A model generated the notes under the pieces. That model was given only the letters and a program-made list of their open reading frames with translations. It did not search any database and was not told the origin of the DNA. 64,000 bases of DNA from Planctomycetia bacterium (lineage in GTDB: Bacteria; Planctomycetota; Planctomycetia; Gemmatales; Gemmataceae). Made by a program: the position numbers and the translations under genes. Location: assembly GCA_005808665.1 (NCBI GenBank), contig SYLG01000007.1:54298-118297 (forward strand), written 5' to 3'. This document shows positions 1 through 64,000 of this stretch, in pieces (position 1 is the stretch's first letter; the number at the start of each line of letters is the position of its first letter).

Positions 1-399
1 TTGGGCAGTTTTTCACTATCGGCTGGAAGGATTGCCTCCCTGAAATAATCCTACCCCAGGATTCCATTATTGCCATCCCGAATGCGAACGGAAATGGGCA
101 ACCTATGGCATCAAAATCCCTCTTCATGACTGGTAAATGGGTAGGTTTGGCTAATCCTTTGGGATCCTAATGGTCCAAGGAAAGGGAGCAATCCCTCCCG
201 GTTGAGCTACCAGGGTTAGCTCCTCAACCAGTAGTCCTTCCTCCAGGTCGTTTTGGGATGTTGTCAACCGGATTGAAATACCGACCTGACCACCAGATAA
301 TAATCAAAAGCCCCCACCGGCCTTTGCTTAGCCGTATTGGTCTGGGTCTATTTTGGATTCGATCACGGAGGCACACCCCTCCCCAAGGAGTTTTAAAAA

Positions 400-1398
400 A
401 TGAAATATCGATTGGCTTTCCTTGCTTTGGTATTTGGTTTTGCCATGTCGGCGGTTGCCCAGGAACTGCCCAAACCGGTCCGCATGGGTTCGGGACGGAT
501 GACCTTTGACACGGTTCCAGGATGGGGGCTTGGGGCGGATGGCAAATCGGTTATTGGGCCGACCCATGGCGGGGTAGTGGTTGACAAGGAAGGAAACATC
601 TACACCAGTGCCCAGGCGGGAGTGTTTGTGTTCTCCCCCGAGGGGAAGGTAATTCGGCGCTTCGTGGGAGAAAAATATTCGAACATTCACGATATGAAAA
701 TCCGTGAGGAGGAAAAAGGAGAATTCATTTACGGAGCCCGAAATGCCAATGCCGAAGGGATAAAGTTCAATTCACAAACGGGTGATATTGTCCTGAAACT
801 GCCGTTCCCCGAAGAATCAGGTCTCAAAATGAAACAATTCAGTCCTACTGCCATTACGGTTGCCCCCAATGGAGATATTTATCTATCCAATGGCTATGCC
901 ACCAACCATATATTCAAGTTTGATAGTACCGGAAAATACTTAAGTCATTTTGGTTCCAAAGGCAACGGCCTCAAGGAATTCAATACGGCCCATGGAATGA
1001 CCCTGGATACCCGCTACAACCCGCCCCGCCTGTTGGTTTGCGACCGTAATCACCAACCCAAGGGTCGTTTGGTCCATTATTCCCTTGAGGGGGAATTCCA
1101 GGGGGAAGTGGTAACCGGCCTTGGAATGCCTACTTCTGCCGTGGTCCAGGGAGATTATGTTTCGATTCCCGATCTCCAGGGTCGGGTGGTCATTCTGGAC
1201 AAAAACAACACGATCATGGCCGTGTTGGGTTACAATCCTGATCCCGCAAAAGGGGGGAATTTTAACATTCCCCAAAAACAATGGGTGGAAGGAATTTTCA
1301 GCGGGACCCATGGCTCATCCTGGGACAAGGAGGGAAACCTTTATGTCCAGGATTGGAATGTTTCTGGGCGAATTATCAAGTTGGTTCGGGTAAAGTAA
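400..1398 (+). CDS. Secreted NHL-repeat / six-bladed beta-propeller protein
   Basis: 332-aa ORF. AAGGAG sits 8 nt upstream of the ATG. Signal peptide MKYRLAFLALVFGFAMSAVAQ. Repeated ~45-aa blades carry NHL-like motifs (GNIYTSAQAGVFVFSPEGK; GDIYLSNGYATNHIFKFDSTGK; LLVCDRNHQPKGRLVHYSLEG; GNLYVQDWNVSGRIIKL). Family call from motif recognition only. Confidence 0.65.
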   Translation: MKYRLAFLALVFGFAMSAVAQELPKPVRMGSGRMTFDTVPGWGLGADGKSVIGPTHGGVVVDKEGNIYTSAQAGVFVFSPEGKVIRRFVGEKYSNIHDMKIREEEKGEFIYGARNANAEGIKFNSQTGDIVLKLPFPEESGLKMKQFSPTAITVAPNGDIYLSNGYATNHIFKFDSTGKYLSHFGSKGNGLKEFNTAHGMTLDTRYNPPRLLVCDRNHQPKGRLVHYSLEGEFQGEVVTGLGMPTSAVVQGDYVSIPDLQGRVVILDKNNTIMAVLGYNPDPAKGGNFNIPQKQWVEGIFSGTHGSSWDKEGNLYVQDWNVSGRIIKLVRVK

Positions 1399-1420
1399 AA
1401 CCCAGGCAGGTGGTCAGTAG

Positions 1421-1448
1421 GGTTGTTATCCCCCAGGGGATAACAACC
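1421..1448. terminator. Perfect 13-nt inverted repeat GGTTGTTATCCCC-CA-GGGGATAACAACC between convergent genes; probable bidirectional terminator hairpin
   Basis: Read directly from the sequence. It lies 22 nt after the stop of 400..1398 (+) and about 37 nt after the stop of the ThuA-like gene (-). There is no clear U-tract on either side. Confidence 0.5.
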
Positions 1449-1485
1449 TGGTTCGAGGATATCCATTGCCTGATTTCCCCTGAGT

Positions 1486-2307
1486 TCATTTCACAGGGGA
1501 GGGGGGTGGCAAAGTCAAATCTTCCTTCGTGGCATTAACCTTGGCACCCTCCTTGGGTACTTCAATCCCCACACTCCAAAGGATGCCATTGACGATCATC
1601 CGTCGAAAGGCCTCGATTCGGAAATTATCGTGAAAGTGTCCAAGGGTGGTCCCGAAACTTCTTCCCCCACTTGGGCCTTTTCGTTCCAGGACCCAGGCTA
1701 CAATTTGGTCCTTGCCATTGATGGTCACTTTTACCAAAGGTTTTGTGGCAGGGTGGAATTTGAGGTTCAGGTAAATTTCATCGTGTAAAGGATACGGTAG
1801 CCAGCCATTGCAAATCGGATGGGCCGGATCCAATTGTTGCAAAGTATATTTGCCAACATTGAGTCCGGAGTGATTGAGGTGAAACCATCCCCCAAGAAGT
1901 TCAAGATAGTCCGGTCCCAATTTGGCATCATTGGTTGCGGTGGCCCAGTGAACGGTGGCAAAACCGACCCCAGAATCAAACAGTTTTGCCGTTTCTTTTC
2001 GCCTTTTCGGATCGAAAACGATGTCACCTGCCGACCGGGAATAATACACAATCCCTTTCACCCCGTCGAGGACTTTGGGATCTTTTGGCCAATCGAGGTC
2101 AGCGGAAAAAACTGCCTCTACCCCGGGGTTTTGGTTCAGGCACTTGACTAGCAACTTGCATTCATCGGAATACATGTGGGTGTTCCATGCATGATCCGGG
2201 GCTGTGGCAATCACCACAATCCTTTTTTTTACCGGGTCTTTTGCATGGGAATTCCAACCCGATAAAAGGAAAAGACTTAGCAAAGCAATTGTCCGGATGA
2301 GTTTCAT
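1486..2307 (-). CDS. ThuA-domain (trehalose-utilisation-like) secreted protein
   Basis: ORF 1486..2367. I prefer the internal ATG at 2307 (MKLIRTIALLSLFLLSGWNSHA signal peptide), which is preceded by AAGGGGTAGG. ThuA-like motifs: KRIVVIATAPDHAWNTH, GVGFATVHWAT, GHFHDNFRIEAFRRMIVNGILWS. Confidence 0.7.
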   Translation of the reverse strand: MKLIRTIALLSLFLLSGWNSHAKDPVKKRIVVIATAPDHAWNTHMYSDECKLLVKCLNQNPGVEAVFSADLDWPKDPKVLDGVKGIVYYSRSAGDIVFDPKRRKETAKLFDSGVGFATVHWATATNDAKLGPDYLELLGGWFHLNHSGLNVGKYTLQQLDPAHPICNGWLPYPLHDEIYLNLKFHPATKPLVKVTINGKDQIVAWVLERKGPSGGRSFGTTLGHFHDNFRIEAFRRMIVNGILWSVGIEVPKEGAKVNATKEDLTLPPPSPVK

Positions 2308-2644
2308 GATCCTACCCCTTTTGAGTTTTGTCCGGGTCTTTTTAGATTCTCCAGGAAAGAAAACCATGAGACCTTCAGAACCGTATTGGGAATTGAAATC
2401 CAGTTAAGAGAGTACCCGTTTCCAAATTCATACATCCCAAGTTTTCGGCGCAGGAAAACCGGGGAAAGCAAACGAGGCAACCACCCTGCCATGGGGACCT
2501 TGGTAGTGCTCGAGGGCAAAATCAGGATCCTGAATTTGGGTAGGAGCGGCTATCAAGGGGGCAGCCAGGTCAAATTTGGGTGATTTGGGTGTTCAAATCC
2601 GTTGGTTTAGAGTAGACTCTTAATACCTTCCTTGGACCAACGCC

Positions 2645-4048
2645 ATGAATGGTCGTTTTCCCAATTTTGCGAAACCATCCCACGACCCGTCCCTTTTGAG
2701 ACGAGACTGGCTTCGGTTGGCTGCTACTGTCGGGGTTGCCCCGGCTGTGGGTCATTGGGTTCAGTCAGGCGATTTATCCGGGTCAACCAATCCTCAGGGC
2801 CCAGGATTTGGAAAAGCCAAATCAGTTATCATGCTATTTCATTTGGGTGGGCCCCCACAACATGAAACTTGGGACCCAAAACCAAATGCCCCAGAGGCCA
2901 TTCGAGGGGAATTCAAGCCCATTTCCACCACCGTACCGGGTATTCAATATTCCGAATTGATGCCTTTGGCCAGTCGACATGCCCAGGACATTTGCGTCCT
3001 CAGGTCTTGTACCACGGCCGATAATGCCCACTCGTCAAGCGGGTACTGGATGCTAACCGGGGTACCGCATCAACCGCTTCAAACCGAAAATGCCAAAGTT
3101 GGTTTCCCTAATGATCACCCTTCCTTTGGTGCCTTGATTCGCCATTTGAAGCCTGATCAGCCAGGGATTCCTTCCTCAATTACATTGCCAGACCACATTT
3201 GGAACACGGGTGGTATTCCTTGGCCTGGTCAAGGTGGGGGGTTTTTAGGCAGGGTTAATGACCCCTGGTTGGTCCATTGTGACCCCTCTCAAAAGGATTT
3301 CGAAATAGCTGGCCTAAGCCATTCTGAAGCAATGGCGGCGGATCGAATCATCGATCGTGCCGGTTTGTGGGAAACCATGCAAAAACGCTTTTCCCATGCA
3401 GGATTGGCCCAAACACGGCAAATGAGGGATGCGTTTGCAATGATTCGTAGCGGGCCCATTGCCAAGGCATTTAAAATTCATGAAGAAAGCGACAAAACCC
3501 GTGAGCGATATGGATCAAATCGATGGGGCCAAAGCCTGCTTTTGACAAGGAGGTTGGTGGAGGCTGGGGTTCCCTTTATCCAGGCCAATTGGACCAGACT
3601 TCCGGGGGACAAGGACGATTCACCTGCTTGGGACACCCACAACAAAAATGCGGAACGGTGCAAGAATCACCTCCTTCCCATTGGCGATCGGGCGTATTCC
3701 GCACTTTTGGAAGATTTAAAAATGCGTGGACTTCTGGATTCAACCCTTGTCGTTTGGACAGGAGAATTTGGTCGAAGTCCGATTCACAATGGGGGAGGTG
3801 GCCGTGACCATTGGGGGCATGCCTTTTCTGGTTCCCTTTGTGGGGGAGGGATTAAGGGTGGACAGGTTCTGGGTGCAACCGATAGGCAAGGGGCGTTTGT
3901 CAAAGATGACCCTATTGCTCCCCAAGATCTTGGTGCTACCATGCTTTATGCCATGGGTATTGCCACCAAAACGGAAATTGTGGATACCTTGCAAAGGCCA
4001 ATCCCGGCGACCCGGGGAATGCCGCTGAGGAAAGCCTTTGGGATGTAA
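2645..4048 (+). CDS. DUF1501 (sulfatase-fold) protein with twin-arginine signal
   Basis: 467 aa. TAT-like LLRRDWLRLAATVGVAPAV. DUF1501 hallmarks: SVIMLFHLGGPPQHETWDPKP, WDTHNKN, WTGEFGRSP..GGRDHWG. Confidence 0.85.
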   Translation: MNGRFPNFAKPSHDPSLLRRDWLRLAATVGVAPAVGHWVQSGDLSGSTNPQGPGFGKAKSVIMLFHLGGPPQHETWDPKPNAPEAIRGEFKPISTTVPGIQYSELMPLASRHAQDICVLRSCTTADNAHSSSGYWMLTGVPHQPLQTENAKVGFPNDHPSFGALIRHLKPDQPGIPSSITLPDHIWNTGGIPWPGQGGGFLGRVNDPWLVHCDPSQKDFEIAGLSHSEAMAADRIIDRAGLWETMQKRFSHAGLAQTRQMRDAFAMIRSGPIAKAFKIHEESDKTRERYGSNRWGQSLLLTRRLVEAGVPFIQANWTRLPGDKDDSPAWDTHNKNAERCKNHLLPIGDRAYSALLEDLKMRGLLDSTLVVWTGEFGRSPIHNGGGGRDHWGHAFSGSLCGGGIKGGQVLGATDRQGAFVKDDPIAPQDLGATMLYAMGIATKTEIVDTLQRPIPATRGMPLRKAFGM

Positions 4049-4166
4049 TCCCCTAACAATTATGAAGGCGAAATGAAAATCGGGGATCAGCTGGCAATAT
4101 TTGGATTGGAACCAAAGCCATTTCCAAACGATAATAATTAGAGGAGACATTTTGGAGGTTTGCCGA

Positions 4167-5831
4167 ATGCGTATCCTGTTTCCGGCTTCGCTTTTGGGCC
4201 TTTTGATTGTTTGGGTCAGTTTTGGAAGAACCGATTCTTCCAAAACTTTGCCGCCAAATTCTTCCTCCAGTACAAATCGCAATGAAGCCGCAACGACCCA
4301 AGATCGTTTGCGAAGGGAATTTGACGAACTCAAACAATCGCTTTTGCGGTTAAAACAGCGCCTGGAACTCAGTCCTCGTCCAGAAGATAAGTCAAGGGCC
4401 CATGCGATTGAGGCTGCCTTGGCACTCGTTGCCAGGCAGGGAACCGATGGGAAATTCACAACTTTGGTAAAAAACCTCAGGCAGTCGGACGCCTTTGCCA
4501 ATCTGGATACCATGCAGCAGGTAATGAACAGGAATCAGGAATTGCGGGAAGACCTGCGAAAACTAATCGAGATCCTTGCAAAGGACAACCGTGAAGATCA
4601 GCTTCGTAAAGAGAAGGAAGATGCTTTAAAAACCCTTGAAAAACTTCGTGAAATCATTGGTAAGCAGGAAAGGGTCAAAGCCAACACCGATTTGGGTAAA
4701 GCTGCAAAGGAAGATTTGATCAAAGCACAAAAAAAGGTGTCTGACCAAACCAAAGAATTAGCAGGCTCCAAAGCATCCAAATCAGGAAAAGACCTCCCCG
4801 ACGGCAAGGATAAGGACGGCAAGGATAAGGACGTCAAGGAGGGGGGCAAGGAGGGGGGCAAACCAAAGGACGGGAAATCTGGCGAAAGCAAACCGGGTCA
4901 AAGCAACCCTCCCGAGGACAAAAAGCCAGACGAGTCGGCCCCCAACGAATCGGGAGAGCAGGCTCAGGCCAAAAAACAAATCAAGGAAGCCACCAAGGAT
5001 CAGGATAAAGCAGAAGATAAAATCAAAAAAGGAGACAATCCTGGTGCGTCCCAAGATCAACAACAAGCCTTGGACAAACTTAAACAAGCACAAAAAAAAC
5101 TTGAAGAACTCCTTCAGCAATTGCGCGAGGAAGAATTGAAGCAAATGTTGGCCAAATTGCAGGCCCGGTGTGAAAAATTGCTCAATATGCAAATTGCCGT
5201 GAAAACTTCCACGGAAGAATTGGATAAGGCAATTGGCTCCCTTTCGACAAAAAAACCTGGCCGTGCGGAAGACCAGAGGGGCTTGGAATTGGGGGATGCC
5301 GAGGATGCGATAGTACGGGAAGCAACTGCGGCCATTACCCTGATTGAACAGGAAGGAACCGCAATTGCCTTTGCGGAAGTATTTGGTCAGGTACGGACGG
5401 ATATGATACTGGTAGCCGGGAAATTGAAAAAAACCGAAGTCGGTGAAATCACCCAAGGGGTCGAAACGGAAATCATTGACACCCTCAAGGAAATGATTGG
5501 GGCCCTCAAAAAAGCCAGACAAGACCAAAAACCCAAGCCTAAACCCAATGAAGCGGGAAAAGGAGGGGAAAGTAACCCCAACAATGATCAAAGGCTTTTG
5601 GATCAGATCGCTGAGTTAAAAATGGTTCGGTCGTTGCAAGCAAGGCTAAATCAAAGAACAGTCGTCTACGGCAAACAATTGAATGGTGAACAACCTTCCA
5701 CTTCAACCGATTCCAAAGAACAGGAACGGATTGAAACCTTGCGAAGGGACCTTTTTGATTTGGGACAACGGCAAGTAAAAATCACCAAAGTAACCCGCGA
5801 CATGGCTCTGGGACGAAACAAGGCTCAATAA
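4167..5831 (+). CDS. Signal-anchored coiled-coil protein with K/E/D/Q-rich low-complexity centre (function unknown)
   Basis: ORF 4101..5831. I prefer ATG 4167 (MRILFPASLLGLLIVWVSFG), which has GGAGG 8 nt upstream. Long heptad-like stretches (LRREFDELKQSLLRLKQRLE; LDKLKQAQKKLEELLQQLREEELKQMLAKLQ). Central region KDGKDKDGKDKDVKEGGKEGGKPKDGK. Confidence 0.75.
   Translation: MRILFPASLLGLLIVWVSFGRTDSSKTLPPNSSSSTNRNEAATTQDRLRREFDELKQSLLRLKQRLELSPRPEDKSRAHAIEAALALVARQGTDGKFTTLVKNLRQSDAFANLDTMQQVMNRNQELREDLRKLIEILAKDNREDQLRKEKEDALKTLEKLREIIGKQERVKANTDLGKAAKEDLIKAQKKVSDQTKELAGSKASKSGKDLPDGKDKDGKDKDVKEGGKEGGKPKDGKSGESKPGQSNPPEDKKPDESAPNESGEQAQAKKQIKEATKDQDKAEDKIKKGDNPGASQDQQQALDKLKQAQKKLEELLQQLREEELKQMLAKLQARCEKLLNMQIAVKTSTEELDKAIGSLSTKKPGRAEDQRGLELGDAEDAIVREATAAITLIEQEGTAIAFAEVFGQVRTDMILVAGKLKKTEVGEITQGVETEIIDTLKEMIGALKKARQDQKPKPKPNEAGKGGESNPNNDQRLLDQIAELKMVRSLQARLNQRTVVYGKQLNGEQPSTSTDSKEQERIETLRRDLFDLGQRQVKITKVTRDMALGRNKAQ
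4800..4858 (+). repeat. In-frame tandem micro-repeats inside the coiled-coil gene (2 x GACGGCAAGGATAAG, 2 x CAAGGAGGGGGG)
   Basis: Read directly: 15-mers at 4800-4814 and 4815-4829, and 12-mers at 4835-4846 and 4847-4858. They encode DGKDK-DGKDK and KEGG-KEGG. Confidence 0.85.
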
Positions 5832-5868
5832 AAAAGTTGAAGGTTCAAGGAAAGGGAACGGTTCCGCT

Positions 5869-6999
5869 ATGAAAAAAAACAATTCCCGAAGAAGGACCAT
5901 TTCTTGGGTCATCCTTGTTGCAATGGGATTAGGATCTGGAAAAGGCGGGTTTGTTTCTGGGGCAGATGTTGATCCAAAACCGGTCCCCGTAGGACAGGCA
6001 GGCTTTGGAATGTTGGTTGAACAACCAATGGATTCCCTCAAAAAACAGGCCCGGGAATATTTGACAAGTCGTGGCCTTTGGAAACCTGCTTTCGAACCAT
6101 TACTGGAACAAGGTTTCTCACGAGAATTGCCCATTTCAGACAAATTTGCCGATGCCTTAGCCTTGGGTGATGCACGAATTGAAGTGTTGCTGTCGGAAGC
6201 CAGGAATAATGACTCCTTGCCTCCGGCCGGGGTTCCTGCTTTTTTTAAGGATAAAAAATATCCTGAATTTGTTCGGGCCAATGTTGGTGTATCCTTTGCA
6301 AGGGCCCTTAGCCTACGGCGCATCCATGAAGAAGCTCTTGAAACTCTAGGCCTGTTCGCCGTGGAGAAAGTGGCAGACCCTGGAACCTATTTGTACCACC
6401 GGGCTGTATCCGAACATGCGTTAATGATGAAAAACGAAGCTACATCCTCAATAGACCGACTGCTCCAGGATGTTCCCAACCTGCCCGAGCGGTACCGGAT
6501 GGTTGGCATGCTTTTGTATTATGATTTGACCACCTGGAAAGAAAAGGACCTTTCATGGATCAGTCGTAAAATGGAAATGATCCAAAGGCGCCTTGAGGTA
6601 ACAAGGGGTGGGAAAACAACCCAGAAAATCCAAAAAGAGGTTGTTGCCCGTTTGGATGAAATGATAAAAGAGATGGAAAATCAACAAAAGGAGTCATCGT
6701 CCAGCAATCAGGGCAACTGTCCGGACGGAGCACCCTCACAAGGACAACCCGGGAATAATGCCCAACCAATGGAACCTGCCAAGGATAGCAGACCGGGAGG
6801 GGTATCGGGGCAGGGTGTGGTTGATTCCAAACGGGTCAAGGAATTAGCCAGTGTTTGGGGAAAATTGCCTGAGAAAGACCAGGCCAAGGCATTGGTTGAA
6901 CTAACCCGCAATGCCCCCCCCAAATACCGGGAAGCCATAGAACTGTACTTTAAGAAATTGAGCCAGACCATGCCGACCCCGGCAACCAAAAACCCTTGA
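5869..6999 (+). CDS. Secreted helical protein of unknown function (C-terminal PPKYREAIELYFKKL motif)
   Basis: 376 aa. N-terminal basic and hydrophobic segment (RRRTISWVILVAMGLGSG). Shares a QKEVVARLDEMIKEMENQQK motif followed by a low-complexity tail with the preceding gene (ETEIIDTLKEMIGALKKARQDQK). Confidence 0.7.
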   Translation: MKKNNSRRRTISWVILVAMGLGSGKGGFVSGADVDPKPVPVGQAGFGMLVEQPMDSLKKQAREYLTSRGLWKPAFEPLLEQGFSRELPISDKFADALALGDARIEVLLSEARNNDSLPPAGVPAFFKDKKYPEFVRANVGVSFARALSLRRIHEEALETLGLFAVEKVADPGTYLYHRAVSEHALMMKNEATSSIDRLLQDVPNLPERYRMVGMLLYYDLTTWKEKDLSWISRKMEMIQRRLEVTRGGKTTQKIQKEVVARLDEMIKEMENQQKESSSSNQGNCPDGAPSQGQPGNNAQPMEPAKDSRPGGVSGQGVVDSKRVKELASVWGKLPEKDQAKALVELTRNAPPKYREAIELYFKKLSQTMPTPATKNP

Positions 7000-7060
7000 A
7001 TTTCATATTCCCCATTGGGACAACTGGCCCTATCCTCGTTATGCAATAGTTGGAGGTTTC

Positions 7061-8263
7061 TTGGATTTTTGCACCCTGTCCCTAGTAATGCTTTTTTGCC
7101 AAACCCAGCCTACTTTAAAGCTGACGGATGGATCGGCAATCTCTGGAACGATTCTTTCCGGAGAAACCACCAGGTGGGTCTTGCAATCGGGTCCGGTAAC
7201 CAAAACTTTTCCTATGGAACAGGTTTTGAGTCTTGAGTTTTCTGCCAAACCCCAAATCCCGGTTACCTATTGTGAAGCAATATTAATTGATGGAACCAGG
7301 ATCTTGGGTAAATCCTACCTCATAAGGGGGGGGAACTTGGAATGGGTCACACCGAATCTTGACCAATGGGTGATTCCCTTGGGTAAAGTTGCCAGTCTAC
7401 TTCGACCCGGACACGACGCAACGGCTCAGACCGATTGGAAATCCCGGTTGGTTCGGCCGCGTAAACGGGATGTATTGGCAATTGTAAGAAAGGATCCGGA
7501 TCACCCGGAAAAATCCTCGATTAGTGGGCTCGAAGGAACATTAGGTGTTGGATCGAGTGATGGGATTTCCATTGGGTTCACCCCGGCGGGTGGCAAAACG
7601 GAACTACCCGTTCCTCAAGCGAATTTACATGGAATGCTTTGGCTGCGGGGACCGGATGCTACTCTTTTGGCACCACTTTGCCGGTTAGAAGATACTGGTG
7701 GGCAAATTCTTGAAATCGGTAAAATTCGGTCCGCCTCCTCCAATGCGATTGCCATAACGCTTGTTTGTGGAATCGATCTTGACCTTCCCATGGAAAGGGT
7801 TTTGAGGTTGGATTTTAGCCGAGGCAAACTTGCATGGCTTTCGGATATGGATTGGCTGGAAGGGGCAGTTACCGGTTTTGATGATCGTTTGGACCGGGTA
7901 AGGCGAAACACAAATCCCGATGGTGGTGGAATCAAAATGGGAGGTGTGCCTTTCCAACGCGGATTGGCAATGCCCTCTGCTACCTCGCTTTCGTACGCCT
8001 TGGGTGGTGAATATCGCGAATTGCAGGCTTTGGTTGGTTTGGATGATGCCACTGGAATTGCCGATGGGTTGGTGCGTTTGCGGGTAGAGGGGGATGGTAA
8101 AACATTAGCCAAAGTGGAAATCTCACGAAGCAACCGGTCCAAGCCTGAAAAATTGGCTGTAAACCTTAAAGATGTCCAAGTGCTGAAACTCTTGGTGGAA
8201 AGCACAGATCTTTCACCATTTGGAAGGCACATTATACTTGCCAATCCAAAAATTTCCAGGTAA
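7061..8263 (+). CDS. NPCBM/NEW2 (carbohydrate-binding-module-like) domain protein
   Basis: 400-aa ORF. The start is uncertain: TTG at 7061 or ATG at 7088. The C-terminal ~150 aa match my memory of the NPCBM domain: WLSDMDWLEG, GGVPFQRGLAMPSATSLSYALGGEYRELQALVGLDD, LRVEGDGKTLAKVEI, LKLLVEST..FGRHIILANPKI. Confidence 0.7.
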   Translation: MDFCTLSLVMLFCQTQPTLKLTDGSAISGTILSGETTRWVLQSGPVTKTFPMEQVLSLEFSAKPQIPVTYCEAILIDGTRILGKSYLIRGGNLEWVTPNLDQWVIPLGKVASLLRPGHDATAQTDWKSRLVRPRKRDVLAIVRKDPDHPEKSSISGLEGTLGVGSSDGISIGFTPAGGKTELPVPQANLHGMLWLRGPDATLLAPLCRLEDTGGQILEIGKIRSASSNAIAITLVCGIDLDLPMERVLRLDFSRGKLAWLSDMDWLEGAVTGFDDRLDRVRRNTNPDGGGIKMGGVPFQRGLAMPSATSLSYALGGEYRELQALVGLDDATGIADGLVRLRVEGDGKTLAKVEISRSNRSKPEKLAVNLKDVQVLKLLVESTDLSPFGRHIILANPKISR

Positions 8264-8267
8264 TATT

Positions 8268-10061
8268 ATGTCACCTTTTGTTATATGGTCTGTAGTAGCA
8301 TCTTATACTATCCTCTTTCAGCCGGCACAAATTCCACCTGCGGTAGTCATTCGCCTTGAGAATGATCGAATAGCCTTGGTTAAAAAAATTACCCCGCCTA
8401 CCGTAGCAGTAGTAAGTGGTGGCGGTTCGGGAGTATTGATTTCTTCTGACGGTTATGCTTTTACGAATTATCATGTTGTGGGTAATGGTGGCCCTGCCAT
8501 CAAATGTGGGTTACCGGATGGCAAATTATATGATGGTGTCATTGTTGGTTTGGACAAGATGGGAGACCTGGCCTTGATCAAGTTAATTCCCCCCCAACCG
8601 AATTTCTCCTTTCCTTTTGCGGTTCTGGGGGATTCCGATCAAGTTTATCCCGGGGATTGGGCGGTTGCGTCCGGCAACCCTTTTCTTTTGGCAAGCGATT
8701 ACACACCTACCGTTACTTTTGGCCTGATCAGCGGAACGCATCGGTACCAATATCCGGAAAGGGGAATGTTTGAATATACCGATTGCATCCAGATGGATGC
8801 GTCCATTAACCCTGGAAATTCCGGGGGACCACTTTTCAATGGAAAAGGAGAATTGATTGGAATCAATGGACGGGGCTCTTTCGATAAACGGGGACGGGTT
8901 AATTCAGGGGTTGGTTATGCCATTAGCATAAACCAATGCAAAAAGTTTTTGGGATCTTTAAAAGCGGGCCTTCGTTTAAATCATGCCGGATTAGGGGCTT
9001 TGGTTTCCACCGTTGACGATTCTGCGGTTTCGCGCGTTTTGGTAAATCAGGTCTTTCCAAGTGATGCCCTTAGGCGGGGAATCCAGCCGGAAGATCAAAT
9101 CATCCGGTTTGCTGGTCGGCCCATCACCACAGTCAATCAGTTCAAAAATATATTGGGAACCATTCCAGCTGGTTGGAAGGTTCCCATTGGAATCCGAAGG
9201 ATTACCGAAGCTGGCGAAACGGTTCAACTGGATGTTTTGGTTCGGTTGATTTCAGGGGAAAGGCAAGAGACGCCGGTACAGGCTGATCAACCCTCAGGTC
9301 GCCCAGGGCAACCCAAGCCACCCTTAAAACCTATTCCCGCGGTGGTAAAAGCGGTTTATGAACAAAAAGAGAATTTTGCCAATTACCATTTCAACAAAAT
9401 CCTCAGGGAAAACGCTTTGGTTAAGCTCCAGGCTCAACTCAAATTATTGGGGCAAAATACACCTTGGCAACTCCAGGGCCAGGGCACATTCCAAAATAAA
9501 AACCTTGCTGGTGGTTGGAGTTTAATGATTAATCCTGCACAACCAGCAGAGGGAAACAACCCGGCAACCATGGATTCAGTGGGCCTGAATATTGAAGGCA
9601 TTGATTTTCGGTTGGAACCTCTCAAGGCTGATTTGGATTCCAGGGCCCTGCGCGATCCTACCGGGAGTGGTGGCTTATTGGTTGCTGCTTTTCACCTAAA
9701 GCAATTGCTTTGTCTGGGGGCAAAAGGGTTTCCGGGAGAAGGGTGCACCCATGGGGGTGTAGAGCCATATTGGCCTCCCATGGAAGCAGGACAATCCTTT
9801 GATCAGCGAAAATCCTTGATGGCGGAGGTTATTAAAACGACACTTGGGGGTGTTTCTTCCCGCTGGTATATTGAACCGGAAACCGGATTCTTATTGTCGG
9901 TGGAGGTTTCAGTGGACCCCGAAGAGGATCCCTGTGAAATTCATTTTTCCAATCCCCAGGCGGACCGTATGGGGCGACTCCTTCCCCGTGATTGGATTAT
10001 CATTCATGGTGATAAAACATTTGCCAAGCTCAAAGTGGTGGATTGGAAAGTTAACCCATGA
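8268..10061 (+). CDS. HtrA/DegP-family serine protease (S1C) with PDZ domain and ~260-aa uncharacterised C-terminal domain; triad intact
   Basis: ORF 8220..10061. ATG 8268 lies 4 nt after the upstream stop. Triad motifs: FTNYHVV, GDLALIKL, NPGNSGGPLF (Ser codon 8820-8822). PDZ-like segment RGIQPEDQIIRFAGRPITTVNQF. Confidence 0.85.
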   Translation: MSPFVIWSVVASYTILFQPAQIPPAVVIRLENDRIALVKKITPPTVAVVSGGGSGVLISSDGYAFTNYHVVGNGGPAIKCGLPDGKLYDGVIVGLDKMGDLALIKLIPPQPNFSFPFAVLGDSDQVYPGDWAVASGNPFLLASDYTPTVTFGLISGTHRYQYPERGMFEYTDCIQMDASINPGNSGGPLFNGKGELIGINGRGSFDKRGRVNSGVGYAISINQCKKFLGSLKAGLRLNHAGLGALVSTVDDSAVSRVLVNQVFPSDALRRGIQPEDQIIRFAGRPITTVNQFKNILGTIPAGWKVPIGIRRITEAGETVQLDVLVRLISGERQETPVQADQPSGRPGQPKPPLKPIPAVVKAVYEQKENFANYHFNKILRENALVKLQAQLKLLGQNTPWQLQGQGTFQNKNLAGGWSLMINPAQPAEGNNPATMDSVGLNIEGIDFRLEPLKADLDSRALRDPTGSGGLLVAAFHLKQLLCLGAKGFPGEGCTHGGVEPYWPPMEAGQSFDQRKSLMAEVIKTTLGGVSSRWYIEPETGFLLSVEVSVDPEEDPCEIHFSNPQADRMGRLLPRDWIIIHGDKTFAKLKVVDWKVNP

Positions 10062-11173
10062 GGCTTCATTTTTTGACATTGGTTTTGTTTGGTGGGGTTG
10101 TTTCAGGCCTTCCCGGACAAGAATCGCTGTCCCAAGTATTTAATAACACCTACCCCAAGGTGGTAAAGATTTATGGTGCCGGGGGAATTCGAGGCTTGGC
10201 GGGTTATGGAACGGGTGTGGTAATCTCGGCGGATGGCTTGGTCCTTACGGTGAATAATCATCTGATGGATGGAGGTGACCTTGTTGCTCACCTTCATGAT
10301 GGAACCCGGGTTCCCGTAAAGGTATTGGCCCGGGAACCAGAATTGGATACCGCCCTTTTGAAATTGGGAGGTGCTAAACAGGCCTTGGATGATTTGCCCT
10401 ATTTCGATTTTGAGGAAGCTTATAAAAAGCCAATTGCAGGTCCAGGAGTGTCCGTATTGGCTTTTTCCAATGCCTTTCAAATTGCCACGCGTGAGGAACC
10501 GGTCTCCATAATGCAGGGCAACATTGCGAGTTATGGGCGACTGTTTGGAAGAATTGGGATCTTTGACATTCCTTTTTCAGGTAATGTCTATGTCGTGGAT
10601 GCAATTACCAATAACCCGGGGGCTGCCGGGGGAGCACTCACCGATAGAAATGGCCAACTTTTGGGCCTGGTTGGTCGGGAAGTTCGCAATGAATTGACCA
10701 ACACATGGGTTAATTATGCCATTCCCGTGCAAGCTCAAGTGGATGTCCGTGGTCCAAACGGAATGTCCCGAATCGGAATTATGGACCTGGTTCGAAAGAA
10801 GGAATCGTACCGCCCAGCCCCAAAAGTTGAAAAACCGGTAGATGTGGAACCCTACACCGGAATCCGGTTGGTTTCCAATTTGATTGATCGGACTCCCCCA
10901 TTTATCGAAGAGGTTTTTCCGGGGTCTCCTGCCGCAATTGCCGGGATTAAGCCGGATGACCTGATTGTCTATGTGGATGGGATTCCCGTACCCTCCATTA
11001 ACACCTACCGGGAGCTATTGCTCAGGTATAAGCCAGGAGATAAAATCCGGGTGGATGTTCGAAGGCGTGATCAACTGGTTGGGTTGGATATTACCCCCTT
11101 GAAAGCACTTGAGGGATCGAAACCACCTTTCCGTATACCCTTGATCACCCAACCTTCCGGAGGTCGTCCTTGA
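10058..11173 (+). CDS. HtrA-like protein with PDZ domain; nucleophile Ser replaced by Ala (probable pseudoprotease)
   Basis: 371 aa. ATGA overlap with the upstream stop. Signal peptide MRLHFLTLVLFGGVVSG. Keeps LTVNNH and ELDTALLKL but reads NNPGAAGGAL (Ala codon 10625-10627) where GNSGGPL is expected. PDZ segment: GSPAAIAGIKPDDLIVYVDG. Confidence 0.8.
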   Translation: MRLHFLTLVLFGGVVSGLPGQESLSQVFNNTYPKVVKIYGAGGIRGLAGYGTGVVISADGLVLTVNNHLMDGGDLVAHLHDGTRVPVKVLAREPELDTALLKLGGAKQALDDLPYFDFEEAYKKPIAGPGVSVLAFSNAFQIATREEPVSIMQGNIASYGRLFGRIGIFDIPFSGNVYVVDAITNNPGAAGGALTDRNGQLLGLVGREVRNELTNTWVNYAIPVQAQVDVRGPNGMSRIGIMDLVRKKESYRPAPKVEKPVDVEPYTGIRLVSNLIDRTPPFIEEVFPGSPAAIAGIKPDDLIVYVDGIPVPSINTYRELLLRYKPGDKIRVDVRRRDQLVGLDITPLKALEGSKPPFRIPLITQPSGGRP

Positions 11174-13200
11174 TTCTTTCCTTGGTAAATACGGCAAGTT
11201 TTTTTATAATTGGAGGGTTGTTGGCCCAAAGTCCAATCCAAAACGCCATTCAGGTTGCGGTTAATCGGGTGGCCCCGTCTGTGGTTACCATAGAAACCTC
11301 CGGCGGAAGTGAAGTAATTTCTCTCGGACGGGGACCCCGTGACCAGGATAAACTTTTACGAAAAGGGCTCGGTGCCACGACCGGAGTGATCGTCCATCCT
11401 GATGGTTGGATCCTTTCCAGTGCCTTTAATTTTGCAAACAAGCCAACTAGCATAATCGTTTCCATCAACCAGGCCAAGCATATTGCCAGGATTGTTGGCA
11501 CGGACACGACCCGAAGTATTGCCCTTTTGAAAATTCAGGTTCCAACTCCCCAGGTGGCAGAAGTTGCTCCGGTATCACAATTGCAACCAGGTCAAACCGT
11601 AATGGCATTGGGTCGGACCCTTTCCGGGTCCGAATCGCCTCCCTCGGTCAGTGTTGGAATAATAAGTGCGCTTAACCGGATTCAGGGTAAGGCGATCCAA
11701 ACCGATGCGAAAATTTCCCCGGTCAATTATGGAGGTCCCCTTGTGGACCTTGCCGGAAGGGTCGCCGGCATTTTGGTCCCACTTTCGCCACAAGGCGAGG
11801 GCGAAGGAGCTGGAATTGAATGGTATGACTCGGGAATAGGATTTTCGGTTCCGCTTGAGCATTGCCTCAAAATCCTGCCAAAATTAATGGATGGGAAAGA
11901 CCTCAAAAGGGGAATGCTAGGAATCCTCCTGAAAGGCGATCCGTTGATGGACCCACCTGAGGTGGGAACAGCACAAACCGGGCTTCCTGCCCAAAAAGCA
12001 GGAATGCAGAATGGGGACCTGATTGTGTCCGTTGGTGGAAATCGAGTCGAAAATCAAACCCAGTTTCAGCGCGAAATGTCAAAATATTATTCGGGAGACA
12101 GGGTAAATCTTGTTTACAAGCGTGGAGATAAAGAGGTTTCGGTTTTAGGATTGGAGTTAATTAGTCCATCCAAAAGCCAGGGGCAAGCAAAACTGGGTAT
12201 CTATCCGGTACGGGATGATGTGGGTTTGGGAATTCTGATCCGACATGTTAATCCCAAGGGAGCTGCGGATTTGGCTGGATTGGCATCGGGGGATCGTATT
12301 TTGGCGGCCAGGCCTTTCATGGTTCTACCTGCCGGAAGCCCTGCAATTCCCGCTTTAATACCCCCACCCAAATTTGGACGAGCGGAAATGGTTCAAGCCA
12401 TGGACCGTATATTGCCTGGCATGGAAATGGAATTACTGGTTCAAAAAAATGGCCAAAAATCGAGCAAAAGCTTTAAAGTAAAATCGGATTTGGGTGAGGA
12501 AGGCCTTGCGGATTTAAACCCTACCACAGCAAGTAATCGACCCATTCAGGGGGATCGGCCCAGTGACAAAAAACCCCAAACAGGATTGATCAGCGGAACA
12601 AATAATGCCCAAGATCGTGTATGGAAGGCTTTTTTGCCAAAGGGGGCAGGGCGTGAAATGCATGGCTTGGTTGTATGGTTTCACCCCCCCGGAAGGGGGA
12701 AAGACAATGACCTTGAAGAAATTGTCAACCTTTGGGAAATGCAACTCAATCGGTACCGGTTGGTCCTTTTGATGCCGCAATCGGATGCGGAAACGGGGTG
12801 GAATGTGTCTGATTCAACTTTCATTAATGAATCGGTCAAGGCAATTCAGGAAATGGCAAATATCGATCCAAACCGAATAGTGGCCCACGGTTTTGCCCAG
12901 GGAGGCCAAATGGCAGGGTACCTTGGTTTTTCCCAGAAAGGCCTTTACAAAGGGGTTGCTGCCGTCGGGGCAATTCCTTCCAACCTGCCCCGCGAGGCCC
13001 CCGATTCCGGTCTCCAATTTTTCTTGTCAACCGGGGATCGCGATCCGCAATTGGAGGCTATCAAAGCGTCCCAAAAATCATTACGGGGATTAGGCATTCC
13101 CTGTTTCCTTCACGGTATGCCTCAAAGCGGTCAGCAATATCTTGACCTTGGGGGCCTTGAATCACTCAACCGTTGGATGGAAGGGCTGGATGGCCTATGA
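11170..13200 (+). CDS. Triad-less HtrA-like domain + two PDZ domains + C-terminal alpha/beta-hydrolase-like domain lacking the nucleophile Ser
   Basis: 676 aa. TTG start overlapping the upstream TGA (TTGA). Reads SSAFNF (Phe 11425-11427 at the His position), RSIALLKI (Ser 11515-11517 at the Asp position) and SPVNYGGPL (Tyr 11728-11730 at the Ser position). PDZ segments: LPAQKAGMQNGDLIVSVGG and GAADLAGLASGDRILAA. Esterase-like tail: HGLVVWFHPPG, IVAHGFAQGGQMAG (Ala 12895-12897). Confidence 0.8.
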   Translation: MILSLVNTASFFIIGGLLAQSPIQNAIQVAVNRVAPSVVTIETSGGSEVISLGRGPRDQDKLLRKGLGATTGVIVHPDGWILSSAFNFANKPTSIIVSINQAKHIARIVGTDTTRSIALLKIQVPTPQVAEVAPVSQLQPGQTVMALGRTLSGSESPPSVSVGIISALNRIQGKAIQTDAKISPVNYGGPLVDLAGRVAGILVPLSPQGEGEGAGIEWYDSGIGFSVPLEHCLKILPKLMDGKDLKRGMLGILLKGDPLMDPPEVGTAQTGLPAQKAGMQNGDLIVSVGGNRVENQTQFQREMSKYYSGDRVNLVYKRGDKEVSVLGLELISPSKSQGQAKLGIYPVRDDVGLGILIRHVNPKGAADLAGLASGDRILAARPFMVLPAGSPAIPALIPPPKFGRAEMVQAMDRILPGMEMELLVQKNGQKSSKSFKVKSDLGEEGLADLNPTTASNRPIQGDRPSDKKPQTGLISGTNNAQDRVWKAFLPKGAGREMHGLVVWFHPPGRGKDNDLEEIVNLWEMQLNRYRLVLLMPQSDAETGWNVSDSTFINESVKAIQEMANIDPNRIVAHGFAQGGQMAGYLGFSQKGLYKGVAAVGAIPSNLPREAPDSGLQFFLSTGDRDPQLEAIKASQKSLRGLGIPCFLHGMPQSGQQYLDLGGLESLNRWMEGLDGL

Positions 13201-13973
13201 AATGCCATCGATTCGGTTTCCTGGGTGGGTTTGTCCTGGTGGGATGTTGTTCAGGGCCTTGCAATTCCAATCCAATTTCGACAACCAAAGAAGGCAGTGT
13301 TGCCACGGTTTCGGAATCCAGGGTAGCAAACCAGGGAACGCCCATTCCACCAAAAACGCTGTCTATGCCTAAAACCGTTCAGGTTGGCCCGGGGGTGTTT
13401 CTCGAGGTTGATGGGGACATTCGAACCGTGGTTGTTAGTGCCAAGGTGGTTCGGCGCGAAGGATTTTTGGAATTACTCCTTTGTCGGGAAAAAACCAAGG
13501 AACATGAAGCCATCCTGGCTGCCCCTGTGGATGCCAGGGATGTTCATAGTGCTTTGCTTTCGGCCGGCCTGAAACCTGGCAGTCCGGTTCAATTTTTGCC
13601 AGAGTATAAGGCGGCAACCGGAAATAGGTTGGAAATCCGATTGCGGTTCAAGGATAGCCTGGGCCAAAATCATGAGGTTTTGGCCAAAGATTGGATCAAA
13701 AAAACAATGGTTGACCAGGCTCTCGAGGGTGATTGGGTTTTTTCTGGCAGTCGGCTGGTTGCTAATTCACTAGACCCCAAAGCACCCCCTTATTTCCTAG
13801 CTAATGATGGGGACCTGATCAGTATTAGCAATTTTGAATCCGCTTTAATGGATCTTGCTATTAAAGTTTCCAGTGCAAATGGAGAACTATCCTTTGAACC
13901 TTGGGAAAAGCGTATCCCTGAAATTGGCACGCCGGTAGCAGTCCTCATACGGTCGGCAAAAAATCCTCATTAA
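13197..13973 (+). CDS. Lipoprotein, tentatively YdjY-like domain
   Basis: ORF 13173..13973. I prefer ATG 13197, which overlaps the upstream TGA (ATGA). Lipobox-like FVLVGCCSG. The YdjY-like call (EGFLELLLCREKTKEHEAILAAPVDARDVHSALLSAGLKPGSP) comes from memory only. Confidence 0.6.
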   Translation: MKCHRFGFLGGFVLVGCCSGPCNSNPISTTKEGSVATVSESRVANQGTPIPPKTLSMPKTVQVGPGVFLEVDGDIRTVVVSAKVVRREGFLELLLCREKTKEHEAILAAPVDARDVHSALLSAGLKPGSPVQFLPEYKAATGNRLEIRLRFKDSLGQNHEVLAKDWIKKTMVDQALEGDWVFSGSRLVANSLDPKAPPYFLANDGDLISISNFESALMDLAIKVSSANGELSFEPWEKRIPEIGTPVAVLIRSAKNPH

Positions 13974-13986
13974 TATACATTAATTT

Positions 13987-15225
13987 CTAATTTTGACTTT
14001 TTTCGATTTTTGTTTTTGATTTGTAAACAAGAATTGATTCGGTATCATAAACCAACCAAATCCCTAATAATGTAGATCCTATTGGTGCTGATGCGTAAAT
14101 AGGTGGAAAATAAGGTGAAAAAATACCAGTAAGTTCTCTCCATGATAGGAATATTATGCAAATGAATGAAGCGTTTACAAGTGCCCGATTCCCCCTTGCC
14201 CGTTGATGTACCCAATAGAGCATGGGGGCAATTATCCCATAGGTTGCCAACTCTGTTGCCGGGCCAAAAACCATTAACCATAGCAATCCAATGCACAGGG
14301 TGCGGGGATACCATTCTTCCTTTGGAATCCTCCAGTTTGCCCAGCGAATGACAAAAAACAAAACCCCAAGTCCGGTGCCCATTTGCAACAATTGGTAGCA
14401 TTTGGGTGGGGAACAATCCCAAAATAATGGGTTGAATGGTCCCTCTCTCATCCACTCGGCCAGGGTCAGAATGAAGTACCATCCATCACGGTAACCAGGC
14501 CACCGAAGGTCCTGGCTTGATTTCAAATGGTGCCACCATTCCTGGTATTGCCACCAAACGATTTCCGGTGGCCTGGTCAAAAAAGGTATCAAGAATGCGA
14601 TTAGTCCAAATAATAGCAAACGCCATGTCATGGTCCATGGTCTTGCCACCATGATTAGGAAAATCACGGGAAGTATTGTGGATTTTAATACCAAACCCAC
14701 GGTGAAAAATAGTGCCCCCCGCATGAATCTGGATTCCCAAATATCCATGGTTCCTAAAACCAGCAAGGAACCGATAAGGGCATTGGATTGGTGGTTCCAG
14801 AGGCCGCTTAGTGCGCAAAAAAGCATTATTAGAGAACCACCGGACCAAATTGGGGATTCTGGCCAATATTTTTCAGCCAAACGCCCCCAAGCCACAAGGA
14901 GGCCAAGAATGGAGATCCAACTCCAAAGAATGGGTCCAATAATTGGCCCCAATTGAACAAAAGGAGCGAGCAGGAATATTGCCGTTGGGGAATAACGGAA
15001 AAAATCAACCCCAGGATATTTGGCATAGAGGGATTGGTCAAGCCACCAATGTTGTACTCCTGTTTGGTAAACTCCAAAAACGGTTTGGCGGTTTGGTAAA
15101 AACACCCCTTTTAGGGTTAGTGCCAAGGCAAGGACGAACCAAATAAAAAGGCAAAAACGCAAACGGAGTGAATCCTGAGTCCCTCCATTTATTAGTAACA
15201 TTTCTTTGAAAGAAAACCTTTGCAA
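13987..15225 (-). CDS. Polytopic membrane glycosyltransferase, GT87/DUF2029-like
   Basis: 412 aa with about 10 hydrophobic segments. The N-terminal region (FGVYQTGVQHWWLDQSLYAKYPGVDFFRYSPTAIFLLAPF) resembles DUF2029 mannosyltransferase-type proteins. GC is noticeably lower than in neighbouring genes. Confidence 0.6.
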   Translation of the reverse strand: MQRFSFKEMLLINGGTQDSLRLRFCLFIWFVLALALTLKGVFLPNRQTVFGVYQTGVQHWWLDQSLYAKYPGVDFFRYSPTAIFLLAPFVQLGPIIGPILWSWISILGLLVAWGRLAEKYWPESPIWSGGSLIMLFCALSGLWNHQSNALIGSLLVLGTMDIWESRFMRGALFFTVGLVLKSTILPVIFLIMVARPWTMTWRLLLFGLIAFLIPFLTRPPEIVWWQYQEWWHHLKSSQDLRWPGYRDGWYFILTLAEWMREGPFNPLFWDCSPPKCYQLLQMGTGLGVLFFVIRWANWRIPKEEWYPRTLCIGLLWLMVFGPATELATYGIIAPMLYWVHQRARGNRALVNASFICIIFLSWRELTGIFSPYFPPIYASAPIGSTLLGIWLVYDTESILVYKSKTKIEKSQN

Positions 15226-15352
15226 TTCACATACCTTATTTGAAAATAGTATTAAAAATCGTTTTGTTATTTATTTAATATTAATGTTGAAATTAAATTA
15301 AGAATACTTTAATAAAATATCAAAACAAATGCCAAACACTTAACATATATTA
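15226..15352 (-). promoter_or_regulatory. Extremely AT-rich intergenic spacer upstream of the GT87-like gene (putative promoter/UP region)
   Basis: 127 nt at roughly 20% GC (ttatttgaaaatagtattaaaaatcgttttgttatttatttaatattaatg...), against about 48% for the window. No specific promoter motif is claimed. Confidence 0.3.
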
Positions 15353-16351
15353 TTAAAGCGGTTCACCAATCCATAATTCCATACCTTTACATGGCTGAAT
15401 TTCCAACTCCCCGGAAGAGGCAGGGATCAAAACCGTGTCCCCTAATTTAAGGGTATCACACCTTCCCTGGTATATTCCCTTTCCCTCCCCTCCAACAACC
15501 ACCAGGATTTTTGCTTTTCCATCCCCGCCAAGGGAAAAGGCTTTGGTTTCACGAATGTAGGATAACCGAAAAAATGGACATTCCACCAAAATTACATGGC
15601 AAGAGTCCGTTAAGGTTCCAAATCCCGGGATGGAAACCAATTCAGAGGGTTTATTATTCCAATGAATCGAGGCAATGGATTCCTCCAAATGTAATTGCCT
15701 TGGCTTCCCGGTTGGGTCAACCCGATTCCAATCGAAAAGTCTAAATGTGGCATCGGAGGTTTGTTGAATTTCAGCCATGAGGACACCACCACCAACCGCA
15801 TGTATGGTTCCTGCCGGTAAAAACAGGAATTGGCCTGGTTTTGGGGTAAAACAGTGTAAACAATCGGAAAGGGTTCCCAATGCCAATGCTTCCCGCACGG
15901 TGGCTTCACAAACACCCGCTTTAAGCCCAGCCCAAATGCGGCTTTCAGGACTTGCCTCAAGGATAAGCCACGCTTCGGTTTTGCTTTCTTCTGAGGGTAG
16001 GAGTTTTTTAACGACGGTACTATCTGGATGGACCTGGACAGAAAGCCAATCCGCCGCATCCAGCCATTTAACCAAAAGGGGAAAACGCCCATGGTGGGTT
16101 GGAACCGATTTCCCCAAAAGGCTTTCAGGCATTTCTGCCATCAAAGTTCTTAATGATCCATTAACAATACCCGCCGACCAAGGGCTCGGGGCAATCCGGC
16201 TTTCCGAGGCGGGATGGTCACTTAATTCCCAGGATTCTCCATATTGGGCAGGAGCTTGGAAATTTCGTCCCAAAACGCTGTGAAGCCGTTGGCTTCCCCA
16301 AACCATTGGACGAACCCAAGGCTCAAACCGTAACGGAGGAATGGTTTTCAT
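15353..16351 (-). CDS. manA: Class I mannose-6-phosphate isomerase (cupin)
   Basis: 332 aa. Motifs: PMVWGSQRL, YGESWELSDHP, FPLLVKWLDAADWLSVQVHPD, KTEAWLILEA, LPAGTIHAVGGGVLMAEIQQTSDATFRLFDWNR. Confidence 0.85.
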   Translation of the reverse strand: MKTIPPLRFEPWVRPMVWGSQRLHSVLGRNFQAPAQYGESWELSDHPASESRIAPSPWSAGIVNGSLRTLMAEMPESLLGKSVPTHHGRFPLLVKWLDAADWLSVQVHPDSTVVKKLLPSEESKTEAWLILEASPESRIWAGLKAGVCEATVREALALGTLSDCLHCFTPKPGQFLFLPAGTIHAVGGGVLMAEIQQTSDATFRLFDWNRVDPTGKPRQLHLEESIASIHWNNKPSELVSIPGFGTLTDSCHVILVECPFFRLSYIRETKAFSLGGDGKAKILVVVGGEGKGIYQGRCDTLKLGDTVLIPASSGELEIQPCKGMELWIGEPL

Positions 16352-16380
16352 GCTGATTGCCTGGTTCTGAACAACAAAAA

Positions 16381-17136
16381 TTATGCTGCTTTGGTTTGGC
16401 TCCGGACCGATTCCTGATAGGCAAGCACGACTTCATTGATCGGGCCGATCTGTTTAACCGATCCGTGGTCCATCCAAAGGCCCCGTGTGCAAAAATTGCG
16501 AATGGAAATAAGGTCATGGCTAACCATGATAACCAATTGGGCCCGATCCATCATTTCGCGCATTCTTTTGATCGCTTTTTGTTGAAAGGCAAGGTCCCCT
16601 GCGGAAAGGACCTCATCAATCAAAAGGATTTCCGGGTCAATGGAGGTGGCAATGGCAAAGGCAAGTCGAACCATCATGCCAGCACTGTAATAACGAACGG
16701 GCATATTCAGGAAATCGCCCAATTCCGTGAAATCAGCGATAGCTTGGACCTTTTCCTTGAGGGTTGAGGGTGTTTCCCCTTGCAAATAGGACCGATAGGC
16801 AATGTTTTCCCAGCCATTCGCTTCGGGTTCAAAACCTAAATGGATGTCAAAAAGTGAGGAAATTTTGCCAATGACTTCGCGTTTACCGGAAGATGGTCGG
16901 TAAATTCCCGCAAGCATTTTCAACAAGGTGGATTTGCCAGCCCCATTATGGCCAAGAATTCCTAATCGTTCGCCTTTGGCTACTTCAAAGGAAACCTCTT
17001 TTAGGGCCTTGACCTCCATTTGGGGGTAGTTGCCTTTGCGGAACATTTGGCCAACCAGAAACTCTTTCAGGGTCAATACCTTGTTCTGGCGCACCTTAAA
17101 GGTCAGGCTTACCTGGTCCAAAACAACTAGAGCCAT
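16381..17136 (-). CDS. wzt: Polysaccharide/O-antigen-type ABC exporter, ATP-binding subunit (Wzt/TagH/KpsT-like; no C-terminal glycan-binding domain)
   Basis: 251 aa. Walker A GHNGAGKST, signature YSAGMMVRLAF, Walker B LLIDEVLSAGD. It sits next to an ABC-2 permease gene. Confidence 0.85.
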   Translation of the reverse strand: MALVVLDQVSLTFKVRQNKVLTLKEFLVGQMFRKGNYPQMEVKALKEVSFEVAKGERLGILGHNGAGKSTLLKMLAGIYRPSSGKREVIGKISSLFDIHLGFEPEANGWENIAYRSYLQGETPSTLKEKVQAIADFTELGDFLNMPVRYYSAGMMVRLAFAIATSIDPEILLIDEVLSAGDLAFQQKAIKRMREMMDRAQLVIMVSHDLISIRNFCTRGLWMDHGSVKQIGPINEVVLAYQESVRSQTKAA

Positions 17137-17174
17137 GTCGCGCCTCCCTGCGCCGACCTTTTTATTTCAGAAAA

Positions 17175-17957
17175 TCACAGGTGAAGTATGACCTTGTCTT
17201 CTTTGGCCCGCAATGCCAAACATCCAACCAAACCCAAGAGCATGGAAATTCCCATTGCAAGCCCCCAGGTCAGGGGATCGGCTATTTTTCCTTCAAGCAT
17301 GGGAATCCGGATTAGATCCAAAAAGGGAACAACAGGGTTGATATGTACCATCCAGCCTAGTCCACGATCTATCAACAGGGAACTTGGGTACATGATTGGC
17401 GAAAGGTAAAACAGGATTTGAAAGCCAATTTCTGCCAAATGGCGGGTGTCGCGGAAATGGATGTTTGCCAAACCAAACAAAACCGAAACAGCCCAACCGG
17501 CTACCAGAAAAATAGGAAGGGAAACCAGCAGGCTAAATATGGGTAGAATCCCTGTCCACCCCCGAAGGGCCAAGGATAAGGCAATTACCAAAAAGGAAGC
17601 TAAAACCAGATGAAATCCATGGGATAGGGTGTTTCGCAAGGGATAAATTGCCATCGGGGCAGGATATTGCCGAATGTAACTTTCTGCCCTTAAAAAACAT
17701 TGACACCCTTCAAGGGTGGAGTGCAAAAAGAAATTCCAAACCGCAATGCCCGCCATGACATAGGGTGCATAAAAATGAATATCCTGATTTAGTAGGGTGG
17801 CAAACACCGTGCAAAAGATCACCGTCATTGCAATGGGGTTAAGCAGCGACCAACCCATTCCCAAGACCGATCCCCGATATCTAGCCCGGAGGTCCATCCG
17901 TACCAGGGAAAACCAAAACCAACGGCAAACCCAAATCTGCGATAAATAGGCCTTCAT
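17175..17957 (-). CDS. wzm: ABC-2 type polysaccharide exporter permease (Wzm/TagG-like)
   Basis: 260 aa with 6 predicted TM segments. Typical N-terminus: LVRMDLRARYRGSVLGMGWSLLNP. Located immediately upstream of the wzt-like gene. Confidence 0.8.
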   Translation of the reverse strand: MKAYLSQIWVCRWFWFSLVRMDLRARYRGSVLGMGWSLLNPIAMTVIFCTVFATLLNQDIHFYAPYVMAGIAVWNFFLHSTLEGCQCFLRAESYIRQYPAPMAIYPLRNTLSHGFHLVLASFLVIALSLALRGWTGILPIFSLLVSLPIFLVAGWAVSVLFGLANIHFRDTRHLAEIGFQILFYLSPIMYPSSLLIDRGLGWMVHINPVVPFLDLIRIPMLEGKIADPLTWGLAMGISMLLGLVGCLALRAKEDKVILHL

Positions 17958-18261
17958 GGAATTCCCAAAACAATCCTGTACATAGGCGAGTCCGATCCCT
18001 TTGAAACGAACAAACCTCTATGATTTGGGTATATCCGTAACACAAATCCGGGTTCCAGGTCAACCGGGTTCCTTTTTCAAACAGGTCCTACCATCGGCAT
18101 GGGCTTCTTAAGTCTTCCAAAGGGTTCCCCAAGCACTAATTCGAGAAAACCATTGGGAAAATGCCCCGAATTACTACCATTTCCGGCCATTCACCTGTAA
18201 AATACCGTAGCCAAGGTAAGGAATTTACGCAGTTTTTGTTGGGTTTTTAGAGAGTTTTGCA

Positions 18262-20022
18262 ATGGCCATAAATACCACACTTTCCACGGAACCCATGTCG
18301 GGGGCAGACATTCTCATTCAATGTTTACTCAACCATGGCATTGATACCGTTTTTGCCTATCCCGGTGGAGCAAGTATGCCCATTCACCAGGCATTAACCA
18401 TGGTTGATGACCGGATGAGGACGATCCTTCCAAGGCATGAGCAGGGGGGTGGGTTTGCGGCTCAAGGGTATTATCGATCGACCGGGAAAATTAGTGCTTG
18501 TTTTTCTACTTCAGGGCCTGGGGCTACCAATTTTGTAACCTGCTTGGCGGATGCAAAAATGGATTCCATACCCATGTTGGCGATTACCGGCCAAGTAAGT
18601 ACGCCTGTCATTGGGACGGATGCCTTCCAGGAAACTCCCATTGTTGAGGTCTGCCGGGCCATTACCAAGCACCACTACCTGATTACCAAAACAGAGGATA
18701 TTTCCCGGGTGGTCAAAGAGGCCATATTCATTGCCATGACCGGTCGCCCGGGACCCGTGATTATTGATGTGCCAAAAGATGTCCAACAACGCCGTATTGT
18801 TCCGGATTGGGACCCACCCATGAATCTGCCCGGGTACCAACCAACCCCAAAGATTTCCCGGGAAGTTTTGGAATCCGTGTTGGATCTTCTTCGTGAAAGT
18901 TCAAGACCCATTATTTATGCTGGGGGCGGAATTGTTTCCTCCGGGGCCTTTGAACAACTGAAAATATTTGCCGAGAGGACAAGAATTCCGGTTGCCATGA
19001 CGCTTTTAGGGCTGGGTGGATTTCCTGCGGACCATTACCTTTCCCTGCATATGCTTGGTATGCACGGAAGTGTTTACTCAAATTATGCCATTAACGAGGC
19101 AGATTTGCTCATTTCTCTTGGGGTTCGCTTTGATGACCGGGTAACAGGCAAGTTAACCGAGTTTGCAAAGCATGGCAAAATTGTTCATATCGATATTGAT
19201 CCCAGCGAACTCAATAAAAATAAACCCGCCTTGCTTCCCATTGCGGGAGATGTCCTTCAGGCCTTGACCGACCTTAACAGGATCCTGGATCAAAAGCCAA
19301 CCGGAGCCCACCCCATTACCCAGGATTTGAAGTCATGGTGGAGGCAAATCGATGAATGGCGAACCAATGAACCCTTCCGGTTTTCGGACCGGAAGGATGC
19401 CATTTTGCCCCAATATATTATTAAGCGGATGCACGAACTCCTTAAAGAACGCAATATGTTGGAGGACACAATTATCGCAACAGGGGTTGGCCAGCACCAA
19501 ATGTGGGCCGCTCAATTTTTCCATTTCAATAAACCTCGAAAGTGGTTAACAAGCGGTGGATTAGGCACCATGGGATTTGGCCTTCCCGCCGCCATGGGGG
19601 CTCAAGCCGCCCACCCTTTGGCAACCGTCATTGACATTGATGGGGACGGAAGCTTTTTGATGAACATTCAAGAAATGGCCACTTGCCATGTGGAAAAACT
19701 TCCGGTAAAGGTCCTCCTCCTCAATAATCAACATTTAGGCATGGTTGTCCAATGGGAGGACAGGTTCTTTAAATCCAATCGGGGTCACACCTATCTTGGT
19801 GCTGGCCCGGATGAAGGTCCATATCCCGATTTCGTCACCCTGGCCAAGGGTTTCAAATGGAACACGCAGCGAATTTCTGAAATGGGGGATGTGGATGCCG
19901 CCCTTATCCAAATGATCGAATCCAAAGGTCCCTACCTTCTGGATGTAATGGTTCCCCATCAGGAACATGTTTTGCCAATGATTCCAAGCGGTCAAACCGT
20001 TAGGGAAATGATCAAAGTTTGA
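18262..20022 (+). CDS. ilvB: Acetolactate synthase, large (catalytic) subunit
   Basis: 586 aa. Motifs: [42 protein letters not shown], and the ThDP motif [16 protein letters not shown]-like ([18 protein letters not shown]). Confidence 0.92.
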
Positions 20023-20137
20023 TCCTTTCCAATGGATGGATTCATCAACAAATTTCCCCATGGGAGTCCTTTGGGGATTTTTCCCCGTTGAAAATATTTC
20101 TATATCAAGTTATTTTTTGAATGAAAGGAGCCACTTC

Positions 20138-20776
20138 ATGAGTAACCTGTCTGATCAAATTACACAATTTCGTAATATGGTTCAAAATGACCCTGAAAAC
20201 GAATTGGGACATTACCGATTAGGGCAGCTTTTGATGCAGGATAATCAACCTTTGGAAGCTGTTGAATCCTTTCGGCAAACGGTAACCATCAGTCCGCAGT
20301 TTTCAAAGGCATATCAACTTTTGGGTGAAGCCCTTTTAAAAGCGGGTAAAAATGCGGAAGCCATCCTTGCATTAACCAATGGTTTCAAAAAAGCTGACGA
20401 GCGTGGGGATTTGATGCCCAGAGACGCAATGGGCAAACTCCTCAGGGAGTTAGGAGCAGAGGTTCCCTTGGTTGCAAAGGAGGAAAAATCCTCGTCGGTG
20501 CCTGATGGTCCTGGGGGTTTTTCCTGCAAAAGACCTGGTTGTTTACTTGGGAACCGCGCCTCTCCCATTGTTATACCCCCCATGAACGATGATTTGGGGA
20601 CCCAAATTATGGCAAACATTTGTGCAGGGTGTTGGTCGGGTTGGCTCAAAGATTATTCCGTAAAAGTAATCAACGAGCTTCGCCTAAATCTTAGTGATGA
20701 AAAGCGCTATCTAGAATACGATCGACATATGCGTGAGTATCTTGGTTTAGAAACTGATAAAACTCCCAAAATTTGA
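20138..20776 (+). CDS. TPR-repeat domain fused to a YggX-like Fe(2+)-trafficking / oxidative-damage-protection domain
   Basis: ORF 20036..20776. I prefer ATG 20138, which has AAAGGAG upstream. The N-terminal half is TPR-like (HYRLGQLLMQDNQPLEAVESFRQTVTISPQFSKAYQLLGEALLKAGK). The C-terminal ~85 aa align by eye with YggX (FSC..., LGTQIMANICAGCWSGWLKDYSVKVINELRLNLSDEKRYLEYDRHMREYLG). Confidence 0.7.
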   Translation: MSNLSDQITQFRNMVQNDPENELGHYRLGQLLMQDNQPLEAVESFRQTVTISPQFSKAYQLLGEALLKAGKNAEAILALTNGFKKADERGDLMPRDAMGKLLRELGAEVPLVAKEEKSSSVPDGPGGFSCKRPGCLLGNRASPIVIPPMNDDLGTQIMANICAGCWSGWLKDYSVKVINELRLNLSDEKRYLEYDRHMREYLGLETDKTPKI

Positions 20777-20806
20777 TTTTTGTTAGGAGAATCGTCATAA
20801 TTTACA

Positions 20807-20833
20807 CCGGACCCCTTGGGGCCCGGTTTTTTT
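20807..20833 (+). terminator. Rho-independent terminator after the TPR-YggX gene
   Basis: CCGGACCCC-TT-GGGGCCCGG (8 of 9 bp paired) followed by T7, about 30 nt after the stop. Confidence 0.7.
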
Positions 20834-20917
20834 ATGGATTGTTCAAAAGCCTTGGGTTTTCGACTCCAAATTATGAGATAAGGTTGGTGATCCTATTCAA
20901 TCGCATGAGGTAAGGAA

Positions 20918-22219
20918 ATGCCTAAATACCCCAACTTCTTGGAATCCTTGGTATCAAGTGCCCGAAGTTTACTAGTTTCTGCACCGTGGGATTCCTGGAT
21001 GTCCGAATTCACCTGGTCCCGTCAACTTTGTAAAGCCGTCTGGTTGCGATGGTCACAAAAAGTGGAAAACAATCTTTTATCTGCCGACATGAACGCATTC
21101 CTTGGCATGGATTCGACGGCGTTATCCCTGGCCATTGAAAGTTTGGTTCAATCCAAAGGTGCAGATTTATCCCCTGAAATGCGTTATTGTTTGCAAAGTC
21201 TTTTGCTTTCATCCCAAGATTTGGCACGAAATGCTTTTCAAAGGTCGAAAGATCCAGATGGGTTGACTACCCCCAAATGGTTTGAACCAAAGGATCCATT
21301 AGACCTTGCTGATTTGATTCCCCAAGGAATCCCCCAAAACCGCCCTAATGAACCCGTGCTTTTAGGGAAATTGGCTTTAAAAAAATTAGTGGAATTAACT
21401 CCCTGGACAGAATCTTGGCAAGCCAATTCTAAACCATATCCTTTATCGGCAATCCGCAAAATTGGTAATCCAGATTCACCCCAGGGCTTATCCGTAGTTT
21501 ACAGAATGTTTCCCAACAAAACTTCTGTAGAAGCCATGACTCGTCAACGCAACCAACTACTGGAATGGAGAGAGTCTTTAAACACCCCTGGGATTATTAG
21601 AATTCTCAAAGCAAATCATGATGGAAACACAGCATGGCTTGTTCATGAATACCAAAGTGGTTGGAGTATTTTTCATCTTGTCCAAGAAATTCAAACGGCG
21701 CCTTCGCCTGAAGGTTTTAATCGGCTTGCCCGATGGATCAAACGGTTTTCAACTTTGATAGGTCAATGTCACGCAAAAGGGGCGGTTCACGGACTCATCC
21801 ATCCCAAAAGTTTTCAAATTGTCCGGGATCCAAAACAACAAGTAGCAAAAGGTGTATTGGTAGATTTGGGGGTTGGCCCAATCGCTTTAGAAACCGTACT
21901 TGATGAAGGAAAACGGACAAAGACTTCAAACCTAAACCCTGGTCATCCTTGGCATTATGGGTCTCCCCAATGGAAGAAAGGCCTTTCCCCGGGTCCAACG
22001 GATGATGTCCATGCTTTGGGGATGCTGTGGTTTCAAATGTTGGTGAATGATTTTCAGGCACCTCCTCCAGGGGATTTGAATTGGGCGGATACTATTCTGG
22101 ATTTGGGTTTTTCACCAAAACACGCAAGAATAATCAGCCGTGCGATTTCGCCATTAGCCCAAAAACGCCAAGGATCAGCGGTTGAATTGGCAAATGAAAT
22201 CGAGTTGTTGGTGAAATAG
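20918..22219 (+). CDS. Protein-kinase-fold protein lacking catalytic residues (probable pseudokinase)
   Basis: 433 aa. The C-lobe is recognisable (DDVHALGMLWFQMLVND, YGSPQW). The catalytic loop reads HGLIHPKS (21788-21811) instead of HRDLKPxN. There is no GxGxxG loop. DFG is DLG. Confidence 0.6.
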   Translation: MPKYPNFLESLVSSARSLLVSAPWDSWMSEFTWSRQLCKAVWLRWSQKVENNLLSADMNAFLGMDSTALSLAIESLVQSKGADLSPEMRYCLQSLLLSSQDLARNAFQRSKDPDGLTTPKWFEPKDPLDLADLIPQGIPQNRPNEPVLLGKLALKKLVELTPWTESWQANSKPYPLSAIRKIGNPDSPQGLSVVYRMFPNKTSVEAMTRQRNQLLEWRESLNTPGIIRILKANHDGNTAWLVHEYQSGWSIFHLVQEIQTAPSPEGFNRLARWIKRFSTLIGQCHAKGAVHGLIHPKSFQIVRDPKQQVAKGVLVDLGVGPIALETVLDEGKRTKTSNLNPGHPWHYGSPQWKKGLSPGPTDDVHALGMLWFQMLVNDFQAPPPGDLNWADTILDLGFSPKHARIISRAISPLAQKRQGSAVELANEIELLVK

Positions 22220-22251
22220 AAAACCCCACGGTAAAAGTAACGATTTCTCAA

Positions 22252-24756
22252 TTACCCGTTTTTTGAAGGATTTTTAATAGTTTCTTTTAAACGATTGACC
22301 GCATTTTGGGCGTCCCAAACCAAAGGATTGCCTTCATAGGCTGTGATTTGTTCGTAGCATCCCATTGCTTTTTTGGTTTCTCCCAATGCTTCAAAAGCCT
22401 GCCCCATTTTCCAAAGGGTTTTGGTTCCACTTTTGGATGTTTTTCGGAAATCAACCAAGGCATCAATCGCATCTTTTGGCCTGCCTACTTCAAGAAACAA
22501 ATCGCCCAGGATTTGGTTTGCCAAGTCCCACGCCTCCTCTTCAACACCAGAGATCCAGGATGTTGGTTTATCCGCCCGAACTTTTTCAAGGATTTCCAGG
22601 GCCTGATCCCTATTTCCCAGCCGAAGGGCATATCTGCCTGCCAGGACCCGAAGGGGAAGTCCTTTTGGTTCAATCAGTAGTGCCAAATCAATTAAATGGC
22701 CAGCAACCTCCAACCATTCCTCACCCGAAAGGTGGCCATCCAAAACCTTTTTGGCAGTTTTTAAACAGTGTCCTATATCGAAAAATGGCCGGACAATTTC
22801 CAAAACTGACGCTAATTCCCGTGTTGTTACGGAAAAGTAGTACCGATCTTTGCGTTCCAACAGGTCCGCATCCTTGGGAGAATAAATCAGACCCTTTTCC
22901 ACAGCGACCAATGCCGCAAGGGGCTCCCCCAAGGATTCATGGGCATGGGCAATATGTCGTTGGGTTTCCAAACCTGCATCCTTGCAGGATGCATAAAGTT
23001 GCCAGTTTTTTATCGATTCGGGCCATGATTCTTCATGATCCGCAGTTTCAGCCAAATATTTTACCACTCGAAAGAAGATTGCCTGAGATGCTGCGGTAAG
23101 GGTACCAAATTCAACTTTTAAGCCAGTATCCCTTGCCGCCTTATAATGATTCCTGGCCTCCTTGGTGTTTCCATGCCGATCCGCTGCCTTTGCAATCTCC
23201 ACCAGGATTCGGGGACCATCCAACCTGGCCTCAGAAGCGGCGATTCGCATCCAAGATGCTCCTTTGGACCAAGCCTGTGGGTCTTCCAATTTGGCTCGGC
23301 CAATTTCTTGAAGATATTCCGGATCGGCAAGGGATCCTTGATTCAAACCATTGGCAAGGGCATCATTGTAATCTATTTCTTCCAAATCGCTATAAAGCAA
23401 CCTTTTCAAGGACCAGGCCTCCTGATCCTGGATGTGTTTCAAATGGGAGTCCACCGCCTGAATGGCATCCATTCTCCTCCCGGGAAGGGAAAGTTGGGGT
23501 TCCCCAAAAGTAAGCCGTAATTGCTTATTCCACAATATTGCTAATAGCCAAGATCGGACTAAAACCTCTGCTCTTGAAGGATTTGAGAATCCAAAAGTAT
23601 AGGGATTCAATATTTTTTCCAAAAGAGAGGCAGCTTCCTTCACCTTTCCCTGATGAATGAAGGCAACAGCATTCCAATAAAGTATGGCGGGTTCCCAAGC
23701 TGGATTGATTTCTTTGGCGAGAGCTAATAAGGAAAGGGCTTCGTTGTGTTTTTCTGGATCGGGTTTGAGTCCATTTAATATATCCCCGGCTCTTTGTAGA
23801 CATAATTTGCCATCTACCAATTTATGCCAATCCGAATCGGACCTAATTTCATCTAGTGACAGGTTTTGATGAAGGTCCCAATAAGACTTACCTGCCCACT
23901 TATTCCCTGGGTCAGCGTTTAGTGCCTTTTTGAAGGCTAACATTGCCCCTTTTTTCCGACCTACACCTTGCAGGTTTTGTCCCCGAAGTGCTTGCTTGAA
24001 AGATCTGATCCCCGGTAAAATGCGAACAGTATACATTAAATAGAAAAAGGCTGGTCCAATTGTAACCATGGAGCGAAAAGCAGGATGGTCCAGTGGCATC
24101 AACCAAAGTCCAACACCTAACAACATGGAAATAAGTGCCAATTCCCCTTCGCTTTCGTCGACAATTCCCACAAAACCGAGAATATAATAGACAGGCAGGC
24201 CTGCCAACATTGCCAATCCTGCAATGGAGGGGTGACCTAAGGATTTGAATGGGGCACTTCCCCAACCTTCAGGCAATCCTTTGAGAAATAACCAAACCAA
24301 TGCACCCGATACCACAAAGCCAACCAGGGTCAAAAGGATAACTCTTGGCAATCGATCCGGTATTAACCTGGCGGCGGCAATAATCACGCCCAAAAGGGTT
24401 GAACCCCCAACAAGCAAAAGAAGCCAGGCATTTCGATCATCCCCGAGCGTTCCACCGATGGAGAAACTGCCAAATGCCAAACCAAAAAATAACCCACACT
24501 GCATAAGGTGGGGTTGTTCCAATAGGAGATACCCTATTTTGGCAAACAAGGGGCCTGGTCGACGAAGTAGAGATTGGTGGGTAATTGCCCCAATTAGGAG
24601 GGCGGCGGCCAGACCGGCCCAAGGCAATAGGGATAGGTAGACCAGGCCCGCCCAATTGGGACCATCAGAAAGCCCTAAAGCGGCCGCACCATAAAGGAGA
24701 AAACCGAGGTATACCCCCTTTAGGAGGTATTCCAAATTCCACCAGTCGTTTTTCAT
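22252..24756 (-). CDS. Polytopic membrane protein with large C-terminal TPR-repeat domain
   Basis: 834 aa. The first ~260 aa contain about 8 hydrophobic segments. The remainder is made of TPR-like helical repeats (AMLAFKKALNADPGN, EALSLLALAKEINPAWEPAILYWNAVAFIHQGK, WKMGQAFEALGETKKAMGCYEQI). Confidence 0.7.
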   Translation of the reverse strand: MKNDWWNLEYLLKGVYLGFLLYGAAALGLSDGPNWAGLVYLSLLPWAGLAAALLIGAITHQSLLRRPGPLFAKIGYLLLEQPHLMQCGLFFGLAFGSFSIGGTLGDDRNAWLLLLVGGSTLLGVIIAAARLIPDRLPRVILLTLVGFVVSGALVWLFLKGLPEGWGSAPFKSLGHPSIAGLAMLAGLPVYYILGFVGIVDESEGELALISMLLGVGLWLMPLDHPAFRSMVTIGPAFFYLMYTVRILPGIRSFKQALRGQNLQGVGRKKGAMLAFKKALNADPGNKWAGKSYWDLHQNLSLDEIRSDSDWHKLVDGKLCLQRAGDILNGLKPDPEKHNEALSLLALAKEINPAWEPAILYWNAVAFIHQGKVKEAASLLEKILNPYTFGFSNPSRAEVLVRSWLLAILWNKQLRLTFGEPQLSLPGRRMDAIQAVDSHLKHIQDQEAWSLKRLLYSDLEEIDYNDALANGLNQGSLADPEYLQEIGRAKLEDPQAWSKGASWMRIAASEARLDGPRILVEIAKAADRHGNTKEARNHYKAARDTGLKVEFGTLTAASQAIFFRVVKYLAETADHEESWPESIKNWQLYASCKDAGLETQRHIAHAHESLGEPLAALVAVEKGLIYSPKDADLLERKDRYYFSVTTRELASVLEIVRPFFDIGHCLKTAKKVLDGHLSGEEWLEVAGHLIDLALLIEPKGLPLRVLAGRYALRLGNRDQALEILEKVRADKPTSWISGVEEEAWDLANQILGDLFLEVGRPKDAIDALVDFRKTSKSGTKTLWKMGQAFEALGETKKAMGCYEQITAYEGNPLVWDAQNAVNRLKETIKNPSKNG

Positions 24757-24879
24757 GAGTTGCTTTACGAATGAAGGTAGGGGCCCGATGTTATCTTAGG
24801 AATACGGAGCCTAATGAATCGGAGGTTTTGCCAATTCGAATAACTGCTAGGGGAGAATTGCGGAAAGGAAAAAAATGGG

Positions 24880-25302
24880 TCAATCCGTTTGGTTCAAACG
24901 GCGATTGTTTTTCCGATTCGATTGGTGTTTTTTCTCTTGTAGTCGTCGTGTTTTCGAACCAAGCGTTGGTTTGGTTTTTATGCGGTGCTTAGGGGGGTGA
25001 AGAGATTTCAAAATCATTTGCCTTAACTTGATGAGGCAATCTTCCCGATTTCGTTCTTGATCCCTAAACGATTGGGATTGGATCAGGATATCCCCGTCCA
25101 TGGTGAAACGACTGGGAAAACTGGCTTTCATTTGGGTCACAACCCTTGTGGGCAAAGCCACTTTGGTTTCAGGCAATCGCCAGCGAACAATGGCTTTTGA
25201 GGCCACCTTGTTTACATTTTGGCCCCCTGGTCCCCCAGAACGGGCATAAGAAAACTCAAGTTCGTCTTCAGGAATCTGGATCATATCATTAATGATTAAC
25301 AT
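24880..25302 (-). CDS. arfB: Alternative ribosome-rescue factor ArfB (peptidyl-tRNA hydrolase, GGQ domain)
   Basis: 140 aa. Motifs: IPEDELEFSYARSGGPGGQNVNKVASKA and a basic C-terminal tail. Confidence 0.9.
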   Translation of the reverse strand: MLIINDMIQIPEDELEFSYARSGGPGGQNVNKVASKAIVRWRLPETKVALPTRVVTQMKASFPSRFTMDGDILIQSQSFRDQERNREDCLIKLRQMILKSLHPPKHRIKTKPTLGSKTRRLQEKKHQSNRKNNRRLNQTD

Positions 25303-25448
25303 CCATCAAATTCCCCGGTGACACTCATAGCATAGTAGAAAAAACATTCTTGGTTACCATCCTGTTTTTACTATTGTCCTAAAAGTGATTTTTGATGAAT
25401 TCGTAAATCTGACAGAGATAGTTCTGCCAGATTTACATGGTATACATT

Positions 25449-26804
25449 TTATTGGGCCGCATTGCCGCCACCACCCGGGAAGGCAAACCCGGAGGATGTT
25501 CCGAATGTTCCCATTCGGAAGGGAACTGAAATGGAATTTCGAAAGGTCGTTGCAAATTGTTGATTGAAATAATTCACGAATGCCTCAGCTGGTTTTTGCT
25601 GAAGGATTACAATGTCCCCATTGAGAATCCGAATCCTTTCACGGAGGTCCTGGAATGCAAGATTGAGGTCCACCCGGATCGAAATTTGTTGATTAGCAGG
25701 TGTTTTTCGAAGAATCACAACCCACGATGGGTTGGTATTTCCAATACCATTTTGCTGAAACTGTCCGCCAAAACCGCTTTGAGTAAAACCTCCATTGAGA
25801 AGGGGACCACGAATGATGGAGATGGCTTCCAGGATGTCGATGTCAAAATCCCTGGGTAGGGGATACTGCCCGACACCCAAAAGCCCTGCGGTGTAAAAAA
25901 CTTCTTTTTCACGAGGTTCAATATATATTATATCTCCTGTTTTTAAGGTGATATCCTCTTGGGAATAGGTCCATGGGTCCCCGGCCTTCATCCGCAAGGG
26001 AATTCGGGAAAACCCCATTTTCGCGGTGGCTGGAGAGGATAAATCTGTAAGGGAGGTTGCCCGTTGGATTAAAACTTCCGGCTTGCCCCCTTGACTGGGA
26101 AGGCCCCCGGTACGGCTGAGGGCATTCAGGACATCATTTTCATAGGCAGGCAGTTGAAGGGAATAGCCGGATCCACCTTTCCCGCTGACATTGTTAATGA
26201 CAACCTGGCCAAATGTTCCCGAGTTATTCCCCATGGTTGATCCGGGGAGGTTTCCATCATCCCGCATAACAAGAATGTTGTAACTTCGTGGCTGCATAAG
26301 GGTAACGACAATCCTGGCACCTTGTTTAGGCAAAAGTTCCTTGGGTTCAGTACAGGCTTTTTTAATCGCAGCCTGAACCTCTGTAATAGTTAAGCCTTTG
26401 ATTTTTAAAGGCTCAATCATCGGAAGGAGAATGATCCCTCCGTCCTGAATCGGGACGGGATAACCTAAAGCCGGAGGTAATAGGATTTGGGAAGCCTCAC
26501 GCCCGCCATCCCGAACAGGAATAGGTTGGTTGCGCTCACCTAATACCTCTTCAATATAAACACCAAGAATATCCCCGGTGTCTACCTTGTAAGCCTCTGG
26601 GGGCTTTTGCCTAAGCAGGTCCAAAGGAATGGGTCGCAATTCATCCTTGGAAGGGCCAAGGACCTCATCAGGAAGGCGCCTTACCGGAATGCCTTCAGAA
26701 ACTGGTACCGAAAAAGTTGCACAACCCGATATTCCAAAAGGAAGGACCAAAACCAATAGATGGCAATAAATGGATTTTTGCCATTGAGGAAGGATGTGTT
26801 TCAT
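25449..26804 (-). CDS. Wza-like polysaccharide export lipoprotein (Poly_export + SLBB-type domains)
   Basis: 451 aa. Lipobox LPFGISGC. Poly_export-like YKVDTGDILGVYIEEVLG. Repeated soluble-ligand-binding-beta-grasp-like segments (LKTGDIIYIEPRE; ILNGDIVILQQKP). Confidence 0.75.
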   Translation of the reverse strand: MKHILPQWQKSIYCHLLVLVLPFGISGCATFSVPVSEGIPVRRLPDEVLGPSKDELRPIPLDLLRQKPPEAYKVDTGDILGVYIEEVLGERNQPIPVRDGGREASQILLPPALGYPVPIQDGGIILLPMIEPLKIKGLTITEVQAAIKKACTEPKELLPKQGARIVVTLMQPRSYNILVMRDDGNLPGSTMGNNSGTFGQVVINNVSGKGGSGYSLQLPAYENDVLNALSRTGGLPSQGGKPEVLIQRATSLTDLSSPATAKMGFSRIPLRMKAGDPWTYSQEDITLKTGDIIYIEPREKEVFYTAGLLGVGQYPLPRDFDIDILEAISIIRGPLLNGGFTQSGFGGQFQQNGIGNTNPSWVVILRKTPANQQISIRVDLNLAFQDLRERIRILNGDIVILQQKPAEAFVNYFNQQFATTFRNSISVPFRMGTFGTSSGFAFPGGGGNAAQ

Positions 26805-27451
26805 TGTCCCACCTCCTTTTTAAGGGAAATTACGGGTCCGTTGGAGGGTTTCATTGGGTCGGTTTTTTCTTTAGGAGTTGGCTTGGGATTGGGTAAAATA
26901 GGGGGTAAAGGATCCACGGGTTTTGAATCCTCAAAGTTATCCCCCAGTTGATTTGGTACCAAGCTGCTCATCGCAGCATTTGTATCATCGGGAACAATCA
27001 ATACAGGAACCAGAAGGATCTCCCGGTAGTTGCTATCCTTTGCTTGTAAGGTCCCTTCCCGATAGCCTTCCATGTAGTCTCTAACCTGTTGAGCCCCTTC
27101 CGGAGTGAAACTGCTGTAGCGCCAATATTTTCTGGGGGGTGTTGCAGGAGGCACGCATTTTCCACCAGCGTCTAAGTACGAGTGAAATCCATCAAGAAAC
27201 CCATGTTTAAAAGCCGGATTTTGATCCAGTCCCGGGGTTAAATCTTTGTACTCTTGCCATGCTTTTTTGGCATAAGTGTGCATCCTTTTTGTCAAGTGAT
27301 ATGAATCTGTCCAAAGGTGAAATTCATTGACGGTAGTTTTGTGGACAAGGGTTGCCAAATTGCAACCAACCGATCCAAATAAAAGGCAAAAACCCGCCAA
27401 GGGTATTTTGCTTCGATAGAATCCTGAGTATCGATTCATAGGCCCCATCAA
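26801..27451 (-). CDS. Hypothetical lipoprotein co-transcribed with the Wza-like gene
   Basis: 216 aa. Its stop overlaps the downstream ATG (ATGA). Lipobox LLFGSVGC. Pro-rich C-terminus. No family recognised. Confidence 0.6.
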   Translation of the reverse strand: MMGPMNRYSGFYRSKIPLAGFCLLFGSVGCNLATLVHKTTVNEFHLWTDSYHLTKRMHTYAKKAWQEYKDLTPGLDQNPAFKHGFLDGFHSYLDAGGKCVPPATPPRKYWRYSSFTPEGAQQVRDYMEGYREGTLQAKDSNYREILLVPVLIVPDDTNAAMSSLVPNQLGDNFEDSKPVDPLPPILPNPKPTPKEKTDPMKPSNGPVISLKKEVGQ

Positions 27452-27458
27452 CTCCCAA

Positions 27459-28208
27459 TTGGCTCGTGTCCTTGTTATCGACCGACAAAATGGGGAAAGT
27501 TTAAGGGTTCTCCAGATTGCGAGGGTGGTGGTGTATATTGTGCTAGCTACACTTGGTTTGTTGATTCATCAAGAATCCACCTTGGAATTGCCGGTGAAGG
27601 TTTCCAAATCGGCTTCCATTGCCTGTTTTTTGAAATCGGGAGACGGGGGGGGGACCGCAATCCACCTTGGGGAACGGTTTTCGATTAGTTGGTTTTTAAC
27701 ATCCCTTCATGAGGTGGAAGGCGAAAATACCTTTGAAATCAGCTGGTTTGAGGATTTTGGTTTGGATTCCAGTTTTTCCAAAAATAAAGCCGGGTCCATT
27801 CCGGGTGGGATAATTGTTGCAAAGGATAAAGATGCCGACTTGGCACTCCTGCGTTTCGATAACTCGCGTTATCCAATACCTGTTCCAAAAATACCCAAAT
27901 TGGGCCAGTTTTTACCACCCAAAATTCCCGTTTGGTCGGTTGGTTGCGATAAGGGATTTCCAACGATTGAGGCGACCCAATTAACCGGCAAGAAATTATT
28001 TCGAACCCCCAATGGCCAGGCATTTCATTGGGAAACCCGGGACGGGACCAAACCAGGTCGGTCAGGGGGGCCTTTGATCAATGAAAAGGGGGAATGGATC
28101 GGCCTTTGCCATGGGGTCCAAAATGGTAAAGGATATTACACCCATGCCATTGAAATTCGAGCTTTTTTGGTAAAAAACCAATTGGGTTGGGCCCTGGGGG
28201 CCGAATAA
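27459..28208 (+). CDS. Small trypsin-fold serine peptidase, signal-anchored; triad apparently intact
   Basis: 249-codon ORF with no ATG anywhere. Start is TTG 27459 or, more plausibly, GTG 27525-27531 (VVVYIVLATLGLLIHQ anchor). Motifs: FLTSLHEV, ADLALLRF, TKPGRSGGPLINEKGEWIGL. Confidence 0.65.
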   Translation: MARVLVIDRQNGESLRVLQIARVVVYIVLATLGLLIHQESTLELPVKVSKSASIACFLKSGDGGGTAIHLGERFSISWFLTSLHEVEGENTFEISWFEDFGLDSSFSKNKAGSIPGGIIVAKDKDADLALLRFDNSRYPIPVPKIPKLGQFLPPKIPVWSVGCDKGFPTIEATQLTGKKLFRTPNGQAFHWETRDGTKPGRSGGPLINEKGEWIGLCHGVQNGKGYYTHAIEIRAFLVKNQLGWALGAE

Positions 28209-28315
28209 AGTTGGGACCCCGATTTGTGGTAAATATTTTCATGAATGGGGTTGCTGGACTTTTCTGGCTCCTATACACTAAGTACGGGTGGTGAGAAAAT
28301 TTTGGGAGGATGGAT

Positions 28316-28594
28316 ATGAGTTGCTGCCAAAAAAGCTTTAAGGGGTTGGGACTTCTCCTTTTGGGCGTATGTGGATTCTCCCTCTTGGCCTCGGATTCTG
28401 CTAAAGGCTGGGGTACCGTGACAAGTGAAACCGGGGTTTATGGAGAAGCATTGATTGATTCTCATGTAAATGTCGATGGACAGGTTTCGCTCACGGAACC
28501 GACGGTCGTCAATGTGGAAGATGCCGATGGATATGTGGTACAAAGCCACCTGTTCACCGAATGTGTTTCTAAACGCAGAATTCGCCGACGGTAG
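28316..28594 (+). CDS. Small secreted protein with polybasic C-terminus (unknown function)
   Basis: ORF 28310..28594. ATG 28316 has GGGAGG 6 nt upstream. Signal peptide KGLGLLLLGVCGFSLLASDSAKG. Ends in SKRRIRRR. No homolog recognised. Confidence 0.45.
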   Translation: MSCCQKSFKGLGLLLLGVCGFSLLASDSAKGWGTVTSETGVYGEALIDSHVNVDGQVSLTEPTVVNVEDADGYVVQSHLFTECVSKRRIRRR

Positions 28595-28621
28595 AATTCC
28601 ACTCCAGAATTAGTTGAAAAA

Positions 28622-31474
28622 ATGCCGCCAGGAAACGCCCGTTTCTCGATCGCAGATTTGTGGGGTCATTTAGCGGATTTTTTTTTGATCGGGGCCATAC
28701 TTGTTGGCCCTTGGTTGTTTGGTTCGGATGAAGCAGCATACCATGTCGTTTTGCTTGCCTTGGTTAGTGCCTCTGCTTTTTGCCTTTGTATTCGCTCCTT
28801 TTTATTAAAAAAATTCCAGGTCAATCCCGGCGGGCCTGCTTGGATTTTTGGAGGATTAGTCCTTCTTGGGATAATCCAATTGATACCATTGCCAAACAAC
28901 TTGTTAGGCATCCTTTCGCCGGAAACCGTTTCATTACGGAATATTTTACTTCCCCCCCAACCTGATTCATTTGACGGCAAAATCCTGGGAGGTGTTTCCC
29001 AAGCGACTATTAGTTTGAATCCATTTGCAACCAGGCAAGTTGTGTATCAAATAACCTGCCTGGCAATGGTCTACCTAATTACCCAAATGGGGCTTCGAAG
29101 TATTGAACAAATCACCCGAATTTGCTGGTGTTTATTTGCTAATGGGGCGTTGCTGGCTTTGGAAGCTATTGTCCAATCGTTTACATCCAATTCCGATAAG
29201 ATTTATTGGTCTATTTCCACGACTGGGTCGGTTTTCGGCCCCATGAACCGGGATCATTTTCCCGATTACATGAACATCTGCATTGGGGCTTCGTGTGCCT
29301 TATTAACCGCAGTCTATCATCGTGGCTTGCAACCCCTACGGTCCCACCATGTTCGCGGTTGGGACAGGATGATGGGGCCGTTTTGGGAAGCAATCCGTTC
29401 CCCCCTTCAACTCCTGCATTCCCCAGGCAACCTTTGGGTATTATTTGGGTTAATTTTCATGTTGGCATCCATTCCCATGTCCGGTTCCAGAGGGGGATTT
29501 GGCGGGATGGGGATTGGATTGCTGATTGCTTTAGGTTTGGCCTCCCAAAACCTTCGAAAAGGTGGCCTTCCTGGTTATGTTCTTTGGCTTATACCGTTTG
29601 TAATTGGATTTTTTACCCTGATTGGCTGGAGTTTTCTGGAAAGTCGTGTCGTTACAGCAAGTGGACTAGAATCATTAAAAAAAGAGGGGCGCTGGTTTTT
29701 GTGGGAACCATTAATTGATTTAATTTACAAATATCCCTTATTTGGAACGGGATATGGATCATTTATACATGTCGAACAAATGGTTCGGTTACAAAACCTT
29801 CCTGGAATGACGGTTGATTATGCCCATAATGAATACCTTGAGGCATTAGTAGAAGGCGGTTTAATACGGTTTTTACTTACATTGGCATTTGTATATTATG
29901 TTATTAGTTCTACTATTAAAGCGTTAAAAAACTATCGTGATAATTCGTATGCCCTATTGCCAGCTGGTTTATGTTGGGGTTTGGTTGCTTTGGCTATTCA
30001 CAGCTTTCTTGATTTTGGTATCCATTTGCCATCCGTTGCGATTCCTGCAACCGCCTTCTTTGCTATTCTCATTTGGTTGCGGGATAACCCACCTCCTGTT
30101 TCAAAAATGGCACAAAGGGCCAAGGATATTGCCAATGGCCAATTGACTGGACCACCCGGTTCAAAAATGCCGGGGGAAACCCCTCATCAACTCACTACCC
30201 AACCCTTTGGTTCAAGTCACCGGTCACATCGGCATCGGTCCTCAAAACATAAAAAAATGTCGGATTTTGGTTCCTTTTCGTTTGCGAATAACACTTTTAC
30301 CGGCTTATATGCCCGCCTTGCTGCCGTGGTATTTTCTCTATTCATGATAAACCTCCTTGGGCAATCCATTTTTTACGCAAGGCTGGAAAGTCTATTGGTT
30401 TCCAGTCGGGCGGCCCATTCCAAAGGGGATTTGGACAAGGAATTGAAAAGACTTTTGGAGGCCAGGGCACTTGCTCCCAAAAATCCACTGGTTCATGAAG
30501 CCATAGGTATTGCCCGGGTTATTGCCCTGAATGAGGATGTAAAAAAGAAAAAAGATGCCGACAATCTTTTAGATGATTTGGTGGCTTCCGATATACTTGC
30601 CTTTTTGGGAAATGGTTTTTTCAAACAACCTGGGTTACATGGTGGTCTCATAAGTATTGGAATTTTGGATAAAAAACAAAATAAACTGCGTCAAGAAATT
30701 GAAAATAACCGAAAAGCGCATTATTTGGAAGCAATGCACTCTCTTGAAAAAGCCAGAAATCTAAGTCCCATTTTGTACCGGGTTCATGCGCACCTTGCCC
30801 TTTTGGCTCCACGAAAAGAAACCCAGGCAGGCTCCCTGGAAAGTGGTTTCCAAACCGATACTCCCAGTGTTCATTTGGCCAGGGCCCTTGCCTGTTTTCC
30901 AATTGATACCGAAATCTGTTTTTCCGCAGGAATTGCTTCGCTTAAAGATGGGGATCGGAAAGCAGGGGCAGAGCATTTTCAAACCAGCCTGCAAAGTTCA
31001 ACCAAGAGGTTAAATGATATTATTGCCATTTCCCGCAATTACTTTTCCACCCGGGAATTGGTTCGCCATGTCCTTCCGGCGGATCCAAGCCTCCTTGTTC
31101 AGTCTTTGGTTCCCTTGTTTGGAAGGAATCAGCAACCGGAACGGGTTGAGGTCATGGCACGCATTATTGAACTGGTAATGGAAGGTAGAGGATTGGTGGA
31201 TCCCCCCTTGGTGCAATCTGTTTTGGCGGAAATGGAATCCTTGGCAATCCCACCTGAAAACCGGTTATTATTTTTGAAATCCGTTTCGGAAAATATCCTT
31301 TCGCAACCCAAAATCCGGCTGGAAGTTGCTATTATTTTGGAGGAGGCTGGGCATTTTCCCGAGGCGGAATCAGAGGTCGCAGCGGTTTTAAGAGCTGATC
31401 CCCGCAATCTTAGGGCCCAACAACTTGCTGAGTTTCTGGGTAGAGACCGGGTTTTGGCCCCGTGGCTTAAATAA
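28622..31474 (+). CDS. O-antigen-ligase (Wzy_C)-family polytopic membrane protein with C-terminal TPR/helical-repeat domain
   Basis: 950 aa with about 12 TM segments. Wzy_C signature region: GSRGGFGGMGIGL ... TVDYAHNEYLEALVEGGLIRFLLTL. The C-terminal ~420 aa are soluble helical repeats. Confidence 0.75.
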   Translation: MPPGNARFSIADLWGHLADFFLIGAILVGPWLFGSDEAAYHVVLLALVSASAFCLCIRSFLLKKFQVNPGGPAWIFGGLVLLGIIQLIPLPNNLLGILSPETVSLRNILLPPQPDSFDGKILGGVSQATISLNPFATRQVVYQITCLAMVYLITQMGLRSIEQITRICWCLFANGALLALEAIVQSFTSNSDKIYWSISTTGSVFGPMNRDHFPDYMNICIGASCALLTAVYHRGLQPLRSHHVRGWDRMMGPFWEAIRSPLQLLHSPGNLWVLFGLIFMLASIPMSGSRGGFGGMGIGLLIALGLASQNLRKGGLPGYVLWLIPFVIGFFTLIGWSFLESRVVTASGLESLKKEGRWFLWEPLIDLIYKYPLFGTGYGSFIHVEQMVRLQNLPGMTVDYAHNEYLEALVEGGLIRFLLTLAFVYYVISSTIKALKNYRDNSYALLPAGLCWGLVALAIHSFLDFGIHLPSVAIPATAFFAILIWLRDNPPPVSKMAQRAKDIANGQLTGPPGSKMPGETPHQLTTQPFGSSHRSHRHRSSKHKKMSDFGSFSFANNTFTGLYARLAAVVFSLFMINLLGQSIFYARLESLLVSSRAAHSKGDLDKELKRLLEARALAPKNPLVHEAIGIARVIALNEDVKKKKDADNLLDDLVASDILAFLGNGFFKQPGLHGGLISIGILDKKQNKLRQEIENNRKAHYLEAMHSLEKARNLSPILYRVHAHLALLAPRKETQAGSLESGFQTDTPSVHLARALACFPIDTEICFSAGIASLKDGDRKAGAEHFQTSLQSSTKRLNDIIAISRNYFSTRELVRHVLPADPSLLVQSLVPLFGRNQQPERVEVMARIIELVMEGRGLVDPPLVQSVLAEMESLAIPPENRLLFLKSVSENILSQPKIRLEVAIILEEAGHFPEAESEVAAVLRADPRNLRAQQLAEFLGRDRVLAPWLK

Positions 31475-31475
31475 G

Positions 31476-33797
31476 CTACCCGGGCTTGGAATGGGTTGCC
31501 TGGAATTCTTTAAATAATTCCGTTAGTTTTAGAGCACTTTTTGCTTTTATTATTTCTGGCCTATATCGGATTATTGCTTCAATCGGATGCCTTTTGGCCA
31601 AATTAAATACATCCCCGATTTTACGAACCGGGACACTCAATTGGCTGATTCCCAAGGCCATTAGCAACCAATAACCAATGGGTTCGGAGGCAAGTTCACC
31701 GCAGGCGGTTACTGTTTTTCCGTATTGGGTTGCAGTCAGGATGGCCGAGTTTATCAACCGAATTACTCCTGGATTGAACCGATGGGAAACATGGGAAGAA
31801 ATAGGAGAGTCCCGATCCACACCCATGGCTGACGCAGTAAGGTCATTGGTTCCCAACGAAAAAAAATCAACCTGTTCACACCAATCCGCCATCAGGGGAA
31901 TGGAAGACGCAGCTTCAATCATTACGCCAATCTGCACTTGATTATCGTATACCAAGCCATCCGCAAGGAGTCGTTTTTTCACTTCATCCAGGGCTTCCGT
32001 CAAAAAATCCAACAGCTCCGTAGTGGTAACCAAAGGAACCAGAATCCTGGCCTGGCCCTTTTGGGAGGCGCGTAATATCGCACGAATTTGTTCCCTAAAA
32101 AGGTTTTGTAACGATCCGGATTGCAGGACATCACGCCAATCCAGTGCTTCCCAACCTCCATGTTGAAGATTGAGAACCCCTTCTACCTTGTCTGGCCGTA
32201 AATCAAAAGTGCGAATGGTTACAGGTTTACCATTCATAGCTTCCAGGAGTTTCCGATAAATGGAAACCTGTTCCTCTTCAGAAGGCATGGACCTTCGAGC
32301 CAGAAATAGAAACTCCGTCCGGTAAAGGCCAACACCTTGGGCACCCAAGGCATTTGCATGGTTGGCTTCCGCCAAAAAATTGACATTTGCAAGCATTGGA
32401 ACAGGACAAGCATGGGCTGGGTATTTAGGGGCCTCATGACCGCCGCAAAACGCAACCGGTTGCCCCTCATTATCGGGAACCATCCATTTGGGGGGATCAA
32501 TGACAACCCGGCCAGCTTGACCATCCACCCATAAAGGCGTTCCTCCAGGTATTTGCCTGCTAAAATCGGGAAATCCGCTAACCATTGGAATTCCCAGGCT
32601 TCTGGCCAAAATGGCGGCATGACTTTGTGGACCGCCCCTTTCGACAACAATTCCGGCCAATCGGTCAAGATCCACCGCAAAAAGTTCCATTACGGTGGAT
32701 TCACGGCAAACCAGGACAATTTTGCCTGAACCGCCTGCCCGACCTTTCCCCAAGGGATTGGTTTCCTGTCGTCTAAGTTGCCACAATATTCTATGAAAAA
32801 CATCCTTTATATCATAAATCCGCTCTTGCACCAAAGGGTTTCGGATTTCGCTTAAGGCACGAACATAGGCTTCCAAAGTAGATTGAAGGGCGGATTCTGT
32901 AGTGGATCCATTAACAATGCGCTCCCCCAATTCCTTTACCAACGAATTGTCTTGAAGCAACATTTGTTGGGCCTGGAGAATCGCCCCATGATACTCCCCA
33001 ACAAGGTTGGATATTTGGAGGGCTTGTTTGGCAAGTTCATCCCTTGCCGCAGACATTGCTTCGGTGAGCCGTTCTTTTTCCCGGTCGGTACCTAGATAAA
33101 TACCTGAACCTTGACCTGCCCAGCCTCTTTCTTCATCCACCAAATAAGCCAACCCAAGGCCGACACCGGGGGAAAGGCTAATGCCTTGTCGGGATTCTCC
33201 TGATGTGGGTGGGCGGGGAGGGACAATAGTGTCCAGGTGAATCGTCGCTGCCACCCGTTCCAAAAGGAGGGCATCTCCTACCAGGGGAGCCACTTGAGCT
33301 CCTACTGCCACAAGCATGCGAATTTCACTGGCGGTGAAATGGCGGGATTCAACCGTTTGCACGACCAGGACACCCTTTAATATTCCCGTTTCGACCAGGG
33401 GTACCCCAAGAAAAGTTTGGTAGGCCTCCTCCCCAGCTTCTGCAAAGTATTTGAATCGGGGATGATTGGGAGCATCGGGAACCATTACGGGACCAAGGCG
33501 CTGAGCTACCAAACCGGTAAGGCCCTCATCCACCCCCATTCGCAAGCGGCCACGGACCTCAGGCCTTAGCCCCAGGGTGGCGGCCAATATCAATTCATTG
33601 GTTTCCGGCTGATAAAGATAAAAGGAACAAACCGCAACCTGAAACCTGTTTTGGATGAGCCGAACAATGTTTTCAAGCGTTTCTGCTGCATTGTGACTAT
33701 GGGAAACCAGGTGACTAATTTCCTCAAGGGTGAAGAGAAGGTTGCCATCCGTGTTGTTTTTTGGGGTGTTCATATTTTCAGGTATTAATTTGCGCAA
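31476..33797 (-). CDS. ptsP: Phosphoenolpyruvate-protein phosphotransferase, GAF-domain form (EI-Ntr)
   Basis: 773 aa. N-terminal GAF-like domain. Phospho-His region: ERGGPQSHAAILARSLGIPMV. C-terminal PEP-utilising motifs: GLYRTEFLF, FFSLGTNDLTASAMGVDRD. The start could alternatively be ATG 33773. Confidence 0.9.
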   Translation of the reverse strand: MRKLIPENMNTPKNNTDGNLLFTLEEISHLVSHSHNAAETLENIVRLIQNRFQVAVCSFYLYQPETNELILAATLGLRPEVRGRLRMGVDEGLTGLVAQRLGPVMVPDAPNHPRFKYFAEAGEEAYQTFLGVPLVETGILKGVLVVQTVESRHFTASEIRMLVAVGAQVAPLVGDALLLERVAATIHLDTIVPPRPPTSGESRQGISLSPGVGLGLAYLVDEERGWAGQGSGIYLGTDREKERLTEAMSAARDELAKQALQISNLVGEYHGAILQAQQMLLQDNSLVKELGERIVNGSTTESALQSTLEAYVRALSEIRNPLVQERIYDIKDVFHRILWQLRRQETNPLGKGRAGGSGKIVLVCRESTVMELFAVDLDRLAGIVVERGGPQSHAAILARSLGIPMVSGFPDFSRQIPGGTPLWVDGQAGRVVIDPPKWMVPDNEGQPVAFCGGHEAPKYPAHACPVPMLANVNFLAEANHANALGAQGVGLYRTEFLFLARRSMPSEEEQVSIYRKLLEAMNGKPVTIRTFDLRPDKVEGVLNLQHGGWEALDWRDVLQSGSLQNLFREQIRAILRASQKGQARILVPLVTTTELLDFLTEALDEVKKRLLADGLVYDNQVQIGVMIEAASSIPLMADWCEQVDFFSLGTNDLTASAMGVDRDSPISSHVSHRFNPGVIRLINSAILTATQYGKTVTACGELASEPIGYWLLMALGISQLSVPVRKIGDVFNLAKRHPIEAIIRYRPEIIKAKSALKLTELFKEFQATHSKPG

Positions 33798-34000
33798 GGG
33801 GGCATGCCGGGAATTTTACAACACCTGGGCCCACAATTTTCCATTTCGGCCGGGAAGTTAGGTGGTGGGGCGGGGAGGCTCCATTTTTGTTTAAGGTCAG
33901 GGGAGAAGCATTTTGGGCAACCAACCTTTTCCTTTCCAAAAACCAAGGTTTCAAATTCATTCCGACAATTTTGGCAAAGGAATTCTCGCAATGGCATCAA
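33785..34000 (-). CDS. FmdB-family zinc-ribbon protein
   Basis: 71 aa. MPLREFLCQNCRNEFETLV..VGCPKCFSPDL (CxxC...CxxC) plus a Cys-rich tail. Sits immediately upstream of ptsP. Confidence 0.7.
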   Translation of the reverse strand: MMPLREFLCQNCRNEFETLVFGKEKVGCPKCFSPDLKQKWSLPAPPPNFPAEMENCGPRCCKIPGMPPCAN

Positions 34001-34023
34001 TCAAACTCCAGCTTGAGTACTAA

Positions 34024-34959
34024 TCAAGGACCCCGTTCGCTTTTCAAACGGGCACTTTCGGAAAGCAAAAAGCGTCGTTCATCTTCCGACAAACTTTGAA
34101 TGCCTGAAGATGAGATTTTTTCAAGGATTCGGTCCATTTCAGTTTCAGATTTCCATGTGGGAGATCCTTCACCTTTGGGGATGGCAATCTTTTTGGTGGA
34201 TGCTTTTTTCGGGTTGTTAACGATTTTCAAATTGTTGTCACTTTTAACCTGATACAAATGCAATTTTGGACCAACCACCGCCCGTTTCAGGCTTCGGAAA
34301 TATCCTGTTAAATTGGAATGGGAAAAGCTGGCCCAATGCCACAAAGTGGCCACCGCAGCCCCAGCAAGGTGTACTTCCACGGCAACTCTGGCGTTTCCTT
34401 GAAGGAATAAAAACAAATCCAACCCTACAAAAAGGACTGTTGCAAACCAAAGGGGAACGGGTAGCAAAAAGAAAAGTAAAATGGATAATTTTGGATTCCG
34501 CCATGCTGCGGTAACCATTAGGGCTGTCGCCCCTCCGGAGGCTCCCACACAAAGGCTTGGGGTCGGCCTAAATCCCATCCATACCATGGCACAAAAAACC
34601 AACCCTCCAAATAGAATGGCACTAAGAAAGATCTTTGCAACTTTGGTTTGGTGGATTTCCCCTTCCAACATGAGGCCAAAAAACCAAATAACCAAACCAT
34701 TCATGAGAATGTGAAACGGGTCCCTAGTGTCGTGAACGAACCCATAGGAAACCAATCGCCAGATTTCCCCGCCTTGAACTTTACCTGGATCCAAGCCAAG
34801 TATTCCGGTAAATGGGTCATTGGGGCTGGAAAACACCTGAAGGATAAATATTCCAGCCAAGGCACAAACCAACAGCTTGGTGAAGCCTTGTTGGGGTAAA
34901 CCTAATTTATCACCCCATCGAGGCTGGGGTCTGTAATAATCACGGTCGTAGATTCCCAT
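34024..34959 (-). CDS. Rhomboid-family intramembrane serine protease with C-terminal cytoplasmic extension
   Basis: ORF 34024..34989. I prefer the start at MGIYDRDYYR (34959). Motifs: WRLVSYGFVH, GASGGATALM, later His in AVEVHLAGAA. C-terminal MDRILEKISSSGIQSLSEDERRFL motif. Confidence 0.8.
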   Translation of the reverse strand: MGIYDRDYYRPQPRWGDKLGLPQQGFTKLLVCALAGIFILQVFSSPNDPFTGILGLDPGKVQGGEIWRLVSYGFVHDTRDPFHILMNGLVIWFFGLMLEGEIHQTKVAKIFLSAILFGGLVFCAMVWMGFRPTPSLCVGASGGATALMVTAAWRNPKLSILLFFLLPVPLWFATVLFVGLDLFLFLQGNARVAVEVHLAGAAVATLWHWASFSHSNLTGYFRSLKRAVVGPKLHLYQVKSDNNLKIVNNPKKASTKKIAIPKGEGSPTWKSETEMDRILEKISSSGIQSLSEDERRFLLSESARLKSERGP

Positions 34960-35097
34960 AAGGTAACCAAGGTAAATTGTGGGGCACATTCCGACAAGGA
35001 TAGTCTATTTGAAACCTGTCCTGGAAAGCCAAACTTTTCAGGGAAGAGAAACGGGCTCAGGAGGTTGGGACCCGGTAATTAAAAAAGAGGCATAGTT

Positions 35098-36657
35098 ATG
35101 AGTTCCAAGCCACCCAATTCCGCACCAGGAAAAACAATTCCTCAAGAACCATCCCTTTGCGCCGTGATAGCCAGGACACGGCATGGGGTAATGATTGAAG
35201 AAATGCATGCAGCAACCGTCCAGGGATCGGGAATGGTGGAACTCCGCCTGGATTTCCTGGCAAAGGCCCCCGATTTCAAAAGGCTTTTTGAAAAAAAAAC
35301 CAGTTCCATCCTGATTACGGTTCGAAGGAAAAGCGATGGGGGAAAATTTACGGGAACCGAGGCGGAGCGCTTAACCCTGATTAGACAGGCTATTGTGTCC
35401 GGAGCGGATTGGGTGGATTTGGAACAGGATGTGGTTGATTTGGTTCCAAGGTTTTGCAAAGTCAAGCGAATTGTTAGTTACCACAACTATAACGAAACGC
35501 CAGCTGACCTTTTTGGCATTTATGAAAAGCTATGTTCCCTGGATGCGGATGTGGTCAAAATCGCTTGCATGGCCAAGGTTCCGGATGATTTATGGAGGAT
35601 GATGGAATTGTACCAAAATGCTCCCAAACCGACCGTGGCTTTTTGCATGGGAGAATTGGGATTTCCAACCCGGATCCTGAGTGCCAAATTTGGAGCTCCC
35701 TTTATTTATTGTACATTCAATCCAGATCGAACAATTGCGCCAGGAATTCCCTTTTTGAAACAACTAAAAAATATATATTGCACACCTAAAATAAATACAG
35801 AAACAAAAATATTTGGGGTGGTAGGGGATCCCATTGGCCAAAGTTTAAGTCCACTCATTCATAATGCAGGGTTTAGGCAGCTTGGAATCAATGCTGTTTA
35901 TGTTCCATTTATGATTCCAGAAAGAAATTTTACCGAATTTTTGAGGGGGGCTCATAAGTTTGGTATTAATGGTTTAAGTGTTACCATTCCTCACAAAGAG
36001 GCCGCGGCGTATGCCGCCAAGGCCTGTGATGCGGTAGTTAGGTCCACTTCTTCGGCGAATACCCTCCTCAATCGTCCCGTGGGTTGGGAGGGTTTCAACA
36101 CCGATTATCAAGGTGTGGTTGATGCCTTGTTAGGAGGATTACCGCCTTTACCTGGTGGAGAACCGGCTGAACTAAAGGCCAGGCAGGTTCTCATTTTAGG
36201 GGCGGGTGGAGTGGCCCGGAGCATAGGTTTTGCCCTGCTTCAACAGGGGGCGATTGTGACCATTTCAAACCGCACCACCGAAAGGGCCCAGCGGCTTGCA
36301 ATGTTGCTCAATTGCCGTCACCAGGACTGGGTCTCACGGCATAATGTCCTTGCAGACATTGTCATTAATGCTACCTCGCTTGGCATGTATCCAAATGAAA
36401 ATGCCACGCCCATTCATGGAAGTTTTTTTCGACCAGGAATGGTTGTTTTTGATACGGTTTACAATCCGGAGAACACACTTTTCCTGAAAGAAGCAAGGGA
36501 GCGTGGTTCGGTGGTGGTTACCGGTCTTGAATTGTTCATTCGCCAGGGAGCCGCACAATTCCAACATTTCACAGGAATGGCCCCACCGGCAGAATTGATG
36601 CGACAGGTCGCTCGCCAAGCTTTAACCCGGGTGGTTACCAAGGTCACCACTACATGA
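35098..36657 (+). CDS. aroDE: Bifunctional type I 3-dehydroquinate dehydratase / shikimate 5-dehydrogenase fusion
   Basis: 519 aa. The N-terminal half is AroD-like (VELRLDFL, ILITVRRKSDGGKF, IVSYHNYNETP, DVVKIACMA). The C-terminal half is AroE-like (IFGVVGDPIGQSLSPLIHNAGF, GLSVTIPHK, NTDYQG, ILGAGGVARS). Confidence 0.88.
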   Translation: MSSKPPNSAPGKTIPQEPSLCAVIARTRHGVMIEEMHAATVQGSGMVELRLDFLAKAPDFKRLFEKKTSSILITVRRKSDGGKFTGTEAERLTLIRQAIVSGADWVDLEQDVVDLVPRFCKVKRIVSYHNYNETPADLFGIYEKLCSLDADVVKIACMAKVPDDLWRMMELYQNAPKPTVAFCMGELGFPTRILSAKFGAPFIYCTFNPDRTIAPGIPFLKQLKNIYCTPKINTETKIFGVVGDPIGQSLSPLIHNAGFRQLGINAVYVPFMIPERNFTEFLRGAHKFGINGLSVTIPHKEAAAYAAKACDAVVRSTSSANTLLNRPVGWEGFNTDYQGVVDALLGGLPPLPGGEPAELKARQVLILGAGGVARSIGFALLQQGAIVTISNRTTERAQRLAMLLNCRHQDWVSRHNVLADIVINATSLGMYPNENATPIHGSFFRPGMVVFDTVYNPENTLFLKEARERGSVVVTGLELFIRQGAAQFQHFTGMAPPAELMRQVARQALTRVVTKVTTT

Positions 36658-37244
36658 ATCCTTTCCCCAGGAGAATTGCTTTGGTGGGAATGCGTGGATC
36701 GGGAAAAACCACCTTGGCAAAGGCCATTTGTCGAAAATGGGACCTCCCTTTTTTGGATGGGGATGCCATTTTGGAATCCCGGTTATGCATGTCCATCCGG
36801 GATATGTTTGAAAAACATGGGGAAGAATGGTTTCGTGATAGGGAAATGGAATGCCTGGAAGAAATAACAAAAAGTGAATCCTGGGTTTTCGCTACGGGCG
36901 GTGGGGTCATAATCAGAGAAAATAACCGGGAGTGCCTTAAAAAAAGGGCACTGGTTGTTTGGTTGGATGCAACCCCTGATATTTTGGCAACCAGGGTCAC
37001 TGGAGATTCCAGGTCCACCTCGGGGAGACCGCCTTTGGTAGGCAAGGTGCTTCAGGATTCTGATCAAGCGAGGACCTATGAAGTGGTGCACTTGGAGTTG
37101 GCAACGATTTTAAAGGATAGGTTGAACCTGTATCGAAATGGATCCCAAATTCGCTTGAATGCAAATCAGGATTCTTCGGAACAACTGCTTGAACAACTGG
37201 AAAAGAAGTTGGAAAAAAGGATTTTACAAAAGGAATGGGTTTGA
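36654..37244 (+). CDS. aroK: Shikimate kinase
   Basis: 196 aa. ATGA overlap with aroDE. Walker A: IALVGMRGSGKTTLAKA. Also FLDGDAILE, GGGVI. Confidence 0.85.
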   Translation: MNPFPRRIALVGMRGSGKTTLAKAICRKWDLPFLDGDAILESRLCMSIRDMFEKHGEEWFRDREMECLEEITKSESWVFATGGGVIIRENNRECLKKRALVVWLDATPDILATRVTGDSRSTSGRPPLVGKVLQDSDQARTYEVVHLELATILKDRLNLYRNGSQIRLNANQDSSEQLLEQLEKKLEKRILQKEWV

Positions 37245-38350
37245 TGGATTTTCCGTGGCTTTGGATTTGGCTTTTACCGGTTTTCATATTGGGATCCGCA
37301 GTGGGAAGCTTCATCAATGTGGTTGTTACCCGAATTCCAACGGAACGAAGTCTTTTATGGCCCTCATCACACTGCTTAAGTTGTTTTCGACCAATTCGGT
37401 GGTTTCACAACCTGCCAATAATCGGATACCTTTGGTTAAGGGGAAAGTGCGGCAACTGCCATACTCCCTATTCCAGTCGCTACATGTGGGTGGAGGTTTG
37501 TACAGGATTTCTATTTGTGGGTCTTTTTGTTGCCGAGTTTTTAGCCGATGTTCGCGGTGTAGGTTGGTCCAAATTGTTTCTGTATGAGATGAAATTTGGG
37601 TTGATTCCTTTGAGAGGTTGGGCTGTTTTCATTTGCCTTGCCATTTGTTTTTCGCATTTATTGGCTGCATCCTTATGTGATATCCAATCTCTTGAAATCC
37701 CTCTTCCAATTACCATTACGGGAACCCTATTTGGATTAGCCTTAGCCCCTTTTACGGCTTGGCCCTTTCCCTCGGCACCCCTTTCCGTGCCACAAATCGC
37801 TACATGGGAAGACCTCCTTAGAAAATCGCAAATTCCCGTTGGAATCATGCCTTGGCCCTTTTGGTTTCCCGTGCCATGGGAATTGGAAGCTGGTTCCTGG
37901 CAACTTGGCCTTATCGATGGGATTTTGGGAATGATTGTCGGAGCTCTACTCTGCAGAGTGGTTCGATGGGTATATTCCTTTAGCAGGGGAATGGAAGGAA
38001 TGGGGGTTGGGGATTCCGATTTGATGATGATGGCGGGTGCATTTCTGGGGTGGCAGGTGGTTTTGGTGGGGTTTTTCCTTTCGGTTGTCCCGGGAATCCT
38101 TGTTGGAACGGGTCAAATCCTATTTAAGGGAACTCAGTCTTTACCTTTTGGCCCATCCCTGGCTCTGGGATGTGTAATAAGCCTGTATTCGTGGCCTTGG
38201 ATTGGACCGATGGTGAAGCCACTATTTTTTGAACCCGTTCTAATGGGGATTCTGGGTATTTCGTCTATTTTGATATTGGGGGCCTCCGGAATTGCTTTCC
38301 GATTTTTAGGCGGCCCATCGAATGATATTTCTTCAGGTGTGGCTTCATGA
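37235..38350 (+). CDS. Prepilin (type IV pilin leader) peptidase, A24 family
   Basis: 371 aa. Overlaps the aroK stop; an alternative ATG lies at 37244. Motifs: GSAVGSFINVVVTRIP, CLSC...CGNCHTPYSSRY, GVGDSDLMMMAGAFLG. Confidence 0.8.
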   Translation: MGLMDFPWLWIWLLPVFILGSAVGSFINVVVTRIPTERSLLWPSSHCLSCFRPIRWFHNLPIIGYLWLRGKCGNCHTPYSSRYMWVEVCTGFLFVGLFVAEFLADVRGVGWSKLFLYEMKFGLIPLRGWAVFICLAICFSHLLAASLCDIQSLEIPLPITITGTLFGLALAPFTAWPFPSAPLSVPQIATWEDLLRKSQIPVGIMPWPFWFPVPWELEAGSWQLGLIDGILGMIVGALLCRVVRWVYSFSRGMEGMGVGDSDLMMMAGAFLGWQVVLVGFFLSVVPGILVGTGQILFKGTQSLPFGPSLALGCVISLYSWPWIGPMVKPLFFEPVLMGILGISSILILGASGIAFRFLGGPSNDISSGVAS

Positions 38351-39003
38351 GTGTGGACTTGGTAATAGTTGATTATGGCATGGGCAACTTGCGAAGCATT
38401 CAGAAGGCCTTTGAAAACATTGGATTCGATGCCTTGATTTCATCCGACCCCAAAAGGGTCGAAAAATCGGATGTTTTAATCCTTCCCGGGGTTGGGGCGT
38501 TTGGGGATGGAATTGCCAATATTCGTTCCATGGGCCTGGAACAACCCATAATGGCCCATTTGGGTGCCAATAAACCCTTATTGGGAATCTGTTTGGGTAT
38601 GCAACTTTTGTTCGAAATGGGTTACGAAAATGGTATTCATAAGGGGTTAGGGTGGTTTGCTGGAGATGTTGTGCGGTTTCCACCCTTTCCAGGTACAAAG
38701 GTCCCTCACATGGGATGGAACAAAGTCCAATTTGCCAATGGGGAAAACCCTATGGGAAAGGTTCGCAATGGGGAATATTTCTATTTTGTACATGCGTATT
38801 TTGTTAGGCCAAGTGAACCGGAAATCATTGCCACCACAACCAATCACGGAACTACATTTGTTTCCAGTGTCCGCCTTGGAAATGTTTTAGCCACACAATT
38901 TCACCCGGAAAAAAGCCAAAAATCGGGGGCCGACCTCCTAAAATATTTTGTCCAGGACATTGCAGGATTGGATTCCAAGGATTACAGAGACCAGGGAAAA
39001 TGA
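38347..39003 (+). CDS. hisH: Imidazole glycerol phosphate synthase, glutaminase subunit
   Basis: 218 aa. ATGA overlap with the upstream gene. Motifs: VIVDYGMGNLRSIQKAF, LPGVGAFG, GICLGMQLLF, ATQFHPEKS. Confidence 0.92.
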   Translation: MSVDLVIVDYGMGNLRSIQKAFENIGFDALISSDPKRVEKSDVLILPGVGAFGDGIANIRSMGLEQPIMAHLGANKPLLGICLGMQLLFEMGYENGIHKGLGWFAGDVVRFPPFPGTKVPHMGWNKVQFANGENPMGKVRNGEYFYFVHAYFVRPSEPEIIATTTNHGTTFVSSVRLGNVLATQFHPEKSQKSGADLLKYFVQDIAGLDSKDYRDQGK

Positions 39004-39740
39004 TTCTCTACCCAGCAATTGACATCCGTGCAGGCCATTGTGTCCGCCTAATTCAGGGTGATTACAATCGGGAAACAATTTTTGGAATTGATCCTGTGGA
39101 GGTGGCCCAAAAGTGGGTAAATGCAGGTGCCACCTGGCTCCACCTGGTGGATTTGGATGGAGCAAAATCGGGAAAACCAATCAACCTCGAGGTCGTTAGG
39201 GCTATTTGCAGGGCAGTACCAGTTCCTTGCCAATTGGGAGGGGGCATTCGAACCGAATCGGACCTGGAATCCGTTTTTGGATCCGGCGTCGCTCGGGCAA
39301 TTGTGGGAACCCGTGCTATTGATGATCCACTCCGATTTGCCAAATGGTGTAACACTTATCCGGGCAAAATTGCGTTAGGACTGGATGTAAAAGATGGTAT
39401 TCCCGCAGCAAACGGTTGGCTGGAAAAGGGGGGGAGGACTTTGGACGATTTAATAGAGGATGTAACCAAGCTTCCCTTGGCCTCAGTGATTTTTACGGAC
39501 ATTTCCAGGGATGGAACTTTGACCGGATGCAACATTTTGGCGACCGGGCAATTGGCACAGAGGTTGAAACATGAGGTGATTGCTTCGGGAGGGATTTGCA
39601 GCCTGAACGAAATTCAGGATTTGGCGAACCTCGGTGTTGCAGGGGCTATTTTGGGTAGGTCCCTTTATGAGGGTGCCATAAATTTGTCTGAGGCCCTGGA
39701 TTTGGCCTTAACTGTGGGTTTGGCTCCAAAAAGTCGATGA
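39000..39740 (+). CDS. hisA: ProFAR isomerase (1-(5-phosphoribosyl)-5-[(5-phosphoribosylamino)methylideneamino]imidazole-4-carboxamide isomerase)
   Basis: 246 aa. ATGA overlap with hisH. Motifs: ILYPAIDIRAGHCVRL, LHLVDLDGA, GGGIR, FTDISRDGTLTG, ASGGI. Confidence 0.9.
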   Translation: MILYPAIDIRAGHCVRLIQGDYNRETIFGIDPVEVAQKWVNAGATWLHLVDLDGAKSGKPINLEVVRAICRAVPVPCQLGGGIRTESDLESVFGSGVARAIVGTRAIDDPLRFAKWCNTYPGKIALGLDVKDGIPAANGWLEKGGRTLDDLIEDVTKLPLASVIFTDISRDGTLTGCNILATGQLAQRLKHEVIASGGICSLNEIQDLANLGVAGAILGRSLYEGAINLSEALDLALTVGLAPKSR

Positions 39741-39780
39741 AACAAATACAATATAGGCACACCTTATTCGAGATTCCCTC

Positions 39781-40884
39781 ATGGTTGCTTTGAAATCCAT
39801 AATCTTAATCCTCCTTGGTTTGGTGGCGGTCCCGTTTTTCGCCGTGGGTCAGGACAAACCAAATGGGGCTGAAAAGGCAAAGGAGCCGGAAAAATCCAAA
39901 AATGAGGTTAAGCCTAAGGTCGGCAAGCCCCCTACCTTGGCCAAAAAAGATTTTCCAGAACCAACTGGAAAGGACATAGCTTTTCCCAGCGATGTCAAAG
40001 ATTTGGAATATCTCCAAAAGCGTGTTCAGGATTGCCTCATTAAAGTGGAAAAGGCTGTCGTTGGGGTCCAGATTGGGTCGAGTGCTGGGTCAGGGGTCAT
40101 CATTTCAGCCGATGGCTATGTTTTAACAGCGGGCCATGTTTCGGGTGATCCCAATCGACAAGCATCAATCATTCTTCCCCAGGGAAAAAGACTTCGGGCA
40201 ACCACCTTGGGTTGGAACAAGGATATTGACAGTGGATTGATTAAAGTCGAGGAAAAGGGAACCTACCCTTTTGTGGAGGTTGGAGATTCCAAATCCTTGA
40301 AAAAAGGTCAATGGGTCGTGAGTATTGGCCATCCGGGTGGCTACCAACCGGGAAGGGCACCAGTCGTCCGGGTTGGCAGGGTATTGGAAAGAAACAACTC
40401 GGTCATTCGAACCGATTGCACTTTGGTCGGTGGCGATTCCGGAGGCCCATTGTTTGACCTGGAAGGTCGGGTGGTAGGGATTCACAGTCGGATTGGACCC
40501 TTGCTTAACCTCAATTACCATGTCCCCGTGGATACCTTTCGCGATACTTGGGACCGTTTGGTTTCATCGGAAATGTGGGGCGGGAATCCACTTGGTTCAC
40601 TTTTTAGTCCGCGTGACAGGAATCTGCCATGGCTAGGGTTGGTCCTGGATCAAGAAAAGGAAGGCCTTAGGATTAGTGAAGTGGTAAAAGGGTCCCCGGC
40701 GGAAAAAGCTTCCATTTCGGTTGGTGATATCCTGCTTAAAATCGCAGAAACAGACCTAAAAACCCAGGAAGAATTGACAAAGCAACTTCGTCAAAGAAAA
40801 ATTGGACAGGAAATCGTCCTTACCGTGCGGCGCAAGGGTGAAGAGTTGGAAATTCGGGTGCAGCTTGCCCGAAGGCCAGAATAG
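39781..40884 (+). CDS. HtrA/DegP-family serine protease with C-terminal PDZ domain; triad intact
   Basis: 367 aa. Signal peptide. Motifs: GSGVIISADGYVLTAGHV, IDSGLIKV, LVGGDSGGPLFDLEGRVVGIHS. PDZ: GSPAEKASISVGDILLKIAE. Confidence 0.85.
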   Translation: MVALKSIILILLGLVAVPFFAVGQDKPNGAEKAKEPEKSKNEVKPKVGKPPTLAKKDFPEPTGKDIAFPSDVKDLEYLQKRVQDCLIKVEKAVVGVQIGSSAGSGVIISADGYVLTAGHVSGDPNRQASIILPQGKRLRATTLGWNKDIDSGLIKVEEKGTYPFVEVGDSKSLKKGQWVVSIGHPGGYQPGRAPVVRVGRVLERNNSVIRTDCTLVGGDSGGPLFDLEGRVVGIHSRIGPLLNLNYHVPVDTFRDTWDRLVSSEMWGGNPLGSLFSPRDRNLPWLGLVLDQEKEGLRISEVVKGSPAEKASISVGDILLKIAETDLKTQEELTKQLRQRKIGQEIVLTVRRKGEELEIRVQLARRPE

Positions 40885-40929
40885 GGAAATTTACGCAGGA
40901 TCTCATTTTGAGCGGGAGAAAAGGGTCCT

Positions 40930-42231
40930 ATGAAAAGATTTAACCGGATAGCTCGTTTATGGTTTTGGCTAGTTCTGTCCTTTTTGTTTCAGGGTTTTGG
41001 ACCAGGCTTATTTGGCCAAACGCCAGCAAAAACCGAAATAAAACTACCAGGAAAAGACAATTCAGCTTATCTGGAAATTTTTAAACCAGCTATCAAACAA
41101 ATTGCCCCGGCAACTGTAAAAATTCTTTGTATGGGCAAAGAAGTGGCCTTAGGAACAGTGGTGGATTCGACGGGATATATAATTACAAAAGCTAGCGAAG
41201 TGAAATATATGCCCAAAATTCGCCTTAAAGATGGGCGAGAATTTAAAGCAGAAATCGTCGGTATTGAAGAACAGCATGATCTTATGATGCTAAAAATTCC
41301 GCTGGATAAAATGACAACAATTTCTTTTCCAACCTCAAATGCTTTTTCATCCACCGCCGGAAAATGGGTCATTTCACCGGGATTAGGCGATAATCCGTTA
41401 TCCGTGGGTGTTGTTAGTGTGGCCCCCCGGGTATTTGATCCAAAAACAACCAGAATGCCAAGGGCATCAAGTACCGGTTACCTTGGTGTAACTGCGGGAG
41501 ATTCGGGAGAAAATGCCGGCGTTAGGATTGATGGGATGGAACCTGGAGGGGCCGCTGAAAAAACCGGCATGAAAGTGGGTGATATTGTCCTGACCATCAA
41601 AAACAAAAGTGTAAATGCCCCGGAAGAGTTGATAAACATTATGCAAACCACCCGGCCGGGAGAAGTTGTAGTGGTTACCTATAAACGGGATGGTAAAGTT
41701 TCGGAAATGCGGATCAATTTGGGAAAAAGGCCCGCCAATAATCCTCGTGGGGATATTCAAAATCGCATGGGCGGTGAATTGAGCGAACGCAGATCTGCGT
41801 TTCCGGCAATATTGCAACACGATAGTATACTAAAACCAAGTGAATGTGGCGGGCCTCTTTGTGATATCCATGGCAATTGTCTTGGGATTAATATTGCCAG
41901 GGCCGGAAGGGTTGAATCCTATGCCCTTCCCATTGACATTATCGTTACTTTAATTCCGGAGTTTAAAGCGGGAAAATATGCCTGGAATGGTCCCTTGCCG
42001 GGAGAAATTGCCTTAAAGGAGAAAGTCAAGGCCCTTGAATTATTGGTAAAAGAAGGGTTATCGCTGAAAACTGAGGCCGAGAATAAGGTCAAATCGTCCC
42101 AGGGGGCCCTGGATAGTGCTGAAAAAAACCGCCGGGATGTTGAACGAAAACTGAAAGAAAATGAGGATAACCTCAAAAAAGCAAAAGAGGAAGAAAACCT
42201 TTTGGAAAAGGATAAATCAGATAAAAAATAA
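40930..42231 (+). CDS. Degenerate trypsin-fold protein with internally inserted PDZ domain and C-terminal coiled coil (probable pseudoprotease)
   Basis: 433 aa. Signal peptide. YIITKASEV (Ser 41194-41196 at the expected His position). HDLMMLKI retains the Asp. KPSECGGPLCD (Cys 41845-41847 at the expected Ser position). The PDZ segment (GGAAEKTGMKVGDIVLTIKNKSV) lies between the Asp and nucleophile motifs. The tail is K/E-rich coiled coil. Confidence 0.75.
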   Translation: MKRFNRIARLWFWLVLSFLFQGFGPGLFGQTPAKTEIKLPGKDNSAYLEIFKPAIKQIAPATVKILCMGKEVALGTVVDSTGYIITKASEVKYMPKIRLKDGREFKAEIVGIEEQHDLMMLKIPLDKMTTISFPTSNAFSSTAGKWVISPGLGDNPLSVGVVSVAPRVFDPKTTRMPRASSTGYLGVTAGDSGENAGVRIDGMEPGGAAEKTGMKVGDIVLTIKNKSVNAPEELINIMQTTRPGEVVVVTYKRDGKVSEMRINLGKRPANNPRGDIQNRMGGELSERRSAFPAILQHDSILKPSECGGPLCDIHGNCLGINIARAGRVESYALPIDIIVTLIPEFKAGKYAWNGPLPGEIALKEKVKALELLVKEGLSLKTEAENKVKSSQGALDSAEKNRRDVERKLKENEDNLKKAKEEENLLEKDKSDKK

Positions 42232-42248
42232 AATTTGATTTTTGGAAA

Positions 42249-44900
42249 TTAGTCGGGTGCGCGGGATATGCTTTGTGCCCGTAGTGTTTTGTAATCTGTT
42301 TTCCCTGTTCCCAATACAGGTAGCTTTTCCATAAAGACGACCTGATCCAGGCGATAAACTCCACGAAAACCATCCTCCATTAATATTTTGTTGGCCTCGT
42401 GCAGCATGATTTGTCGAGTACTAAAAAGTACAACCCAGCGTTTTCCATTTTCATCGGTTCCCTCCACCGCTGCAGATGGTCCTTCATCGGGTTTGGGAAA
42501 CCTCCTGACAAAGGAATCTTCAAGGGCGGGCAAGGATACCATTTCACCTCCAATTTTGATAAACCTTTTTAACCTTCCCTCGAAATATAAATACCCATTG
42601 GCATCTTGGCGGCAAAGGTCTCCTGTGCGATACCATTTTTTCCCTTGCCTTTCAATAAAGGGATCTTCCTCTTTTCCTTCATACCCGGAAAAAACAGAAG
42701 GACTGGCTACCAGTAACATTCCCCGCTGGCCCGGATCGACCGGTTCCAGGGAATCAATATCCACTATCATGGCCTGGGTTCCAGGTAGTAGGATTCCAAG
42801 GCTTCCAGGAATGGCGGATCCGGGAGGATTTGCAGATACCACGGGACCACATTCCGTGATTCCGTAACCCTCCAGGATTTCCATTTTTGGCACATTTTTA
42901 CGGAACTGCTCGGAAAGTGTACTTTGCAATTTTTCGGCACCGCAAATCGCAAATCGTAATGTTGTCAAATCACCTTCTGAGGAACGATCCAGGATCATTC
43001 CCAAAAATGTGGGGGTTCCAAGCAGAACGGAAACCCGGTAATTGCGTATTTTTTTTGCCAAAGCAGCACTATCTGTTGGATCCGGGTGATGAACAACCCG
43101 AATGCCAAGGGAAAGTGGAAATAGAAAGGTAATCACCAGGCCAAAACTGTGAAATGCCGGTAGGAATCCCAAAAATATTTCGGATTCCAAAAACTGTAGG
43201 TGAGTCTGACCGGCTCTTTGATTGGAAAGGAGGTTATTGTGCGTTAGCGGAACGGCCTTGGGAGCTTTCTCCGAACCACTGGTAAAGAGAATAATGGCTG
43301 CTTGGTTGGGGTCCGTTTGAGGGAGGTTGTCCAAAAACCAGTTTGGGGTGCATTTTGCGCGAAACAATAAATAGAAGAGCCAGAGTTTTTTGATTTTTCC
43401 GCGCATTTCCTCAAGGTAAACCGGCTCCAAACCTGGAATTTCGATTCCAATCCGATCCATAAACCGTTTGGAGGTGAGGAATCTTATTACCCCCGTTTTT
43501 TGAGCGCACTGGGCCGTAATGGCAGGCCCTGTTGTCCAATTGAGGAGAACAGGGACCTTGCCCGCAAGAAAACAAGCAAAGAGTACCACATCATTGCCAA
43601 CCGAGGCGGGAAGCATCACACCAATTCGTGTTTCAGGCAATTTCCTGATTTCATTGGAAAGTGCCCAAGCACCTATCAAAAATCGTTGGAAACTGATCAT
43701 TCCGGAAACATCATCGGCAATGGCAGGCCGGGTTTTGTGTTTCAAACAGGAATGGACCAATGCGTCGGCCAGATGGTTGCCTTGCATGGTTGCAATGCGA
43801 CCAATTCCGGTATCTTTGCTCCAACCAGGCGGGGCAGCTTTGATTTTGGGTTTTGGGCCAGATCCATGAGCCAATGCCCAAAGTGCACCAAGGGTTTGCG
43901 GTACTTCCTCGGCATGAAAACCAAACCTTTGTTCCACCTGAAGAGTGACTTCAGCAAGGTCCAAACTATCAATACCTAATTCTCCCAATTTTTGTTTGGG
44001 AATGGTTTCATCCGGATTTAACTTTCTTAACAACTTCTCTTCTAGTGTTTGGTTGACCTCATCAACTATCACCTTTTGAAAAACCTTGGTGTCATATTCT
44101 TCGTTTTGGCATTCCCAATCACCAATGCCTGAAAGTGATGGCAAAAAAGGGTGATAAGGAATAAGATTAGGTTCGGGAGGCTTTGAGTTACCATAAAATT
44201 CCTCAATGAGCCGGTTAAGGCCGTTTCTGTCAAGGGTTTGATAATCCTGCGGTGTCAGAAGTCGAAAGTGTATTTTTACTTTTCGTTTTGGCATAAAAAA
44301 TAGTAACGAACCAATTAACCAACCCATTACAAAAAAGCTTTGGCTTGTAAATGAAGGTGCCTTTCCCGTGAAACCATAACTAAAACGGCTTCCCCATAAT
44401 CCTTCCGTCCTGACCAACAAAACCTTGGTTTCAGGCACACTTCGCGTTATAGCCTCGACCCCGGAATTTCCGCCAAGTCGATCGGTCCCGTCTCGTTGAA
44501 GTTTGCCAGATGGCCAAAGTATCTGGTTTTGGCCAGATTGTAGGCCTTCTGTAATTTGCAAAAGGGCAACTTTCATTCTTTCCCTTGCATCCACACTAGG
44601 CCGTGTCAAATCAGGGATGGGAATGGCGTTTGCCAAGTTTAAAAAGGGAATCATTAAAGGGTTATTCCAATTTCCCTCCCAGGAAAGTGGCCTGGGTCGC
44701 AGTTGGGACCAAATTTGCGAAAAGATAATTACCGGATCGGAATAGGAGGGATGATTGGGAAGGATCAAAAGTCCTTTTGGATCGTGGTTTTCAAGAACAC
44801 CTTGTAATCCATTTGATTCTACTTTATAACGAAAACATAATAAAATTTTAACAACAAATGATATAAATAAACTAAGTGATGACTTTAATGAATTTATCAT
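42249..44900 (-). CDS. Aas-like tri-domain protein: lysophospholipid acyltransferase + carrier (PP-binding) domain + AMP-dependent acyl ligase
   Basis: 883 aa. HX4D motif: LPNHPSYSDP. Carrier motif: LGELGIDSLDLAEV (Ser codon 43965-43967). Adenylation motifs: ILFTSGSEKAPKAV, GYGITECGP, WYRTGDL, GGEMVS. Confidence 0.8.
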   Translation of the reverse strand: MINSLKSSLSLFISFVVKILLCFRYKVESNGLQGVLENHDPKGLLILPNHPSYSDPVIIFSQIWSQLRPRPLSWEGNWNNPLMIPFLNLANAIPIPDLTRPSVDARERMKVALLQITEGLQSGQNQILWPSGKLQRDGTDRLGGNSGVEAITRSVPETKVLLVRTEGLWGSRFSYGFTGKAPSFTSQSFFVMGWLIGSLLFFMPKRKVKIHFRLLTPQDYQTLDRNGLNRLIEEFYGNSKPPEPNLIPYHPFLPSLSGIGDWECQNEEYDTKVFQKVIVDEVNQTLEEKLLRKLNPDETIPKQKLGELGIDSLDLAEVTLQVEQRFGFHAEEVPQTLGALWALAHGSGPKPKIKAAPPGWSKDTGIGRIATMQGNHLADALVHSCLKHKTRPAIADDVSGMISFQRFLIGAWALSNEIRKLPETRIGVMLPASVGNDVVLFACFLAGKVPVLLNWTTGPAITAQCAQKTGVIRFLTSKRFMDRIGIEIPGLEPVYLEEMRGKIKKLWLFYLLFRAKCTPNWFLDNLPQTDPNQAAIILFTSGSEKAPKAVPLTHNNLLSNQRAGQTHLQFLESEIFLGFLPAFHSFGLVITFLFPLSLGIRVVHHPDPTDSAALAKKIRNYRVSVLLGTPTFLGMILDRSSEGDLTTLRFAICGAEKLQSTLSEQFRKNVPKMEILEGYGITECGPVVSANPPGSAIPGSLGILLPGTQAMIVDIDSLEPVDPGQRGMLLVASPSVFSGYEGKEEDPFIERQGKKWYRTGDLCRQDANGYLYFEGRLKRFIKIGGEMVSLPALEDSFVRRFPKPDEGPSAAVEGTDENGKRWVVLFSTRQIMLHEANKILMEDGFRGVYRLDQVVFMEKLPVLGTGKTDYKTLRAQSISRAPD

Positions 44901-45304
44901 TTTTTGTGTGTCCCCAAATATGTACCTTTTATTATAAACTGTTTCTTGGCCTTATTTAGGACATCCCATAGTGCCAAACATAAAAAGGAAAGGAAAAAAA
45001 GCAAAAAAACCAGCCAAAAGGTTCCCCACCAGGAAGCAAAGGCCAAATCATTGGGAGTAAATGCAGGCTTTTCCCCCCGGGTGTCTGCTGCTTCACTGAA
45101 ATCCGCCAGGGATTGTGCCGGGTTTTCCAAAAATAGTTGAGCGTATGCCAACATCAAACCAAGGACCCAGAAATGGCTGGCATAAAGGATTCGAAATGCA
45201 GGATGTAAGGGGACGGGAAATTTGGAAGGCCAAAGGAGCCAACCACCTAATCCAATAAGGACAAAGGCGATCAAGGTACCACTAATCGCTTGATCCCATG
45301 TCAA
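44897..45304 (-). CDS. Small membrane protein (3-4 TM), unknown function
   Basis: 135 aa, hydrophobic. Its stop overlaps the ATG of the Aas-like gene (ATGA), which supports translation. Confidence 0.55.
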   Translation of the reverse strand: MTWDQAISGTLIAFVLIGLGGWLLWPSKFPVPLHPAFRILYASHFWVLGLMLAYAQLFLENPAQSLADFSEAADTRGEKPAFTPNDLAFASWWGTFWLVFLLFFLSFLCLALWDVLNKAKKQFIIKGTYLGTHKK

Positions 45305-45338
45305 GTGCAGGTTCCTGTTTTATGAAATCGTTGGGTCC

Positions 45339-46343
45339 TTATTTGACCCTTTGAACCCAAATTCCCAATACTTTGGCAACCTGTTCCATACCCTCGGGGG
45401 AGCAATTCTCTGGCGTGTCGGTTATGCGGTGCCAATGAGGGTAATCAAAGTCAATAATATCTATTGCGGGAATGCCTACCTGGTTAAGGGCAATGTGGTC
45501 ATCCTCAACCGGGGTGCTGCTGTATTTGTCACCACGAAAAAAATGACATTTTTGTTGGAGGGCAATGGTATAAACCTCGGTTACCAATTGGGAAGCGTTC
45601 CACCAACTATTTTGCTCGACAGGAAATCTTGGGTCCCGTCCAGCAATCATGTCGACCAAAACCGCACCAAGATAGGCAGGCCGGTTGGCATTATTTTTCC
45701 AGGTAGTGGCGAAATATTTGGAACCATGGAAATACGAATCTCCTTTCTCAAAAACATACTCTTCCCCATCAAAAAGTACCAAGTCCACCCCACAGGGGGT
45801 TTTCAGATCCTTAAGTTGGGTGGCAAATTCCATGAGAAATGCTGCACCGGCAGCCCCATCATTGGCTCCCGAAAACGATTTGGTTTTTAACCTGGGGTTG
45901 GTTTCCTGGTCTGCGTAGGGTCTGGTATCGTAGTGAGCACATAGAATTATTCGTTTGGATAGCTCTGGTTGAAATGACGCAATCAAATTGGTCATGGCCA
46001 CATCACCTTTTTTGCTTCGGGCCCCTGCCCGAAAATCCTGGTGAATGACCTTGGCTCCACAATCCCGAAAATGGGTGGTTAATAGGTCCTTTTGTTTTTT
46101 CATTGCTTCAGTACCGCAAATTCGCGGTCCCAAATCGCAAATGGTTCGGATATGTTCCATTGCCTTTTTTGAATGAAAAGGCAATGGTGTTTCCATTCCA
46201 CCTCCAATTCGATTTTCAGCAAATTTATCTGCCAAGGGAGCCGGACTGCCCAAGCTGATCATCGAATAGATCAAAACCACCACAAGACCCAAGCCACCCC
46301 AGCGCCAATAAACCCATGGCGAATCATTATTGGGTTGAATCAT
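45339..46343 (-). CDS. M28-family metallopeptidase / glutaminyl-cyclase-like protein, membrane-anchored
   Basis: 334 aa. N-terminal anchor: WGGLGLVVVLIYSMISL. Metal-site motifs: ILCAHYDTRP, GANDGAAGAAFLME, VLFDGEE, IPAIDIIDFDYPHWH. Confidence 0.75.
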   Translation of the reverse strand: MIQPNNDSPWVYWRWGGLGLVVVLIYSMISLGSPAPLADKFAENRIGGGMETPLPFHSKKAMEHIRTICDLGPRICGTEAMKKQKDLLTTHFRDCGAKVIHQDFRAGARSKKGDVAMTNLIASFQPELSKRIILCAHYDTRPYADQETNPRLKTKSFSGANDGAAGAAFLMEFATQLKDLKTPCGVDLVLFDGEEYVFEKGDSYFHGSKYFATTWKNNANRPAYLGAVLVDMIAGRDPRFPVEQNSWWNASQLVTEVYTIALQQKCHFFRGDKYSSTPVEDDHIALNQVGIPAIDIIDFDYPHWHRITDTPENCSPEGMEQVAKVLGIWVQRVK

Positions 46344-46440
46344 TTTTTGGTACCTCCTCTGACCATTGGCACCGGTTCTTAGCCAATCCTACCCAAATCG
46401 GTTCACCATGGCGAGGCGAAACGGATTTAGGAAGCGAATA

Positions 46441-46489
46441 CTGAATAAACCAAAACACCTAAAACCAATTGGATTGGCTTTTAGGTGTT
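46441..46489 (-). terminator. Rho-independent terminator downstream of the PPIase gene (minus strand)
   Basis: 11-bp stem AACACCTAAAA/TTTTAGGTGTT (46454-46464 and 46479-46489) with a 14-nt loop containing the CCAATTGG palindrome. On the minus strand it is followed by TTGGTTTATT. Confidence 0.6.
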
Positions 46490-46517
46490 CTGGCCTGGGT
46501 TTGTTGGGGCAATCGAA

Positions 46518-47603
46518 TTATTGGCCACCCGTTGGTTTTGCAGGGGAGGCTGTCAAAGGAAGTGGGGCTGCGTTGGTCGCTGGGGTGGTTTGAATTTTGG
46601 CGGATTTTCGTAGGTGGGAGGCCAAGTGTTCCCGCAATTTTTCCGAGTAATATTCCTTTACTTCCTCTTTTACTTCATCCAATTTCACTTCTTTGCCTGG
46701 TTTTTTTTCCAAAGGCAAAATCAAATGACATCCAAATTGGGTCATTACAGGGTCACTTAATTGATACGGTTTCAGGGAAAAGGCGGCCTTGGAAAACGGT
46801 TCAATCATTGCTCCTTCGCGGGCAAAAAAACCTACATCCCCTCCTTGCGATTTGGAGGGGCAAATGGATTTTTCTGCGGCCAGTTTGGCAAAGGCCTGGT
46901 CCAATAATTGCATCCGCATTTTCTCCCGGGTTAAATTGTCCGTCCCGGAAGGTAGTTTCGCCAACCCCGCCGCAACTTCTTTTTCCAAGTCCGTGCGGAA
47001 CCCGAGGGCTACCTCCTTGGCAATCTCGGGACTGCTACCCTCTTTGGTGTTTAACAAAATATGCCGAGCCCTAACTGTGGTTCCATCAAAAAAATCTTTG
47101 TTGCCATCAAACATTTGCCGAAGAACCATTGGAGTAGCCTGTTTTTCCAGGAATTTTTCCCACCGAAGCTCTGCAGTTAAATGATTCCTTAGTTCCACCT
47201 CATCCAACTTCAATTCCGTCAGGATTTTGGAAAACTCCTTACCTTCTTTTTTGGCCTCCTCGGCCATTGCGGACAGGCGCAAAACGAGGTCCTGCTGCAA
47301 AACCTCGATTTTGATTTGGACCAAATATTGTTCGATTAAAATATTATCCACCAGGAAATCCAAAACCTCTTGGCGCATTTCAGGCCGTTTGTCCTCTGGA
47401 AACCGATCCAAGGCTCGATCAAGGGCCAGCTGGTTAATGCTGGCTCCATTGGCAAGGGCAACTATTTTTTTGGGATCGTTTGGGACGGTGGGGACCGCTT
47501 GGGAAGTTAAACCAGGGGCAGTGGGTGGTTGAGCTTGTATATGCATGGCTGGGATATGAATTAGCCCAATAAAAACCCAACCAAACCCTATTCTTCTCAT
47601 CAC
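46518..47603 (-). CDS. Parvulin-type peptidyl-prolyl isomerase (SurA/PrsA-like periplasmic chaperone)
   Basis: 361 aa. Signal peptide. PPIC domain: VRARHILL..., CPSKSQGGDVGFFAREGAMIEPFSKAAFSLKPYQLSDPVMTQFGCHLI. Confidence 0.8.
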   Translation of the reverse strand: MMRRIGFGWVFIGLIHIPAMHIQAQPPTAPGLTSQAVPTVPNDPKKIVALANGASINQLALDRALDRFPEDKRPEMRQEVLDFLVDNILIEQYLVQIKIEVLQQDLVLRLSAMAEEAKKEGKEFSKILTELKLDEVELRNHLTAELRWEKFLEKQATPMVLRQMFDGNKDFFDGTTVRARHILLNTKEGSSPEIAKEVALGFRTDLEKEVAAGLAKLPSGTDNLTREKMRMQLLDQAFAKLAAEKSICPSKSQGGDVGFFAREGAMIEPFSKAAFSLKPYQLSDPVMTQFGCHLILPLEKKPGKEVKLDEVKEEVKEYYSEKLREHLASHLRKSAKIQTTPATNAAPLPLTASPAKPTGGQ

Positions 47604-47714
47604 TAAGCTCCATTGCCCTTAATTTCTTCTGCTTTACTCACTACGATTTCGTTTCATAGCAGGAAGAGGGAGTGGAGTCGATAGGATTTGTTTAACGACG
47701 GGCACACAAGTGTG

Positions 47715-47757
47715 GTTTAAATGAAATCACCCCGCCCTATTCGATTGGGCGAGGTGG
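47715..47757 (-). terminator. Probable terminator hairpin downstream of the sugar-isomerase-like gene (minus strand)
   Basis: Stem CACCcCGCCC / GGGCGaGGTG (47728-47737 and 47747-47756, one mismatch). The loop is 9 nt. On the minus strand it is followed by ATTTCATTT. Confidence 0.45.
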
Positions 47758-47782
47758 AAAGGGGTCGAAAAAAGTGGCAAAA

Positions 47783-48952
47783 TCATGCTTTTAGCATTTG
47801 GTCATGACGCATCCCACTCGGCGGTTGGTCCGCTTTATGGCAGTTAGCCAAGGCAATAGTGGCTCCTGCGTGTTGCTCCACATCATTATCCTCCCATTCA
47901 ATGGAAACAGCTCCATCGAAACCAACCCGGTTCAACTCCACAAAAATATCCTCTAGAGAATTCGCATCCCGATCTGTTCCGGCTGTAACAAAATTCCAGC
48001 CGTTGCGCCAATCCCCCATGGATTTATGTCCCCCTAATCGTCCTGCCCGGGTATGTTCACGACCTACCCAAACACCTTTTACATGGACGCAATGAATCCG
48101 GTCCCCAAATTCCCGAATGAAATCTACAACCGACACATTTTGCCATTCCATATGGGATCCATCCAGGTTGAAACCTGCCACCGAGCTATAGCCCGCCTTA
48201 TCCATGGCGGAAAGGTAATCATGTGCGGACTCAATATCACCCATAGCCCTTTCACTTGGATGGCATTCCAAGTCAAAAGTGGTTCCATAATGTTTGCATG
48301 CATCAAGTACAGGACCGAATCGCTCTACCAGGAGGTCCAAGCTTGTGTTGCGGACATCGGGAATAGGATACCCCCCCAATTCCGTAGGTAAGGGCGGGAA
48401 AAGAAACCAATGGCTCCAACAATTGGCTGGAGATCCGGTAAAGCCGGATAGTGCAATTTTGCGATCCTCCTGTTTGCCTATGAAATGGGCAAGACGAACG
48501 GACGCCAGCAAGGAGTCCAAGGCCTGTTTTTGTACCAAAGCACCAACCTCATCAGGCACATAATAAGGATTTGTCATGGAAGGATTATTACCCTTGGAAC
48601 GCCATGTTTTATAAGCTTCCAATGCCTCGCCACCTACAAATTGCAAAGTCTTGGCACTGGGCTCATCCCCCAGGGCTTGCCCTTGCAAATGAGTTGCCAA
48701 AGTGAAAATTTCAAGGCCATTGTTTTTGGCAAGAGCGACGCGTTCCTTTGCATACGCCTCTGCTCCTTTATCATCGCGACAACGATCCAAATCCAATTCC
48801 CAAGTGGCTTCTTCCCAACCATCAAAACCGGTGGCAGCAATGAATTTGACCCATTGGTCCATTGGAACATTTCCAAATTGTCCCCGAACCAAACCAATTT
48901 GGTGATAGGAGTGCTTGCCAAAACGATGCTTGGTAGTTTGTTTATGACCCAT
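47783..48952 (-). CDS. Xylose-isomerase-like TIM-barrel protein (sugar phosphate isomerase/epimerase family)
   Basis: 389 aa. Motifs: FDGWEEATWELD, FDLECHPSE, GDRIHCVHVKG, FDGAVSIEWED, typical of the AP_endonuc_2/xylose-isomerase-like fold. The substrate is unknown. Confidence 0.7.
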   Translation of the reverse strand: MGHKQTTKHRFGKHSYHQIGLVRGQFGNVPMDQWVKFIAATGFDGWEEATWELDLDRCRDDKGAEAYAKERVALAKNNGLEIFTLATHLQGQALGDEPSAKTLQFVGGEALEAYKTWRSKGNNPSMTNPYYVPDEVGALVQKQALDSLLASVRLAHFIGKQEDRKIALSGFTGSPANCWSHWFLFPPLPTELGGYPIPDVRNTSLDLLVERFGPVLDACKHYGTTFDLECHPSERAMGDIESAHDYLSAMDKAGYSSVAGFNLDGSHMEWQNVSVVDFIREFGDRIHCVHVKGVWVGREHTRAGRLGGHKSMGDWRNGWNFVTAGTDRDANSLEDIFVELNRVGFDGAVSIEWEDNDVEQHAGATIALANCHKADQPPSGMRHDQMLKA

Positions 48953-49278
48953 GCGAAATCTCCGTGGAAGGAATGGAAAACATTGTCTTATCTGGTTTAG
49001 GTTTTATCCCCTTGTCCGGCGAGCGTTTTTACCCAAGTCGGTTGAACCGGGCAACCAGAAATGTGGAGTATAGGATGGATTGGTTTTCAAAGTGGACCTT
49101 TGCCATGTCTTGGGACAGCGGTGTTGGACCCAAAACGGTTGCCCCCGTTTGATTTGAAACTAACTTCCGTGATCCAAACGGGCAATTCATTTTGCCAAGG
49201 GAATGGGTTAAATGCGTTGCCACCAATTCAACAAATTCGGGGATAGGGCCCTTAAGGGTTAGGATGTATATTAACCCA

Positions 49279-50226
49279 ATGAATGCTGCCATTGAATGCA
49301 ACAATTTGACAAAAACCTATCCGGGAAAACCACCGGTTGAGGCAGTTAAAGGTATTTCCTTACAGATCAGGCGAGGGGAATGTTTTGGGATATTAGGGCC
49401 AAACGGGGCCGGGAAAACTACCACCCTGGAGCTTATGGAGGGTTTGTTAATACCAACCTCTGGTTCGGTAAAGGTATTAGGGAAAACTTGGCAAAAAGAT
49501 GGAGGTTGGTTAAGGGAAAAAACCGGGATCAGCCTCCAGGAAACCAAGTTATCCGAAGAATTGACGGTTTTGGAAACCATTCGTCTTTTTGCCAGCTTTT
49601 ATGAAGATTCTGCCCACCCCCAAGACATCATTTCCCAAGTTTCCCTGGAGTCCAAATCGTCATCCCTGATTGGGAAACTTTCGGGGGGACAAAAACAGCG
49701 GGTTGCCCTGGCATGTGCTTTGGTGGGTAAGCCGGAATTGTTATTTCTGGATGAGCCTACCACCGGTCTTGATCCCCAATCCCGGAGGCAAGTTTGGGAA
49801 ATGATTCAAAAATTTCAGGCAGGGGGGGGGACCATCCTCATCACAACGCATTACATGGACGAGGCCGAAAAACTATGTGGAGAGTTGGCTATCGTCGACC
49901 AGGGTAAAATCATTGCTCAGGGCTCACCTGGGCACCTGATCAAGGAATTCGGTGGTCAAACACGAATTGAAGTGGATTTTCTTGAGCCTGGCCCGGATCC
50001 CGATTGGATTTTGCCCCATGCGGAAATATCCCAATTGTGCGAAGTAGGTCCAAACAGGTTTCTCCTTCAGACCTCATCGTTAATTGATTCCTTGCCAAAG
50101 GTGCTTGCCGCCGCAACATCTGCAGGCCAATCCATTCAAACCATCCGAACGCACCAGCCAACCCTTGAGGATGTGTTTGTTGGTTTGACAGGAAGACATC
50201 TCCGGGATGAGGTGGCCGGACCATGA
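49279..50226 (+). CDS. ABC transporter ATP-binding protein (ABC-2/DrrA-type exporter)
   Basis: ORF 49192..50226. I prefer the start at MNAAIECNNLTKTY (49279); an alternative ATG lies at 49264. Walker A GPNGAGKTT, signature LSGGQKQRVALA, Walker B LLFLDEPTTGLD. Confidence 0.85.
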   Translation: MNAAIECNNLTKTYPGKPPVEAVKGISLQIRRGECFGILGPNGAGKTTTLELMEGLLIPTSGSVKVLGKTWQKDGGWLREKTGISLQETKLSEELTVLETIRLFASFYEDSAHPQDIISQVSLESKSSSLIGKLSGGQKQRVALACALVGKPELLFLDEPTTGLDPQSRRQVWEMIQKFQAGGGTILITTHYMDEAEKLCGELAIVDQGKIIAQGSPGHLIKEFGGQTRIEVDFLEPGPDPDWILPHAEISQLCEVGPNRFLLQTSSLIDSLPKVLAAATSAGQSIQTIRTHQPTLEDVFVGLTGRHLRDEVAGP

Positions 50227-51290
50227 ACCCAAACCCGTGGAAGAAATCCTGGACATCCGGTCCCCTGGCCCAATTGGTTTACACTCGCCTCATCGAGTTT
50301 ACACGGGAACCGCAAGCCGTTTTTTGGGTCTATTTTTTTCCTTTGTTGATGGCCTTTTCCCTGGGAATTGCCTTTCGTGAAAAACCGGCGGAAAACCTCA
50401 AAATTTGCTTGGTAGGCAATTCCCTCTCCCATGCGAAATGGAACCTGGACAATGCCTCCGGGTTTGTATTTTCCAATGAAAGCAGGGAGGTAGCCCTTGG
50501 TCTGCTTCGAAGGGGCAGGGTGGATGCCGTTTTGGAATCCAGGTTGGAAAACGGGGAAAATCAACCATTGTTTCATACCGATCCAACCCGATCCGAATCC
50601 GCTTTGGCAAAGGCAAGGCTTGAAACCCACCTTGCCTACCTGAATCAGCCTACCTTAAAACCGATTCCCGAGTTGTTCCTGGATTTGGGGGGGCTTCGGT
50701 ACATTGATTTTTTGATTCCGGGTCTTTTGGGAATCAACCTGATGGGGGGTGGACTTTGGGGGGTAGGATACGCCCTTGTTGACCTTCGGGTTCGAAAACT
50801 GTTAAAGCGATTTGCAGCCACCCCAATGCTTGTTCGTGATTTGTTACTTGGCATTGCCATTAGCCGGTTTATTTTTACCGCAGGGCAAGTGGTCATCCTG
50901 TTGGGAACATCATGGCTGGTATTTGGTGTTCAAATCCGGGGAAGTTTTTTTGATTTTTGTGTTCTTGTTATTTTAGGTGGATTTTGTTTCCTATCCATTG
51001 GGTTATTGGTTGCAAGTCGTGCAACGAAATATGAAAGCGTTAATGGCATCATGAATTTGGTTATGCTTCCTATGTATGTTTTTTCTGGAGTATTTTTTTC
51101 CGCTGAAAGATTTCCGGAAATGTTGGCACCTATCATTCGCATTTTACCCCTAACCGCACTTAATGATTCGCTTAGGGCGGTAATGAACGAAGGGAGATCC
51201 CTTTCCCTTCTTGGATTTGAAATTATGGTTATGGGGTTATGGACAGCTGTAACCATGGGTTTGGCTCTCCGGCTATTTCGTTGGAGATAG
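50223..51290 (+). CDS. ABC-2 family transporter permease
   Basis: 355 aa. ATGA overlap with the ATPase gene. One N-terminal TM segment, a periplasmic loop and 5 C-terminal TM segments. Confidence 0.8.
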   Translation: MNPNPWKKSWTSGPLAQLVYTRLIEFTREPQAVFWVYFFPLLMAFSLGIAFREKPAENLKICLVGNSLSHAKWNLDNASGFVFSNESREVALGLLRRGRVDAVLESRLENGENQPLFHTDPTRSESALAKARLETHLAYLNQPTLKPIPELFLDLGGLRYIDFLIPGLLGINLMGGGLWGVGYALVDLRVRKLLKRFAATPMLVRDLLLGIAISRFIFTAGQVVILLGTSWLVFGVQIRGSFFDFCVLVILGGFCFLSIGLLVASRATKYESVNGIMNLVMLPMYVFSGVFFSAERFPEMLAPIIRILPLTALNDSLRAVMNEGRSLSLLGFEIMVMGLWTAVTMGLALRLFRWR

Positions 51291-51356
51291 CGTTCCTGGC
51301 CTTTCTTCAATAGGGTTTTACTCCTAAAAAGTCCATTTCCTTTAGATTCCCGGGGA

Positions 51357-53159
51357 GTGTCCGTCTTGGCTCTGATCGTTCAAAAATTTGGCGGTTCCAG
51401 CGTTGCAAACGCCGCAAGGGTTATGGCAGCTGCCCGAAAAGCCATCAAGGCAAAACAGGCGGGGAACCAAGTGATTGTGGTGGTATCTGCCCGGGGAGAC
51501 ACCACCGATGACCTGATCCAATTAGCCAGGGAGATCACAGAAAACCCACCCGCACGGGAAATGGATATGTTGTTGGCTACCGGGGAACAAATTTCAATTG
51601 CCCTATTAGCAATGGCAATTGCCACCTTAGGCGAAAAAGCGGTAAGCCTCACCGGGGCACAAGTTGGCATTGTAACCGACAGTTTTCACACAAAAGCACG
51701 CATAAAAAGCATTTCCACGAATCGCATGCGAATGGCCTTGATGGAGGGTAACATTGCCATAGTTGCCGGGTTTCAGGGAATGGATGAAAAGGAAAACATA
51801 ACCACCCTGGGCCGGGGTGGCTCGGATACTACCGCAGTCGCCCTGGCAGCGGTAATGAAAACCGAAGGGGTTGAAGGGAACAAGGTAGATTGTGAAATCT
51901 ATACCGATGTGGATGGAATATACACTACGGATCCCCGGTTGGTTCCTGAAGCCAGAAAAATTGATTTCATCAGTTATGATGAAATGTTGGAGTTATCGTC
52001 AGTTGGGGCGGGGGTTATGCATTCAAGGAGCATTGAATTTGCCCGAAAGTTTGATGTTCCCGTTTTGGTTTGTTCAAGCTTTGGTGAGGCTACTGGGACC
52101 TGGATTATTCCTGAACAATCCTGGATGGCCGATTCCCCGGTAAGGGGGGTTGCCTTGGTTAAGGATGAAGCTCGAATTGCCATTCTTGATGTTCCTGATC
52201 GACCCGGAATTAGCCATCAATTCTTTACCGCATTGGCGTCAAGTGCCATTGTGGTTGACATGATAGCCCAAAATGTGAGTCGAAATGGGAAAACTACGAT
52301 TGGCTTCACGGTTCCGACCGAAGATTTGAAAAACACGCTGGCTATTTTGGCTCCATTGGCTGAGGGACTTGGGGCAATCGTAGAAAACTCTGGGGAAGTA
52401 TCCAAAGTTTCCATTGTGGGTGTTGGTATGAGAAACCACACCGGTGTCGCCCAACGAATGTTTAAGGCCATCGCCAAAGAGGGAATTCATCTCAGGATGA
52501 TAACCACCGCCGATATAAAAATTTCCGTATTGGTGGAAAAATCCGAAGGAATCCAGGCACTTCGGGCTGTGCACCAGGAATTTGGCTTGGGACAAATCGA
52601 AACCAAAGGCATTCAGGGCGATCGTTATTCTTCATTGGGTGCAGGTTATACCGATTTGGTTTCCATTACCAATCGACTTCCCAACATGGAGGACATCCTC
52701 GTCACAGAGGTTTCCGTTGAATCCGAACAGGGCCGGATTACAGTTTTTCAATTACCCGACCTGCCTGGAACTTGTTCCAGCATATTTGGATCAATAGCCC
52801 AGGCGGGAATTGTAGTCGATATGATCGTGCAAAATGTTCATTCGCAAGGGGTTGATTTAAGTTTTTCGGTGCTCGCCGGAAACCTTCCATTTGCTTTGGA
52901 AATAACCGAGAAATGGATTGGGATCCATGCAAAAAATGCTACAGTTGCGGCGGATCCCGATATTACTGCCATTCATGTCCACGGTGTTGGAATGCGGACG
53001 CATACAGGGGTAGCCTCGAAAATGTTTGGCGTTCTTGCCAATCTGGGAATCAATATCAACATGATTAACACCAGTGAAATGAAAATTAGCGTGGTTGTAG
53101 ATCAGGATAAAGCCGGAATGGCTGTGAACGCTTTGAAGGAAGTATTTCAAATTTCTTGA
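51357..53159 (+). CDS. lysC: Aspartate kinase, long form with duplicated ACT-domain pairs
   Basis: 600 aa. GTG 51357, or TTG 51366 giving MALIVQKFGGSSV. Motifs: VVVVSARGDTTD, LGRGGSDTTA. Two successive ACT-pair regions: IAILDVPDRPGISHQFF... and ITVFQLPDLPGTCSSIF... Confidence 0.9.
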   Translation: MSVLALIVQKFGGSSVANAARVMAAARKAIKAKQAGNQVIVVVSARGDTTDDLIQLAREITENPPAREMDMLLATGEQISIALLAMAIATLGEKAVSLTGAQVGIVTDSFHTKARIKSISTNRMRMALMEGNIAIVAGFQGMDEKENITTLGRGGSDTTAVALAAVMKTEGVEGNKVDCEIYTDVDGIYTTDPRLVPEARKIDFISYDEMLELSSVGAGVMHSRSIEFARKFDVPVLVCSSFGEATGTWIIPEQSWMADSPVRGVALVKDEARIAILDVPDRPGISHQFFTALASSAIVVDMIAQNVSRNGKTTIGFTVPTEDLKNTLAILAPLAEGLGAIVENSGEVSKVSIVGVGMRNHTGVAQRMFKAIAKEGIHLRMITTADIKISVLVEKSEGIQALRAVHQEFGLGQIETKGIQGDRYSSLGAGYTDLVSITNRLPNMEDILVTEVSVESEQGRITVFQLPDLPGTCSSIFGSIAQAGIVVDMIVQNVHSQGVDLSFSVLAGNLPFALEITEKWIGIHAKNATVAADPDITAIHVHGVGMRTHTGVASKMFGVLANLGININMINTSEMKISVVVDQDKAGMAVNALKEVFQIS

Positions 53160-53574
53160 AACATGGGGAAAATGTTTGCGAATAGGCTTCCTTCCCGTTC
53201 GTAACCTGCCTTGATACCCCGGTTGTATTTCTCCCGCTTCCAACCCTAATCGAATAGGCCCCACCGGCCCCGTCCATTCATTACATGGACGGGGGCGTTC
53301 AGTAATGCACTTTTACAAACCTGGAACTTACTCGAAACACCTTGCTTTTTGCGTCATTTTTGAAAAAGAAACCAGGAATGGGTTGCCAGATCCCCATGGC
53401 TAATTCCAAGGTGTGTCCATTTCAAAACCAGTCCATGGGGTTACGGTGGCGAAGGTAATGAACCCGGTGTGAATATATTTTGGCCTTTTTATCAGGGTGG
53501 TGAGATTAATCAAACCACCCAATGGAGCCAATAAATTTTCCCGTAAGCTGCTTAAACCCATGGGTATTTTTTGA

Positions 53575-56214
53575 TTATCCTTTTCCGGATTCAGCCGCCT
53601 TAATCCTTTCTGCCAACTCGGTGGATACCTTTGCCGTCGATTTGCATTTTGGATAACCTGCACAGCCAAGGAAGTATCGCCCCCGGAAATTGCGGAGGGT
53701 CATGGGACCATCACATTCCAAACAGGTTTCCTGAATTTCTACTTGGGGCATCACCTTTTTGGGAGCAGGAGCTGGAAGTTTATCGCCTAGTTGTTCTTTT
53801 AACTCTGGGGTCATTTGTTTGGTTGACCGACATTTGGGATACCCGGTACAACCAAGAAAGGGTCCCCGCGGTCCACGGCGAATCGCCATGGCTGCTCCGC
53901 ACTTTTCACAGGCAATACCCAAATCCACCTGTTCAACGGGTTTTCCAGAACCATCGACATCTTTGGCATTTTTGCATTTGGGATACCCGCTACAGGCCAT
54001 AAAGGGGCCGCGTCGACCTTCCCGGATCACCATTTCAAGACCACATTTTTCACATGTTTGCCCGGCTGGTTTTACCGAGGCAACAGGATTGCCATCGGTC
54101 CCAATATTCATTACCGTTTTGCATTCGGGATATCCTCCACATCCAAGGAAAGGGCCATTTTTCCCGGTTCTTTCCACCAGAAATTTGCCACAGGTTGGGC
54201 AGGGAAAATCGGTGACCTTTGGTTTTTCCCTTTCTTCCCCTTCGGCTTGCCCGGCCCGTTTGATGTAGGTGCAATCAGGGTAACCGGTGCATCCAAAAAA
54301 CCTGCCCCGTTTGCTGAATTTTTGGGTGAGAGATTTTCCACATTTCGGGCACATTTCCTCCGAGTTGGCAAATGCGACTTGGGCAGATGCTAGAGATTCC
54401 TGAAAGGAACCGTAAAACTCGTCCAGAACCTGATTACGGGGAATATTTTCTGTCTCAATCCGGTCCAACTCCTCTTCCATATGACTGGTAAATTTCAATT
54501 CCATTACTCTGGCAAATCGATCCACCAAAAGGTCGGTTACTTTCATGCCTATTTCGGTGGCATGAAATCGCCGATCTTTTTGTTCCACATAACCGCGTTC
54601 CTGGATTTTACTAATGATTGCTGCATAGGTACTTGGCCTTCCGATACCCTCTTTTTCCAATGTCCGTACCAAACTCGCTTCGTTAAATCGTGGGGGAGGT
54701 TGGGTGAAATGCTGGGAAGCATCCAACTCGAGGAGCCCCACCTGGTGGTCAACCTTCAGAGGTGGAAGAGTCTCCTCTTCCCCTTTTGTGGCCGTGGCAA
54801 TGAGTTTCCGCCAGCCGTCAAATTGCAATACCCTTCCTGAAGCCCGGAACTTTCCAAGGCCGGCCTCAATGATGGCCGTGGTCATTTGGTAGACCGCCGG
54901 TTTCATTTGGCTGGCTACAAAACGATTGTAAATCAGGGAATAAAGTTTAGCCTGCTCCGGGTTAACGAGTTTTGCGACTTTTTGAGGAGTCCATGAAAGG
55001 TCGGTTGGGCGAATCGCTTCATGGGCTTCTTGGGCGTTTTTTCCAGCTGCATAACGGTTGGGTTTTTCAGGGAGGTAGGCTTTGCCATGATTTTCATCAA
55101 TCAATTTGCGCACTTCCTGCAAAGCATCCTCAGAAACCCTGGTACTATCTGTGCGCATATAGGTAATGAGGGCAATCGATCCTTCATTTCCCAATTCGAC
55201 CCCTTCATAAAGCCTCTGAGCCACGCTCATTGTTCGCCTGGTTTGAAATCCCAGCCGAAGGGAAGCCTGTTGTTGAAGCGTACTTGTTGTAAAGGGAGGG
55301 TTAGGGCGATCCAGACGCTCTTTTTCTTCGATACTGATGACTTTATATTTTGCGTTTAGAAGGGATTCGCCAATGGACCTTGCAACCTGTTCCCTGTTAC
55401 AGGAAAATTTTGCACCATCCCACTCGATCAAATCGGCCCGAAACCCGCCACTTGGAATTACATGTTTTTGAATACCCTCCTCGTCCGATTCGGCACTATC
55501 CAAATCCGCCTCATCCCCGCCGGTTTTCTTGCTTTTACCCTTGCCTCCCTTGTCCAGTTTGACATTTAAAGTTTGGTTATTTCCGAATGTTAGGTCAGTG
55601 GAATGGAGGAGGGCATCAATGCTCCAATATTCCTCGGCCTTAAACGCATCAATTTCCCTTTCACGATCAACAATGAGCCGGACAGCCACGGATTGAACTC
55701 GTCCTGCGGAAAGTTGCTGGGCTAGTCGCTGACTTAAAAGGGGGCTGATTTTGTAGCCGACAATACGGTCCAGAAACCGCCGCGCCTCCTGGGCAGCCAC
55801 TTTTCCCATGTCGATGGATTTGGGATGGGCAAATGCTCCTTGAACGGCCTTTTTGGTGATTTCGTTAAAAGTAACCCTTTTGACCCGGTCATCTTTGAGG
55901 CCCAGGGCTTCTTTAAGGTGCCAGGCGATTGCCTCCCCTTCACGATCCGGGTCAGGAGCCAAATAAACAACTTCGGCCCCTTTTGCGGCTTTTTTTAACG
56001 AGGCAAGGAGGGCCTTTCGATCATCCAGGGCCTTGTAGGATGGAATCCAGCCCTGATCAATTTCAATTCCCAATTTACTTTTTGGAAGGTCCCTTACATG
56101 GCCGTTGCTAGCTGCAACCACAAAACCAGGACCCAAATATTTTTGAATTGTCTTGGCTTTTGCAGGGGATTCCACAATTACCAAGCTGTTTTTCTTTTTT
56201 GCCGCCACTTTCAA
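53575..56214 (-). CDS. topA: DNA topoisomerase I with five C-terminal C4 zinc-ribbon modules
   Basis: 879 aa. Toprim motif LVIVESPAKAKTIQKYLG, and DREGEAI. Active-site region LITYMRTDSTRVS. Five CxxC...GCxGYPxC repeats span 53644-54351. Confidence 0.93.
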   Translation of the reverse strand: MKVAAKKKNSLVIVESPAKAKTIQKYLGPGFVVAASNGHVRDLPKSKLGIEIDQGWIPSYKALDDRKALLASLKKAAKGAEVVYLAPDPDREGEAIAWHLKEALGLKDDRVKRVTFNEITKKAVQGAFAHPKSIDMGKVAAQEARRFLDRIVGYKISPLLSQRLAQQLSAGRVQSVAVRLIVDREREIDAFKAEEYWSIDALLHSTDLTFGNNQTLNVKLDKGGKGKSKKTGGDEADLDSAESDEEGIQKHVIPSGGFRADLIEWDGAKFSCNREQVARSIGESLLNAKYKVISIEEKERLDRPNPPFTTSTLQQQASLRLGFQTRRTMSVAQRLYEGVELGNEGSIALITYMRTDSTRVSEDALQEVRKLIDENHGKAYLPEKPNRYAAGKNAQEAHEAIRPTDLSWTPQKVAKLVNPEQAKLYSLIYNRFVASQMKPAVYQMTTAIIEAGLGKFRASGRVLQFDGWRKLIATATKGEEETLPPLKVDHQVGLLELDASQHFTQPPPRFNEASLVRTLEKEGIGRPSTYAAIISKIQERGYVEQKDRRFHATEIGMKVTDLLVDRFARVMELKFTSHMEEELDRIETENIPRNQVLDEFYGSFQESLASAQVAFANSEEMCPKCGKSLTQKFSKRGRFFGCTGYPDCTYIKRAGQAEGEEREKPKVTDFPCPTCGKFLVERTGKNGPFLGCGGYPECKTVMNIGTDGNPVASVKPAGQTCEKCGLEMVIREGRRGPFMACSGYPKCKNAKDVDGSGKPVEQVDLGIACEKCGAAMAIRRGPRGPFLGCTGYPKCRSTKQMTPELKEQLGDKLPAPAPKKVMPQVEIQETCLECDGPMTLRNFRGRYFLGCAGYPKCKSTAKVSTELAERIKAAESGKG

Positions 56215-56446
56215 TCTCCATCCTATTTCGAATCAATGACTCGGATAAACTCCAACCGAAACGAAAGTTTGGTTGCCCCAATGAAACCTCACGCTAAATT
56301 AGTCAACATGGTTTTGGTTCAAGCCAGCCAACCTCTGATGCGCACTCTTTCCGATTCCTTTGGAAATAAGGAATACTATAGTGACCTGTCAAGGGTGGAC
56401 TTTTTGTCCCATATGATTTTCACCAGGATGGTATTAAGGTTTCCCC

Positions 56447-59119
56447 ATGGCTTTCAACCCTTTTGACCCAATTCGAAAATATCAAAAATCTTTTTTGGCA
56501 GCGGCTTGCATCCTCTGCATGGTGGTTTTCATTTTTTCCTTTGGCCCGGGTGACCTGTTTCAGACGGTTTTGGGGAAAATGGCCGGCTCGGGCGCTGGGC
56601 CCTTGGTTGTTTCCATTGGTGGATCGGAAATAACCGAAGGGGATTTGGATAAATGGAGAAGAAATCGCGAACGGGCAAGTGAATTTATGATTCGTGCCGG
56701 TAGCATTCAGTACAGCAAACAGGAATTGGATGACCGGAAAAGGGCCCAGGAAAAAACTCCGCCCCAAGAGAGTCCTGAACAAATTCAAAGGCGAAATTCC
56801 CTTCAGGCTTTTTCCCAATGGGTTCAAGGGGGCGGTTTTGGAACAGGTCCCTCCTATTTCGGTGGCGATCCTACCCGGACCGAAGATTTGGTGGATTGGC
56901 TGATATGGAAATATGAGGCGGACAAACTGGGGATAGATGTCAGTCCCACGGATTTGGCTCGCATTTTCAATCGTGAAACCGCAACTGAAGATTGGTGGAA
57001 GCCAGGTGATCCGATCACCCTGATCCCGGGTATGGAAGATTTCATGAATGCCCGTTTTGCGGTTCGTGATATGGGGCCGGATGAGTTAATGGATACCCTT
57101 TGTCAGGAATATCGGGTGGTTTTGGCAAAGGAGGCCCTTTTGGGAGAACCTCCAGGGGCCAGAATTGTTCGCGATGGGGATTTGTTCAACCGTTTCTCCA
57201 ATTTCGGTCGTTATTTTGCCAACCCGATGGTACCCACTCCAGCGGAATTTCAGGATTTTTACAAAAAGCAACGAACAACCATCAATGTTTTATTTTTACC
57301 CATTGAGGTTGGTGCCTTCCTCAACTCTGTACCCGGACTTAAACCGGATGAGGGGACCCTGAAAGCACTTTATGAATTGGGTAAAGATAGCGAACAGAAT
57401 GCCTCTTCAGATCGCCCTGGTTTCAAAAGTCCAAGGAGGGTTCAGGTTGCCTATGTTACCGGATCATCGGAAACAGCTTGGTACAAAAGCGCATTGGTAC
57501 GCATCCAATGCACTCGCCTTTTAGCCCCAATGGTTCCAGGGTTTGGAGGCCCAGCTGCTGCCCTTACAAACCTGGCTACTTGGGCAGATTCCAATGACTT
57601 TGTTACGGGAAACCTGGGTGTTTTAAGTTGGGTTGATCCCTTTTTGGCTTTCAACCGCAAAGATTCCTTGGTGGGCACCCACGACCTAAAATTGAAAAAT
57701 TCCCGCCTCAGAGGGGGATTACTGGAATCGTGGCTTACGGCACCTATTGATCAAGTGCATGCCATCCATGGCCTGAAATCGGGCCCCTTGGCAGCCTATA
57801 TTTTGGGTAATGCGGCAAACACTTTTGGGGTCCCCTCCCTAGTAGGGGCTGATATTCTTTGGAAATCGGCTTCCTTTGCTCCCGAAGCCATGGACCGTTT
57901 GAACCTGATTGCTCAAAGCCGCCTCATAGGGCTCAGTGCATTGCAACCCTTGGGTGGATTTATTCCCTCGATTGGGGCCATAGCTAGTCTCCTTCCTTCC
58001 TTGCCGAAATCGAGGGAGGAGATGAACATTTCCCACGAGTTGATGGGTGAAGTTGTAACGCTTGCCGCCCAGGAAGATTTTGAGTCGACCTGGAAACGCC
58101 TGCGGGAGGATATTGCTGCATTCAAAAGTAAAAACGACAAGGTTGGTGCGGAATCATTCATCTCCACCGAGGTAAAGCGATTAGGCCTGAATTATAAGGC
58201 AATGAATTCGGCTAGAGACCTGTTCGATATTGCCAAAGACCCCGCTTTGAGTGGGTTCCGAACCGCGTATGAAACCAAAAACCTTACGAGTCAAAATGCC
58301 CCTCTTTTTGGAGAAAAGTTTTTCCAAACGGAGGGCAATTATGATGCCCAGGGTTGGGCGAATAATATTGATGAAACGAGCCCGATTACCCGTGATAGTT
58401 GGTCCGCATCCAAAGAACCTTACCTGTTTTGGCGGATTGACGACCAACGGTCTGTTAAAAGATCATTCGAGCAAGCCCGAACCGAAGTGGAAAAATTTTG
58501 GTTTACTGAAAAGGTTGCAGTGCCTGCTGCAAGGGAATTAGCCCAGAAAATTGCCGCCCAGGCAAATGATGCCAAAGGACCCACTGGTAAGCCTTGGTCG
58601 GCAAATTATCGGGATATCCTCCCGGAGGTGGTGACCTTTTTAAGTACCCAAAAGATTAATGGGAAAAATGGACTACCCTTTGAAGTTGAAAATGTATCCC
58701 GGTTGATTCCACAACGGACTACCAACCCTTTTGAACCGGTTGGTTATGAATCTTTCCGGTTTAAACCGGCGGATATTCCTTTTCCCCGGGAAGGATTCCT
58801 TGACCAACTTTTGAATATGGATAAACCGGGCCAAGCCATTGTGCTGCGTGATAAACCAGGAACCACTTTTTATGTAGCCGTACTACTGTCGAAAAATGAG
58901 CCACCCAATGCCGATTTCCAAAGGGCTTATGAACGGGCTGGGGCCATGGTTGACCGGGATGAATTGTGGAATCGAAGCAACCAGGAATCCCGCCGTAAAT
59001 ACATGATGGGAACCTTTAAAGATTTGCGTTCAAGTGCTACCAAAGGCAAAGTGAATGTTGATGGTATGATTCAATTTCCCAGTTCGATTAAAAAGAAATC
59101 CGAAAACCCGGATTCCTAA
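56447..59119 (+). CDS. Large N-terminally membrane-anchored periplasmic protein, unknown function (possibly PpiD/SurA_N-like chaperone)
   Basis: 890 aa. Single TM near the N-terminus (FLAAACILCMVVFIFSF). No parvulin or other catalytic motif recognised. The chaperone suggestion rests only on topology and size. Confidence 0.6.
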   Translation: MAFNPFDPIRKYQKSFLAAACILCMVVFIFSFGPGDLFQTVLGKMAGSGAGPLVVSIGGSEITEGDLDKWRRNRERASEFMIRAGSIQYSKQELDDRKRAQEKTPPQESPEQIQRRNSLQAFSQWVQGGGFGTGPSYFGGDPTRTEDLVDWLIWKYEADKLGIDVSPTDLARIFNRETATEDWWKPGDPITLIPGMEDFMNARFAVRDMGPDELMDTLCQEYRVVLAKEALLGEPPGARIVRDGDLFNRFSNFGRYFANPMVPTPAEFQDFYKKQRTTINVLFLPIEVGAFLNSVPGLKPDEGTLKALYELGKDSEQNASSDRPGFKSPRRVQVAYVTGSSETAWYKSALVRIQCTRLLAPMVPGFGGPAAALTNLATWADSNDFVTGNLGVLSWVDPFLAFNRKDSLVGTHDLKLKNSRLRGGLLESWLTAPIDQVHAIHGLKSGPLAAYILGNAANTFGVPSLVGADILWKSASFAPEAMDRLNLIAQSRLIGLSALQPLGGFIPSIGAIASLLPSLPKSREEMNISHELMGEVVTLAAQEDFESTWKRLREDIAAFKSKNDKVGAESFISTEVKRLGLNYKAMNSARDLFDIAKDPALSGFRTAYETKNLTSQNAPLFGEKFFQTEGNYDAQGWANNIDETSPITRDSWSASKEPYLFWRIDDQRSVKRSFEQARTEVEKFWFTEKVAVPAARELAQKIAAQANDAKGPTGKPWSANYRDILPEVVTFLSTQKINGKNGLPFEVENVSRLIPQRTTNPFEPVGYESFRFKPADIPFPREGFLDQLLNMDKPGQAIVLRDKPGTTFYVAVLLSKNEPPNADFQRAYERAGAMVDRDELWNRSNQESRRKYMMGTFKDLRSSATKGKVNVDGMIQFPSSIKKKSENPDS

Positions 59120-59168
59120 TGTTAGCTAGGGGTGTTCTACGAAAGGCACCACCCGCTAAATCGCATCT

Positions 59169-60533
59169 TTATTTTGGATCTTCCGGGATTTCAGGAGTGG
59201 ATAATTCCCATGCCTCAAACTTGGGTTTGGGAGCGAACCCGGGAGGGATTTCCAGGATTTCAATATTCCTTTCCTGGAGAATATTGCTAACCAAAGTATC
59301 CGGAACCATAATCTGCAGGAAAAGGTGATCCTCTTCGATTTTTTGCATTAATATTTCGGCGTGGGCTCCAACCCAGGACAAAAATCGACCATTAACCGTT
59401 GAAACCCGGACCTTGATTGGAACCATTCCTTTGGCGACAAAGGTCATGATTTCTTCCTGAAGTTCTTTGATTCCAAAGCTTGTGTAGGCACTAACAACTA
59501 CCGACTTTGAATGTTTCGCTTTTAAAATCTGAATGTGGGAATGATCGGTAACTCGATCCGCCTTATTGATAACCAATAAGGTCGGTTTGTTTTCGCATCC
59601 AAGCCCTTCAAGAACTTTTTGAACGGATCCAATGTGGTCCAATGCCAACGGATCTGAGCCATCGACAACATGGATCAACAATCGGGCTTGCCGGGTTTCC
59701 TCAAGCGTTGCCAGAAAGGAGGCCACCAAATGGTGAGGCAGGTTTCGAATAAAACCCACCGTATCGCTAAGGAGGACTATTTTCCCGTCAGGGAGGACCC
59801 ATTTCCGTGTTCGGGTATCCAGGGTTGAAAAAAGCTGATCCTTGGCAAGGACACCTGCTCCGGTTAGTCGATTCATCAAGGAACTTTTCCCGGCATTGGT
59901 GTAACCCACTAAAGAAATGGTAAATTCATTCATTCGGGTTTGGACTTCCCGCCGCTTCCGACCCTGGACCTCGGCCAGTTTTTGCTTTAAGTCCCGGATT
60001 CTTGATTCAACCAGGCGCCTATCACTTTCCAATTGGGTTTCACCCGGCCCCCTCATGCCGATTCCCCCTTCAACCCGACTTAGGTGGGACCACATTTGCT
60101 TCAACCTGGGCAAGGCGTATTCGAGTTGGGCCACCTCCACCTGTAAGCGCGATTCTACCGTTCTTGCCCTGGTGGCAAAGATATCCAAAATGAGTTCGCT
60201 TCTATCCAAAACTTTGCATTTGGTCACCTGCTCCAGGTTTCGAATTTGGGACGGAGAAAGGTCATTATCAAAAATTATTACATCCGCATCTTTAAATTGA
60301 CAAAGGAGTTGTAGCTCCTCAACCTTACCTTTACCAATGTAAAATCCCGTGTTCACATGCACTCTTTTTTGAACCAATTCACCAACAGTGAATGCCCCTG
60401 CAGTTTCGGTAAGCCCCCTGAGTTCCTCCAATGGGTCGGTGGATAAAAATGGGCGATCCGGAAGGGAAACTCCAACCAGGATCGCTTTTTCTGCCTTAAT
60501 CGACAATTTTTCCCGGGGTGCATCAAATCCCAC
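59169..60533 (-). CDS. hflX: GTPase HflX
   Basis: 454 aa. N-terminal HflX domain: AILVGV, VIIFDNDLSPSQIRNLE. G-domain: LVGYTNAGKSSLMN, SDTVGFI, VINKAD. Confidence 0.9.
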   Translation of the reverse strand: MGFDAPREKLSIKAEKAILVGVSLPDRPFLSTDPLEELRGLTETAGAFTVGELVQKRVHVNTGFYIGKGKVEELQLLCQFKDADVIIFDNDLSPSQIRNLEQVTKCKVLDRSELILDIFATRARTVESRLQVEVAQLEYALPRLKQMWSHLSRVEGGIGMRGPGETQLESDRRLVESRIRDLKQKLAEVQGRKRREVQTRMNEFTISLVGYTNAGKSSLMNRLTGAGVLAKDQLFSTLDTRTRKWVLPDGKIVLLSDTVGFIRNLPHHLVASFLATLEETRQARLLIHVVDGSDPLALDHIGSVQKVLEGLGCENKPTLLVINKADRVTDHSHIQILKAKHSKSVVVSAYTSFGIKELQEEIMTFVAKGMVPIKVRVSTVNGRFLSWVGAHAEILMQKIEEDHLFLQIMVPDTLVSNILQERNIEILEIPPGFAPKPKFEAWELSTPEIPEDPK

Positions 60534-60725
60534 TAGATCTCCAGTTGAGTCATTTGGAACCTATTGACCATAATCATTTCCACCTGTCCAGCCAAGGATA
60601 CCTTCCTTGAAACTGAAGGGGTGTATACCTGTATAAATTCCAAGGTGTACCTAGGCTAATTATGGGGAAAGTTATCCGGCGACCCAAGATCATTACCTAG
60701 GTTTGGGCCACAGGGGCGTTGATTT

Positions 60726-63527
60726 ATGTTAGCATCTGTTTCCAGTCCTTCCGTAAACAAATCCAACGGGGTTCCCCCGGTAGTAATCGTACCAGATTCT
60801 GTAAATAATTTGCAGGAATTACCCTTGTCCTCGCCTGAATCCCCGTCCCCTCTAACACCCTCCCTGCTTTACGATAATGACCCTCTACAAACCCAAGATT
60901 GGATTGAGTCTTTGGATTCCGTTATGCAGGTTGACGGGAAAAAAAGGGCAGAATTCCTGGTAAACGAAATCAATCGCCGCGCCCTCCAAAAATCCTTGCA
61001 TCCCAACAACCCTTCCTCCACTCCTTACATAAACACGATTCCTGCTTCTGCCCAGCCAGAATATCCAGGGGACCGTGACCTCGAAAGGAAGTTAAAAAGT
61101 TTGGTCCGATGGAATGCCATGGCAATGGTGGTTCAGGCGAACAACCGGGACGGAACGATTGGTGGTCACATTTCGACTTTTGCCAGTTCCGCCACCCTTT
61201 ATGAGGTTGCCTATAACCATTTCTTCCGGGGTGCGGATCACCCCGGCGGAATGGACTTGGTCTATTTTCAAGGTCATGCATCCCCGGGGATGTATTCCCG
61301 GGCTTATCTTGAAGGCCGGCTCAATGATGCCCAATTGCATAATTTTCGTCGTGAATTGGAACCTGAGGGTGGGCTATCCAGCTACCCCCATCCATGGTTA
61401 ATGCCTGCGTTTTGGCAATTCCCAACGGTATCCATGGGCCTCGGTCCCATCATGAGTATTTACAATGCCAGATTTCTCCGGTATTTGGAAAATCGTGGTT
61501 TGGCGAAAACAGAAGGTCGTCGGGTTTGGGCTTTTCTTGGTGATGGAGAATGTGATGAACCTGAAACTTTAGGGGCACTGACTATTGCCGCCCGGGAAAA
61601 GCTGGACAACCTGACTTTTGTAATCAATTGCAACCTCCAGCGCCTTGATGGCCCCGTTAGGGGAAATGGTAAAATCATTCAGGAATTGGAATCGCTTTTT
61701 CGTGGTGCCGGGTGGAATGTGATCAAAGTAATTTGGGGAAGCAATGTTGACCCTCTTTTGGCAAGGGACCGGGATGGATTGTTGGTCCGTCGTATGGAGG
61801 AGGTTGTGGATGGTGAATATCAAAAATATGCTGTGGAGGGTGGGGCCTATATTCGCGAACATTTTTTTGGAAAATACCCTGAATTGCTCCAAATGGTTGA
61901 GCATATGTCAGACCAGGACCTTACCAATCTAAAGCGGGGGGGCCATGATCCGATTAAAGTTTATGCGGCTTACAAGGCGGCCTCAGAATTTAAGGGTGCT
62001 CCCACTGTAATTCTTGCCAAAACAGTTAAGGGATACGGGATGGGGGAGGCCGCTGAAGGCCTTAATATTAGCCACCAACAAAAAAAACTTAAATCCAACC
62101 ATTTGATCGAATTCCGCAACCGTTTTTCTCTTCCCCTTGGTGATGAGGAAGCCGCAAAGGCCACTTTCCTTCGACCTGAAGTTTCTACACCGGAAATAAA
62201 CTACCTCCACGAACGCCGAAAGGCCTTGGGGGGTCCCATTCCTCTTCGTAGGCCGGTTCCCTGCCATTTGACCGTTCCAGGGGATGATTTTATTGCCCGC
62301 TATGCTCAGGGGTCGGGAAGTAAAACGCCTTCAACCACCGGTATTTTTGTCGACATGCTTGGACAGTTTTTGAAAACACCCAATTTGGGAAAACACATTG
62401 TTCCCATCGTTCCTGATGAAGCAAGAACTTTTGGAATGGACCCCTTCTTTACCTCCTACAAAATTTATTCCCCCATTGGCCAATTGTACGATCCCGTGGA
62501 TTCCCGAATGGCGATTGCTTATCGTGAAAGTAAATCGGGACAATTGTTGGAGGAAGGCATAAACGAATCTGGTTCAATGTCTTCTTTTATTGCCGCAGGA
62601 AGTTCCCATGCTTCCAATGGCATACCCATGATTCCGTTTTACACTTATTACTCCATGTTTGGCTTTCAACGGGTTGGTGACCTGATTTGGGCAGCCTCAG
62701 ATACCCGGGTTCGAGGCTTCCTTTTGGGGGCCACCTCCGGCAGGACCTCCCTCAATGGGGAGGGCCTTCAACATGAGGATGGTCATAGCCAACTGATGGC
62801 TTCCACCATTCCGACCATCCAAGCCTATGATCCTGGTTATGCCCATGAGCTTGCTGTTATTTTGCGTGATGGTATCAAGCGAATGTACGGTGGTGGCAAT
62901 GAGGATATTATTTATTACATAAGTATTTACAACGACAACTATCCGCAAGTTCCAATGCCTGATGGTTCCGAGGAAGGGATTCTACGGGGGCTTTACAAAC
63001 TTGCCCCATCTACCAACCAATCGAAATTACCCAAAGTTCACATTTTTGGCAGCGGACCCATCCTTGTTCATTCACTGGCTGCCCAAAAAGTCCTTGCTGA
63101 AATGGGTATAGAAGCGGATATATGGTCTGCAACCAGCTACAAGCGATTACGACAGGAAGCCCTTGAGGTTGAAAGGCATAACCTGCTTCACCCATTGGAA
63201 AGTCCCAAACAAAGTTATCTCCAGCAAATCCTGGCAGGGGAGAAAATGGATTCGATTTACTTGGCGGTATCGGACAACATGAGGCAGGTCCCTGAAATGA
63301 TTTCCCGTTGGGTGCCTGGAGGCCTGTACGCCTTGGGGACCGACGGGTTTGGCAGGTCAGAAACAAGGGTTGCCCTGCGAAGACATTTTGAAATTGATAC
63401 GGATTTTATTGTTCTTGGAACCCTTTCCCAACTTATGCGCAGGGGCAAACTTTCACCTCAGGTTGTTGCGGATTTCATAAAGAAAACCGGGATCAACCCC
63501 GATAAAATTTGTCCATTAACCGCATAA
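60726..63527 (+). CDS. aceE: Pyruvate dehydrogenase E1 component, homodimeric type
   Basis: 933 aa. Motifs: PYINTIP..QPEYPGD, GGHISTFASSATLYEVAYNHFFRG, FLGDGECDEPE, NCNLQRLDGPVRGN. It carries a ~45-aa Ser/Pro-rich N-terminal extension relative to my memory of E. coli AceE. Confidence 0.9.
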   Translation: MLASVSSPSVNKSNGVPPVVIVPDSVNNLQELPLSSPESPSPLTPSLLYDNDPLQTQDWIESLDSVMQVDGKKRAEFLVNEINRRALQKSLHPNNPSSTPYINTIPASAQPEYPGDRDLERKLKSLVRWNAMAMVVQANNRDGTIGGHISTFASSATLYEVAYNHFFRGADHPGGMDLVYFQGHASPGMYSRAYLEGRLNDAQLHNFRRELEPEGGLSSYPHPWLMPAFWQFPTVSMGLGPIMSIYNARFLRYLENRGLAKTEGRRVWAFLGDGECDEPETLGALTIAAREKLDNLTFVINCNLQRLDGPVRGNGKIIQELESLFRGAGWNVIKVIWGSNVDPLLARDRDGLLVRRMEEVVDGEYQKYAVEGGAYIREHFFGKYPELLQMVEHMSDQDLTNLKRGGHDPIKVYAAYKAASEFKGAPTVILAKTVKGYGMGEAAEGLNISHQQKKLKSNHLIEFRNRFSLPLGDEEAAKATFLRPEVSTPEINYLHERRKALGGPIPLRRPVPCHLTVPGDDFIARYAQGSGSKTPSTTGIFVDMLGQFLKTPNLGKHIVPIVPDEARTFGMDPFFTSYKIYSPIGQLYDPVDSRMAIAYRESKSGQLLEEGINESGSMSSFIAAGSSHASNGIPMIPFYTYYSMFGFQRVGDLIWAASDTRVRGFLLGATSGRTSLNGEGLQHEDGHSQLMASTIPTIQAYDPGYAHELAVILRDGIKRMYGGGNEDIIYYISIYNDNYPQVPMPDGSEEGILRGLYKLAPSTNQSKLPKVHIFGSGPILVHSLAAQKVLAEMGIEADIWSATSYKRLRQEALEVERHNLLHPLESPKQSYLQQILAGEKMDSIYLAVSDNMRQVPEMISRWVPGGLYALGTDGFGRSETRVALRRHFEIDTDFIVLGTLSQLMRRGKLSPQVVADFIKKTGINPDKICPLTA

Positions 63528-63572
63528 ATGCGATCCCAAAAATTTACCGATGGTGGATAGGAGTTTTTGTTT

Positions 63573-64000
63573 ATGAGCACGGAGTTTGCATTACCTGCCC
63601 TCAAAGAAAATGTCGAGATGGTAGAGGTAAATGCTTTAAAGGTTGCCGTTGGTGAAATCGTTGTAAAGGACCAACCCTTGATGGAAGTGCAAGCTGATAA
63701 AGCAGCACTTGAGGTTCCATCTCCCGTTTCCGGGATGGTAACCAAAATTTTGGTAAAAGTGGGCGATCAGGTAAAAATTGGCCAGTTATTTATTGCTCTT
63801 GAGGTGCGGGAAGCCTCTGGCTCGGCAGAAAAATCAAAAACCGTACAGGTGGCACCTAAAACCGAGTCTGGAGCACCCATTGGACTTCCTTCCGCTCCAG
63901 TATCCAGGAATGCTCCAATCCGAGCATTGCCCCAAAGTGGAGGGTTGGGCCATTCATTGGTTGCGAGCCCTGGTGTTCGTCGTTTGGCAAGGGAATTGGG
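63573..64000 (+). CDS. aceF: Dihydrolipoamide acetyltransferase E2 component, 5' partial (lipoyl domain)
   Basis: Not in the ORF track because it runs off the window. ATG 63573 has AGGAG 10 nt upstream. Translation: MSTEFALPALKENVEMVEVNALKVAVGEIVVKDQPLMEVQADKAALEVPSPVSGMVTKILVKVGDQV (lipoyl-Lys motif), then an Ala/Pro linker and the start of an E3-binding domain (VASPGVRRLAREL). Confidence 0.85.
   Translation, partial: MSTEFALPALKENVEMVEVNALKVAVGEIVVKDQPLMEVQADKAALEVPSPVSGMVTKILVKVGDQVKIGQLFIALEVREASGSAEKSKTVQVAPKTESGAPIGLPSAPVSRNAPIRALPQSGGLGHSLVASPGVRRLAREL

Follow-up and report, generated by a model that had tools for sequence, protein, structure and literature searches.

Seven open reading frames, here called G1–G7, lie on the + strand between positions 4167 and 13973 of the window (the whole 64-kb stretch of DNA that was analysed). 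The ORF listing returns the coordinates of the first-pass annotation, and direct reading of the sequence confirms the dense same-strand packing, with its gaps and overlaps, that had been described there. G1 and G2 are separated by 37 nt, G2 and G3 by 61 nt and G3 and G4 by 4 nt, after which the genes are joined by start/stop overlaps (ATGA at G4/G5, TTGA at G5/G6 and ATGA at G6/G7). GGAGG Shine-Dalgarno motifs are found 5' of the ATG of G1 and of the TTG start of G3. A scan of the locus for promoters and terminators gave no more sites than shuffled sequence, and a search for RNA sequencing runs retrieved none. Every product had been proposed to carry a signal peptide, an anchor or a lipobox. 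This agrees with a scan for hydrophobic 12-mers, a crude test of export, in which all seven N-termini reach a Kyte-Doolittle mean of at least 1.89; the orthologs also have hydrophobic N-termini, and G7 carries the lipobox LVGC.

G1 (4167..5831, + strand) encodes an all-helical protein of 554 aa, predicted to be exported, for which profile searches gave no Pfam or NCBIfam family match. An N-terminal signal or anchor precedes two helical regions (residues ∼36–199 and 263–547), between which lies a K/D/G-rich linker (∼202–260, nt ∼4770–4946). The AlphaFold (AF2) model (mean pLDDT 65) consists of long helices with residues 202–260 disordered, and a structure search with it gave no fold match with E ≤ 0.001. 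The K/D/E/G low-complexity centre reported earlier is real; the linker varies in length among orthologs (44–93% identity) and is modelled as disordered. C335 (nt 5169–5171), the sole cysteine of the mature region, is invariant in 18/18 sequences.

G2 (5869..6999, + strand, 376 aa), likewise predicted to be exported, had no Pfam family match in the profile search. It comprises a TPR-like helical repeat core (residues ∼50–280), a disordered Gly/Pro/Asn loop and a C-terminal three-helix region (WGKLPEK...YFKKL). The loop holds an invariant NxGxCPxG motif, the cysteine of which, C284 (nt 6718–6720), is the single invariant cysteine of the protein (17/17 sequences). The AF2 model (pLDDT 73.5) retrieved generic TPR matches only (best E 0.064); like that of G1, it is of moderate quality. 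Some JGI records label G2 homologs 'TPR repeat protein'. Neither G1 nor G2 has a Pfam family or a specific fold match. A distant relationship between the two, as proposed earlier, was not established: hhalign gives a probability of 40%, over one ∼40-residue motif only. G1 and G2 represent two sizeable unnamed protein families; that of G2, which has no Pfam model, comprises at least 568 representative clusters (50% identity level) when E ≤ 1e-30 is required and 1450 at E ≤ 1e-10.

G3 (7061..8263, + strand, 400 aa, TTG start) is a predicted exported protein in which an N-terminal stretch of ∼255 aa without family assignment is followed by an NPCBM/NEW2 domain at residues 258–398. The match to Pfam PF08305 (9.8e-24, 84.4 bits versus a gathering cut-off of 23.9) spans 134 of the 137 model positions and bears out its annotation as an NPCBM protein. 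No relative of solved structure was found by sequence search. Orthologs of G3 (25–76% identity) adjoin the 3' end of G2 in all complete loci.

Pfam gives Trypsin_2 and PDZ matches in all three of the proteins that follow, the PDZ match of G4 lying below the cut-off. G4 (8268..10061, + strand) is, by sequence, the active HtrA/DegP-type serine protease of the set (Trypsin_2, 5e-30). Its triad, H69/D100/S185, lies in the motifs TNYHVV, GDLALIKL and GNSGGPL, which align to the structure of T. maritima HtrA (1l1j), and TN[YFW]HV, GD[VLI]A and GNSGGPL are invariant in 44/44 aligned orthologous sequences. G4 matches HtrA, HhoA and DegP entries of the PDB down to 3e-35 and the model TIGR02037 at 6e-58 (197 bits, under the curated cut-off of 416). 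The putative PDZ region (∼242–323) scores 20.5 bits against PDZ_2 (6e-4; Pfam cut-off 27), and alignments to DegP and DegQ chains run to residues ∼312–333, spanning the PDZ1 region. A C-terminal extension of ∼270 aa has no family assignment. A further HtrA pair is encoded in the window at 39781–42231.

G5 (10058..11173, + strand, 371 aa) is an HtrA-like putative pseudo-protease with a PDZ domain (Trypsin_2, 4e-17; PDZ_6, 7e-10). In the window the nucleophilic serine is replaced by alanine (NPGAAGG), and all motif variants listed from 45 aligned sequences have Ala, Gly or His here; in some the catalytic histidine is gone as well. G6 (11170..13200, + strand, 676 aa, TTG start) combines a second such domain (Trypsin_2, 1e-18) with a PDZ region (PDZ_2, 3e-13) and an alpha/beta-hydrolase-like C-terminus. 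All three triad residues are exchanged in the window (His to Phe, Asp to Ser, Ser to Tyr). SSAFNF stands in for TNYHVV, R(S/M)(I/L) for GD(L/V) and NYGGP for NSGGP. In the orthologs His is replaced by Phe or Tyr, Asp is lost, and the Ser position is occupied by Tyr throughout (36/36 aligned sequences). The C-terminal domain of G6 (residues ∼478–676, 12601..13200, + strand) is Abhydrolase_2/PHB-depolymerase-like: the Abhydrolase_2 match is marginal (7e-5, 23.2 bits versus a cut-off of 23), with further matches to NF050058 (6e-10) and TIGR01840 (9e-5), and the G6 ortholog of locus L003 also matches Abhydrolase_2 weakly. The nucleophile-elbow serine (G-x-S-x-G) is replaced in G6 (GFAQGG), which points to a pseudo-esterase; the orthologs read GMDQGG, GMG[IV]GG, GFAQGG or similar, and none of those listed has the serine.

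The first-pass count of one active and two inactive HtrA paralogs is thus upheld, with the triad intact in G4, the serine lost in G5 and all three residues lost in G6. It correctly took G6 for an inactive HtrA but overlooked both the C-terminal pseudo-esterase domain and the ancient, conserved inactivation of G5 and G6. Judged by these residues, G4 is the sole catalytically competent HtrA of the module, and G5 and G6, the sites of which are lost throughout the sampled orthologs, are HtrA-fold homologs and no proteases. As read from the alignments, their inactivation is ancient and conserved, and constraint is still visible in the pseudo-protease domains (column identity 0.6–0.84 in the protease-like domain of G5).

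The loci compared all come from MAGs or metagenomes, of freshwater and soil Gemmatales, and a pattern scan recovered no cultured strain. Among 78 genome loci anchored on G2, 60 are cluster-type. G3–G6 follow in order in 38/39 cluster-type Gemmatales loci that extend 8 kb or more downstream, and G1 lies upstream of G2 in all 43 cluster-type loci with room for it. A distant G2 relative (P0508) retains the succession G2–NPCBM–HtrA with 4-nt overlaps. Gene order and predicted export mark G1–G6 as a single co-linear set of exported proteins that is conserved among Gemmatales planctomycetes. Dozens of independent genomes share this order, and the proposed set of exported proteins clearly passes the synteny check suggested for it; the conserved unit is G1–G6, not the seven genes G1–G7 originally put forward.

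G7 (13197..13973, + strand, 258 aa) is a predicted YdjY-domain lipoprotein (NCBIfam NF040466, 4e-47, 160.1 bits versus a cut-off of 50). Its lipobox is retained in L007 and absent from L011, and the L001 ortholog is listed with PF27149. A YdjY gene stands 3' of G6 only in L007 and in L001/L011. Domain and lipobox were correctly recognized, but the gene is confined to the closest relatives, and by this distribution G7 is a lineage-specific addition outside the conserved core. Literature on YdjY consisted of incidental mentions, none about its function. On the other flank a DUF1501 gene (G0; 2645..4048, + strand; PF07394, 5e-85) ends 118 nt 5' of G1. DUF1501 genes have multiplied greatly in planctomycetes; one directly precedes G1 only in L001/L011, L006 and L026, with the MoxR/BatA block described below or unrelated genes elsewhere. 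G0 probably adjoins the module without belonging to it.

Of 31 relatives whose upstream flank covers 6 kb or more, 21 have a seven-gene block directly 5' of the module (scored by a ∼1030-aa protein immediately upstream, hence the MoxR block). It encodes, in order, a beta-propeller/TPR giant of ∼1600 aa (PQQ_2/TPR), a prenyltransferase-like protein (SQHop_cyclase_C-like), a classical MoxR AAA+ protein (AAA_3, 4e-64), a DUF58 protein (3.5e-45), a BatA-domain membrane protein of ∼950 aa (BatA, 3.8e-12), a vWA protein of ∼1000–1100 aa (VWA match in relatives, 5e-6) and the ∼1030-aa protein; G1–G6 follow, giving a supercluster of roughly 13 genes. When loci are anchored on BatA, MoxR, DUF58 and BatA occur together in 31/31 of those with 6 kb or more of upstream sequence, and most of these have the whole block. 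By synteny, the module is the distal part of a MoxR–DUF58–BatA–vWA supercluster in most relatives. The 64-kb window itself contains no MoxR or DUF58 gene (tblastn) and no BatA or vWA gene. Since the window and 10/31 relatives have the module without an adjoining MoxR block, linkage is not obligatory; one Gemmataceae MAG encodes BatA (EXR99_04805) and G1–G6 (EXR99_08740) at separate loci. In the freshwater lineage of the window the two halves appear to be unlinked, and G6 is followed there by an added YdjY lipoprotein gene.

Several bacterial phyla commonly carry MoxR/Bat-type vWA clusters, the molecular role of which has been unsettled for more than two decades. BatB, BatC and BatE are described as TPR-like, as is G2; the classical BatA and BatB are much shorter than the planctomycete BatA and vWA proteins. 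The same MoxR (AAA_3), DUF58, BatA N-terminal (PF07584) and vWA genes that, together with TPR genes, make up the Bat-type operons of Bacteroides, Leptospira and Borrelia (BB0170–0176) adjoin the module in most relatives, and both systems are envelope-associated with no established biochemical function. The planctomycete cluster adds the beta-propeller/TPR protein, the prenyltransferase-like protein, two orphan helical families, the NPCBM protein and the HtrA trio, none of which is found in described Bat operons. A Leptospira Bat study states that a specific function had yet to be demonstrated (PMC3557215). The suggestion of an undescribed system holds insofar as a literature search found no paper describing the cluster, but its free-standing status does not, 21/31 relatives having the Bat-like block next to it.

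On balance we lean towards a model in which G1–G6 form an exported, probably heteromeric module that works with the Bat-like MoxR–vWA envelope complex and combines HtrA and pseudo-HtrA subunits with helical scaffold proteins and an adaptor for glycan binding. The building unit of HtrA proteases is a trimer; because the three paralogs also stand in a fixed order and are coupled by start/stop overlaps, a hetero-oligomer is suggested. G4–G6 would be translationally coupled through these overlaps, and their products could assemble around a single active site, with G5 and G6 as PDZ-bearing regulatory or substrate-docking subunits. A precedent is found in the magnetosome proteins MamE and MamO, also an active HtrA and a degenerate paralog from one gene cluster: MamO has no protease activity, yet activates MamE-dependent proteolysis (PMC4794232). 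G4–G6 match the NCBIfam models of MamE and MamO only weakly (∼120 bits, where the cut-off is 800), so no orthology is implied. In contrast to that system, the planctomycete cluster has no magnetosome genes and contains two pseudo-proteases, one of them fused to a pseudo-esterase. G1, with its long helices and flexible charged linker, and the TPR-like G2 may serve as scaffolds, and their single invariant cysteines could pair in a disulfide. Attachment of the assembly to a glycan, in the cell wall or a surface polysaccharide, would fall to the NPCBM domain of G3. We speculate that the assembly processes or turns over, in a controlled manner, clients of the Bat-like complex or those parts of it that lie outside the cytoplasm, and that bulk quality control is not its task.

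The strictest form of this model, an obligate G4/G5/G6 hetero-oligomer with G1/G2 as scaffold (perhaps by way of their single invariant cysteines) and G3 as glycan anchor that acts as a processing protease dedicated to the Bat-like MoxR–vWA machine, we regard as doubtful; if true, it would provide the first biochemical handle on Bat-type clusters and a new kind of bacterial HtrA assembly. More generally, a large planctomycete order joins a MoxR/Bat-type cluster to a predicted protease in which the catalytic subunit is evident and is accompanied by two conserved pseudo-enzymes and an adaptor for glycan binding. With these components beside the Bat cluster, the Bat role becomes testable through the cleavage targets of G4 and the partners of G5 and G6. 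The locus is also a further case of conserved pseudo-proteases kept beside an active paralog, and it is relevant to the cell envelope of planctomycetes, which is poorly understood.

It is possible, although we would not expect it, that the HtrA module is autonomous and has its own client (e.g. G1 or a surface or cell-wall protein), its adjacency to MoxR/BatA reflecting shared regulation or history. An intact, densely packed module that lacks the MoxR block is seen in the window, L001/L011, L006, L007, the EXR99 MAG and 10/31 loci with sufficient upstream sequence, and BatA–vWA–X1030 blocks lack G1–G6 downstream in L095–L107, L117, L120 and L142. However, adjacency is kept in 21/31 loci over deep divergence (G2 identity down to ∼36%), and the sole checkable genome in which the two are unlinked has both blocks.

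Ordinary periplasmic quality control, with the locus a lineage-specific DegP/DegQ-like expansion among functionally unrelated neighbours, seems quite unlikely. G4 is a canonical HtrA that shares the S1C domain and intact triad with DegP, DegQ and DegS, has a putative PDZ region and aligns to the structures of these and of HhoA; it nevertheless falls below every equivalog cut-off and has the extra C-terminus, and G5 and G6 fail the triad. Two of the three paralogs lack a working active site in all ortholog variants listed and are nonetheless conserved, in fixed order with three non-protease families over dozens of genomes; this argues against a housekeeping role, which the separate HtrA pair could fill.

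A MoxR–vWA 'ternary' conflict or defence system with trypsin-like peptidase effectors is very improbable. Planctomycetes carry such systems, which are defined by a vWA protein that bears a beta-propeller of ∼4 blades at its C-terminus and by the MoxR P-loop variant GXXXTAKS (Kaur, Burroughs, Iyer, Aravind 2020; PMC7159879). The extended cluster shares with them MoxR, vWA-type proteins and a TPR/beta-propeller giant, and its MoxR has a secondary match to Pfam bpMoxR (9e-12). Its AAA_3 score (4e-64) is far higher, however, and its P-loop is the classical GVPGLAKT. No vWA protein has a C-terminal propeller (the DUF58 protein, 311 aa, matches DUF58 and VWA_2 only), and no variable effector is seen. 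Relatives share a stable set of genes and show none of the effector displacement that characterizes conflict systems. By the hydrophobic 12-mer test the G1–G7 products bear export signals. No PADLOC system matched; only the generic protease portion of RT-Protease_XI hit G4 and G6, with no model matching G1–G3, G5 or G7.

We give equally little credence to a glycan-degradation or utilization locus, an idea that comes from the NPCBM domain of G3, because such domains usually accompany glycoside hydrolases, and from opposite-strand neighbours encoding GT87, mannose-6-phosphate isomerase, an ABC transporter ATPase and a multi-pass membrane ORF. Profile searches of G1–G7 found no glycoside hydrolase, lyase or transporter domain, and the downstream glycan genes are not syntenic (L001 has a PAPS reductase and Rrf2, L003 an aldose epimerase). 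Chance adjacency of unrelated genes is effectively refuted by synteny, order and orientation recurring in 38/39 informative loci at G2 identities down to ∼36%.

The flagged cluster comprises seven open reading frames on the + strand: G1 (4167-5831), G2 (5869-6999), G3 (7061-8263), G4 (8268-10061), G5 (10058-11173), G6 (11170-13200) and G7 (13197-13973). Direct reading of the sequence bore out the first-pass annotation on their junctions: gaps of 37, 61 and 4 nt are followed by three overlaps that read ATGA, TTGA and ATGA. A GGAGG ribosome-binding motif stands ahead of both the G1 ATG and the unusual TTG start of G3. The domain content claimed there was reproduced by Pfam and NCBIfam, with an NPCBM domain in G3, Trypsin_2 and PDZ domains in each of G4, G5 and G6 (the HtrA trio) and a YdjY domain in G7, and neither library had a family for G1 or G2; a predicted C-terminal Abhydrolase_2/PHB-depolymerase-like domain in G6 had been missed. 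By a crude hydrophobicity test, all seven products have a hydrophobic N-terminal segment, and G7 carries the lipobox LVGC. A promoter and terminator scan of the cluster gave site counts no higher than in shuffled sequence and thus speaks neither for nor against a single transcript; a search for RNA runs returned none. Self-BLAST of the G3 N-terminus detected no internal repeats. Neither the N-terminal half of G3 nor the last ∼ 270 aa of G4 has a family assignment.

G2 homologues are plentiful in Planctomycetota metagenome bins. A synteny scan anchored on the G2 alignment (one genome per species, neighbours mapped by tblastn) yielded 78 loci, labelled essentially throughout as Gemmataceae, Gemmatales or Planctomycetota MAGs, and 60 of these are cluster-type. 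Of the cluster-type loci, 39 extend 8 kb or more downstream, and in 38 of them G3, G4, G5 and G6 keep the same order and orientation; the one exception has an insertion that displaces the remaining genes beyond range. G1 lies upstream in all 43 cluster-type loci with room for it; synteny thus extends beyond this genome. Protein identity among the relatives goes as low as about 36% for G2 and about 25% for G3, and a still more distant G2 relative retains the G2-NPCBM-HtrA order with 4-nt overlaps. Only the closest relatives (L007 and L001/L011) have G7 behind G6, and a DUF1501 gene directly precedes G1 only in L001/L011, L006 and L026. The conserved unit is therefore G1-G6, and it is very probable that these six genes form one functional unit. 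The seven-gene unit first proposed holds for all but G7, and the DUF1501 gene, whose membership had been left open, probably falls outside. All loci derive from MAGs or metagenomes; cultured Gemmatales such as Gemmata, Fimbriiglobus and Tuwongella did not come up in the motif-based scans, which may have overlooked such strains. The window DNA itself is present in freshwater metagenomes.

In one clade (L048 9442-14440; also L025, L036, L037 and L049) an insertion of ∼ 5 kb separates G4 from G5. It holds a DUF1559/N-methyl pseudopilin-like gene and one for a Ser/Thr protein kinase with WD40 repeats attached, both common in planctomycetes, and was dropped as a module part, being probably unrelated. 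The remaining 18 of the 78 loci represent a stand-alone G2 paralogue (L022 9818-11077; also L009, L012, L019, L032, L055, L057, L063 and others), 45-57% identical to G2 of the window, which at least eight genomes possess in addition to the cluster copy and whose neighbourhood is not constant. A link of this paralogue to ABC-exporter, GldG-like (ABC_transp_aux) and DUF4340 genes was rejected as general, since that context occurs only in L022 and L080.

The main new finding is the linkage of the module to a MoxR/BatA block. In many relatives a BatA-domain protein, a vWA protein and a ∼ 1030-aa protein lie ahead of G1; of 31 loci whose upstream flank is long enough, 21 have the last of these directly before G1. 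A metagenome scan anchored on BatA, combined with Pfam on locus L098, defined a block of seven genes, which encode in order a PQQ-beta-propeller/TPR protein (∼ 1600 aa), a squalene-hopene-cyclase-like (prenyltransferase-fold) protein (∼ 410 aa), a classical MoxR ATPase (AAA_3, 4e-64), DUF58, BatA (∼ 950 aa), a vWA-type protein (∼ 1000 aa) and the ∼ 1030-aa protein. Of the BatA-anchored loci, 31 have a long enough flank upstream; the MoxR-DUF58-BatA core is conserved in every one of them, and most have all seven genes. G1-G6 stand behind the block in many BatA-anchored loci. The block usually opens with the beta-propeller/TPR and squalene-hopene-cyclase-like pair, as in L098 (507-6465), L084, L163 and most of the other BatA-anchored loci; a beta-propeller combined with an alpha-solenoid is what has been discussed for planctomycete 'membrane-coat-like' proteins. 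None of the seven block genes lies within the 64-kb window. A related freshwater Gemmataceae MAG (EXR99) has both blocks at separate loci, and a search of the 8.8-Mb chromosome OZ245717.1, from the closest complete relative of the window, gave no BatA homologue among the best 120 matches listed. Given linkage in most relatives, absence of the block from the window and separation in the EXR99 MAG, the best description of the flagged cluster is a detachable distal module of a Bat-like MoxR-vWA supercluster. The serious alternative, if a rather doubtful one, is a module that works on its own and only shares its location with the MoxR block, for the two are unlinked in the window and in one third of the informative loci.

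The claim of one active and two inactive HtrA proteins proved right. Alignment of G4 to HtrA, HhoA and DegP structures places its triad at H69, D100 and S185, and the triad motifs are unchanged in all 44 aligned sequences. The serine position of G5 is Ala, Gly or His in every listed variant (45 aligned sequences), and in G6 none of the three triad residues is left, with Ser to Tyr invariant (36/36 aligned sequences). Where the esterase-like domain of G6 should have its nucleophile-elbow serine, it carries Ala, Asp or Gly. The dead protease domains of G5 and G6 are as conserved as the live domain of G4. Judged from these alignments, G5 and G6 are retained pseudo-enzymes, not decaying genes, and the one-live/two-dead arrangement is ancient. 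Generic quality control of the DegP type leaves the conserved pseudo-enzymes and fixed partners unexplained and is an unlikely reading, the more so as the window contains another HtrA pair (39781-40884 and 40930-42231, both +). This pair again joins an active to a degenerate member: the first looks active (TAGHV, DIDSGL, GDSGGP) and has a PDZ domain, and the second has SECGGP, with Cys for Ser, has lost the His motif, and carries its PDZ between two protease halves and a K/E-rich coiled coil as its tail.

Neither orphan protein could be tied to a characterised system. Pfam at permissive thresholds gave no family for the G1 or G2 families. The AlphaFold model of G1 (pLDDT 65) has long helices and a disordered centre and found no meaningful match in a fold search; that of G2 (pLDDT 73.5) has a TPR-like helical repeat, a disordered loop and three C-terminal helices, and matched generic TPR proteins only (best E 0.064). 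G1 orthologues share two helical regions joined by a K/D/G-rich linker (window ∼ 4770-4946; columns ∼ 215-370 of the G1 alignment A2) whose length differs widely, from about 40 to > 150 residues, lengthened by expanded KDGK/GKD-type repeats, which suggests a length-tunable spacer. The G2 family is large, comprising 568 representative clusters at E<=1e-30. G1 and G2 have one invariant cysteine each: C335 of G1 (5169-5171) is the sole mature-region Cys in 18/18 sequences, and C284 of G2 (6718-6720) sits in an invariant NxGxCPxG loop that is disordered in the model; an intermolecular disulfide or a metal ligand is possible. The distant G1-G2 relationship claimed earlier was not established: BLASTP (E 0.014 over 32 aa) and hhalign (probability 40%) indicate a shared motif at best, so homology is not claimed. 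A precomputed PF13779 match of the G1 homologue P0222, presumably DUF4175, was likewise rejected, as 18 family members rescanned at E<=1 gave no PF13779 match.

An exported, co-linear and conserved six-protein set, one live with two dead HtrA paralogues, and frequent MoxR/DUF58/BatA/vWA linkage form the observed basis of the reading that we favour with moderate confidence: a hetero-oligomeric HtrA module with scaffolds and a glycan tether, tied to a MoxR-vWA membrane complex. Its individual steps command much less confidence than the G1-G6 unit. HtrA proteases are trimer-based and, given the fixed three-gene order and the translational coupling seen here, G4, G5 and G6 may form a hetero-oligomer with a single active site. 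G5 and G6 could serve as regulators or substrate docks by analogy with the pseudo-protease MamO, which acts on MamE as a regulator (PMC4794232) and offers the closest mechanistic precedent. G1 and G2 would be scaffolds and G3 the glycan tether, and the whole set might carry out controlled processing in connection with the MoxR-vWA membrane complex.

Of the known kinds, the Bat-type MoxR-DUF58-BatA-vWA-TPR envelope operon comes closest; its function is undemonstrated according to PMC3557215. The window has no MoxR, DUF58, BatA or vWA gene and therefore does not itself belong to that type; the HtrA trio, the NPCBM protein and the two orphan families occur in no described Bat operon. Our literature search found no paper describing the arrangement and no functional study of the cluster or of YdjY. 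We rate the gene set a variant of a known but poorly understood kind; 'undescribed system' is apt as regards the literature, but not as a free-standing entity. A MoxR-vWA ternary conflict system is very improbable: the vWA protein lacks a propeller, the MoxR P-loop is the classical GVPGLAKT and PADLOC gives nothing specific.

A glycan-utilisation locus is hardly credible, as there is no hydrolase and the synteny seen in relatives does not extend to the glycan-related neighbours of the cluster. The synteny of the module rules out chance adjacency. Around the cluster, glycan-biosynthesis genes occupy 13987-17957 (-) and 25449-31474. A GT87-like glycosyltransferase converges on the cluster 13 nt from the G7 stop, and further genes encode a class I mannose-6-phosphate isomerase, an ABC transporter ATPase with an adjoining multi-pass membrane ORF, a Poly_export protein and a 950-aa Wzy_C (O-antigen ligase-like) protein. 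DUF1501 is usually partnered by a PSCyt/PSD1 (DUF1549/DUF1553) gene. The DUF1501 gene of the window (2645-4048, +) has no such gene adjoining, its neighbour being ThuA, which is encoded on the opposite strand; the EXR99 MAG shows the usual pairing.
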